DNA from: Geosiphon pyriformis uo1
Lineage: Eukaryota > Fungi > Glomeromycota
Assembly: GCA_016748015.1 (NCBI GenBank)
Contig: JAAOMT010000151.1
Location: 124,001 to 188,000, forward strand
Reading direction: 5' to 3'
Length of the DNA: 64,000 nt
The notes beneath the pieces were generated by a model. The model was not told where the DNA came from and ran no database searches. It saw only the letters and a program-made list of their open reading frames with translations. The translations under genes were made by a program, and so were the position numbers. Positions 1 through 64,000 of the stretch are shown here, in pieces. Each line of letters begins with the position of its first letter. Positions within the stretch are counted from its first letter, which is position 1.

Positions 1-114
1 ATTCTAATATTGTGAATACAATGTTTTCGCTATTTGAAAAGATATATTCTGTGACCGATTTCTATTCAGAGAAAACAAGTCGGTGAAACTGAGATTGAGA
101 CACTTTTAAAGCCC

Positions 115-1234
115 TTAATCCGATTCTTCATTATCACTATAGACTAAAATGGAGTCCAAAGCATTTGAACTTGAATTTATGTGCTTTACAGGGTTGACTA
201 AGTTTTTCTCAGATGATACGATTGTTGCAGAAGCAGTAACAGCTTCGGATATTTGAGCACCATATGTAGGCGAGTTTATCATCTCGCTTTCAACTTTTTT
301 GTGAGAAGGTAATGAATTACCACCACTTCTTTGGCTAAACTTGTTGGAGTTTCTTTTTGAAATGGATTTTTCATCATCATCCAATTTCAGGCGTTTGTTT
401 GAGCGCTCATTTGAAACGGTCTGAGAACTTTCTGGGAAAAGTTTTTTTCGAACACTATTACTGTTTTTTCGTTTAACAGCACCCATGAGTATAAGACGTT
501 GCATATCTGGTTTTATAGGGTTATTGGTTAAAGAGCCACCAACAGTTTTGGTGTCTAATTTAGGCTGTTGTGACGTTAGCGGTAATACCACTGGTGAACT
601 CAAAATTACACCAGTACTATCTGCCTCCATGGCAGCACTAGCCAAGGATGGTTGAAATTCCATGAATGGGAAACAATATGGTGACCAAATGAACCAGAAA
701 CAGAAGAAAAGATGTAACAAACCGCCTAAACTCTTCCAACTCCTCTTTTTCTTTCCGTAGTTTATCGAGCTCTTTGGTGCGCTCTTCATTCTCCAACGCG
801 GCCAAGAAGTCTATTTCGTCCTCATCAAGTCTGTGTACCAGATTACCTTTGAACATATAAATCAATTGGACAAAAAAAATCCGAATAAAAATTCATTTTG
901 CTGGAAGAGCCATCTGGCTTTAACATACTGAATCTAGTCAATTCCTGAAAAGTTTCCTCCTTTTTCATTTTTTGTTCTTGAAGACGTTCGTACAAAGTTC
1001 TTGGATCATAGACTTCCTCTTGAAGCTTGGCTGTTTCAGGATCTACATAAAATGAGACACAAGTTCGATTGGAATGCTTGTAAACATCCAAGGCTATTGA
1101 ATAGGTCACTTTAGTAAACATATACTTTGACCGCTTTCTTCGAGTACTTTTTTCCATTCCGCTTGACGCTTTTGTCGGGCTTCTTGGATCTCTTCTTCCG
1201 AGACAAACTTTCTGGAAATTGAAACACTTTCCAT
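115..1234 (-). CDS. FYV6: FAM192A/Fyv6 (PSME3IP1/NIP30) family protein, multi-exon
   Basis: Exons translate MESVSISRKFVSEEEIQEARQKRQAEW / EEVYDPRTLYERLQEQKMKKEETF / NLVHRLDEDEIDFL, typical of the FAM192A/Fyv6 N-terminal domain. C-terminus is LVYSDNEESD. GT..AG introns separate the pieces. Confidence 0.85.
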
Positions 1235-1825
1235 ATTTACGGAAAGTAATTTTTGTTAAAAAATCGGGTTTTATCAAAAAAATTTTCAGGTGATCATCGA
1301 GAAAGTGAAGTTTTAATAGGATATAAGATTATATAATAAAATAAATTTATTTTTTTATTATATTTTTTAATACAATAAACTTAATAATTTGCAAGATTAA
1401 TATTTTTGTTGTATATAGATAAATTATTAATACATATGAAATTAGCATTTGTAAAATAATTATATTAACAATTTATATAAAAATATTATGTATTTAATAA
1501 TTAATTGTAAAAACAATTTATATTAAATTAAATAAAAATAAGAATAAATCTCTTTTTTTCTTTTGTATTTTTATAACTGTAATTAAAACAAAGAGTAAAA
1601 AAGTTGTAATCTTTTTATTTTTTAAAGCACTTAATAATATTTTTATTAGTAAAGCATTTACAACTGTTGAAACTGCTTAATAAAACTTTGTAAAAGTGTT
1701 TTTTTTTAAGTAAATTAGTATTAGACCAGTCTTTTATTGGTTTTAAAGTACTATTTTTGGTTTTAAATAAAAGTTTTTTTTTTAAATTTACTTTTAAATA
1801 ATTAACTAAGATTAGTTTTAATGTA

Positions 1826-1878
<53 letters not shown>
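1826..1878. repeat. (ATT)n microsatellite
   Basis: Directly visible, about 17 units. Confidence 0.95.
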
Positions 1879-1879
<1 letters not shown>

Positions 1880-2989
1880 GAATTCTAAAATCTTTAACAA
1901 CAAATTAATAGCAAAACTACTTTTTTCTTTTATTACTTTATTTATATATTGCTTAAATAACTAAAAAAACCAAAAAAGTAAAAAAACAATCTTTTATTTT
2001 TTTTTACTTAAAATAACCAATTTTTTTAAAATATTAAAACAAATTATTTTTTTGGTGTTTTTTAAAATACTATTTTTTTAATTTTTTTAATATTTACATT
2101 AATTTTATAATAATTATATCAATTATAATGCTTAATTTAAATTTGGTTGTAAATAATAACTTTATTTTCTATTTAAATAATAATAATAATAATATGTTTA
2201 ACAAATTTGGTCTTAATTATATTTAGTTAAATTGTTTAATATATTAAATTTTAGTTAATTTTTATTAATTTTAAAAGTTAATTAAATTATACTTTTATAT
2301 ATTTTAAATAATCAATTTATTAAGTTATTTAATCTTAAAAATTAGGCTAATTAAATAAAAATTAATGTTTTTTAATAATACTATTTTTAATAATACTTAA
2401 AAAACAATTAAGAATTTTTAAATAAATAGTTTTTATTTTAATATTTAATACTATTATAATTTAAGAATTTAATAAGAATTATAAAATAATTTAAATTATT
2501 TAATTATAATATATAGTATAATAATAATTTTAAAAAGATAATAATTTATATAATAATAATTATTCAATAATATTAATAACAAATACTATTTTATAATAAT
2601 AAAAATACAAATATGTATATATATAATAATTTTAATATTAAAAAAAATTATTTTTACAACTATTATTTTTTAGCTTTTACTTTTAAATAAACATTTAAAT
2701 AAATTTTTAATTAATCAAAAAAAATTATTAAAAACTGAATTATTGTTATAAATTTATTAAAAAATTTATATCTATTTATTAATTAATTCAAATTATTATT
2801 TATTATTCTATTAAACTATTCAAATTATTATTTAATTAATAATCTGATTTATACAAAACACAAATATAATTAATTGTAATAATTAAATTATATAATATTT
2901 CGAACTATATAATATTTAAAAATTTGCTAAAATATGTAAAATTTGACAAAATATTTAATAGTTTACCAAAATATATTAAAAAAAAATAT

Positions 2990-5495
2990 TAATTTATAAA
3001 ATTAAAGTAGAAAAACAATGAAGTAAAAAATTTGATTCCAAATAGAACATACTATTTTATATTAAAAAAATTCTAGGAAATAGAGCTTATAAACTAAGAT
3101 AAAATAACAAAATTTTAGCTAAAACAATATATAGAGATTAATTAAAACCATATTACAATATAATATTATTATCTACCAATAATATTCTATAACTAGAAAT
3201 ATAACAAATATTAATCCAATCAGATAAAATTTCATAAAATTTAGAACCAATTATAATCATCAACACAAACATGTCAAATTAATATAGCAGAAAAATATAT
3301 AAAAAACCAATACATATGACAAAAACAAAACAAAAAAATAGAAATTATTAATAATATCTACTTATTTATATAATAACTGTTCTAACTAATCCAATACTAA
3401 CAACTGAACATAAAAATTACAATTAATCAACAAACTATTCAATACAAAAATAGAAAAAAGAAGCCAAAACACCAATATGAAGTACACAAAAAAAATTAAA
3501 AAACATAATAAGAATATATTAGCAAAAGTAAAATTATTAGTAAAAATACCAAAAATAACAACACTATATAAGAAATTAACAGAAAAAAACTGAAAATAAT
3601 AAACATAATAATTTCCAAAAAACTTTTGCTATTACTATTTGAAACAAAACCTCAATACTCAAAACTTGTATACTAACAAAACAAAATAATTGTTTGACAC
3701 AACAATATTGCATTAACTCAAACAATTTGTGAAAAAAAACAACCTATTCACATAGACATAAGTCATATACTAGTTACAAGCAAAGTTTTAAGACTGACCA
3801 AAAATAATATTTTATTTAATAATAAATACAGTAATCATTAATCAATTAGGAAGGATTACTAATGTTCAATTTGAAAAATTACAGATTAAAATTCCCCAAG
3901 TAATTCTTAAACAAAAAGTCAAAGAGTTAATTTAAAAAAAGAAATTAGAAAATTTAGGAGATTTCAATAAAGCTTAATATTAAAAGAAAGAAATAATATT
4001 ACTCATAAAAATTTAAAAATTTTTAATAAGAATATAAAGTAGCCAATTAGAAATAAGCATAATAAAAAAAGAATTTTAGGATTCCTCTTAAGAAATCACA
4101 AGATTCCAGAAATTTTAGAATTTCTTTTGAGGAATTACAAGATTTCAGAAATTCTAGGATTCTTGGCTAAAAGAATTAAAGAAATCCAAGAAATCTCATA
4201 TAATATTAATTATGTATATATAGTGAGAATATTAGAAGCAGAAAAAACAAAATTTAGTTTAGATTAATACCAACAATCAATTAATTATCCAATACTTCTT
4301 TTTTCAAAATAGTTTTTTATAACTTGAAATGAAATTAAATTATATATTAATAAAATATTAATTATTATTTGAATTTATATTACTGTTATTTGATTAAAAA
4401 ATATTAATTACTTTATCAATATTCTATGTTAATAAAATCCAATACTTAATCACATTGGACCAATAGTTCTTGATCATAACTATTGACAAAATACTAATTT
4501 CTTATTTTTTTTTATATTTTTTTTATTTATTTTTTTTATATTTTTTTATATTTTATTTTTTTTGTTGTTTGCTAATTGATTAAAAAAGATTAAATGTTAA
4601 GTTATTGATGTTAAAAAAAACTGGTAAAAAACCCATAAAAAAAAAGTAAACACTTGAAAATTGAGGATAGCTTACTAGAAAAAACTTGTCATCATTATAA
4701 GAAAAAAATTTATGGAAAGAACTTCTGAGATAGGTATTGAAACAACAAGTGAATTTTTGTCTATTATACAAAAAACTTAACTAAAACTTTTAAGTTATGA
4801 AAACCTTCAGAAAATACCAACATTAATAAGCTATTAAGCATCAAGTTACAGGTTTGTTATTTGTATTGACATTCCAAATAATTACCTATAACACTTTTTT
4901 CTTCAAAAGATAGTTTTTTATGACTTGAAGTAAAATTATTTCTATATTAATAAAATTATTTATTATTCTTAAATTCATTTTATTATTACTTAATTAAAGA
5001 AATATTAATTTATTTTACTCTATCAATATTCTATGTTAATAAAATCTAATACTTAATTATACTAAACTAATAGTTCTTGATCATGGCTATTGATGAGATA
5101 CTAATTTTTTTTTCTTTTTTATTTTTTATTTTTTTTTTATTTTTATTTTTTTATTTATTTTATTTTGTTTCATTTATTTGTTGTTTACTAATTAATTAAA
5201 AAAATTAAATACTAAGTATTTGACATTAAAAATAGCCTAGTAAAAGACCTGGAAATAAGAGTAAAAATTTAAAAATAACTTACTAAAAAGGCACAATTGC
5301 CAAAATAAACTGGCCATTACACTAAAAAAAAATTCACAAAAAAAACCATCAATTAAATCTCTGTTTATTATACAAAGAACTTAACCAAAATCTTTAGACT
5401 TTAAAATCTTCAGAAATTACCAAGATTATTAACTATTAAGCACTAAGTTATGAGTTTGTTATTTGTTCCAACAACCCAAATAATTATCTATAATA
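2990..5495 (+). mobile_element. Heavily decayed 3' end of Ty3/Gypsy element F (integrase C-terminus, ORF3 remnant, PPT, 3' LTR with partial tandem duplication)
   Basis: 3005-3260 aligns by eye with the A integrase end (AEKQWS..KF..KW.GPFY..LGN..YKLR and LEPIII). A purine tract at about 3982-3996 is followed by TATTAC (decayed TGTTAC) at 3997. LTR-like ends are TATAACA (4893) and TATAATA (5495). Confidence 0.6.
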
Positions 5496-7304
5496 CCAGT
5501 TTCTTTTTCTTGTATAGTTAAACCAAAACTTAATAATCTGTTATTACCAAAAATTTGGCACCAAAAAGATATTTATCCCAATAATTAGTAGTCCATACTA
5601 CTATTAAACATTTTTGTTTAGTAATTGAGTAGTTTTGTTTTGTTAGAAAAAGTGATTGACTGGCATAGACTATAACATGTTTTTTGTTATTTTTGTTTTT
5701 TTAAGAGAAAACAGCACCAAATTTAAAGCTAGATATATCAATGTGAAGAATAAAAAATTGGTTTAAATCAAATTGCATAAGTATAAATTTAGAAACTAGT
5801 TTTTTTTTCAAGATTTTAAAGACTTTTTGCTGATGTATACTTTAGTAATAATTAACAGTTTTTTTGAATAATTAATTAAAAAAAAAAATGATTTTGGAAA
5901 AATCTTTAACAAATTTTTGATAATAAAATGCCAAACCAAAAAAAAAACATAGTTTATGAATATTTATTGGTTGTTTAATATTTTGAACTTTTTTAACCTT
6001 GGCCAGATCAGAAAAAATTCCATTTTTTGTAATAAAATGACCAAAAAACTGGATGAATTGTTGTCCAAAAAAAGATTTAATTAGATTAATCTTAAGACCA
6101 AGATTTTTAAAGAAATCAAAAACTTTTTATAAATGTTCAAAGTATTTATCTTATGTTTTTAAGTATACTATTATATTATCAAAATAAATTAAAATAAAGT
6201 TTTCTTTTACTAATTTAAATACTTTGTTTATTAAGCATTTAAAAATAAAAGGAACATTGATAAAACCAAAAAACATGATAGTAAATTTATAGGTATCATA
6301 TTTGGTAATAAAAACAGTTTTTTTTCTGCTCTTTAGATCTATTTTTACTTGTTAGAATTCAACAGTTAGATTAATAGTTGAAAAAAAAGCAGTATTATTA
6401 AATTGATTCAACATTGTATCAATTTTGAAAAGTGAATTTATGTTTTTTTTAGTAATAGTATTTAATTAACAATAGTCAACATAAAAATATAGGATTCCAC
6501 TTTTCTTGAATATTATTACAACTAAAAATGCTTATTTACTTTTGGTTTTTTGTATAAATTTAAGGTTTTTCATCTGGTTTATTTCTTTTTTAATAAATTC
6601 ATTATTGTGATAATTGAACTAATAAGACTTTAAATGAATAGAATGAGTTTTTTTGGTAGTGATAGTATTGTTATAGGTTAGAATAACAAGCTAATGGATA
6701 GCAAGGGAGAACAGAATTGTAGGATAATAGAAATAATCAAAGGGATTTCAACTTTAATAAGCAAATTAAATAAGTATGGATTCAATGTGTGAGATCAGCC
6801 TCATAAAATATCTCAATCACTATACTTTTCAAAAAATAACCAGGAAATCTGAAAGTAGAGGAATAGTCTATACTGTCAACAAATAATCACATCTGGTATA
6901 ATTCTATGTCTTATGTCGGCACTTTTAGAATTCAATATTAGGTATTAGATGTGCTCTTCAGTCACGTTTTATTCAATAATTTTCAAATGCTACAATTACA
7001 CATTTCAGGAAAAAAGTAAGAAATAACCAACAAGTAATCTTTTATTCCAAGATATTCAGATACTTGAAAATAGAGAAAGGGAAATTAGTGATAAGAAAAA
7101 GATTAAGATGAAAGTTGTTATTTTATTTATTTTATTTTCTTGATTTTTATATGCTTTTCTACAGCTAAGAGATTCATCACTTATATAGCTATCAAAAGTA
7201 GTCAATGATTAGGTCAACGACTAGGTCAATGATCAGGTCAATAATTAGGTCAATGATCAAATTATTGATCAGGTCAATGATTAGGTCAATAATCAGGTCA
7301 ACGG

Positions 7305-8624
7305 TGTTACCAGTGGAATTTTAGCTATTAATTAGCATGAAATTATCTTCATAATTCTTATTATTAAGTAACATATTATTATCATTTCGATTATCACTTA
7401 TTAATTAGCCAAATTATCAAATATTATTACTCAATCAATAACCCGATTTGTACTATAGAAATTAAGATGATCAAATTACACAATACTCTGAACCATTTAA
7501 TATAGTCAAAATTCGCCGAAATTAATGGAAAAATCGCCGAAATAATCAATAATTTGTAGAAATAACTTGTAGTTTGCCGAAATGTATCTTTAGTTCACCC
7601 AAATTATAGAAAAGAGAAAAGTGCAAGTTCAAAGACTAGTACTACAACAAGTTGTATAAAAGAAGAACTTCTCTCTTCAAAAAAATATATCCTTTTCATA
7701 TCTTACCATAGTATCTTACTTTAAATATCTTAATTAGAACAAATTACTTTTTACAAAAATTAAATAAAAATCAAATATTTGAAAACCAAATCCTTAAATT
7801 ATTACACTTGAAATTCTCTCAACACAACTAACGTTTTGAAATTGATTAGCTACCAATTTCAATAAACTGTTAGTGACTCCAGGCCTGGATAGAAAACGTT
7901 TCCCTTAATAAAATCCTATTTCTTTTATATTTCTTTTATTTTTCTTTTATTTTCTTATTACAAATCATTAGGGTAGCCTACAGACAAGATTTCTGTAGAA
8001 GAGTTGACTTTCACAGCAAAGTAACTACACATTTTTAGTGAGCTTCCAGATGAGCAATTCCTGGGAAAGAGTTGACGTTTACTACAACGTAACTACATAA
8101 AGTAACTGGCAAGGAATTGGCCATTCNNNNNNNNNNNNNNNNNNNNATGATTACACTTGAAATTCTCTCAACACAACTAACGTTTTGAAATTGATTAGCT
8201 ACCAATTTCAATAAACTGTTAGTGACTCCAGGCCTGGATAGAAAACGTTTCCCTTAATAAAATCCTATTTCTTTTATATTTCTTTTATTTTTCTTTTATT
8301 TTCTTATTACAAATCATTAGGGTAGCCTACAGACAAGATTTCTGTAGAAGAGTTGACTTTCACAGCAAAGTAACTACACATTTTTAGTGAGCTTCCAGAT
8401 GAGCAATTCCTGGGAAAGAGTTGACGTTTACTACAACATAACTACACAAAGTAACTGGCACAGAATTGGCCATTCTACTTATAAGCCCAGCAGTTCAAAT
8501 TATAGGAGATAATTTGAAGATAAATTCAGTTATTGGAGGTTCAACTACTTTTAAAAAACGTGAATTTAAAACAAACAGACATTAATAACATTTAAGAAAA
8601 GAGACCAAAAAACCTCCAGTAACA
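7305..8624 (+). repeat. 5' LTR of element A (contains a 20-N gap and a duplicated 326-bp assembly overlap)
   Basis: Matches 24247-24430 plus 32157-32928. TATAAAA at about 7655. Confidence 0.9.
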
Positions 8625-8669
8625 TTTGGTGCTCTCCTACGAAAATAACACAGCAATAACAATTTCAAA

Positions 8670-10510
8670 GTGGTGACCATACCAGACACAACAACTCTAG
8701 AGTATTATCAGTCAATTTACACCCACTGCAAGCAAAGATTCAACATCTCAGATGGAATTGAAGTTGTTAAGAAATCAGTATACCAATATATTGAAAATTG
8801 CTTCAACAACTATCTTTTTGAAAACTATAATATATCAAAAGTCAGAAACAATCTCTACAATAATTTAGTGCATTATTCACAATTGGAAACAGAAGATCTG
8901 AACAGTGAAACACTTGCTACCTACTTTCAAGAACTTAATTTTAATATTATTGAGTATTGTGAAGAAAAATACCCAGTACAGCCCAAATACTCTCTTGACT
9001 TTGAATCAGAAACAGAAACAAGCAACAAAGGCAAACAAAAAGTAAAACAATACTCAAGAACCACTCCAAACACTCTAATACTACCAAAGACAACCACCAA
9101 ATACTTGCAAACACCTGAACAAAGAACCAGTATCAAATTACCACTTTCTATTATACCATTTCCAATTTCACTTGCTCGACCACAAACACCAAGTTTACCA
9201 TTTAATTGTTTCTCCAGACCAGAAAATTTTCAGTCACCTAGAAATCCTACTCAACAGCAGGAACCAATATCAACCAGCACCAATATTATTGAATACTTAC
9301 AGGAAAACAAAAGTAATTATTCAGAGAACTTAGAAAGTGAAGAAACTGAATTAGAACCAGAAAAAATTCCAGAAAATGAAGAAGAAATGACAACTGCTTA
9401 CATTGCAAAAATTCCAGAATTTACTAGTGAAGATAATAATACCAGCCTTTAAGAATGGCTTAATAAAGTCCAGAAGACAGAAGATGCAAATGGTTGAAAT
9501 ACAGCTAGAATGCTTAAAGCAATCCCATACTTTCTTCAAGGAACTACAGGAAAATGGTTTGAAAACTTAGAAAAATCATTTGAAAACTGGCAAGCTTTCA
9601 AAGATGCTTTCTTACAACAGTTTACTGACAACAACACTTCTATTACTCTCCAAAATTGCTTTTGCAATATCAAACAAAAAACATCTGAAACTGTTATGAC
9701 CTATCTTAAAAGATTCAACAAACTTCTTCAATGAATTCGACAATTGAAAACCAATGAATATTATTCCAATGCCCAAATTTTAGATCAGTTTATAGCAGAA
9801 TTAAAAGACAAATTCATTAAGAAAGTTCGTCCACATGCTCCAGAAAACTTAGCAACTGCTATTAGACATGCAAAGAACTATGAAATAGCAATGGAAGAAG
9901 CAAACCACACCAAACTTGTCAATCTAGCTATTGGAGAAACCAGCTCAGCAGCTGAAAAAAAATAGACCAACTCACAAAAAAGATTGAAAGCTACTTTACC
10001 AACCAACAACAATAGCAGTAACAACCACAAAAATACCAACCCCCACAATGACACAATCAAAACAATTTTGGATCACCATCTAACAACCAAACTCAAAATT
10101 GTCATTATTATGGAATTCCAGGACACTGGAAACAGGATTGCAAAAAATTGCAAAAAGACCAACAAAATAGGAGTAATTAACATTACTCTTCACCACAACA
10201 ATCTTATTACTAACCTCAAGACCACAAAATTAAAACAATTAATATTAACCAGCTCCACAACCAATACAGCAACAATATCAGCAATCTTTACCAATTCAGC
10301 AATATCAAACACCACCCACTTAACAATACTAAATACCAGCCAGAAGATTGGTTCAACATAATCAATTCACACCCCAAAATTAATTTCAGAACAACAACAA
10401 CAGAATCAATCCAAATAACCAGTTGGTTTCTCAAAATTCTGGTCAACAAAGACCCAGTCACTATCACACTCAATCCAGTTACCTTACAATGCCTGAAGAA
10501 TCGGATTTTC
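8670..10510 (+). pseudogene. gag: Element A gag (N-terminal extension, capsid, CCHC knuckle)
   Basis: AKIPEF..EW..ANG..MLKAIPYFLQGT.G.WF and QFIAEL capsid motifs. Decayed knuckle CHYYGIPGHWKQDC at 10100-10141. Contains stops and indels. Confidence 0.85.
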
Positions 10511-10652
10511 AACAATCTGTACTTCTAAAGGTGAAGTTGTAGCACCAAGATCAAACCCTTTCAACAACACTATTCCATCAGCTCAAATTGCCCAAAATGC
10601 TAACCTCTCAGATATATTCCCATTCGAATTTGAAGCAAATGAATCACTATTC

Positions 10653-13600
10653 TTGCTTAGTAATACAGCAGCTAATGAACAAAAAACTATTACTGTTATG
10701 TATACTGAAGCTACAGTAGAAGGAAAACCCATCCAATTAATTCTAGACAGTGGATCAGCTGGAAGTATTATTACCTACCAGTTAATACAACAGCTTCAAA
10801 AAACTGTTGACAGACCAGCCCAAACTGTAATTGTTACAGCAAATAGTATGAAAAAGACATCAGTAAGAGAAATTGACAATTTCCCATTTACCATTGATGG
10901 AATCACCATTCCAGTCAAAGTTCTAGTTATGGATGCACTCCAATACCAAGCTCTGGTTGGAAATGATTGGCTTCTTAAGGCCAATGCAAACTTGGACTGG
11001 AAAACTCAGGAATTAAAAATCTCATACTAAGAATAATACATCATAGTACCTGCTACTTATGAAACTTCAACAAATGATCAGAAAAAGCCCCAGTATTTGA
11101 ATTTGAAGAGGAGAAAGAAATGCCACTTACTGAAATCTACATGGCTCTTGGATTAATATCCAATTGGACTGAGGAAACAGAACAAAAGATTTTTGAAGAA
11201 TCAAGAAGATGGAAAAAAGTTAAATATTCCACACCAGAACCACAAAAAAAACCATCATACATTCCACTAAAATGCAAAGATTACAAGAAAAAGCTTTTAT
11301 CTATGGGAGCCTGTATTTCCTCAGAAGAAGAATATGAAACTCGTACTTGCTACTTCTATAAAGCATACCATAGAGAACGATTTGGATCTCCAAAAAGAAG
11401 TGGAAAATAGGACAACACACCTTGTCTTATATGTGGAGATATGCTACCAAAAGAATACAACTGGATTGATGTTGTAATAAGAGGAAGAGTATGTGATCAA
11501 ACCTGTCAATATGTTTTATCAATTTCAGAAAAAGTCAGAAGAGAAACACCATTTAATGCAGCATACAACAGTGCTCTCAATAAACTTTACCACTATCCTT
11601 ATAATGCTGAAATGATCTTTGATTTAGCAATGGCTTTAATTAATGGAGCCATACAAGAAGACATCTGCCAAATAAAAGAAGCTGAGTACATTGAATACAC
11701 AATAGAATTAGCTGGATTTAACTATGAAGATGAGGTAGAGACATACCACCAAATTGCAAGCCATACATATCCAACACAAGAAGCTCAAATTCAATAATTA
11801 GAGCAAATAAACATTCAATTGTGTTAGGAATGCATCATGTCTTGTGATAACAAATGGTGTCCAGAATGCTATGCTCTTAGCATTCTTCTGCCCAGTGAAA
11901 ATGACCAGAAAGAAATTGAATTTGGGAAACCTGAAACAAAGAAAGAAATCACAACAACACCAATCTATCTTATTGAAAACCAGTTCACTATACAACTCAA
12001 ATACTTTGACAACAATGGACAAGGAATAAAACCAGAAAAAGCCCACGAAATTGATGCAGGATATGACTTCAGATATTCTGGCAAAGACACTTTGGTTCTC
12101 CAACCAAAGTTCTTGACAAAAATCAATCTTAAAATTGCTCTTGAAATTCCATCTGGAGCAATGGTTCAAATTGCATCCAGATCATCATTGGCAAGCAAAG
12201 AAATCAACATTAGAGGAGGAGTCATAGATGCAGAATATACTGGAGACATTATTATCATGTTATAGAATGAAACAGACAAACCATTCAGGATTGAACATGT
12301 TAAGAAAATTGCCCAAGCAATTTACCTATCCTTAATCAACATTTTGGGTTTACAATCAGTGAAGAACAGAGAACAATTGGGAAAAAATGAAAGAGGAACT
12401 CAAGGTTTTGGTTCAACTGGACGATTTACAGTACCAGTAAACATAGCTCTCAATGCACAGAATAAATCTCACCAGATTCTTCAACTTTTCCAACCAATTA
12501 CTATTTTATCTTTTGGAGAACATCACAAAATTTACACTTGCTCAAAACCCACCACTACCCAACAAATCTTTGAATCCAATAAACAAATCTGTTTGAAGCA
12601 TAAAATCTCAATCCCAAACATTTATATTTCCAAAAGAATGAAAAAATTTCAAGTTACATTCTACAACTCCAATAATTACCCTATTGTCTTATTAAATAAA
12701 TTAGAAATTGGAATCATACAAAGCAATATTTTCCAAAATGAAAACCCTCAAATTGTCTTTAATTTCATCGAAATTATAAAACATATATTACTTTCAAATC
12801 CAAACATCACTTTTACTACTGAAAACTACCACCTGTTGGAAGAAAAACTCATTAAAATCAACATAAGTCTCTTAAAACCCCAACAACAAAAGACAATTGA
12901 AACAATTGATAGCTGAATTTGCAGATATATTTGCAAAAGACAACAATGACCTGGGAAAAACTGATATTGTTTAACATCAGATCCACACAGAAGATGCTCT
13001 ATCAAAACAACAACAAGCCTATTGAGTTCCACCTACCAGCCACCAATTTATCAGAGAAGAGGTCCAAAGAATGCTCAATAATGGATTGATTCAACTATCA
13101 AGAAGTCTATGGACCTCACCAGTAATTTTAGTTAAAAAAAAAAACGGAAAAATCAGATTTTGTGTTGATTACAGACAACTGAATAGTGTTACAATTGAAG
13201 ATGCCTACTCTCTTTCAAGAATTGATGACATGCTAGATGCTCTAGGAAAAGCCAAGTTCTTCTCAACTTTAGACTTGAAAAGTGGATACTGGCAAGTCGA
13301 AATGAACCCAAAAGATAGACTCAAAACAGCATTCACCACTCAAAAAGGAAACTATGAGTTCAATGTTATGCCTTTTGGACTCTACAATGCATCAGCAACA
13401 TTTCAATGACTTATAGATGTTGTATATGAAGGACTCTTATGGCAATCAGTAGTTGTTTATCTTAATAACATTAATGTATACTCACCAAGCTTTGAAGTTT
13501 ATCTTATCTATCTGTGAGAAGTTTTTCAACAATTACGGAAAGCAGGATTAAAGTTGAACATTAAAAAATGTCACTTTGGAAAAACAAGCTTAATTTTTCT

Positions 13601-14158
13601 TGGACACATTGTTAGCAAAAATGGAGTCAAACCAATTCCTAGAACAATCAGCACTGTCAAAAACTTTCAAACTCCCAAAAATACCACAGAACTATGAAGA
13701 TTTGTAGGATTAGCCTCTTATTATAGAAAATTCATAAAAGGATTCTCAGAAATTGTCAAACAACTCAACTATCTTACCAACAAAAACATGTCATATTAAT
13801 GGACTGAAGAACAACAAAAAGCTTTTGAAACTCTCAAAACAAAATTGACAACAGCCCCAGTTCTTGCTTACCCAGACTTTAACAAACGGTTTCAACTAGC
13901 CACTGATGCTTCACACATAACATTTGGTGTCATTCTATCACAATTGAATAAAAATGGCCAAGAACAAGTCATTGTCTATGCCAGTAGAACACTCAAGCCA
14001 ACAGAACTCAAATATGGCTCAACTAAATTGGAAGCTGCTGCAGTCATTTGGGCTTTTAAATATTTTCAACAATATCTGAAGAATGGAAAAGAATTTGACA
14101 TTATAATTGACAATATTGGTCTCAAATGGCTCAATAAAAAGAAAACTGAACAAAGTGC
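10653..14158 (+). pseudogene. pol: Element A pol 5' part: aspartic protease, Cys-rich insert, dUTPase, RT, RNase H
   Basis: LILDSGSAGS (PR). SPVILVKKK..RFCVDYRQLN, LDLKSGYWQ, MPFGL and YLNNI from YLDDI (RT). LATDAS and LEAAAVIWA (RNH). Confidence 0.92.
11990..12422 (+). pseudogene. dut: dUTPase domain within element A pol
   Basis: All five trimeric dUTPase motifs are recognisable: AGYDF, IASRSS, GVIDAEYTGDI, KIAQ and ERGTQGFGSTG. Two nonsense codons. Confidence 0.92.
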
Positions 14159-14875
14159 TGTTACAGGTTGAAGTAACAAGCTAACAAATAGCAAGGGAGA
14201 ACAGGATTATAAGATAATGGAAATAATCAAAGAGAATTCAACTTCAAAGAGCAAATTGAATGAATATGGATTCAATGTGTGAAATCAGTCTCATAAAATA
14301 TTTTAGTCACTATACTTTTCAAAGGTAACCGGAGAATCTGAAAGTAGAGGGATAGTCCATACTGTCAACAAATAATCACACTTGGTATAATTTTATGCCT
14401 CATATCAGCACTCTTAGAATTCAATATCAAGTATCAGATATGCTCTTCAGTCACGTTTTATTTAATAATCTTTAATTGCTGCAATTACACATTTCAGGAA
14501 AAAGGTAGGAAATAACCAACAAGTAATCTTTTATCTTTAAAATGTTCAGATACTTGAAAGTAGAGAAGGGGAAATTAGCGATAAGAGAATGATTGAAATA
14601 AACATTGTTATTTTATTTATTCTTGATTATTTTGAACATGCTTTTCTACAGCTAAGAGATTCATTGCTTATATAGTTGTCAAAAGTAGTCAATGATTAGG
14701 TCAACGACTAGGTCAATGATCAGATCAATGGTCAGGTCAATGATCAGGTCATTAATCAGGTCAATGATTAGGTCAATAATCAGATCAACAGTCAGGTTAT
14801 TGATCAAGTCAATAATAACTTACTAAAAATAGAGTGGCTAATTTATATGACATCAATGGCTAATACATGTGATAA

Positions 14876-15532
14876 TTAATAAGAAGTATAAGTTTCAACC
14901 ATAACATCATCTTTTCCAAAAAGATTAAGCTCTGGCAAAATCAAGCTATTCATGGAGTAATCTATTTGAAAGATTTTATCTAACTCAAAGCTAACTAGTT
15001 TGTTGAAGTTTTTTGTGGATAAGGTATATAACACTTGAGGCAAAATGAGTTTTGTATCCAAGAGACTAAATCTTTGTATTAGAGTTTTGGCTCTTTTAGC
15101 AATAGTTAAAACTCTTGAGACATCTAACCATATAATGCCCAAAATTTCTGCCTGTATCTTTGAAGTTGTTTTTTTCATGAGTTTCATATTCTTTATAATT
15201 TCACCAAGATGACCATAGAGTTCTAATTGTCTTCCATATGACAAGTTTTTGTCTATGGGTAAGATTTCTTGAAGTGTTTTTCTAATTATGTTGGAAGATA
15301 GGAGTATAGCTGCTATTATACTTTCCAACAGATATTTATCTATTTTACTACCAATTTTTTCTCTTTTGGTAGTAGTTTTCTTTGGTCTAATAACAGTATG
15401 TGTTCTACTGTTATCAGTTATGGTGGTTTGTTTTCCAATGGTCAGAGTAGCATTTGGATAGTTTTTGATCCAATACACATGGAGAATATAGAAGGCATTT
15501 TGAATGTTTTGATCCAAAAAATAATTGTTTAT
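14876..15532 (-). CDS. Element B ORF3 (unknown function, env position), reads through the PPT into the 3' LTR
   Basis: Stop-free frame downstream of the integrase stop (15574). The start is ATA here and ATG in copy C (MNNYFLDQNIQN). Confidence 0.7.
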   Translation of the reverse strand: MNNYFLDQNIQNAFYILHVYWIKNYPNATLTIGKQTTITDNSRTHTVIRPKKTTTKREKIGSKIDKYLLESIIAAILLSSNIIRKTLQEILPIDKNLSYGRQLELYGHLGEIIKNMKLMKKTTSKIQAEILGIIWLDVSRVLTIAKRAKTLIQRFSLLDTKLILPQVLYTLSTKNFNKLVSFELDKIFQIDYSMNSLILPELNLFGKDDVMVETYTSY

Positions 15533-15573
15533 GTCGATTGAAAATATCTCTGTTTTGGGAATAGTGCATTTAT

Positions 15574-18500
15574 TTATACTTGATTTTTGCTGATTATTTG
15601 AGTCGGTATTACCACAACAGGCAGCCAATCAGATTATTTATAATATTTCTTAAGTCATGTACTGTGAACAAGATGATTATTGAAGATTGTTCCAGATTGA
15701 TCTTGAAGAATATAAGAATCATTGTTCAAAATTTTGTTGATTATAAAGAGTTCTTTCCATTAGCTAAAGAATTTATTACCATAAATATTGTCTCTATCTG
15801 AATGGTATTCTAATACCAAGTTACCAATACTTAAAGAAAGTGTTTTATAGGTTTTTTTTTTTTTAAGCTTTTCTTGGAATTGTTTTATTTTTTTAAAAGC
15901 AATTATTTGTGCTTCTACCAAGGAGTCAAGAATAGTACCAAGTTTTTTTTGCAAAATGTCTTTGTAATTCTCTATTGTAATCTCTTCAAAGGGTATTGTT
16001 TCAATATTAGTTTTTATTAGTAGTATTGCCATGCATCCATAGAGCAGATAAAAAGATTTATAACTTGTTATGTCATGATTCACAGTTCTATAAGCAAACA
16101 AAACTGAAGGCAGTACTTTGTCCCATAAGTTTGTTTCTTCACTGGTTTTGGCTAGGGTTTCACATAATGTTTTATTGAAACGTTCTACTAAGCCTTTTGT
16201 TTGAGAGTAATAAGGGAAGAAAAGTTTATGATGTATTCCCATTTTTTTACAAAGTTTTTCAACCAGTGTACTGAGAAAAGCTCTTCTTCTATCAAATAAA
16301 AGTTCTTTGGAGCAACCATGATGGTAAATAATATCTTCATAATTGAAATTGGCTATTGAGACTGCTGTTTGGTCTGGGGTGGCTCTTGCTTTTACCTACT
16401 TTGTAAGATAGTCAGTAGCTGTGATAATATATCTGTTGCCATTAGAAGTGATTGTTAAAGGTCCAACAACATCTATACCAATTCTGTCAAATAGTTGACC
16501 AACAGAGATTGGATAAATATCTTCTTTGTGATTGGGTTTGCTTCTTCTTTGGCAGATGTTACAGGTTTTAATGTATTCATTAATGTCTTTTCTCAAGGTA
16601 GGCTAATAATAACGAGCTAAAGTTTTCTGAATTGTCTTTGTTTTTTCAAAGTGTCTAGTTAATGGGTCAGTGTGCATATTGTATATTACAATTTTTTTTT
16701 CTTCAAATCTGATGACTTTCTAGGGGCAGTCAAGATCTTTTCTGTTTCTTTTATATAATTGGTTCTGGCAGATCAAATAAAAATTTGATTGTTTGCACAA
16801 ATATTCTCTTTGCTGTCAAGTGTATTTAGGTGGATATTGTCCTTTACCCAAAAATTTCATTAAGGCAGAGTAGTTGTCCAAGTCTATTATCATGTTTGTT
16901 TATGAAAGAGTTACTAATAATTAAGTTGGTTTGGTTTGAGAGGTTGTACTGTCACTGGATGGTAAGTCTAAATAGAATATTGGCATTTTGATGATTTGCT
17001 CTTTTATGGTGTTGAATATTATAGTCAAATTCATCCAAGTGGAGTATTCAGCGAGTTATTTTTTTGTGTTCTAGCTTCTTTTTATTGTACAGCCAAACCA
17101 AGACTTGATGATCTGTTATTACTAAGAATTTTGCACCAAAAAGATATTGATCTCAATAGTTGGTAGCCCAAACTACTGCTAGACATTCCTGTTCTGTAAC
17201 TAAGTAATTTTTTTCTGTTGGTGTAAGGGATTTATTGGCATATGCTATGGCATGTTCTCTGCTATTTTCATCTTTCTGTGAAAGAACAGCACCAAGTTCA
17301 TAGCCAGATGTATCAGTGTAGAGGATAAAAGATTGGTCCAGATCAGGTTGTTTGAGAATTAGTTCAGTAACAAATTTTTTCTTTAGAAATTCAAAAGCTT
17401 TTTGTTGATGAGTGCTCCAGTAATAATTGACATTTTTTTTGAGTAGCTGATTGAGAGGAAAGGCAATTTTGAAGAAATCCTTAAAAAATTTGTAATAGTA
17501 AGAGGCCAAACCAAGGAAAGAGCATAGTTTAGGAACATTCATTAGTTGTTTAATGTTTTGAACTTTCTCAACTTTAGCTGAGTCAGGAAAAATTCTATTT
17601 TTTGTAACAAAATAACCAAAAAATTGGGTAGATTGGTGTCCAAAGAAAGATTTGATTGGGTTGATCTTAAGGCCAGCATTTCTGAGCAGGTCAAAAACCT
17701 TTTGTAAATGTTTAAGATGTTCATTCCAGGTTTTTGAATATATTATTATGTCATCCAAGTAAACCAGAACAAAGTTTTCTTTTACTAATTCAAACACTTT
17801 ATCTATTAGACATTAAAAGGTGAGAAGAACATTGATGAGACCAAAAGGCATAACTGTGAATTCATAGGTGCCATACTTGGTGATAAAGGCAGTTTTTTTT
17901 CTGCTTTCTGGGTCCATCTCTACTTGCCAGAATCCAGCAATTAAATCAATGGTTGAGAAGAAAGCAGCACTATTGAATTTATCTAACATTGCATCAATTT
18001 TGGGGAGTAGGTACATGTTTCTTATAGTGATAACATTTAATTAGCAGTAGTCAACACAGAAGCATAGGATTCCACCTTTCTTAGATACTACTACAACTGG
18101 AAAAGCCCATTTACTTTTGGTTTCTTGTATGAATTCAAGATCTTTCATCCAGTTTATCTTTTTCTTAATAAACTCATCATTGCATTAATTGGATTAATAA
18201 GGCTTCAAATAGATGGGGCGAGTTTCTTTGGTAGTGATGGTGTGTTGTATTATATGGGTTTGTCCAGGAGTGTCATCTTCTTTTGAGATAACTGGGCTAT
18301 TTCTAGCCAACAGATTTTCAATGTCCACTTTTCTTTCTTCAGAGAAAGGTTCTCTTTGTTTTACAACTAGTGATTGGATTTCAGGTGGTTCATTCTCAAA
18401 GAACTTTTGTACTTCTTTAAGTTCTTCTCGAGGTATCAAGCTAATTGGTTTCCAATTTTTGTAATAGATTAGGCAGGATTTGTATTTATCACTTGGTAAA

Positions 18501-19639
18501 TACAAAAGTTTATTACACCAGCACCATGCATAAGAGCCATGCCACCAATAACTGTATTTTGCTTTCTTGCCAGGTTTTTTGTCAAAGGTTCTTTTGAAGA
18601 TATTATAGTAGGGCCAGCAAATCAGTTTGCCATTTACCATGATTCCTTCTTTGTCAGCTTTAACATTGTCCAGTGGCTTGCCATTATTAGTAAAGATGGT
18701 ATAAGCGAGTTCAGCAGTTTCTTCTGGTTTTTCTTGATCTTCTTCATCATTGCTCTTATCATTATCTGATTCATCTGATTGTTCTTCTTCTTGGTTCTGC
18801 TTGGATACTGGAGAGATTGTCCAATATCAGCATTTAACCATAATAAGTTTCTTACCACATCTGATGGTTAGTTCACAAAGTTCATAGTCAAGTAATGCTT
18901 TGGTTTTCTTAAGCCATTTATTACCAACAATGATGGTATACTCTTTTGTTTTAGATACTTCCATATCTGTTTCAATGCTGATACTATTGATGTGGACAAA
19001 AATAGCTTTGGCTATGCTCAGGTCTTTCTTTTTGTCACCATGTACATTAGTCATTGGTCTTGTAGAAGACTTATCAATCTTTCTGCCAATTGCTTCAAGA
19101 AAATGTTTGGCAATTACACTAACAGATGATCTACTGTCTAGGATCAGATTAATAAAGTAACCAGTCACTTGGGCTTTACAAATCAAAGGGGTGACATTGC
19201 TGTTATCAGCAAGTTCAGCTTGGTGAGAGCATTTGTTGGTCTTTGGTGTCTTTTTTTTTGGTATCAATGATTTGCAAAGATTTTTTCTGAATTGTGGATG
19301 GGTCATCAGTTGGTTAAATGTAATGTGTGCTGAAGTTTCCATGAGATTTTTAACAACAGAATAGAGTCCAGATTTTTGTATAATTTTTGGGGGTTCCAAC
19401 TTTAGAAAATTTTTAAAAACTTTAGCCTTTAATGATTCATTGTTATTAGCAGTTGATGTGGAGACTTTCTTTGGATCTAGAACGAAATCAACCTTAGCTT
19501 TCTTCTTCTTTCTTGTTGATTCAGAGGTGTTGATTGCTAATTCATCCATGTTATGGTTATCATTAGTTAGGTTAAAAGCATAAAAAAGGTTTTCTTTTAG
19601 TTGGCTTGCACTTTCACCCTTTGGAGGTGCACTTACTAG
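15574..19639 (-). pseudogene. pol: Element B pol (PR, Cys/Trp-rich insert, RT, RNH, IN)
   Basis: LILDSRS (PR), VYLDDIIIYS (RT), LYTDTS and EQECLAVVWA (RNH), CNICQRR, GIDVVGPL and GLVERFN (IN). Confidence 0.92.
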
Positions 19640-21162
19640 TTTAAAGGCTAATAAATAGTGGCTTCAACTAGGGAATCCTCTCCAAAGAAATTGATGTTGG
19701 CATGATTGGTTTTTTGGTTGGGAACATTATTGTTAATGGTTCTGTTGTTTTGATTGTTATTGTTTCTAGGAGCTGGAGGGGGCAATGGAGGATTGTTGCA
19801 GTCTCTTAAAAAGTGTCCAGTTAGTCCACAACAATAGCACACAGGTGGGTCACGATTTTGCTGTCTTTGATATGGTGGTTGTTGGGACTGATTAAAATGG
19901 GGTTCAAATCTGGGTCTTTGGAATTGTTGATTCTCTTTAACTGCTTGGGCCAATAGTTCTAATAGCTGGGCAAGATTAGCTGTAAGCCTATCTATTAAAT
20001 GTTCATTTGGATCTTGAGTTTGGGCAGCAAAAGAGATAGTAGCTATTTGTGGAGCAGGAGCCATAATAGGAGCAGAAGCAAAAACTGAAAGTGTGGATCC
20101 CAAGTGCATCTTTTGGTTGTCTTCAATTCGTTGGGCAAGTTCAATGGCTATATCTATTGTGAGATTATCTTTTAAGGCCAGGAGGGGCCAAAGAGCATAT
20201 GATAAATCAGTTCTCAGTTCTTTTGTGAAGAAATATATTTTCTGCTCTTCTGTTTAATTTCTTCCAGAGTCTATCTATTTAATGAGTTTTTTTATTGCTT
20301 TGGCATATTCTGTCACAACCTCACCAGAGCCTTGTGTTCTTCTTTCTAATTCTATATGCCATTTTGAGATTAAGATGGGAGTTCTGAATTTCATTTCAAA
20401 CTAGGTAGTGAAAAAGGTGTTGTCTTTTCCAGCATTTGCTGGTGCTCATTTAATGATTCTTTGTTGAGCATTGGCATTAGGAGAGCCTTGGAGGTAGCCA
20501 CCAATGATTTGGAACTTGTATTCATTATCATATTGGTTTGCTGTGGCAGCTCTCTCAAAATCATCCAGCCATTCAATTAGATCTTGGGCATTATCTCTAA
20601 ATAATGGTAATGGAGTGTTGTTTTTTCGCCCTAAAGCAATCTATATACCTTGAAAGGCAATCAGAATGTTTTGTTGCAGAGGGTCTTGAGTCATTGGTTC
20701 AGGTGTAACTGTTTGTGTGGAGTGTTCTGATTTACTTGAAAAGAGATTAAAAACAGGAGTGGTTTGATAGCTTTCTTCTTTTGTTTTACGAGGAGTTTCT
20801 GTTGATTGATAGACAGCAATCCAAATATGGATTTGATGATTCAGATATTCGAAATCAGAGGGCTGTTGTTCAAAGGTTGTTGAGTATAAAAGTTGGTTAA
20901 TGCTGTTGTTTCTTTCTTCACAGTTGTCTTCAAAATAAGCTTGGTCAAAGTAATAGGTTGTATAAGCTGTGTAGGTTTTAGCTGAATGCTCATTCAAGAA
21001 CCAGTTCCAAAAGTCTTGGAATTGTCTGCTAGATTGTTTTTTAATGGGAAAGCAAATCAAGCAGAAGGGCAAAGGATTGAATTCAATAAAGTTTAGATCA
21101 TTTTTGTTGTGTGCTTCAAAGTGTTCTTCTGATTGTTGTGGCAGGTATGAATAATCACTCAT
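19640..21162 (-). pseudogene. gag: Element B gag
   Basis: Capsid motifs (QG.GEVVTEYAKA, seen intact in C) and knuckle CYCCGLTGHFLRDC. Confidence 0.88.
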
Positions 21163-21845
21163 ACAATAGGAAACAAAGTGAATTTTAACAATCTCACAGG
21201 AAGCACCACTTTTATGTTACAGGTTGGAGTAACAAGCTAACAGATAGCAAGAGAGAACAGAATTATAGGTGATAGAAATAATCAAAGGGAATTCAACTTC
21301 AAAGAGCAAATTGAATGAGTATGGATTCAATGTATAAGATCAGTCTTATAAAATATCTCAGTTGCTATACTTTTTAAAGGTAACTGGAGAATCTGAAGGT
21401 AGAGGAATAGTCTGTACTGTCAACAAATAATCACACTTGGTATAATTCTATGCCTCACATCAGCGCTCTTAGAATTCAATATCAAGTATCAGATGTGTTT
21501 TTCAGTTACGTTTTATTCAATAATCTTCAATTGCTGCAATTACACATTTCAGGAAAAGAGTAGGGAATAACCAACAAGTAATCTTTTATCTTTAAGATGT
21601 TCAGATACTTGAAAGTAGAGAAGGGGAAATTAGCAATAAGAGAATGATTGAGATGAACATTGTTATTTTATTTATTCTTGATTATTTTGAACATGCTTTT
21701 CTACAACTAAGAGATTCATTGCTTATATAGTTGTCAAAAGTGGTCAATGATCACTTACTAAAAATAGAGTGGCTAATTTATATAACATCAGTGGCTAATA
21801 CATGTGATAATTAATAAGAAGTATAAGTTTCAACCATAACAGTGC

Positions 21846-23400
21846 CAAACAGTCTTGATGGAATGACTTGCTAGCAGACTACAGATATATTGTATACCAC
21901 AAACCAGGAAAACTACACACCAATGTTGATAGTCTTTTAAGAATGAGACAAGATTAATATCAACAACAATTCTGCCACAACTTACCAACCTACTAACAAA
22001 ATAATCAAACAACAATAAATCTCAGAAATTACAGCAATCTTAAAAACTATTTGAAGACTTTTACCATGCCAGAAAATTGGTTTCCAGGTGAAAAACATCA
22101 TTTACAATACCAATCAAAACAATATTTTATACACCACAACAAAATCTATTATAAAAATCACAAAAATCCAAATCAACCACTCAGATTAGTACAAGAAAAG
22201 AAAAAAGAAACAATTTTATACAACATGTACACAGATCCGTCTTTAGCACACTTGGAAAGAGATGGAACAATTCAAAGAACTCTTGAACATTATTTTTGGC
22301 CTTACATGCAAAAAGACATTCGACAATATGTAGAATCTTGTGATAGTTGTCAAAGAAGAGGAGGAATTCACCCCACAGAACCTTTAAATCTAATCAAAGT
22401 TGGACAACCTTTTAACAGAGTTGGAATTGATCTAGTTGGACTATTACCTATCACAACCCAAAAAAATTGTTATATTGCAGTCGCAGTAGATTATCTTATC
22501 AAATGGCCTGAAGCTAGAGCCATCCAAAGAGCAGATGCAAAATTAGTAGCAAATTTCATCTATGAAGACATTTTTTGTAGACATGAATGTCCAATTGAAC
22601 TTTTATCTGATCAAAGAACACATTTTGTGAACAACTTGATACAAGAAATTTGTGAACAATTCAATGTCAAAAGACCTTTATCATCACCTTATCACCCTCA
22701 AACAAATAAACTTGTAAAACATTTTAACAGAACATTATGTGAATCTTTAGCCAAAGTCTCAACAGATTTTGAGCAGGAATAAGATATCTTTATTCCATCA
22801 GTGTTATTAGCATACAAAACACTAAAACAAGATACTATAAAACACATACTATTTGATCTTACTTATGAAAAAACAGCAACATTACCAATTAATTTTACAG
22901 TAGAAACATATTCAGTACAACCAATCAATGAAGAAAACTTTCAAGAAACACTTCAAAAAAAAGCCTACACTCTTCTTAGCACATTGAAAGGAAAGAGACA
23001 CATAACAGCCACTCATATTGAATACTTCCAAGCCCTACAAAAAAAAAGACATAACAACAAACTGCCACCAGTTACCAATGAATTTAAGATTGGAAATAAA
23101 GTTCTCTTACACAGAACTAAGGCTGAAAAACAATGGAGTGTAAAATTTGAACATAAATGAGATGGACCATTTTATATCCACAAAATTTTAGGCAATGAAT
23201 TATACAAGTTAAGACTTGATGACAAAGTACTAGTAAAAGTTGTACATAGAGATAGATTGAAACACTATTATTCCAAAAACAATCCTGAATCATTAATTCC
23301 ACAAATTAGTATACATTCCCCTTTAGTTAATTCTGAAGATATTCCCCAAAATTTAGAACCAATAATTATAATAAAACAACAACCAAACTTGAACACTTAA
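21846..23400 (+). pseudogene. pol: Element A pol 3' part: RNase H tail and integrase (HHCC, DDE, GPF/SH3-like), no chromodomain
   Basis: YFWP..CDSCQRR, GIDLVG, LLSDQ, HPQTN and GPFY; ends LEPIIII. Confidence 0.92.
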
Positions 23401-23558
23401 TTTAATATTTATAATAATCCCTTTTAAAAATATAGACAAAATATAAAACAAAAATAGTAAATAATCACAAGAAACATTCAAACCCAAAAACAAATAAAAA
23501 CTTTATACCCAAAAATAATTTTCTTTATTTTTTTTCTTTATTAGTTAGTCATTTTATC

Positions 23559-24266
23559 ATGATTATTCCCCAAAATATTCAACAAATATCCCAAAAATTA
23601 ATGTTAGCCTTAAAAACACTTTCTGACTTATTCATAACAATTTATGGAAGTCAAATTAATTACATTCAGAAAGAAACCACAGCTCCAGTAGTAAATAATT
23701 CTCAGAACTATCACTTCTATAGAAAAAAAACAAGAAATCACTTTGGAAATAGGTTATCAGAACTTTTGAAGCAAGCATTGAAAGAAAATCTTTTAATTGC
23801 CCCTATTGACATCCCACCAAATGCCACATTACAACAAAAATTTCTACTATTTTTCAATAAACAGAACAATGAATATACCCCTATATATAGATATTTTCAT
23901 ATTGAAAAAACACTTTATGAACGAAAACTGGAACTTAAAGCAACCAACATCACTCCTGAGACTGTACAAAAACAAATTCACAATAAATTTAAGGCAGCAG
24001 CTGGCCCAACAAACACTTGCTACAAACTTAGAACAGCTTTTAGACTCTATAATTTGTTCAACACTTGTGAAAATGTCCTACAAAATCTAATACTGCAACC
24101 AATAAAAGTTCAATACATTGGCAAACTCACAGAACTAAAATTTCAACAATTTTTAGACCAAATCACTTCAATTATTCTGGACTACTATCTTGACATCACA
24201 AATAGTGCTTGGACTTTGACGGAGCTCAGTTTTAAGAAGAAGATTATGTTATCAGTAGAATTTTAG
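23559..24266 (+). CDS. Element A ORF3 (235 aa, unknown function, env position)
   Basis: ATG-initiated stop-free ORF about 160 bp after the integrase stop, with its stop 20 nt inside the 3' LTR. Confidence 0.72.
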   Translation: MIIPQNIQQISQKLMLALKTLSDLFITIYGSQINYIQKETTAPVVNNSQNYHFYRKKTRNHFGNRLSELLKQALKENLLIAPIDIPPNATLQQKFLLFFNKQNNEYTPIYRYFHIEKTLYERKLELKATNITPETVQKQIHNKFKAAAGPTNTCYKLRTAFRLYNLFNTCENVLQNLILQPIKVQYIGKLTELKFQQFLDQITSIILDYYLDITNSAWTLTELSFKKKIMLSVEF

Positions 24267-24430
24267 CTATTAATTAGCATGAAATTATCTTCATAATTCT
24301 TATTATTATTATTTCAATTATTACTTATTAATTAGCCAAATTATCAAATATTATTACTTAATCAATAACCCGATTTGTACTATAGAAATTAAGATGATCA
24401 AATTACACAATACTCTGAACCATTTAATAT

Positions 24431-27400
24431 TGTTATGGGTTAAAATAACAAGCTAACAGATAGCAAGGGAGAACAGAATTGTAGGGTGATGGAAATAATC
24501 AAAGGGAATTTAACTTCAAAGAGCAAATTGAATAAGTATGAATTCAATGTGTGAGATCAGTCTCATAAAATATCTCAATCACTATACTTTTCAAAAATAA
24601 CTGGAGAATCTGAAGGTAGAGGAATAGTCTGTACTGTTAACAAATGATCACACTTGATATAATTCTATGCCTTACGTCAGTACTCTTAGAATTCAATATC
24701 AAATATCAGATGTGCTTTTTAGTTATGTTTTATTTAATAATCTTCAAATGTTGCAATTTACACATTTCAGGAAAAAGGATAAGAGATAACCAACAAGTAA
24801 TCTTTTATCTTTAAGATATTCAAATACTTGAAAGTAGGAAAAGAGAAATTAGTGATAAGAGAAGGATTGAGATAAAATTGTTATTTTATTTCTTTATTTC
24901 TTTAATTTTTACATACTTTTCTACAGCTAAAATATTTATTGCTTATATAGCTATCAAAAGTGGTCAATGATCAAGTCAATGGTCAGATCATTGATCAGAT
25001 CAATAATTACTTTCTAAAAATAGAGTGGCTAATTTATATGACATCATTGGCTAATACATGTAATAATTAATAAAAAGTATAAGTTTCAATCGTAATATTA
25101 TCCTCTCTAAAGAGATTGAGCTCCAGCAAAATCAAGCTATTCATGAGGTAATCTATTTGAAGGGTTTTATCTAACTCAAAGCTAACTAGTTTGTTGAAGT
25201 CTTTTGTGAATAAGGTATATAACACTTGAGGCAAAATGAGTTTTGTATCCAAAAAACTAAATCTTTGTATTAGAGTTTTGACTCTTCTAGCAATAATTAA
25301 AACTCTTAAGATATCTAATCATATAATGCCCAAAATTTCTGTCTGTATCTTTGAAGTTGTTTTTTTCATGAGTTTCATATCCTCTATGATTTTACCAAGA
25401 TGACCATAGAGTTCTAATTGCTTTCTATATAACAAGTTTTTGTCTATGGGTAAGATTTCTTGAAGTGTTTTTCCAATTGTGTTAGAAGGTGAAAGTATAG
25501 CTGCTGTTATACTTTTCAACAGATATTTATCCATTTTACTACCAATTTTTTCTCTTCTGGTAGTAGTTTTCTTTGGTCTAATAACAGTATGCATTCTACT
25601 GTTATCAGTTATAATGGTTTGTTTTCTAATGGTCAGAGTAACATTTGGATAGTTTTTGATCCAATACTCATGGAAAATATAGAAGGTGTTTTGAATGTTT
25701 TGATCCAGAAAATAATTGTTCATGTCAATTGAAGATACCTCTGTTTTGGGAATGGTGCATTTATTTATACTTGATTTTTGCTGATCATTTGAGTCAGTAT
25801 TACCATAACAGGCAGCCAATCAGGTCATTTATGATATTTCTTGAGTCGTGTACTGTGAACAGAATGATCCTTGAAGATTGTTCCAGATTGATTTTAAAGA
25901 ATATAAGAACCATTGTTCAAAATTTTGTTGACTATAAAAGGTCTTTTCTACTGGCTAGAGAATTTATCACCATAAACATTGTTTCTATTTGAACATAATT
26001 CCAATATCAAGTTACTAACACTCAAAGAAAGTGTTTTATAGATTTTTTTTTTCTTAAGCTTTTCTTGGAACTGTTTTATTTTTTCAAAAGCAATTATTTG
26101 TGCTTCTACTAAGGAGTCAAGAATGGTACCAAGTTTTTTTTGCAAAATGTCTTTGTAATTCCCTATTGTGATCTCTTCAAAGAGTATTGTTTCAATATTA
26201 GTTTCTATTGTTAGTATTGCCATGCATCCATAAAGCAGATAAAAAGGTTTATAACTTGTTATGTCATAATTCACAGTTCTATAAGCAAACAAAGCTGAAG
26301 GCAGTACTTTGTCTCATAAGTTTGTTTCTTCACTGGTTTTGGCTAGGGTTTCACATAATGTTCTATTAAAATGTTCCACTAGGCCATTTGTTTAGGGGTG
26401 ATAAGAGGAGGAAAGTTTATAACATATTCCCATTTTTCTACAAAGTTTTTCAACTAATGTACTGAGAAAAGCTCTTCTTCTATCAAATAAAAGTTTTTTG
26501 GAGCAGCCATGACAGCAAATGATATCTTCATAAATGAAATTGGCTATTGAGACTGCTGTTTGGTCTGGGGTGGCTCTTGCTTCTACCCACTTTGTAAGAT
26601 AGTCAGTAGCTGTGATAATATATTTGTTGCCATCAGAAGTGATTGTTAAAGGTTTAACAACATTTATACCAATTCTGTCAAAGGGTTGACCAACAGAGAT
26701 TGAATAGATATCTTTTTTGCGATTGGGTTTGCCTCTTCTTTGGCAGATGTCACAGATGTTAATGTATTTAGTAATGTCTTTTTCCAAGGTAGGCCAATAA
26801 TAATGAGCTAAAGTTTTCTGAATTGTTTTTGTTTTTCTAAAGTGTCCAGTTAATGGGTCAGTGTGCATGTTATATATTACAATTTCTCTTTCTTCAAATC
26901 TGATGACTCTTTGGAGGCAGTTAGGATCTTTTCTGTTTCTTTTATATAATTGGTTCTGGTGGATCAAATAGAAATTTGATTATTTGCACAAATGTTCTCT
27001 TTGCTGTTGAGTGTATTCAGGTGTGTATTGTCTTTTACCCAAAAATTCCATTAAGACAGAGTAGTTGTCCAAGTCTATTATTGTGTTTGTTTATGAAGGA
27101 GTTACTAATAATTAAGTTGGTTTGGTTTGAGAGGTTGTACTGTCACTGGATGATAAGTCTAGATAGAGCATCAGCGTTTTGATGATTTGCTCCTTTGTAG
27201 TGTTGAATATCATAGTTGAATTCATCCAAGTGGAGTATTCAATGAGTTATTTATTTGTGTTCCAGCTTCTTTTTATTGTGCAACCAAATCAAGGCTTGAT
27301 GATCTGTTACCACTAAAAATTTTGCACCAAAAAAATATTGATCCTAGTAGCTAGTAGTCTAAACTACTGCTAGACATTTTTGTTCAGTAACTGAATAGTT

Positions 27401-30400
27401 TTTTTCTGCTGGTATAAGGGATTTACTGACATATGCTATTGCATGTTTTCTGCCATTTTCATCTTTCTGTAAAAAGACAGCACCAAGTCCATAGCCAGAT
27501 ATATTAGTGTGGAAGATAAAAGGTTGATCCAGATCAGGTTGTTTGAGAATTGGTTCAGTAACAAGTTTTTTCTTCAGAAATTCAAAAGCTTTTTGTTGAT
27601 GAGTGCCCCAGTGATAATTGACATTTTTTTTGAGTAGCTAATTGAGAAGAAAGGTGATTTTGGAGAAATTCTTGATAAATTTGTGATAGTAAGAGACCAA
27701 ACCAAAGAAAAAGTGTAGTTCAGGAACATTCATTGGCTGTTTAATGTTCTGGACTTTTTCAACTTTAGCTAAGTTAGGGAAGATTCTATTTTTTGTAATA
27801 AAATGACTAAGAAACTGGGTGAATTGGCATCCAAAGAAAGATTTGATTGGGTTGATCTTAAGGCCAGTATTTCTGAACAGTTCAAAAACCTTCTGTAAAT
27901 ATTCAAGGTATTCATTCCAGGTTTTTGAATATATCATTATGTCATCCAAGTAAACCAGAACAAAGTTTTTTTTTACTAATTCAAACACTTTATCCATTAG
28001 GCATTGAAAGGTGGGAGGAGCATTAGTGAGACCAAAAGGCATGACTGTGAATTCATAGGTGCTGTACTTGGTGATAAAGGCAGTTTTCTTTCTGCTTTCT
28101 GGGTTCATCTCTACTTGCCAGAATCCAGCAGTTAAGTTAATAGTTGAGAAGAAAGCAGCACTATTGAATTTATCTAGTATTGCATCAATTTTGGGAAGTA
28201 GGTACATATCTCTTATAATGATGACATTTAATTGGCGGTAGTTAACACAGAAGCATAGAGTTCCATCTTTCTTGGATACCACTACAACTGGAAAAGCCCA
28301 TTTACTCTTGGTTTCTTGTATGAATTCAAGATCTTTTATCTGGTTTATCTCTTTCTTAATAAACTCATTATTGCGTCAATTGGATTGATAAGGCTTCAAA
28401 TAGATGAGGCAAGTTTCTTTGGTAGTGATAGTGTGTTGTATCACATGTGTTCATCCAGGGGCATCACCTTCTTTTGAGATAATTGGGCTATTTCTAGTCA
28501 ACAGATTTTCAATGTCTACTTTTCTTTCTTCAGGGGAAGCTTTTCTTTGTTCTATAACTAGTGATTGGATTTCAAGTGGTTCATTCTCAAAGAACTTTTG
28601 TATTTCTTTAAGTTCTTCTTGAGGTATTAAACTAATTGGTTCCCAATTTTTGTAATAGATCAGACAGGATTTGCATTCATCACTTGGTGAATACAAAGGT
28701 TTATTGCACCAGCACTATGCACAAGGGCCATGCCATCAATAACTGTATTTGGCTTTTTGTCAAAGATTCTTCTGAGAGTATCATAATAGGGCCAGCAGAT
28801 TAGCTTGCCATTTACCATAATTTCTTCTTTGTCAGCTTTAACATTGTCCAGTGGCTTGCCATTACTGGTGAAGATGGTATAAGTGAGTTCAGCAGTTTCT
28901 TTTTGTTCTTCTTGATCTTCTTCATTATTGCTCTCATTATCATCTGATTGTTCTTTTTTTTGGTTCTGTTTGGTTGCTAGAAGAGTTGTCCAATGACGGC
29001 ATTTAACCACAATGGGTTTTTCACCACATCTGATAGTTAGCTTGCACAGTTCATAGTCAAGTAGTGCTTTGGCTTTCTTAAGTCACTCATTACCAACAAT
29101 GATGGTATACTCTTTTGTTTCAGATACTTCCATATCTGTTTCAATGTTGATACTATTGATGTGGACAGAAATAGCTTTGGCTATGCCCAGGCCTTTCTTC
29201 TTGTCACTATATATATTGGTTATTGGTCTTGTGAAAGGCTCATCAATTTTTCTGCCAATTGCTTCAAAAAAGTGTTTGGCAATTACACTAACAGATAATC
29301 CACTGTCTAAGATCAGGTCAATAAAGTAACCAGTCACTTGGGCTTTACAAATCAGAGGAGTGACATTGCTGTTGTCAGCGAGTCCAGCTTGGCGAGAGCG
29401 TTTGTTGGTTTTTGGTGTCTTCTTTTTTGGTATTAATGATTTGCGAAGATCTTTTCTAAACTGTGGATGGGTTATTAGTTGGCCAAATGTAATGTGTGCA
29501 GGCATTTCCATGAGATTCTTAACAACAGAATAGGGTCCAGATTTTTGTACAATTTCTGAGAGTTCCAACTTTGGAGGATTTTTAAAAACTTTAGCCTTTA
29601 GTGATTTATTGTTATCAGCAGTTGATGTGGAGACTTTCTTTGGATCTAGAATGAAATCAACCTTGGCTTTCTTCTTTTTTCTTGTTGATTTAGAGATGTT
29701 GATTGCTAATTCATTCATGTTATGGTTATTATCAGTTAGGTTAAAAGCATAAAAAGAGTTTTTTTCTGGTTGGCTTGCACTTTCACCCTTTGGAGATACA
29801 CATACCAGTTTAAAGGCTGATAAACAGTAGCCTTAACTAGGGGATCCTCTCCAAAGAAATTGATGTTAGCATGATTGGGTCTTTAATTGGGAACATTGTT
29901 GTTACTAGTTCTGTTGTTGTCATTGTTTTTAGGAGCTGGAGAAGGCAGGGGAGAATTGTTATAATCTTTGAAGAAATTTCCAGTTAATCCACAATGGTAA
30001 CACACAAGTGGGCCATGATTTTGTTGTCTTTGATATGGGAGTTGCTGGGGTTGATTAAAACGGGGTTCAAATCTGGGTTTTTGGAGTTGTTGATTCTCTC
30101 TGACAGCTTGGGCTAAGAGTTCCAGTAATTAGGCAAAATTAGCTGTGAGTTTATCTATTTACTGTTCATTTGGGTCTTGAGTTTGGGCAGCAAAAGAAAC
30201 AGCAGCCATTTGTGAAGCTGAAGCCATGACAGGAGCAGAAGCAAAAACTAGAAGTGTGGATCCCAAATGCATCTTTTGGTTATCTTCAATTCTTTGTGCC
30301 AGTTCAATAGCCATGTCCATTGTTGGGTTGTCTTTTAAAGCCAAGAGAGGCCAAAGAGCATATGATAGATCAGTTCTTAATCCTTTTGTGAAGGAATGGA

Positions 30401-32152
30401 TCTTTTGTTCTTCTGTCCAGTTTCTCTCAGAGTCTATATGTTTGATTAGCTTTCTAATAGCTTTGGCATATTCAGTCACTACTTCTCCAGGGCCTTGGGT
30501 TCTTTTTTCCAATTCCATGTGCCATTTAGATATTAATATTGGGGTTCTAAACTTGGCTTCAAACCAAATGATAAAAGAGGTATTTTCTTCTCCAGCATTG
30601 ATTGGTGTCCATTTGATTATTCGGTGTTGAGCATTGACATCTGTTTCTTGTGAAAACCAGATAGCAAGAAAGCCTTGGAGGTAGCCACCAATGATTTAGA
30701 ACTTGTATTATTCATCATACTGGTTGGCTGTGGCACCTCTTTCAAAATCATCCAACTATTCAATTGGATCTTGTACATCACCTCTAAATAGTGGTAGTGA
30801 GATATTGTTTCTTCTTCTTAGAGCAGTTTGTATACCTTAGAGGGTGGCCAAAATGTTTGCTTGCATGGGGTCATTAGTCATTGGTTCAGAAGTAACTGTT
30901 TGTATAGATGAGTCTGATTCACTTGATAAAAGATCAAAAACAGGGGCAGTTTGGTAGTTTTCTTTTTCTGTTTTAAAGAGAGTTTCAGTTGCTTGATGGG
31001 CAGCAATCCAAATGTGGATTTGATGATTCAGATATTCGAAATTAGGGGGCTGTTGTTCAAAGATTGCAGAATATAAGAGCTAATTGATACTGTTGTTTTT
31101 TTCTTCAAAGTCATCTTCAAAATAAGCTTGGTCAAAGTAATAGATTGTATAAGTTGTGTAGATTTCAGCTGAATGCTCATTCAGAAACCAGTTCCAAAAG
31201 TCTTGGAATTGTCTGCTAGATTGTTTTTCAATGGGGAAGCAAATCAAGCAGGAGGGCAAAGGATTAAGTTCAATAAAGTTTAGATTGTTTTTGTTGTGTG
31301 CTTTAAAGTGTTCTTCTGATTGTTGTGACAGATATAAATAATCACTCATACAATAGGAAACAAAGTGGATTTTGACAACCTCACAGGGAGTACCATTTTT
31401 ATGTTATGGGTTGGAGTAACAAGCTAATGGATAGCAAGGGAGAACAGAATTGTAAGGTGATAGAAATAATCAAAGGGAATTTAACTTCAAAGAGCGAATT
31501 GAATAAGTATAGATTCAATGTGTGAGATCAGTCTCATAAAATATCTCAGTCGCTATACTTTTCAAAGATAACTGGGGAATCTGAAGGTAGAAAGATAGTT
31601 CATACTGTCAACAAATGATCACACTTGGTATAATTTTATGTCTCACGTCAGCACTCTTAGAATTTAATATTAAGTATCAGATATGCTCTTCAGTTATGTT
31701 TTATTCAATAATCTTCAAATGTTGCAATTTACACATTTTCAGAAAAAAGGTAAGAGATAACCAACAAGTAATCTTTTATCTTTAAGATATTCAGATACTT
31801 GAAAATAGGAAAAAAAAAATTAGTAATAAGAGAAGAATTGAGATGAAGTTGTTATTTTATTTCTTTATTTTTTTGATTCTTACATACTTTTCTACAGCTA
31901 AAATATTCATCACTTATATAGCTATCAAAAGTGGTCAATAATCAAGTCAATAGTCAGGTCAATGATCAGGTCATTGATCAGGTCAATAATTAGGTCATTG
32001 ATTAGGTCAACAATCAGGTCAATGATTAGGTCAATGGTCAGGTCATTGATCAGGTCAATGATCACTTTCTAAAAATAGAGTGGCTAATTTATATGACATC
32101 ATTGGCTAATACATGTAATAATTAATAAGAAGTATAAGTTTCAATCATAACA
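24431..32152 (-). mobile_element. Ty3/Gypsy element C (family B), full length, inserted in the 3' LTR of A
   Basis: LTRs 24431-25097 and 31402-32152. TSD ATAT/ATAT. gag 31349-29808, pol to 25765 and ORF3 25723-25067, all colinear with B. Confidence 0.95.
25067..25723 (-). pseudogene. Element C ORF3 (one internal stop at 25319)
   Basis: Near-identical to B ORF3. Confidence 0.72.
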
Positions 32153-35100
32153 ATATAGTCAAAATTCGCTGAAATTAATGGAAAAATTGCCGAAATAATC
32201 AATAATTTGTAGAAATAACTTGTAGTTTGCCGAAATGTATCTTTAGTTCACTCAAATTGTAAAAAAGAGAAAAGTGCAAGTTTAAAGACTAGTACTACAA
32301 CAAGTTATATAAAAGAAGAGCTTCTCTCTTCAAAAAAATATATCCTTCTTATATCTTATTATAATATCTTACTTTAGATATCTTAATTAGAACAAATTAC
32401 TTTTTACAAAAATTAAATAAAAATCAAATATTCAAAAACCAAATTCTTAAATTATTACACTTGAAATTCTCTCAACACAACTAACGTTTTGAAATTGATT
32501 AACTACCAATTTCAATAAACTGTTAGTGACTTCAGACCTGAATAAAAAACGTTTTCTTTGATAAAATCCTATTTCTTTTATATTTCTTTTATTTTTCTTT
32601 TATTTTCTTATTACAAATCATTAGAGTAGTCTACAGACAAGATTCCTGTAGAAGAGTTGACTTTCACAGCAAAATAACTACACATTTTTAGTGAGCTTCT
32701 AGATGAGCAATTCCTGGAAAAGAATTGATGTTTACTACAACGTAACTACACAAAGTAACTGGCACAGAATTGGCCATTCCACTTATAAGTCCAGCAGTTC
32801 AAATTATAGGAGATAATTTGAAGATAAATTCAGTTATTGGAGGTTCAACTACTTCTAGAAAACGTGAATTTAAAACAAACAGACATTAATAACATTTAAG
32901 AAAAGAGACCAAAAAACCTTCAGTAACAATAGTCAAATTATTAATCAGGTCAATAATTACTTTTTAAAAATAGAGTGGTTAATTTATATAACATCAGTGG
33001 CTAATACATATGATAATTAGTAAGAAGTATAAGTTTTAACCATAATAGTATGTTGTATTATATGTGTATATTTAGAAGTATTATTTTTTTTTGAAATAAT
33101 TAGACTATTTCTAGTTAGCAAGTTTTCAATATCTACTTTTCTTTTTTCTAAAGAGGGTTTTTTTGTTTCACTATTATTAATTAAATTTTTTGTGGTTTAT
33201 TTTCAAGAAATTTTTGTATTTTTTTTATTTTTTCTTTGAGTATTAAGCTAATTAGTTTCCAATCTTTGTAATAAATCAAACAAAACTTGTATTTATTACT
33301 AAAAAAATACAATAATTTATTGTACTAATATTAAATACAAGAATTATATTACCAATAACTGTATTTGGCTTTTTTGCCAGGTTTTTAATTAAAAATTTTT
33401 TTGAGTATATTATAATAAAATCAACAGATTATCTTGCCATTTACAATAATTCTCTTTGTTTGCTTTAATATTATTCAATAATTTGCTATTATATATAAAA
33501 ATAGTATAGGTAATTTCAGTAGTTTTTTCTTGTTTTTTTTTTTTTTTTTTATTACTTTTTTTATGATCTGATTTATTTAATTGTTTTTCTTCTGGGCTTT
33601 ACTTAGGTACTAAAAAAGTTGTTCAATAACAACACTTAATTACAATGAGCTTTTCATTACATTTGATAATTAGTTTACAAAGTTTATAATCTAGTAAAAT
33701 TTTTGTTTTCTTAAACTACTTATTGTTAACAATAATAGTGTATTTTTTAGCTTTAGAAACTTTTATGTTAGATTTAATATTGATGTTGTTAATGTAAACA
33801 GGAACAGCTTTAATTATGTCCAGATCTTTTTTTTGTTACTGTGTATATTGATTATTAGTCGAATATAAGATCTATTAATCTTTCTGCTAATGGCTTTTAA
33901 AAAATGTTTGACAATAACACTAACAGATAATTTATTGTCCAAGATCAAGTTAATAAAATAACTAGTTATTTGAGCTTTACAAATTAGAGAGATAATATTG
34001 CTATTGTTGATGAGTTTAGCTTATTAAAAATGCTTATTAGTTTTTGGTGTTTTTTTTTCTAGGATTAATGATTTGCAAAATTTTTTTTTGATTTGTAAAT
34101 GAGTTATTAACTGACTAAAAGTAATGTAAGCTGGGTTTTTATAAGATTTTTAACAACAAAATAGAGACCTGATTTTTGTACAATTTTTGGTGGTTTCAAC
34201 TTTGGAAAATTCTTAAAAACTTTGGTCTTTAGTGGTTTATTGTTATTAGCAGTAGAAGCTTTATTAAGTTTTAAAATAAAATCAACCTTAGCTTTTTTCT
34301 TCTTTCTTGTAAATTCAGAAAGATTAATGGCTAGTTCATCTATATTATAGTTATTATTAGTTAAATTAAAAACATAAAAAGAGTTTTCTTTTGGTTGGCT
34401 TGTATTCTCACTCTTTGAAGATATATTTACCAATTTAAAAACTGATAAACAGTGGTTTTAACTAAGAGATTATTTCCAAAGAAATTAATGTTAACATAAT
34501 TAAGTTTTTAATTGGAAGTATTATTGTTGATAAGTTTGTTATTCTGGTTATTATTGTTTTTAGGAATTAAAAAAGGCAAAGAAAAATTGTTGTAATTTCT
34601 GGAGAAATGTCTAATTAATCCACAACAATAATACACAAATAGATTACAATTTTGTTATTTTTGATAAAAAAATTGCTAAAGCTGATTAAAATAGAGTTCA
34701 AATTTAGGTTTTTAGAGTTGTTAAGTTTTTTCAACAGTTAAGCTAATAGTTCTAATAACCAGACAAGATTGGCTATAAGTTTATCTATTAATTATTTATT
34801 GAGATTTTGGGTTTGGATAGCAAAAAAAGTAACAGTTATTTGAAAAACAAAAACTAAATAGAAACAAAAGCAAAAACTGGAAATATTGATTCCAAATGCA
34901 TTTTTTGATTATTTTCTATTTTTTGTACAAGCTCAATAGTTATATCTATTGTAAGATTATATTTCAGAGCTAAAAAAAGCCAAAAAACATAAGATAAGTC
35001 AGTTTTCAATTCTTTTGTAAAAGAATAAATTTTTTATTTTTTTGTTCAATTTTTTCTAAAGTCTATTTATTTAATGAGTTTTTTATTGCTTTAGCATATT

Positions 35101-36869
35101 CAATTACAATTTCATTAGGGTTTTGAATTTTTATTTTTAATTCTATGTATTATTTAGATATTAAAATTGGAATTCTGAATTTGTTTTTAAACTAGAAAGT
35201 AAAAAAGATGTTTTTTTCTTTAGTATTTGTTGGTGTCTATCTAAAGATTCTTTGAAGGCTACTAATATCAGTTTTTTGTGAAAACCAAGTAATAAAAGAG
35301 CCTTGAAAATAGCCACCAATAATTTAAAACTTGTAATTAGCATTATATTAATTGGCTGTAGCTGTTTTTTTAAAATTATTTAACTATTTAATTGGATTTT
35401 GTGTATTATTTCTGAATAGTAGTAGTAAAATGTTGTTTTTTTGCCCTAAAACAATTTGTATTCTTTAAAAAGTGGTTAAGATGTTTACTTATATAGGGTT
35501 AACAACCATTAATTCAAGAATAATTATTTATGTAAATTGATCTAATTTACTTGAAAAAAGATCAAAAACAGGAATAATTTAATAATTTTTTTTTGTTTTA
35601 AAGGAAGTTTTAGTTAACTGATAGGTAGCAATTCAGATGTGAATTTGATAATTCAGATATTTAAAAATAAGAGACTGTTATTTAAAAGTTATTGAGTATA
35701 AAAACTAATTAATGTTATTTTTTCTTTTTTAAAATTTTTTTTTCAAAGTAAGCTTAATTAAAGAAATAAATTGTATAGACTGTATAAATTTCAGCTGAAT
35801 ATTTATTCAGAAACTAGTTCCAAAAATCTTAAAATTGTCTACTAAATTGTTTTTCAACAAAAAAGCAAATCAAGCAGAAGGGCAAAAAATTAAATTTAAT
35901 AAAATTTAGATTATTTTTATTATGTACTGCAAAATATTTTTTTGATTGTTATTGTAAGTATAAATAATTATTCATACAATAAGAAACAAAATAGATTTTG
36001 ACAACTTCACAGAAAGCATTATTTTTATGTTATGGATTGGAGTAATAAACTAACAAATAGCAAAGAAAAACAAAACTGTACAGTAATAAAATGGATCAAA
36101 AAAAAATTCAATTTTAAGGAGCAAATTAAATGAGTATAAATTCAATACATGAGACCAATCTTATAAAATATTTTAGTTGCTAATTTTTTTAAAAGATAAC
36201 CAGAAAATTTGAAGATAGAGAAATAGTTTGTACTGTCAATAAATAATAATACATTGATATAATTCTATGTTTTATATTAGTATTCTTAAAATTTAATATC
36301 AGATATTAAATATACTTTTCAATTATATTTTATTTAATAATTTTCAAATACTACAATTATATAATTCAAAAAAAGAGTAAATAAATGCCAACAAATAATC
36401 TTTTATTCCAAGATATTTGAATACTTAAAGATAAAAAAAAGAAAATAAGTGATAAAAAAAAGATTGAGATGATAGTTGTTATTTTATTTATTTTTAATTA
36501 ATTGCTACATGTTTTTCTATAGCTAAAAGACTTATTACTTATATAACTATTAAAAGTAGTCAATAATTAAATTATTAATTAAATTATTAATTACTATCTA
36601 AAAATAGAATAGTTAATTATATAATATTAGTGATTAAAATATGTAATAACTAATAAAACTATGAATTTCAACCATAATACTATTTATATTACTAAAAATA
36701 AAAATATATATACAAATAATAATAGATAAAAAAAAATATTAAGAAATTAAATAAAACTATTTTATAATTATCTTAATTAAAGAATTAAAAACTATTTTTA
36801 TCTTTGAATTAAAATTAGTTTAATAAATATTATTATTAAAACAAATTTATAAATTTAATATTAAAAAAA

Positions 36870-39800
36870 CTTCTTTCTCTCCTTTGTCTAAAATTCCCAA
36901 AAAAGAGTCAAAAGTTTTTTTTGAAAGAAGTTTTTACAATTCAGTATGATAAATCCAAACTTTTTATTCTCAACTACAAGGCCACTATTAACTGTAGTAT
37001 TGCTGTTATGAAAAAGACTGTTAATGATTCTGGTTTTGGTGTTAGCTTCAGACCTGTGCTTCCAAGGAAAAAGAAGAAAGATAGGATTTTAGAAGATGGT
37101 TCTAATGGTGTGAATTTTGGTTCTAAGGTTTAAAATAGTTACTTATGAGATTCAGAGACTGATAAAACTACTAAGTTTGATAGTATTGATATAGAAAAAA
37201 AATGTTTAGTAGAAAAGACCAGTTTTAATTATAGTAAAAGTAGTGCTCTTGCTAATGAGAATCCTAATCAGACACTTACAAGTTTGAAAGTCAAAACCAA
37301 AAAGACATTGAGTAAACTATTGGGAAAAATAAATTTTTCAATAAGCAGTAATGATGATAATATTTTTTTGAATGCCTCACTAAAACTCCCTCCACTTTTA
37401 AAAAATTTGGTCAACATTTCTGTTCATAAATCTTTTACTTTGGATATTAGTCTGGATAAAGTTGTTGGGAAAATGTTTTAAGAGAAACTTTTAGTGGTCA
37501 GAAAATTATTTTCAAGTATTAATAGTTTTGAAGAGGCCTCTACTCCCTTAAAATTTTTTGGAATCATCAAAGCAATATTTACTTCTGATTTGGATTTGAT
37601 AAAAGCCACTGAGAAAACTATTAGTACAAAAATCATAGTGAATACTAATCTCAAAAAATCTATTGGGCATTCAGATCAGGCTGTGGTATTAAAAAAAATT
37701 CCAGTTGGAACTCCCACTGAGGCTGTGCATGCTGCTGTAGCCGAATTTGGAGTAGTTAAGTCGATCAAGATACAACTGTTGGGATTATGGCAAAAGGCAA
37801 TTATCAAATTTGAGGAGCAAAATCAGACTGATCTTTTGGTGACTAAGTAGTCTATTCTAATTGAGAAGAATACAATGCATATTGCTAGGTCCAATATGGA
37901 CAAAAAATCATAGAATGTAAGGAACAGTTATAGGGCACTGCTTTATACTCTTTCTGTAAGAACAAATGCTTATGACATTTGGAATTTTATTGGTTCTATG
38001 GGTGGGAAAACATGTGTGATCAATTGACATCCTGTCACATATGCCTGAGCCAGATGTGCCATTGTTTGTTTTGATTCAGCTAAATCTTTGAATACCATCA
38101 TAGAAACCATACCTGTGTTGAAAGAGGCCAATTTGTAATGGTCTTGTTTAGGTTTTTCTAAGTGTGCCAAGTATAAGAAAATGGGACATATATTATTGGG
38201 CTGTTCTGTGGATGAGAGTTTGTATTCTAATAAGCCATCTCATATGTTACTTTTAGACATAGATAAAAACAGGTTGGCTGCCATTTATTCCAAGCATTCA
38301 GCTCCTATTGCTCATTCTGTTGCTTTTGGTGAAGTTTTATAAACAAAGATAGCTGGTGGACCTTCATTTTTTCTCTTTCTTGTGTAAAATAATTTAGTCA
38401 ATTCTGGCTCCTCTTCAGAGATGAAGTCTACTCTTCCTGTTATGAATAACATTAAAAAAAGGTTTGCTGTTTTGAAAAGCAGTCTTACTAGTCTTGCAGA
38501 ACAGATTAGTGAGTTGGCTAAAAGGTTGAACTTGCTTATGCTGGCAGTTTTCCAGTCTAGCCCTGAATGTTAGCTGCCAGTAACCCTCTTATCACAGAAT
38601 CAGGTGGGCAATATAGTGATAAAAGAGGGCTTGAGTGAGACCACTAGTGGTAAGACTGCTGTGTTTCTGGACTCATCTTCCTCTTCTGATATGGTCAAAT
38701 TTGAGAATATGTTGGAAGGTTTTTCTACTTTGGTTTTTGAGTTTATTAGCTTATCTTGATGGTTTGGTCCTGGCTGGTAATGTGCACCCCCAACCTCCTT
38801 CTTAATGAGTAAGTTAGTTTGGAAAATTGTGACATGTAATGTCAGAAACATGAACAATCCTGCAAAACAAGAGGATATTGTGCATTGGCATAAGAACATA
38901 AACAATCTGATCTTGATTTTTATGAAAACAAAGTTGAAAAAGAAGATTCACTCATAGATTGTTAACAAGTTTAGTGGTGTCTATGTGTTTACTTCTGGTT
39001 TGGACTCTGGTTATTTGGGTTTGGGGATTGCTGTGGTTATAAACAATTTTTTGACAAGGCATGTATATAAGGTTTCTGAGATATCTGGCTGCCTCCTTTT
39101 TGTTAGGTTGCTCTTCAAAAATAAACTTTCTGTGTTAATTTTGGAGTTTTATGCTGACAGTTCATTTTTCTCAAATAGATGATATTAACTCTTTAATTGC
39201 AAAGGCTGTGAATAAGTCTTTTGTCATCTTAGATGGAGATTTCAATAAGAATAGTGTTCACAAATGTGCCAGTTTCAAAAGATGCTTTGATTTGGATTTA
39301 ATCAATTCTTTGAAAGGAAGTTTATTTGCAAAGATGCTAACATGGAGCAATTTTCAAGGTGTCTTAAAGACAATTGATTATGTATTTGTTTCTTCAAATT
39401 TGGCCAATGTGATTATATAATATGATGTTTTAAAAGTTAGTGAACATTTTAACATTGATTATTGAGCTGTTTCTGTGTCTGTGGGTTTGGGTAATTTGTT
39501 GGATGTGCAGTTGAACTCTTTTCACAAACAGGCAAACAAAGATCATTGGAAGTTCAATTTAAAAGGAGCAGGTATTATCAATTAGACTAAGTTCAAGGAA
39601 ATTTTGGCAGTTAATACTACTATGTTCTCTGATAATTTTTTGGTGTTTAAAAGTTTTGCTGATTTAAATGCAATATAAGATACTATCTATAAAGTGGTGT
39701 GCCTTTCAGCTAGAAAAGTCTTCAAAAAAAATTGGTTTAGAAACTATAATAGTGTTTTTACTAAAAAGTCATCCAGATTTTACGAGCTTAAACTTTTGGT

Positions 39801-42800
39801 CTCTAAAATAGTTAAGGCTTCTCAACTGGTTTCTCATAATATGTTTGATTCTTTGCTGGCTAAGTGAGAGAGTTTTGATGCTGCTAATGCAGTAGCTGTG
39901 AAATTGCTTATCAACTTTGGATCTTGTTTTGATGATATTAAATCTGTTTTGGCTAAGGTCAGGAAATTTTATTGCTCTTCTAAACTGTTAAAATCCAAGT
40001 ATGCCAAAGAATCTTGGATCAAACTAGCTGTTGATAAGAAGATAGAAAGTTTTGTATTCAATAAAGATCATATTATCAAAAGTGTGCTGGAGTGTCTTTT
40101 TTAAAAAGTCATGTTGGATCATTTTGTTGTGGATAAAGAGCTGGTCTTGAAACCCAATCTGGTAAAGTTTAAGGTTGATAAGATTATAGAAAGCTAGACC
40201 TGGAAGTGTAAAGTGGTTCCTATTGTCTCTGGTGATTGGTCTTACCAATACTAACTACTGGATTACATATTCGATAATGCTTTTTCAAATGTGATGATTC
40301 CAATTGATTTTGGTGAATTGTTAGGTGTTGTCTCAGATCTGCTTAATAAGAAAGCTGCTGGTCTTTTTAGTATTTTCAATAAGTTGTAAAAACATTGTGA
40401 TAAGTTAATTTTGAACATGCTGCTAGTGTTAATGAACTTTTGTTTGATGTGTAAATTGGTTTCAATGTCTTAAAAAGAGGCTTGGATTTCTATGATTCTG
40501 AAACCATATGAGTAGAAGAGTGTTTTTACGAATACTTGTTCTATTGTTTTAATTGAAACAGACTACAAAATTCTCTCCAAACTTTTTTCAAACAGAATCT
40601 CTTTGGCTTGTAATACCTTTGATGTTCTTTGGAGGAATAATTTTTCTGTTTTAAAGGGCACTATAACACAATCCCCTATTTTTGCTGTTGACTTAGTGAT
40701 TAAAGATGCCTTAAAGAAGGACCAGAAGCTATGGCTGGTTTTGCAGGATATACATAAGACTTATAACTTTATTGGATGAAAGCATCTCAGAAGAGGTCTG
40801 GTTAGAATCAAAATGTGTAAAAAATTTATTAGGTTTTTTGGTAGCATTTACAATAATCAAATTAACAGAATTATAACTGATTTCGGCTTAACTAATGAAT
40901 ATTATGTTCATGATGGGTTGGATCAAGGGGAAGTCTTTTCACCTCTTTTCTGGCACATATTTTATGATTCACTTTTGTGCAAAGTCAAGAGGCAGACAAG
41001 TGTGTATGATTACAAATTGAACTCTCATTTTGTTTTTAGGACAGATCGCATAAATTTTCAGAATAAAATGACAATATTTTTTAATGTTGGTGCTTTTGTT
41101 GATGATACTATCTAAATTGGCAGTAGCCAGATGGCAACACAACATATACTCAATGTTGCCAGTAAAATTTTCAGAATCAATAACATTTCAATAAATAATG
41201 ATAAGACTGTGGTCATTTCAATTAACTACAGGGTTGCAAATCCTTCTCTATTTATTAGTAGTGCACCTATTTCTATTGTTAAAAAGGGTGAATTTTACTA
41301 CTATCTGGGAATATTTTTGTTTTCTAAGGATTTGTCAAAGCTTAGCATGGCTAAGGCATATTTGGATATCTGGTTTTTTACCAATCTCATTCTTAAGAAT
41401 GCCATCTTTGATAAACAATTTTCATATTTGGTGTTAGCAATTCTTCATCTCATTGTAAGCTACAAAAACCAATTCAATTTTATTCCTATCAATGTGTATA
41501 ATAAGTAGGACACTTTGATTTGCAAGAGTCTAAAGTCCAAATCTGGTCTGTCACTCAATTTTTTTAACAATGCACTTTATTATTCTTTTTTGTACAATTT
41601 GAGAACTTTTGAACAGGTTTAAGCTGAAAACAAATCAGCTTCTGTTGTTTGTTTTGTAAATTCTCTTGGTATACTAAACCACTTGTTTATGCACAGATCA
41701 CATGATCTACAAGTCCTCAACTGGCATTCATGCTATCTTTTACTGTTTTCATCTCACATAGCTATTAATTCTTCAAATAATTTCTTAGCTGGCATAGTCC
41801 ACATTTTTTGGAAGTATAATCTGTCTTTGAATGATCTGGTAACCAATACTTTTCATTTTCACAGCAGAATCTTTTTGTCTCTTATTCTTGGTGGTCCTAA
41901 ATATCTCAAGTGTGTCTCTTCTCTTTGGCAGTATGGAATTGTTTTTGCTAAGCAGCTTTGCAGCCATATTGGCACAATATTCGAATGGAAAACAATTAAG
42001 TAGTGGAAAAAATTGGATCTGCATGGACCAGTTCTTGATTGGTTTGAGCATTCTGTTTGTTTTCTAGGTGATGCTTCTTCTGTTTTTGTTAACTTTTCTT
42101 TTTTCCTGGGTGTTAGTTCTTCAAATGTTCTTAAGTTTCATGAGTTTGGGGTCATTTGTAACTATTTGTTGAGTGTTGATACTGGTCATCTTTTGGTCTA
42201 TATGGATGGCTCTCTTATCAATCTGGAAAATTCTGACATGAAGACTGAAACAGCAGTTTTTTTTGAGAATGTTGGTTTGAGTTTAGGGGTTAAGGTTTCT
42301 GGTATGGTGTTTTTCACTATGGCTGAGCTGCAAATTATTGCATTGGCACTCAAGTGTGTTTTTTCCACCAGCTTGGTTCAAATTTTTTCAGATAGTTAGT
42401 CTGCTTTAACTGCTTGCAAATCATAATTGGGTTTGTTGTGCCCTAATTTTTGGAATCAATGTTAGATTGAACACTGCTATATAGTGGGTTTTATTTGTGC
42501 TAAGAATTTGGATGTCAATTGAATTAAAGTAAAAGATTATTTGGGTGTTCTTGGCAATAAGCATGCCAATGCTTTTGCTAAAGCTACTTCTTTTTTTGAT
42601 TGATGTCTCCTTCATCAGATCAATGAATATTGTATTGAAGGTGGTGGCTATATTGTTTCTGAAAATTCTAAACATTTTGTGCATAATATTTTTTGATCTA
42701 TTCACTGTGTGTGCTGAGAGGCTGGCTTTGGTGCTTGTGTAGTGGTGTCTAGCTTATAGGCTGATATTGACTGGTTTAAATTATCTTTGGTGTGGCATCC

Positions 42801-43620
42801 TGATTTTCATTTGGCAGCCAGCTTCAATAGTAGATTTATAACTGGTATTTGCATGTATTTTATGAAGACTTTGCATCATCAACTCCCTATTGTTATCTGT
42901 AAATGCTTATATAACAGATATTATCCAAATATAGTGTATTTGTTTTGTGATAACATTGAGGTCTCAAACCATGTTTTTTTTTGCTTATTTGATTTTGTTG
43001 CTTGTGTTTGGCTGCTGAATGCTCATATAGCTAACTGGGGAAAGCTTTCTGGTTTTCATCTTTTATCTTCCTATGTGTTACAACTTCTGTTTTTATGTGT
43101 TTCTAACATTGCAGTATGTGCAGCTTTGTACAAGGGTTTTGTTCTCAATAATTGGTATCAAGAATTTCTCTTTGTGTTCAAAAATCCTAAGATTGCTGGC
43201 CAGACAGTTGTAAATTTTGTGCATAAGTTTTGTCTTGCTTTTTGGAATAAAGTTTAGTTAACTCATATTAAGTACTGGACATTTATAGAGAAACATGGAC
43301 TAATTCTGCTAAATGGATCTATTCCAGTCTTGGTTACTGGGCTTTTTTTAACACTTTCTGCTGAGGTGGTTAGGTTGTTGGGTATTACTAATGCTTTTAG
43401 TGTTAGTTTTGGGCTGCATAAATTTTTTAGGTTTTTTTTAGGTCTAAGTAATAAGGTTTCAGTTCATATTAACACTTAGTATTGTTTTGACTAGCCTGAG
43501 TGGCTGGTCACATGTAGAAAATACATGATTCATGCCTAGTTTAAATTACTTGGATAATATATTGTACTAAATAGTATTTGAATCTCACTCATTAAATTAA
43601 ATAAAAAAAATAAATAAATT
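36870..43620 (+). mobile_element. Decayed full-length LINE: ORF1 (two RRM-like repeats plus CCHC) and ORF2 (APE-RT-RNase H-CCHC)
   Basis: ORF1 about 37008-38808 (VVLKKIPVGT..FG.VKSIK, RALLYTL, C..(C)..GH...C). ORF2 38805-43479: TCNVR, LDGDFN, TIDY (APE); QGEVFSP and AFVDD (RT); YMDGSL, AELQ and FSDS (RNH). A-rich tail at about 43595-43620. Ends are approximate. Confidence 0.9.
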
Positions 43621-45352
43621 TAATTTATTATTGTTGACAAATTAATTTGTAATTATTACAAAATTACAGATATTAAAAGCATAATTTAAATACTATTATT
43701 TTAAATTAATAGTTTTTAATTATAATTATAATATTAATTTTTTATTTTCTTTATTTTTTTGTTTTATTTGTTATTTTATTATTGTTTTAAATTTATTTAT
43801 TGAAAAAAATAGCATTAAAATTACAATATTATAAATAGTTTGGTAAAAAATATATACTATAAGTATAAAATCAAATTTTTAAAATTAAATACTTTATTAA
43901 AAAGTAAAAACCACCAAAATAAATCTATTAAAAAAAATTAAATATTAAGTATTAAAAACTATTAAATTATTAAATCTTAGTTTTTAATATAAAAATTTCA
44001 AGTAAAAATTTTTTAAATTAATAAAATCTTTAAATAAAACTAATATATAATAGTACTAAATTACAGAATATTATTACAAAAATTTATTTATAATATTAAC
44101 TATTTTTTATATATATATATAAAAAATTTAAAAAAATTTTCAATTATTTTTCTTAAATAAAATATAAAATATACATATAAACAAAAAATAAAAATAAATT
44201 AAATATATTCTAAGATACTATAATTAAACAAAAACAAAATATTTTAATTTTAATATATTTATTAAATAAAAAAAAACTTTTATTCTTTTTAATTTTAAAA
44301 CAATTAAACATATTTAAAATTCCAAATTTTACTATTATAAATAAAAATTTTATTAAAACAAACAAAAAATATGTATATTAATATATAATAATAAGATTTA
44401 TTATATTTTATTTTAAATAATAACATTTTTATTTTGTTTTTTTGATAATATTATAATTTTTTAATTTTATAATAGATTTAAATATAGCATTTATAATTTA
44501 AGTTTTTTATAAAAAAGTAACATAATTTTTATTATGTTAAAAATTAAAAATTTTAAACTACATAAAAAATTTGAAACATATTATTAAATAAAATTTAAAA
44601 AATTTTATATTAAATTTTTTTTAAAATAATTAACCTTTTTTTATTTTTAATTAATAAAGTTTTAAACATAAAAATTTATGAAAATAATTTTTAAAACTTA
44701 AGCTACAAATTAATATATATATTTTTGTGTTAAAATAATTATTAAAAAATTTTCAAGTTTAAAAAAAAGATTTAGTAAAGTTTAAAAAAAAAGGTTTAAA
44801 AAAAATTGGCAATATTATTTATTTCAGATTTTTTTATATTTAATAAAGTAATTGATAAAATTTAAAATAAATTTATTTTCTATTGAAATATGCAATTTTT
44901 TGTTAGTGTTATTTTTTTGCAATATACTGTATTACTTAAAAAACAAGAAAAATGACAAAATGAAACATTATAAAATGTTACAATTATAACTGAATTTTGA
45001 CCTCTGAAATTCTTGGTAACACCATATTACAAAATACTATTTTTTATATTTGGTTTTTAATTATTAAATTTAATATAAATCTTTCCTTGAATTAATATTA
45101 GATTTTGATTTGAAACAACCTTTAAATCATTAATTTCCAGGTTTTAATCAAAAGATCAGTTGAAACATGCTAAATGTCAGGTTTAATGAACAAATTCTAA
45201 AGACTCGAGTGCGGTTATAAAAGTTTGGGTTATAGTATTACAATCTATTGTTTAATGTGTAAAATTGATACTAGACTTAAGTCGGAAAATTAGAATGAGA
45301 TTCAGATCAAAAATATTTTCAATTGGGTAACCACCTTTCGTCGATAAAATTT

Positions 45353-47942
45353 TTACTGGGGGGCTCTTACATGAAAATTGACGATAGTGGGCTGCAATAG
45401 GGTGTATTGCACCGATATGATAAACGGGAACCAAGGATGGGAGATAAACGAAACATAACGCCTAAAAAATTATATCTTCAAGGTTAGTCACCCAGGGATT
45501 ATAGAAAGAAAATCAAATTGAAGGGACTTACTTTACTCGGTTGGCACCACGGGTGGAAGGTGTCAATTGTATTTGGAACTTGAATTCTCCAGTTGCACGA
45601 GAATAAAATTTTGCTGGACCATCGTGGGAGGGCTTAGGACTACGAGTATTTGTTTAATAAGATATGGTTAAAATAGTTCAATAAAAAAAGCCGAACCTAA
45701 GCAAATTTATTTTCAATACCGGTCTGATGCGGAAATGATCTTTTCATCATAACTAAACAGCGATTGGTCAAAATAAGGACTCTCACTACGAGATTGAGGA
45801 CAAAATGGTAAGCATGCGAGAACTCGTTTGATTGCCTGCGTTGGTCTAAAAAAATGAACGAAGGGTTAAAATGCAACCTATAAATTGAGGTTGATTGATG
45901 CTTTAACCTACCCTCCATTCCTGGCATATCGTACTGCATATTGATGCTTTTTCAAATTTTCTCGGGCATATGGATTATTCGAATAGGTTGAATTGAAGAA
46001 GAAGGGTTCATTGAAAGCTGTTTGACGATATATTTCACTCGACCTTTCGAATTCTTCCAAAAATTCTTCTGACGCATTATCATACACAGATTCTATATCC
46101 GCGTTTTGATGATTATACATAACAAAGAAAGCTGGATGGATAGCATTTTCTGAGTGCTTTCAAGATAAACAGGTCACGTAAGAAATTTGATATTAGATTA
46201 AAGGATCCTACATGTATACTTACACGGCCAATGACACAATCTAAACTTGTAAATTTGATCAAGAGACGGGACTCGTCAATAAATTGCATTCGCCACATGA
46301 CTAAGGATATTAGTTGTCCAAAGATTTGGTAAAAATGACGGAGTGCTGATCCACTAAAAATTTGAAAGATATTCCGAGTTAAGTTATAAGTGATGAGAGC
46401 GCAAACGTCAAAAAAAAGACAAATTACCCATCATCCTTATTAAAAGCTTTCTTAAACAAATAACTCAAGAGCTTTTGTTTGATTCCGCTAAAAGGAGGTG
46501 AGCCCTGTAGAGATTAATTTGATAAATGAAATATTATGGATTTACTACTTTATGAGAATAAATAAATGCCTATCTTACTTCTTCAGTAGAAGGTGGTTGA
46601 ATAATGTCCGATACATGATTGATGGAGGGTTGAGAAGTAGAATTTAGGGAGCTCGCTGACGGCACTTCATATTCCATGGGTACATTTACATTGATATCCT
46701 CTTGCGAAAAGAGATGTGTGGTGTTTTTCAAAATATCTTCATATATATAATTATCGTGTGAGAATTTTCGTCGTTTCTTGGGATTTCCATGGGTCCGGCA
46801 TTGGGCCTCATATTGAGCGTCAAATTCTCGATATTGCGCCAAAACAAGTCCATCATCATCATGATTAAACCAACCGATGCTTCGCACATTTACAAAATGG
46901 CCATCATCCTGGTGACGGATTTAGAAGATTATTCAGATTTTTGCTCCGAAAGAATCAAAAACTTCAAGCACATCATTTTTTAAAAGGAATATTTTTCACC
47001 TTAATGTGAAGTATATGGATCGTTTGATTTTGGACTGAAAGTATAGCAAACAAATTTCCAATTAGTCCGACTCCAGAATGATGTTGAAGATATATGCATT
47101 CACTTTTATATTTTATTTTGTCGCAAATCTTAATAGTTTTATAAGTGTTAAAAGGTAGCAGAAGAATGTAAATATTGGAGTTAAAGAGATAAATCGAAAC
47201 CTGTCCAGTCTCAATGTGAACTATATAGAAAGTAATATCGTCAAAGGTCGAAAGGGAATTCAATGAACATGGATACTTGCGAGCTTCATCCGGGGAACAG
47301 ACTGATTGAGCGGAAGAAGCTAGAATCATCTAGTATGTGGATCCGAAATAATTAGTTTCAAAGTATTAGGCGTAAATGAAGAAAACTTGCTTACATATTT
47401 GTTATTTTTCGTAATCAAGCAAAAATCCTTGCAAAGAAGCTCTGCATAATTTTCAGTAATACTGTTTTCGTACTTTAGCCAAAAAAATTTTTCAAAAGTA
47501 TACTGTAAGTTAAGGAGTAAATTAGATTGTAAATATGTAACTTAAATTTTTGATTTAATTAAAGGATATGCATTGTCTGAATTAATGACAGAGTTAACAT
47601 CAAGAGGTGATTCCAGGCATATTGCTTCAAAGTTATAGACTTGAATTACTCTTAAGCAGGAGGAAAAGCAAATCATGTGCTGATGGATCATAATTATTTT
47701 ACAAAATTCAGTAAGAAATTGACAATTGTGAAAGAAATACGTCTTTTATATACCTGTCCGTCGGGAGTGAACCTTCGAAAAATAGCCGAGTTAGGAATTT
47801 TAACATCAAGTATAGATTCATTCGGATATATTGAAGAATAGAAATTTCGATTTTTGGAAATGTTGGTGTTGGGTCTTAAGCAATTGATCTCTCTGTTTAA
47901 TAAGGCTTCAACACAGTTATTACTTTTCGATGATAAATTCAT
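45353..47942 (-). CDS. DET1: De-etiolated 1 (DET1) homolog, multi-exon
   Basis: LLNREI..RNFY.SIYPN..RRFTPDGQ, LCKDFCL, FAILSVQNQTIHI, MWRMQFIDESRLLIKF, SNNPYAR and C-terminal HPWFPFIISVQ..VNFHVR. Confidence 0.92.
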
Positions 47943-48285
47943 TTTTCAAGTTTTTAGACTTCCTCAAAATAAGTATAGATGCCCAAGATCAAACAAAGAC
48001 AGGAGGTTTATAAAGAATCGAAAATTGTAAATTAACTGCCAGGGGAGTTAAACTAAAGGAAAAGAGGGTTGAAAAAGTTGGAAACGCGAAATGATTTAGT
48101 TGGTAATAGAGTCACCAAGTCAGCAGATAACTGATAATAATAATGATTGATGATTGATCAACTGCAGAGCTTGTAACTTCGAGAGCTCCTTAATTATAAG
48201 CTTTTCCAAGGATCTCTTGACCGAAATTGTTAACAGATTACCGATCCAGAATTTTCAAAACCCTTGTGAACAGGACATAGTTTTC

Positions 48286-51200
48286 ATGTCGACACCACTG
48301 AACAACAAAGCAGCTGTGGAAGCTTTTCTGCAAGCTGCTGCCAACTTCCTCAGCACAAATCATTCCAATCACTTTCATAATTCTGATGGAGTAAACGATA
48401 AGCTAAACGTTGTGCTTGACGAACTCTTAACAACAAATGTAGTAACCTTTACTAATAATGAAAAAGATGTCCTAGATTTATTAGTCACTGCTTGTAAAGC
48501 AATAAACCCTGGTAATGAACAACTTGCTTCGAAAGGTAGTAAACTTTTATTCAATTTTTCCAACAAAAATCAGGTAAGGGGTACTTTCATATTGGTAAAA
48601 TTTTGAGTTCTCTTGTGAACACACCAGGTTACTTATTGTGATTTGAAAACCTCTAAGTTCATAAACATTTATTCGTCTAGAAACTCTCCTTTGGAACTTT
48701 TCATATCATTCCTTATTAATGCTTATTCAAATACCACTCAATTATCTTATAAATTGGATATACTGAGAGCCCTCAGCAAAGTCCTATTCGAGAACGGAGG
48801 CAATTGTCAAAAGGTTTTTGAATAATTATTGCAAAAAGAATAACAGCTTCATAAATAATTTCTCTCTAAGAAAGTTATTAAACAACAAAATTTGAATTGA
48901 TCGCCACAGTATCATGTCCAACTTTTGCAAATCTTACTTCCACTCGCTCACCCGAATAATTTGGAGCTTTCAAGTCGACGAATGGCTATTAATTGTTTGG
49001 GAAATTTATGTGTGAAAACTGGAAATAAATTACAAGGAAAATATCAAAATATATATGATATATGTTTAGGAAATTTAAATGCGGGTATTAGAGAGGGAGA
49101 TGAAAATTCTTCATTAAAGGTAATTTGATTAATTTATTTTCAAAATTACATGATCAATATTCTTATCAACGCTTCCAAATTATTTATATTCTATTTTTTA
49201 TTTACTTCTAAAAGGTCCTCAGTAGTACTCTTCGTGCTTTACAATTTGTAGTCACAGAAGATAAAAATATTTTAGCTGAGCCTTTTGGTGCTACGATTGA
49301 AACAATTAAAAATTATGTTTTTTTTAACGTAGGATCCAAAAATTGGTTCATAGGTAAACAAAGATTTATTAATTATTTAAATGATCGAATTTTTACATAT
49401 CCATTGAAAAATGTGACTGACAGTAAAAAATTTATCAGTGTAGATCGTACAAATATCACTCGTCTACCAATTAACTCTTATAACAAGTCATCTGTGCCGT
49501 GGCATCATGAAAAAGCTAACATTCATTCTAGTCATTCATGGATGAGCTCTGATTCCGAATTTTCTGATGGTGATTACAATCAAACTCGAAAAAAGTAGGT
49601 TCACTCCTTAAATTAATAACGCTACATTATAATAAACAAAAAGATTTTAAATATTTTATCAATTTTTTAGTAATGATGATTCTCGAATTCGTCTAAATGC
49701 ATTAGGATGTTTACAAAGCATGATTCGCGCAAGTATTTCATTATCAAATAACTTAATTGGCAATTGATTATTATTCTTCAGTATAGCTAATTTTTTTAAA
49801 AAAATTAGGCTTCTCCAAAATTGTTGTACCCTTACTGGAACAAATTTCTGCCAGATGCTCGACCCTTATCATCAATGTCACCCTCTCTCTTCACTTTAAT
49901 AGCTCATGACCCAATATTAACAGTTCGTATAGCGGCATGTTCTTGTATTACGACTTTGATCGATGGCTCCAAACAATTTTTAACCGTTGCAAATGATCGG
50001 TAAGGGAAACCGTTTTTTAATAGTCTATATTGGGAGATGGATTGATTCGATCTCAAAGTATTTTTAAACTTTTCAACTTAAGAGAAATAAAATCTTCATT
50101 CACATCACTTTCTGCTAATGTGGGCGCAATTGTTCGTGAGCTTCATTCCGAATTGATTGAAGCACTGACTGATGAACATTCAAGCGCTCTGCTGATTCAA
50201 CTATTAAAGGTATTCAAACTATGATTGTTTATAATTGTCAATATTCCATTTAAAATTGGGTTTATCAGATGTTAAAGCTTGGTAAGGATAATTTTTATCC
50301 TTACAGTGTTCCACAGCTTTAATTAACAACTCAGCTTACGAGAGACTTTCCAGTGGTTACCTTTCACGCTTTTATCATGCTGTCCTGGTATTGATATCTC
50401 ACAAAGGTTTGGTTATTTGACTTGATTTGTCTACTTGTTGAAAAAACAGATTTCATATCTATATCCCGACCTTTCCACATCTGATAGAAACACCAATACG
50501 AATTGCTGTCTTGGGACTCCTATCTGCTATTGTTGATTGCAGAGCTCGCTATGAAGAAATAGCCCTTCTTCTTCAAGAACAAATCATAAACCTAACAAAT
50601 TTCGACAAACAAAGCTCTAATGAAATACCTGCTCCGGTCAACTTACTGATTTACCTCATTAAATTGATTGGGAATACTATGGAGCCTTCATCTTTACGAA
50701 TTGCGGGTTGGGGTTTATTGTGTGTCTGTGCTCGGATGCATTTATCAATCTTATGGTAAGTTTTATTTTTAAAATCTGACTTTTAAAAGCCTGCTTGGCT
50801 AATTTGATTATTACTACAGTCCCTTATGGCCACAGTTGAATATTCTTATAACTTCTGATCTTAAAAATGATGATGTCAATATTCGTACTGCATCCATGAA
50901 ATTTCTTGAAGAATATGCCAAAAGTGCTGCCGCTCCCGAATTTGAGGATCAAAATTCTTTTGAAGATGAAGCGATAATCGTAGGATCCTTAACTATTTTT
51001 TTTTGCATAAAAAATTTATTTATATCTTAAATTTCTAATAGGTTCATCCAGAAGAGAAATTGCTCATGCCAGGATTGTTAAAATGGTGGACGGATACATT
51101 AGATAACCATATTCAAATGTCTTCCTTTGACACGTGTCACGCTGTTCGTGCCTTAACTTGTGACTCTTTATATCATATGCCATATGCCATATTCTCTCAA

Positions 51201-52647
51201 CTGCCGGTTAGTTATAATAGTAGTTCGAAATCTTTGAGCAGGTTTTTTTCAAGCATTTTATCTTATAAATTTTAATTCAGCCAGAGCGAGCCTTGTACTC
51301 TGTAACATTATTACTACGATTTGGATCTGATGAAAGCCCAAATGTTCGAGCTTCTGCTTGTCGTGCGTTGGGTGGTTTTATACTTTTTCCTCACCTTCAA
51401 GAGGTATTCGATTCACGCTATGCTGATATGTTAGATCGAAGAGACGATCGCAATTAAACTTTGTATTTTTAAAATGATAATCCTATAGGACACTAATTTT
51501 GCAACGGATATGGCATTTTCAGTCATCCAAAATATGTCTGATGTAAATTTATTGGTTCGTCTTCGAAGCAGTTGGGCGCTGGGTAATCTTTGTGATGCAC
51601 TAGTATTAATAAGGTCTGGAACTCTTATTTGATTATAATTTAAAATGCTCTTTGTTTCAAGACTGATTTTTGTTTCCTGTGATTGAAATAGTTTGAGAAA
51701 TAGTGCACAACTCAATTCAGGAACTATACTCGATTTCCTGACGGACCATATGTGGATTAAGATAGTCAAAGCAGGTCTTGCTGGCTCTAATGACAACGAC
51801 AAGGTATAATCTAGATATATGTTTCTCGAATTGTGTATAAATTTAATTAATTCGTAGTGTTTTGAATAAATCCTGATTTAATGATAATATAGATTCGACC
51901 AAACGCTGTTCGAACACTAGGGAGCCTTATGCGAATCAGTCCACGAGAGTTCTTGACGAAAGAACAGACTGGTTTAGTCAAAGACGTAGTTATGACCTTA
52001 ATTAAGAATTTTGAACATGGATCCTTAAAGGTAACATAAAACCTACTTTGAATCTACTCAATAAAGATTTGATTTGATTTAATTTCTTTAAACTATCGTT
52101 CTTAAGATCCGTTGGAATGCATGTTATGCAGCTGCAAATATGCTTCGAAATCAAGATTTTCCTATTGGGTTCAATCATTGGACTTCCCCACTTTACGATT
52201 CATTAACAAAGGCTGTTAGATCTGCAAAAAATTTCAAGGTCCGAATCAATGCTTGCTTAGCCCTCTCAATTCCTACTAAGCGGGAAAATTTTGGGGATAT
52301 GAAGATGTTTTGTAAAATATTTGAAGCCATCGTTCTAGCTTTGGAAAATGTGGATAGTATGGGAGAGTCTAGTTTTCAAGAGTTCAAATACCAAGAGCAA
52401 TTGAGATTACAGGTGAATTTTCTACATTGTGAAAATTGTTTTTTAATATTCCCCTTTCTCAAGGCATCTCGCTATTAAACTTTTCTAGTTATTGGAAACA
52501 TATCAACATCTAGTATTATTGGCGACACCACAAGATCAACTTTATATTCAATCTTTTGTTCAAAGGGCATCAATTTGTTCAGCGTTTAACAAAGATAAAA
52601 TAGTAGTTATGACTCAAGATTCCGTATTTGACGCTCAAGTCCCATGA
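48286..52647 (+). CDS. HEATR6: HEAT repeat-containing protein 6 (DUF4042), multi-exon
   Basis: SSDSEFSD, RIRLNAL, YW..FLPD..SLFT...DP...VR, DGSKQFL, FTSLS, RWNACYA and NFKVRINA. Confidence 0.88.
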
Positions 52648-52760
52648 ATAATACGCAAAACAACAAATTTCTAATTAAAGAAAGTGGAACCACTACCTTT
52701 TGAATAGTCATAATTTGACAAACTTTCGACGGCTTAAGAAAGAAAAATTTTCATTTATTT

Positions 52761-54575
52761 TCACCGTTTTTTCTCTAATGAAGCTAGAAGGGAAAGGAGA
52801 GTTTTTTTCATAAAAGTTTTTGTCTTACCTGCAATCACTTTTATAAAGTCTAATTCGTCGATAATTATATTCCCATGTTTTGTTATAAGCAACATTATTA
52901 CTTGTGCGAGTTTCTTATTTTCTGGTTTTGATTCAATATTATAATTCAGGCTGGATAAAAACTTTTGTAAGGTTTCTTGATCATCCAGGTGAAATTTCTT
53001 ATTAAAAATTGCAACAAAGATTTCAATAGTGGAATCGGACCAGATCTCCTCTGAAGAATTTGAGAATGTAGAAGACGACGATGCCGCTCCATCAGAAGTA
53101 AAAGGGATAGGGTTTCCACTGGAACCAAATGTGGAATGGCGGAAAAATTCCCTAGAGGGCACAAAAAATTTATTTGATTTTTTTCTATTAAAATGCAAGA
53201 GATCAGAGGAATGAGGAAGCTTACTGCAAAAAAAACAAAACATTGGCATCGGTCAAAGCCTCATTAATTATCCGGATTATCACATCTAGCTGAGGCCGCC
53301 CTATTTTTCATTTGTTGGAGTAATGGGATTTTTGATATTTTTGAAATTTTCTTTGAAAAATTAATTTTACCGATTTCAACAACAGATCTTAACAAGGGCA
53401 GCAATAATCCATTTATCATTGGCTTTCCGTTTGCCTTTGCGATGTTCAGTATGGTGCCCAAGAAATTACGTGAAGGGGTTGCTGTCAAGTTAAAAACCTA
53501 GAAATTTTGTAGAAATGAATCCGGAACAACCCGACCACGGTTTTCAAGCTAAATAAAAGGAATGATAATATTGGAAAAATGATCTTGTACCTTTTTGAAA
53601 AAAGCGGCCTTTATCAATAAAATTTGATTTTGATATGCAAGATCCTCGCCTTTGATCAGTTCTTGTAAGAAAGAATCAAAAACCTCCTCTCTCATGAGTG
53701 TGAAATCAATCGTTTCAAACATTATTTGAACCTTTTCAAGGAGAACAAAGAATTTTTGAAGAAAAAAGAATAAAAGTGACAGATGAGTTGCAACAAGAAT
53801 ATTTACCTCGACATAAGGCATTTTCATCAACGAACCAATTTCTTGTAGAAAATCAATATAATCACCACTAGTTTTAGCAATTTTTGAGTTCACAATTCCT
53901 GCAAGTTTTTGGAGCTCCGATGCTCTTTGAGATTGTTGTCGCTTATTTGGCAACGATTCATCAAGTATTTGGCCTTGATCACTTTTTGTCTCTAGAAACG
54001 TCAGAATGTATATTAATGGTGATCGTGAAGAAGAGTAAACTGGCTTTTTCTTTTTAAAAGATTTCTAAAGAAAAATTATTATGAATTTAAAAACCAAACC
54101 AATTATCGAATCATCAATAAAGTTTGGGGAGCCCCAGTTAAGCTTGTTACATTTTCTACGTTTACGCCTGTTGACGATAATCTCACGAGAAATGTAAAGA
54201 TATCATTTAATGTCAATCAAGGAAAATATAAATCAATTTAGTAATCCTTTTTGCTTTAATTAACCCATTTTCTTCAAGGATATAAAAATGGGTTCTTCTT
54301 TTTTCCCCTCAACAAAATTTGACGTTACACCTTTAATTAAGAAGTATTTTTTATGAATTTGTGGTTTCCCATAAATGAATGACTGAGGGCAATAAGGTAT
54401 CAAATATTTAACCTGTAAAGGAAACTTCTTGTAAGCTGATCAACCAATTTCTTATACCTTCATCATCAACTCCAGACAGCTCAACCACAGCCTGTCCACA
54501 CTGAAAATATTTCTGATGCCTACAAAGTTTTTCTTTCCAACTTTGAAAAAATTCTGAATTCCGAGGATGGAGCAT
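52761..54575 (-). CDS. FANCE: Fanconi anemia group E (FANCE)-like protein, multi-exon; start uncertain
   Basis: C-terminal PSRNFLGTIL..LLLPLL, WSDSTIEIF and KLAQVIMLLITKH..KTKTFMKKTLL resemble the FANCE C-terminal domain. Confidence 0.7.
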
Positions 54576-54838
54576 TTTGCCATGAACCAAAAGAATTATC
54601 AATTTATAATGACTCTTTGCAACTGAAATAAGTCTCTTACTGATAATTCGCTGATCTAAAATATCAAATATAAGCGTTTTCAAAGCACAACTATTTTGAA
54701 TATTCTCTTGCAATGAGTGTGATCCATAAATTAGAGAGCACAATTGTTTGTCGAAAAAACTTGGGTCTGAAATTGAAATACAAAATCCATGACCTATTCA
54801 ATGAATGATTCACTGAAATGAGATCATCAAATTGCTTG

Positions 54839-56393
54839 CTATCTCTTTTTTAATTTTCCACGATTTAAAGCCTTTTTCCTACTGCTCATCTCTACCCTTT
54901 TAATATCTTGGGAACTTAAAGTGAGTATCCCTTCTTTAATTTTTCCAATACCCAAACCAATTCCTCGGTCCCTATTAATAGTTTTCTTTTTGGCCGATGC
55001 GGCCCAGTTGTCTTTGATGGAGTGGTGATACAGGCCGAGATTTTTAGCCTGTTATTATTATTATGAAGGAATTAAATTTGAAACCTTCAAATTTTTGGGA
55101 AAAATTATTGTTTAAAGTACCTCTTGAAGTTCTTTAGAGTCACGCTCCCTCTTCTTGTTCAGCAATCCAAGTCCTATGGGCGTTGGAATTTTGTCATTCT
55201 TCGGTGGCTAATTGTGCCAATGTGAAAATATATATTGATTATGAAGCTGAATAAAAATAAGAAATGTAATAATTTTTCAGGAACAGTGATAAGGCTTTTT
55301 CACACGGCGATTGGGTGTGACTGACTAGAATTAAGGGAAAAGAGCCAATCACAATTCCCTCATCTTGAGAAACTTAATATTCACCTTTGCTCCGAGAGCG
55401 ACCATTTGATTTTGCTTGTGTTTTCGAAGATCTTTACCAGATAATTGTTCAGCAGCTATAAAAATACAATGGTGTTTCTAGCGTTCATAATACAGTCAAG
55501 GTTTTGAAATCATAAATGGCTTACTATATCGTTCCAATAATTTGGTAGTTCGCAATAATTCCTCCAGCTCTGCGTCGTGACGCTGGTTAAGCCTTTATTA
55601 ACAAATAAATAAATAAATAAAAAAAGGATTCATAACTGATATTATTTCGTATACCATATTCATTAAAGATCCTTATAATAAATTGTACTTACTTTTCCTC
55701 TTCTAATTCATTTGTAACAATTGTTGATTTATTTGCTATATAGTCTATTTTTGAAACCTTAGATGACTGAGAACAAATATAAATTGTCGCTCAATGAAAA
55801 TTTGGTATTTCTGGTTTATTATGAAATAAAAATTGAAACTTAACTGACCAAAAATGCCCTCCATCCGTAAACATTAGTGCTAGTACTTGCTCGATCCTTC
55901 CTAAAACTCGCATCATCAAAGACAACTACCTCTGGCAATGTATGTTTTTCATATTCAACAGCTGCAAATTGATCTTCTCCCTCCTCACTTCTCACCTCCA
56001 AACCAACTTTGGGTTCCGAATCAAATTTATTATAGTCTTTGATAGTTTTTTTGTCCGCAATCTTCTTTTCCTTGTTCTTTAACGCCTCGATAGACTGTGA
56101 GTTGAAACTTGATGTTTTTTTGGGACGGTTAGTTCCCTCAAAGTCTATTGTAGAAGTGAGGCCTAAGGACGCCATAAAGAAGTCGCCATGCACCTTTAAT
56201 TTAGCAAAATCTTCCCGCTTTTTGTTTTCATCTTCCATGCACTCGGTCTCTTTACTTTCAGCTCTTTCAAAGGAGTTGAAATTAGAAAAAAAATTGTTTA
56301 GAAATAATGTCCACTGAGAATGTCAACTTAGGCTTACTGTGTCTCTTTGGCCTCACTGATTTTGAGTTTTCTTCTCTTTGCGGGAGAAACCAT
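54839..56393 (-). CDS. FAF1: Faf1/C1orf131-like 40S biogenesis factor, multi-exon
   Basis: PEVVVF, RAFLSSKV, D.ELEELL, LGAK.PK..KIP and RDRGIGLGIGKIKEGILTLSSQDI. Confidence 0.75.
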
Positions 56394-56750
56394 TTTTAAA
56401 CTTGATTGAATAAATTTTCCTTGACATAAGCTAGCTGCCTAGATCCCACTTAAATTTGTTTACCAGTTTAATAATAAAAAGATCAAAAATCTTTTCCTGA
56501 CCATCAGCATTATAAATACTATTGACAATTTAATCATCTATGATGTAAAACGCAGCAGAAAAAGGATAACCTGATCCTAAAAGCAATAATGTACATGTAA
56601 ACTTCGTTACTAACAGAAAAAAGATGATTTATCTCATAAAACAAAAAACTTGTGGGATATTCAAATTTTTTTGACCCAAGATGGGAAGAAACCAAGCATA
56701 TAGTTTTATTAATTATATCGCTGTATCGTGTAATGCTGAGTACTATAAGA

Positions 56751-59700
56751 TCAAGCAGATGTTAGAGTCACTTTGATCTGAGAACAATCGAGAACTCGAT
56801 ATTTGCTCACCTTGTCTTTGCAATGATAGTGAACAACTACTCCGTTAGGAAACACTGCAAATACGCTAAAATAATTTATAACGGAACATTATTTCAACTT
56901 CTTATCAAGGGGCTAAAGAAACTTAAAAAAACTTTCAAACATACCTGTGCCCAATGCGTCTCGTACACTGAGGACACATACGATCCTCATCAATTTTCAC
57001 TCTCCGCGATCGATAAAACATTAACTGTTCTTGGGCCTGAAGCAATCAGATAGTTATGTTTTTATTATCAAAGATAAAAAACCATACTGCAAAAAATCAG
57101 TGAAAGCATTACTTGCCTGAAGTTGGTCGGCCTTTAATAGATTTTTTACAATCATATTCATATTTCTATTTCGATTACTTTCTCGCATGTATTTTTCTAC
57201 GAACCCATATAACTGGGACACCTTGATTTTAGGTGGCAACATAGCTAATGCCTAAAAACACATGGTTTGGGTGATAAATTATTTGTATTGATCAGTGAAA
57301 ATATACATAATTTCTTGAGTGATCTGCATTGATGAATTTGAGGATCAGATAGTGATAAATTCTAACCTCAGAAGCATTCACATGTGTTCCATGTCGTGAT
57401 AATAATCGTAACGCAGGCTCTATCATCACTGCTTCCCCATTGCTTGGATGCAAATATACTCGAAGCAAGGATAAAAAGACACCCTTGACGGCATCTTGGG
57501 AGTCGTTATACTTCTTGATGCAATATCTATTTCATAAAATATAAATAAAGGTAAGCGGTCGGATCAAGAGTTACTAAAATATCTTACAGACACATACTCC
57601 TCTGCCATCTTTTCATCTCTTAATTTGTGTACATAAATATGTAAAGCCTGGTCATGTTGTCCAAGTCGATCGAGTAATTTTGCCCTCGCTGGGAAGCAAT
57701 CTGCAATAGAAATTTATTTTCAGAAATACGATCGGGCTTATGGCATTTTGAAAGCTACAACTCGAAAAAGGAACAAATACCATCAAGTGGTAGGTGACCC
57801 AAGATTTTCTCGGCTCTATAATGGACAGAATCATCCAAGAAACTCAATAATTTTTTGTCGGTTTCTTGAAGGGTCTTCAATAGATCAGAATCTGGGAAAA
57901 GAGGCTCATTTTAATTTCACACTAAAGCACCTACAAGTTGTGTGATTAAAATGAAACTTACCTGCACTATTTTTACTAACAATTTGCCTACTTAAACTTC
58001 GAGATTTGTTTAAATATGCCATTATCAGTTTGTTATGAAAATTCGAGGTTTGGTCACCAAGCTCATTTATGATATGTTCCAAAAAGGTTATACATAAATC
58101 AGGTGAAAGTTGTTCCAAATATTTCAGAACCCGATCTCGGGGTAAATTTTTGACTTCCGGATGATCGTCGATAAAAATCTGTGCAAGTCAAACGAAATAA
58201 TTAAGTATAGTTTTATTAGTAACCGATACAAGGCCAAAGAGAAGTTTTACCTCCATTCCTTCAGCTGGGTTTGCCTCCAAGACCCAAGAGGCAAACTCTA
58301 ATATCAAATCAAAATGATCTATCCCAAGTTTTTGCAAATAGATTATACTGTAAAAGGTGCCTTTCATAGGCCCTTCCTTAGCTTGTCCTAGCCTAGATAT
58401 GAGTAAAGATTTCATGTTGAGAATTGAAAGCATTAGACAAAAAAATGTCGGATATTAAAGCTTGAATTAAAATCTTAAAGAATTAAAATATTTTACATTT
58501 TGAGTAACTCCAACGATTTTCGATGTAGTCCCTTCCCGTGATATAAATCAACAAGCTCCTTATATTTCTTCCGAATTTTATTTTAAATTAGTGAAAAATG
58601 GTGAAACTTAAGATTAATGCGAAGATTTCAAAAGCTCATATTCTCCGTTTACCTTGCGTTCCAACAAGAGTCCCTCGCTCTCCCCGACGTTGCAATGATT
58701 TGGAACTCGAAGAAGGGAACCAACCAAGCCATCATTAGTAATCATGTATGATTTCAGTAACGCTGTATCCACCAATTCGGCAGCCCGAATAATATTATGC
58801 ATCTCTACATTTATAAGATTATTTGAAGATGGTGGCGCCGGGGGTGTTGACTCGTTTGTTCGTTGCATTTGCTGAGAATGGAGAATTTTTGATATTTTCG
58901 ATCTACGATCCGTCAGAAATCTTATCAATGCAGATACCGCCTCTCCAAGCAATTTGCCCTCTGTTTAGCAAAAAGTCAAGTCCATTAAATAAAGATAACG
59001 TGAGGATGAATGAATAAGCAGAAGAGAGATCGCTTTACGCAAAGACCCATTCAATTGAGAATTTTTATGACTACCTAATTTACTCTCATTTTTTTCAGTT
59101 TCTTTAACAACGGTTTCAGCTTCCGAGAACTTTTCATCATCGTGAACAGAGTTCAGACTATGGGAGTCAACATCCGTGTCTGCCACAGGTAATTTCAAAC
59201 TTTGAATCCCGTTTCCATGAATTTTTTCACCTAGCTTGTCAGCTGTTTCTTGATCAATCTCCGTATCGGACTCCCCGGATATAGATGGAGGATACAACGC
59301 TATTACTTCAGCAGGATCTGTTTCTAGTTCCTGAAATGTGGTGATTGCTTCGTCAAATTTATGCTGACGAAATAGATGGTGGGCGTACAAATTCCGAATT
59401 TGTTTGAGTTTCGCCTCCTGTAAATGATGTAAAAAGCACCACCTGAATAATAATAATAATAATAATAATTATAATAATAAAATGAAAACATATTGACTTA
59501 GAATAGCCTTACTTTATCATCTAATAATATAGGTTCAATTTGTTCCGTTAAACTTATCGCTTCGTCGTATTCTACTTTTTCAATCAACTGATCAATCTGA
59601 AATGAGAAAAGCAAAATGGGCTCAGCCATAAGAAAATTTGTCCCATTTTTGGGAGCATTACAACCAACTAAAAGTAATATATATTGATTTTGAGGCAAAA

Positions 59701-61319
59701 TAGTGATACCTGTTTTTCAAAATTATAGGGAATGAACCGCCACACAGTGTTATTGTTGGCAATGTACAAATATTTCCCTGCATTAATAAGTCGAGCTTGT
59801 GGAAGTTCAACTGTTTGTACTAAAGTTTGCGTCGCAATGTTTCGGACCTCCACATGCTTTGGCAGAATGGCAATAAGATAAGGATACGAGTAGCCTTTGA
59901 AAATATCCTATTTTAGTTATAATAATTGGGGAAATCTCTTGATTTAAAAAATCGAAAACGGACCTACCTATTTCTTCTGGCATTCCAGACCAATCGATAC
60001 CCACCCTTCGCGTCGGAGTTCCGTCCAAATCAACAAAAATGCTCATATCTGAGACATGAATAATAATGAAATTGCCACAAGACTAAAGTCAATTGAGAAT
60101 TATTTTACCGTTTAGATCCCGTCAACTTTGATGAAAATTACATTAATTAATTGCCATCAAAGTGACGGATCCAAAACGGCGAGATTTAATAGATGTAGCC
60201 CACACGCACATTTCCAAATACGCACTATCTTTCGCCAAAAGGATCTCGTTATTTGGTAACTTGGTCACCAATGGTTTGCTCACTTTTGTCCCAATAGACA
60301 TTCCCATGTATCCCAAACCATATGGTCCAGAACTAGGTGCGCTTGTGGGAGCAAAAAGCTCCGTGATAGTCCCGGAGATTGTGTCAATCAATGCGTATTC
60401 ATTTGTCAATCCAAGACAAAGCTTTTGAGAGCTAACCCAAGCCATGGTTTGAATTTTGTCAGGGAGTATAGGCAATTCCTGAGGTTTAGGAGAATTTGAA
60501 ATGATCAAACAGCCAAAATAAATTTTTAACATGAGAATTAGATTTACAATCATAATCAAAACGCGTCCCATCATAATTCTTTCAAACCCAACCTTTGTGT
60601 CAGTAAATTCCATGTCGCGCCATGTAAAAACAATTAATTTTCGTCTAACTCCCACGGCAAGTCGCGTAAAAATCATTGGTATTCCTTTGCTTCCTTCATC
60701 CTGACTTATCTCGATTTTCGTATCGATAGCGAATATATTAGCACCGCGAGTCTTGGTAAGTTGCCTTTGCAGTGCAAAGGTGTGCAGATCGAATATATTG
60801 ACGTAGCTATCTTATGGTATGAAAAACACCGACCCGAATATTGTCTCAAATGATCTTTACTGGAATCTCTCTCAAAATTTCCATATAATCCCTTTTATTG
60901 GTATATTTAACTCACCCGCAAGTGACACAAGAACTCCGATTTCTTTTATAATATCCAATTGGACTATTGGCTTTTTTGCAAAATTTTTGTAGGTTTCTGC
61001 AAGTCTCACATCTAGCGATTCCTCACCTAATAAGAGCAGCAATGGCAAAAGAGTCAGGGTCTTGTTACGCTTTTAAAAAGAATTAAGGGGGTTTAAGCAC
61101 TACCTAAAGGATCGGAAACTTCATATACAGCTAAGCTTCCAGTTGAGGCCCCCACCAGCAACTTATCGCCTTGGTAAAAAAGAAAGTTGTCAATAAATTG
61201 CAAACGGCAAAAATTAAAACTTCCAAAGTTATTAATAATATCAAACCATAAGCCAAAATGGACTCAATTTTAGAATGAAATTTGTCAACTGCAACGGAAA
61301 CTTTGAAAGCCTCATGCAT
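56751..61319 (-). CDS. VPS39: Vam6/Vps39 HOPS subunit (CNH, Vps39_1, clathrin repeat, Vps39_2 zinc finger), multi-exon
   Basis: MHEAF..IES, VDTALLKSY..LVGSLLRVPNHC, HNKLIMAYL and CPQCTRRIG..SVFAVFPNGVVVHYHC. The last exon boundary is uncertain. Confidence 0.92.
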
Positions 61320-62085
61320 TTTGGGTGACAAGGAGTTATTATGTTAATAGGAAAAGCGAGAAATTACATGTATAATCAATCCATAAATTTTGAATTAAAA
61401 GGCTTTGTTTATTAATTAATGCAGCATTTCGCCTGATGTCATAGCGGCTCACTGCATTCGGCCCTAAAGCCCGATTGATACTTTTCCGATTTACTTTAAT
61501 TTTAAGAATTTATACACCAAATAAAAATTCAATCCTAATTAATACTGCTTCAATCCTCCTTGGCATTTAGGCAATAACCTCTTTTGAGAACAGAGGTATC
61601 GAATTTCCTCCATTCCTCCTATAAGTTCGATCACAATTGGATTTAAAAGTCTGGCGAGTTAAAATAGTTATTCCCGTAGTATGAATCAGGCGCATTATCT
61701 TGGGTAGATTTCAAATGACACCTTAATTGGGCATTCTAAAATGGGAACAAGTTGGTTTTTAATCAAAATTGGTATTGATTTACAAAATACAATATGTAAA
61801 AATAATATATATATATATATATATATATAATATTGATTTTTTCAAGAAATGTATTATTCAATCAATCAACTATTTGATTATTTAAAAAACAATTTATTTA
61901 CTTTAAACAAAAGATGCAATATTTACAATATATGTGTAATATGTTAAAATTAATTAAAAAAAAACAAAAAAATTAAGTAACATTAAAAAATAATAAATAT
62001 TAAAGATTTTATTACAATAAACAAGTTGGTTATATGTTATAAAAAAAAGTAAAAATTATAAAAAAACAATTTATATTTATATTTA

Positions 62086-62086
<1 letters not shown>

Positions 62087-62176
<90 letters not shown>

Positions 62177-62228
62177 AATATTATTATTATTATTATAAAT
62201 ATTATTATTATTATTATTATTATTATTA
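62087..62228. repeat. (ATT)n microsatellite
   Basis: Directly visible. Confidence 0.95.
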
Positions 62229-62449
62229 AATTTATATTTAATCAACATATTAAATTAAAAAAAAACATAAAAATACAATTATTAATTTGCATAAAATTAT
62301 GTTTTGAATTTTAAATAAGTAATATTTTAAGTATTTTAAACAAAATATAATTGATTAAAAATTAATTTTTTGAATTTCCAAATTAAAAAAAAAATGTATA
62401 AACAATTAAATTAATTAATAAATATTTTATTTTAAAAAATTATATTTTA

Positions 62450-62893
62450 CCATTTCTTTTACATATTTCTCTGATTCAAAAAAATTGTATTATTTCAGGA
62501 CTCTCAATTTTAAACTCTTTACTTATCTGAAATTTCTGATTTTTAGGCTTTTCCTTAAATCGCCAATATATCTGGTTAAGTTTATCCAACTCCAGGTGAA
62601 CTTCCTTGGCGGTAGGACGATTCTCAGGATTAGCATCCCAACACTTTACATTTATTTCGGCAATACAAGGTGGAATAAGGGGAGAGGTAATTTCAGGTCT
62701 AATACCCTTATAAACAATATTAAATATGAGAGTATTATCAATGAGGACGGTCATGAAAAGAAGGTATTCCTGTTGCTAATTCCCATAATAACATGGCAAA
62801 ACTATAAATATCACTCTTTTCTGTAAACTTTTCTCATCTGAAAACTTCTAGTAGAATGTATGGAATCACTCCAAATATTTAGTTTTTCTCCTC

Positions 62894-62931
<38 letters not shown>

Positions 62932-63777
62932 TTGCGAAATTGTTCGCAATTCGACATAACCCGAGGTCCCCAATGTCTACGAACTTTTCACTAAATTGTA
63001 GGATGTTGCCAGAGTGTATGTCACGATGAACCATACCAGAAGAATGAATTGAATCAAGTCCAAAAGCTATACGCAGCGCGATCGATAATTTTATCTTCCC
63101 AATTCGTAGAATGAAAATTTGTTGTTAAGAATTTTCGCATCTCTCTATGTTCGGCAAACTTCATCACAATTCCATAATCGAGCGTTTCAGGGTTTTGCGT
63201 AATCCCCCATATTGAAGAAATATAAACCAAGTACCCACATAACTCTTTCAATATTTAACTATAAATTAAGTAAATAGATATAAAAAATACAAGTCAATTA
63301 AATAACTAGAAGATTTGTTATTTGGGTTCGCTTGTGGTGGTGGATATATAAATATAAATACTACTTTGTTTCACTTCTTTTACTATTCTTTATAATTTTT
63401 ATTGCTACTTCATATTCCATTTCACCATGATGTTTTATACTCTCCGTACGAATCATTCCATCAATTAGGGTTGTTTTATAAATTATACCGAACCCTCCTC
63501 TAGCAATATCTTTGACACTCGACAAACGCTCTCATGGAATCCAAGAATAATAACTAAATCTACCATTAGTGAGTTTACTAAATTCATCTTTAGGTGGAAC
63601 ATAGATTGGATACTTAATTATTTCGTCAACTACTTTATTACCGCTTGGGAAGTCCCGGTAAAATTTTTCAAAAAATATGCACTACAATAATTATTATAAT
63701 TATTATCCTTAATGCACTTTTGACTCGTTGCAATCATGAGCGTCTGGACGAGTTCTTTTAATTTCTTTGTTTTCCAT
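62450..63777 (-). pseudogene. Tyrosine-kinase-like protein kinase pseudogene (Glomeromycotina-type, DLG)
   Basis: IARGGFG, WGITQNP, VHRDIHSGNIL, GDLGL, FGVIPYI and GIRP..CWDANPENRP. In-frame stops and frameshifts. The 5' boundary is uncertain. Confidence 0.82.
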
Positions 63778-64000
63778 GGTGTGGATGAATATCTGGACTG
63801 CAACTAGAATAAAGCCTTCAGAGAAGAAGCATAACGCCTCACTCCTTGTTGTAGCAATAGCATAAAGCCCCCGTGGTGCTTTGAAGGAACTCAACCCAGC
63901 CATTATACCAAACATTCCTTCTGAGAGAACAGCATGGCTGGGCCACAACGAGCATAAAGCGCGAGTAGAGGCATAAAGCTTCCACTGTGTTATGGGAATA

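What the first reader, a model, noticed from the sequence alone, without database searches (positions are those of the whole stretch)
23559..24266. Non-env third ORF shared by three Ty3/Gypsy families
Seen: A (23559-24266, +), B (15532-14876), C (25723-25067) and a remnant in F (about 3271-3990) each carry a ~220-235 codon ORF between the integrase stop and the 3' LTR. In A, B and C it reads through the PPT and stops 20-30 nt inside the LTR. A and B have unrelated LTRs and gag N-termini, yet their ORFs share a scaffold: QNIQ near the start; YFHI(E/G)K vs YGHLGE; a helix ending RTAFRLYNLF vs IAKRAKTLIQRF; IKVQYIGKLTELKF vs ILPQVLYTLSTKNF. F shows YYL..Q and KVLRLT. I see no signal peptide, TM segment or furin site. 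Inference: this is a conserved soluble accessory protein of this clade (e.g. anti-silencing, targeting or spread through a coenocytic mycelium), probably expressed from a subgenomic or spliced RNA. It is the best candidate here for an undescribed system.
Basis: partly seen in the sequence, partly recalled or inferred. Interest (0 to 1): 0.78.

Follow-up and report, generated by a model that had tools for sequence, protein, structure and literature searches.

The report
Unnamed third gene of fungal retrotransposons
Several jumping-gene families in what is likely the fungus Geosiphon carry, where a retrovirus keeps its envelope gene, a conserved gene for a small soluble protein of no named family, which likely binds the element's own DNA or RNA to help it get expressed, a job that is still untested.

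Summary
ORF3 is real. It lies between the integrase stop and the 3' LTR in A (235 codons, intact), B (ATA start) and C (one internal TGA), and ends 20-31 nt inside the LTR. A and B each head a multi-copy family; all 240 listed homologs are named Geosiphon pyriformis. A's protein belongs to a wider family of five lineages at 19-35% identity. It includes the F remnant (E 3e-14) and a near-intact metagenomic Gypsy element with the same RT-RH / integrase / ORF3 / PPT layout (dN/dS 0.32-0.50). It is not env, and it reaches no Pfam or NCBIfam cut-off. The predicted structure is an alpha/beta-hairpin module, a basic linker and a helical domain with a conserved G-K-T-N turn. Likeliest job (about 40%): a non-enzymatic nucleic-acid-binding regulator. 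Non-env ORF3s are a known kind, and this scan noted similar ORFs in two other genomes.

The parts
23559..24266 (+). Element A ORF3, 235 aa, intact; runs through the PPT and ends 20 nt inside the 3' LTR
   Evidence: 206 homologs
23401..23558 (+). A spacer between integrase stop and ORF3 ATG: 158 nt, 16% GC, no ATG, pyrimidine tract with AG 14 and 10 nt before the ATG (not conserved in other elements)
21997..23400 (+). A integrase reading frame (H2C2, rve, SH3-like C-terminus), separate from RT-RH, whose stop ends at 21957; 2 internal stops
24221..24246 (+). GGAGCTCAG motif plus polypurine tract, overlapped by ORF3
7305..8624 (+). A 5' LTR (holds a 20-N gap at 8127 and a 329-nt duplication that is probably an assembly artefact)
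24247..24430 (+). A 3' LTR, left part (interrupted by element C)
32153..32928 (+). A 3' LTR, right part
8649..14158 (+). A gag, protease, dUTPase (about 12000-12420), RT and RNase H, decayed; interrupted by element B at 14159
14876..15532 (-). Element B ORF3, 218 codons open, ATA at the start in this copy; ends 31 nt inside the 3' LTR
   Evidence: 130 homologs
14159..21841 (-). Element B (LTRs 21215-21841 and 14159-14906, 93% identical; GTGC target duplication), inserted in A's RNase H
25067..25723 (-). Element C ORF3 (B family), ATG start, one in-frame TGA at codon 135
24431..32152 (-). Element C (B family; LTRs 31402-32152 and 24431-25097, 92% identical; ATAT target duplication), inserted in A's 3' LTR
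3465..3932 (+). Element F ORF3 remnant (detected part; many stops), homologous to the A lineage through two further Geosiphon families
   Evidence: HMM iE 3e-14; tblastn 34% over 99 aa, E 7e-12
3007..3283 (+). Element F integrase C-terminal remnant; a decayed PPT and an LTR start follow at about 3997

Best explanation
ORF3 is a real, conserved accessory gene of a Ty3/gypsy clade with a stand-alone integrase, encoding a soluble 220-240 aa protein that likely acts without catalysis, by binding the element's own DNA or RNA, to promote its expression or protect it from host silencing. SHOWN: open frames in the pol-to-LTR slot; a five-lineage family that includes A and F; the same slot in an independent element; dN/dS below 1 between lineages; no membrane segment. 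PREDICTED: an N-terminal helix plus beta-hairpin, a variable basic linker, and a helical domain whose three central helices (100-119, 126-141, 146-160 in P0277) flank a conserved G-K-T-N turn, like a helix-turn-helix. INFERRED: B's ORF3 is a distant member (about 0.7). The protein is made as the last cistron of a gag-pol / integrase / ORF3 message, by re-initiation after an AT-rich spacer or from a subgenomic RNA, rather than by a conserved splice. It works in the nucleus on the element's nucleic acid. The read-through of the PPT is a by-product of compaction and not a protein function.
For: Family: a profile search of 1.84 billion representatives gave 56 hits, 5 of them distant. All 5 score 40-76 bits with the A-only profile. 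The five lineages are 19-35% identical, with invariant I7, L14, I27, I34, L65, Y102, G108, L111, G142, N145, F160, L167, G181 and I195. Synteny: L001 has RT-RH stop, a separate integrase, a 316-nt spacer and a 230-aa ORF3 that ends 32 nt inside the LTR. Selection: dN/dS is 0.45 (A/L001), 0.50 (A/L002) and 0.32 (L001/L002), with codon position 2 best kept. The two A subfamilies differ at 18 of 30 linker positions but 15 of 95 core positions (p 6e-6). Copy number: 65 of 120 listed A homologs and 22 of 120 listed B homologs look full length. Structure: best model mean pLDDT 79, blocks 61-200 at 85-96. Nucleic-acid hints: basic residues in all or most lineages at 131 (5 of 5), 143, 155, 39 and 52 (4 of 5) and 149 (K/R/H in 5 of 5). 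Only one acidic column (59) is shared by all five and no H or C is invariant, which argues against an active site. Weak structural rows include HTH proteins on the same helices: SigmaF 1l0o_C (Z 3.7, rmsd 2.4, 57 aligned), Spo0J 1vz0 (Z 4.0, rmsd 4.2, 88) and KorB 1r71 (Z 3.4, rmsd 4.5, 89). B link: same clade (integrase 41-42% to A and L001), same slot; global profile score reached by 2 of 400 block shuffles without the PPT tail; 0 of 89 decoy windows reach B's mean score.
Against: The function has no direct evidence. The HTH-type rows are at Z 3.4-4.0, tied with unrelated helical proteins and below the tool's noise level. The other four of five models had mean pLDDT 57-62. The least decayed members are not basic overall (P0277 pI 5.4, P0278 5.9, P0021 5.8). 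HHalign finds no A-B match, none of the five distant proteins scores above 2.9 bits with the B-only profile, and the C-domain alone is not above shuffles (63 of 400). B/C dN/dS for ORF3 is 0.87, higher than for their integrase (0.63) and protease (0.59). Between-lineage dS is near saturation (1.7-2.1), so those ratios are rough. The global aligner is my own, with hand-set gap costs, and the decoy set is small and overlapping.
Confidence: 0.42

Rival explanations
1. ORF3 is a protein-protein adaptor: it would bind the separately made integrase, Gag or a host chromatin factor, to bring integrase into the particle or steer integration.
For: The clade makes integrase as its own ORF (L001, A, B, C), so it needs another route into the particle (inference). 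The protein is helical, has no catalytic signature, and intact members have near-neutral or acidic net charge.
Against: Conserved basic residues cluster around the G-K-T-N turn. ORF3 diverges about twice as fast as integrase (28% vs 55% between A and L001), faster than expected for a tight core partner (inference). No ORF3-integrase or ORF3-Gag model was run.
Confidence: 0.25
2. A/F and B/C carry two unrelated accessory genes that were captured separately into the same slot; the shared scaffold is chance likeness between helical, AT-rich proteins plus the shared PPT DNA. (This rival concerns homology and can hold together with either function.)
For: BLASTP E 3.5; HHalign Prob 0.1-2.7; no bridging protein among 56 hits; C-domain not above shuffles. 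The spacers differ (41 nt vs 158-316 nt).
Against: Near-collinear global alignment with z 3.1-3.6 that survives removal of the PPT tail; N-terminal module reached by 3 of 400 shuffles; 0 of 89 decoys. Equal length and slot. With integrases 41% identical and ORF3 evolving about twice as fast, undetectable identity is expected.
Confidence: 0.3
3. ORF3 antagonises a host defence protein (RNAi or DNA-methylation machinery) or aids spread in the coenocytic mycelium, without binding the element's nucleic acid.
For: Copies are CpG-depleted (observed/expected 0.0-0.2 vs 0.40 for the window), which fits host methylation and pressure to counter it. Fast divergence is typical of such conflicts (general knowledge).
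Against: No similarity to a known suppressor or movement protein at sequence level. No direct evidence.
Confidence: 0.15
4. ORF3 is a degenerate envelope protein.
For: It sits in the env slot, in sense orientation.
Against: No hydrophobic segment (maximum 19-residue hydropathy 1.44), no furin site in 10 of 10 proteins, 0-3 cysteines, 218-259 aa.
Confidence: 0.03
5. The ORF is a non-functional by-product of constrained 3' DNA.
For: B/C dN/dS 0.87; the tail overlaps the PPT.
Against: Stop-free probability about 1e-8, codon-structured conservation across lineages, and core-versus-linker contrast.
Confidence: 0.02

Closest known systems
Sense additional ORFs between pol and the 3' LTR (aORF-3S) and accessory aORFs of plant LTR retrotransposons (Vicient and Casacuberta 2020, PMC7264820; main text read, parts 1-2 of 3)
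   Same: Extra conserved ORF in the pol-to-3' LTR slot, present in many copies, function unknown; the review proposes regulatory roles like retroviral accessory proteins for the antisense ones.
   Different: The sense aORFs it describes are env-like, some with TM segments; this one is soluble. The nuclear examples (Grande gene23) are antisense. Here the ORF overlaps the PPT and U3 and follows a stand-alone integrase, in a fungus. Sequence similarity to those proteins was not tested directly.
Non-env ORF3s of bdelloid rotifer Juno/Vesta elements (GDSL esterase-like, DEDDy exonuclease-like; PMC5408684, passages read)
   Same: A third ORF without TM or coiled-coil features, thought to be auxiliary.
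   Different: Those are captured enzyme folds; this family keeps no catalytic-type residues and reaches no Pfam cut-off.
CERV of C. elegans Cer1 (PMC10309623, abstract read)
   Same: Precedent for a novel accessory protein of an LTR retrotransposon that acts in the nucleus on the element's own RNA: the 'works like' model.
   Different: CERV comes from a spliced mRNA; no conserved splice acceptor is seen here. Homology was not tested and none is claimed.
dUTPase-bearing fungal Gypsy elements such as PosPlaTy3-5, and 'add. ORF' elements (PMC2864245, passages read)
   Same: dUTPase between protease and RT, as in A; that survey's figure legend marks additional ORFs of unknown function in fungal Gypsy elements.
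   Different: That survey describes fused Gag-Pol or two-ORF elements. Its additional ORFs were not compared with this family; its .DOC supplements were not read.
DUF1016_N (PF17761), helical N-terminal domain of YhcG-type nucleases (PMC1189080, passages read)
   Same: Visual likeness: Y-x-x-IG helix, Gly turn, helix ending LY..F, then G-x-l; Pfam E 0.03-0.04 on the matching stretch in 2 of 30 proteins.
   Different: Far below the Pfam cut-off (15 vs 32.8 bits). Profile-profile scores equal the reversed control. It remains a lead only.

Membership tests
Ty3/gypsy (Metaviridae) LTR retrotransposon (host elements) | TG...CA LTRs, target duplication, PBS/PPT, order gag-PR-RT-RH-IN | tested here: met
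Additional ORF between pol and 3' LTR (aORF-3S / ORF3) | Sense ORF downstream of the integrase stop, present in many copies of the family | tested here: met
Additional ORF between pol and 3' LTR (aORF-3S / ORF3) | Conserved under selection across families | tested here: met
   A lineage: dN/dS 0.32-0.50 and core/linker contrast. For B it is inconclusive (0.87).
Additional ORF between pol and 3' LTR (aORF-3S / ORF3) | Expressed from its own spliced or subgenomic transcript | not testable with these tools
   No reads could be laid; no conserved acceptor in the spacers
Env / env-like glycoprotein | Transmembrane anchor | tested here: not met
   Maximum 19-residue Kyte-Doolittle mean 0.44-1.44 in 10 proteins; the 1.6 rule of thumb is recalled
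Env / env-like glycoprotein | Furin-type cleavage site R-X-K/R-R | tested here: not met
   0 of 10 proteins
Env / env-like glycoprotein | N-terminal signal peptide | tested here: inconclusive
   Hydropathy only; no dedicated predictor, and an upstream exon cannot be excluded
Captured-enzyme ORF3 (GDSL, DEDDy, AlkB types) | Pfam match and conserved catalytic residues | tested here: not met
   No such Pfam family; one shared acidic column, no invariant H/C
DUF1016_N / YhcG N-terminal domain | Pfam gathering score or significant profile-profile match | tested here: not met
   15 bits vs 32.8 cut-off; HHalign 19.5-20.4 vs reversed control 19.0-19.8 and shuffle maximum 23.4
Helix-turn-helix nucleic-acid-binding domain (ParB/KorB/sigma type) | Three-helix core with a Gly turn, structurally superposable | tested here: inconclusive
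   Model helices and G-K-T-N turn; rows at Z 3.4-4.0 only
Helix-turn-helix nucleic-acid-binding domain (ParB/KorB/sigma type) | Binds DNA or RNA | not testable with these tools
   needs an experiment
A-lineage ORF3 family (defined here), membership of B/C | Significant profile match to the five-lineage family | tested here: inconclusive
   HHalign not significant; custom global test 1-3 of 400 shuffles, C-domain 63 of 400

The most novel reading that the evidence does not exclude
ORF3 is a sequence-specific anti-silencing or trans-activating factor with an undescribed HTH-like fold, shared by all stand-alone-integrase Gypsy families including B. It binds the element's own LTR or RNA, and its fast divergence between families tracks their unrelated LTRs. 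It would be a fungal LTR-retrotransposon counterpart of retroviral Tat/Rev or of the VANC proteins of plant DNA transposons (names recalled), and would help explain why LTR elements fill about 41% of the Geosiphon genome (PMC11952901).
Probability: 0.15. Interest if true: 0.8.

Novelty: new variant of a known kind. Interest (0 to 1): 0.5.

Why it matters
Accessory genes of LTR retrotransposons are mostly unexplained, and the few solved cases (env, CERV) changed how these elements are understood. This family has no name, is conserved across at least five lineages, has a confidently modelled core and an intact member (L001) that can be expressed. That makes the question of how fungal retrotransposons get expressed or evade methylation in mycorrhizal-type fungi directly testable. 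It also flags over 300 Geosiphon 'hypothetical proteins' as transposon products and not host genes.

Tried and rejected
No whole genome is held, so no genome-wide copy analysis or within-family dN/dS. No RNA holder was listed for 22800-24430; this says nothing on expression. Fold searches with the P0277 model gave no clear match: Foldseek PDB and viral libraries had 0 hits at E<=0.001; VIA wide had a best Z of 4.6 and none >=5 among 48,161 chains; VIA on Foldseek hits had a best Z of 3.8. This shows neither a new fold nor a different one, and the two modules were not folded and searched separately. B was never folded (both jobs spent). A two-copy complex job gave no answer (score 0.01, alignment not used). 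PDB sequence searches: best E 0.3 (FtsQ), none, and 0.25. PHROGs best E 0.0012, unknown function. NCBIfam: only far-below-cut-off rows. ESM Atlas top scores 0.76 and 0.78, under the 0.9 mark; the two rows shown for A were unnamed Mucoromycota-leaning clusters. IMG/VR scans found no ORF3 relative. The DUF1016_N idea (recalled, then tested with 42 non-redundant YhcG sequences) was not supported. A rare-versus-shared substitution test (p 5e-6 for A, 0.014 for B) was set aside because recurrent G-to-A changes (E/K, R/K, M/I) inflate it, and its hydrophobic-core version showed nothing (p 0.6). A conserved splice acceptor was rejected: A has a tract and AG, L001 and L002 do not. Literature: eight searches (listings only) showed no paper describing this protein family. 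The Geosiphon genome paper did not appear in these listings, Repbase/GyDB/Dfam could not be searched, and the .DOC supplements of PMC2864245 were not seen.

Full report
SETTING. The window holds a nest of decayed Ty3/gypsy elements. Element A spans 7305-32928 (+). B (14159-21841, -) is inserted in A's RNase H. C (24431-32152, -, same family as B) is inserted in A's 3' LTR. F is an old remnant at about 3000-4000. LTR pairs are 92-97% identical. No whole genome is held. All 120 listed homologs of A's ORF3 (of 206) and all 120 listed of B's (of 130) are named Geosiphon pyriformis hypothetical proteins, so the host is likely that fungus (inference). PMC11952901 (passages) gives 41.2% LTR content for that genome.

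OBSERVATION. A's ORF3 (23559-24266) is an intact 235-codon frame. B's (15532-14876) is open for 218 codons but begins with ATA in this copy. C's (25723-25067) has an ATG and one in-frame TGA at codon 135. They start 158, 41 and 41 nt after the integrase stop and end 20, 31 and 31 nt inside the LTR. Such frames are not chance (about 1e-8). 65 of 120 listed A homologs and 22 of 120 listed B homologs look full length. None of 10 proteins tested has a membrane-like segment or a furin site, and none reaches a Pfam or NCBIfam cut-off for this region.

THE A LINEAGE IS A WIDER FAMILY. A combined A+B profile run over 1.84 billion representatives gave 56 hits. Five were distant: P0277 (JGI), P0278 (ENA) and two further Geosiphon families (P0280/P0281 and P0283). 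All five score 40-76 bits with the A-only profile and at most 2.9 bits with the B-only profile, so they are A relatives and do not bridge to B. A profile built from them finds the F remnant at 3465-3911 (E 3e-14), which the A, B and A+B profiles had missed. The five lineages are 19-35% identical.

SYNTENY AND SELECTION. The metagenome scan confirmed 2 loci out of 447 pattern matches. L001 is a near-intact element: RT-RH, stop, 24 nt, a separate integrase ORF, a 316-nt AT-rich spacer, then a 230-aa ORF3 running through the PPT and 32 nt into the LTR. L002 has the integrase end, a 128-aa extra ORF, then ORF3. dN/dS is 0.45 (A/L001), 0.50 (A/L002) and 0.32 (L001/L002); dS is near saturation, so these values are rough. 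The two A subfamilies differ at 18 of 30 linker positions but only 15 of 95 core positions (p 6e-6). Against this, B versus C gives 0.87 for ORF3, compared with 0.63 for integrase and 0.59 for protease. That pair mostly records decay after insertion, but it gives no support for selection on B.

IS B THE SAME PROTEIN? Standard tools do not show it: BLASTP E 3.5, HHalign Prob 0.10, 2.7 and 0.30. My own global profile aligner gives a near-collinear alignment. Its score is reached by 1 of 400 block shuffles (full length), 2 of 400 (PPT tail removed), 3 of 400 (N-terminal module) but 63 of 400 (C-domain). 0 of 89 decoy windows reach the mean score of 11 B proteins (24.3; decoy maximum 23.6). B belongs to the same clade (RNase H stop, then a separate integrase with 41-42% identity to A and L001). 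ORF3 keeps 28% identity where integrase keeps 55%, so undetectable identity is expected at B's distance. I put homology at about 0.7. The tail likeness (ELS/ELN..EE) is discounted: it lies on a GGAGCTCA-plus-purine DNA motif shared by all elements. The P0283 family ends in GAQF, and F reads the motif in that frame, which suggests the same DNA read in another frame (inference; no DNA was held for P0283).

STRUCTURE. With a 30-sequence alignment the best model of P0277 has mean pLDDT 79 and pTM 0.65, with blocks 61-200 at 85-96; the other four models averaged 57-62. It shows a helix plus beta-hairpin (7-38), a low-confidence basic linker (40-52) and a helical domain. Conserved across all five lineages are hydrophobic core positions, Y102, G108, G142, N145, F160, G181 and a basic residue at 131; K143 and R155 hold in four of five. 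There is one shared acidic column and no invariant His or Cys, so an active site is unlikely. Helices 100-119, 126-141 and 146-160 around the G-K-T-N turn are arranged like a helix-turn-helix. SigmaF (Z 3.7, rmsd 2.4, 57 aligned), Spo0J (Z 4.0, rmsd 4.2, 88) and KorB (Z 3.4, rmsd 4.5, 89) appear among weak, tied rows. These are leads at noise level; the other fold searches are given under Tried and rejected. A recalled likeness to DUF1016_N gave Pfam E 0.03-0.04 in 2 of 30 proteins but did not beat reversed or shuffled controls.

HOW IT LIKELY WORKS. Expression (inferred): the clade already places integrase behind a stop and a short spacer. ORF3 follows another stop and a spacer of 26-316 nt (15-37% GC), with no upstream ATG in A or L002, one in B and C, and two in L001. 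No splice acceptor is conserved. Re-initiation or a subgenomic RNA is therefore more likely than a conserved splice. Function (inferred, about 0.4): a soluble, non-catalytic regulator that binds the element's DNA or RNA through the helical domain and basic linker, promoting expression or resisting silencing. The CpG depletion of the copies (0.0-0.2 observed/expected) fits host methylation. Against it, the least decayed members are slightly acidic overall. The main rival is an adaptor for the stand-alone integrase, Gag or chromatin (0.25).

COMPARISON AND NOVELTY. Extra ORFs in this slot are a known kind: plant aORFs (PMC7264820, main text), bdelloid non-env ORF3s (PMC5408684, passages) and fungal 'add. 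ORF' elements (PMC2864245, passages). CERV (PMC10309623, abstract) is the precedent for a nuclear RNA-handling accessory protein. This protein fails the tested env features and matches no captured-enzyme family. Eight literature searches (listings) showed no description of it. This scan noted similar third ORFs in two other genomes and the split integrase in this genome. Sequence look-ups found no shared stretch, so whether those are the same family is unknown.

VERDICT. A real, conserved, unnamed accessory gene family of a fungal Gypsy clade. A-F homology is shown, A-B homology is likely, and the function is open. New variant of a known kind; interest 0.5.

Noticed in passing
L002:425-811: An extra 128-aa ORF sits between the integrase stop and ORF3 (26 nt before it). 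No Pfam match; a 55-aa stretch is 36% like the pre-zinc-knuckle part of a Geosiphon Gag fragment in P0124 (pairwise E 3e-8). Some members of the clade may carry four cistrons.
   Followed up: partly
window 21955-22075 (A); about 16950-16890 (B); L001:772-801: Integrase is a separate ORF behind the RNase H stop in A, B, C and L001 (24-nt spacer in L001), as earlier notes on this genome say.
   Followed up: partly
window 7301-7304/32929-32932, 14155-14158/21842-21845, 24427-24430/32153-32156: Target duplications ACGG/ATAG (A), GTGC/GTGC (B) and ATAT/ATAT (C) all fit a 4-bp site with a present or decayed central CG.
   Followed up: partly
window about 12000-12420: Element A carries a dUTPase between protease and RT; none was detected in the B or C frames scanned.
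   Followed up: no
window 7798-8475: A 329-nt direct duplication around a 20-N gap in A's 5' LTR is probably a scaffolding artefact.
   Followed up: no
window 4278-6666 and 33045-36677: An older, more AT-rich B-family element is split by a B-type LTR (6663-7304 plus about 32929-33045) into which A then inserted; no ORF3 was detected in it.
   Followed up: partly
window 24221-24246; 14907-14935; L001 near 3090-3116: A GGAGCTCA motif just upstream of the purine tract is shared by families with unrelated LTRs and appears to be read in different frames, suggesting a cis-acting signal next to the PPT.
   Followed up: partly
window 37400-43500: Decayed sequence similar to the non-ORF3 parts of chimeric Geosiphon gene models (LINE-like by recall); not annotated further.
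   Followed up: no
window 115-1328 (-): Two frames with weak or partial Pfam matches (FAM192A/Fyv6 N-terminal, E 3e-10; exostosin GT47, E 0.001): probably host gene exons.
   Followed up: no
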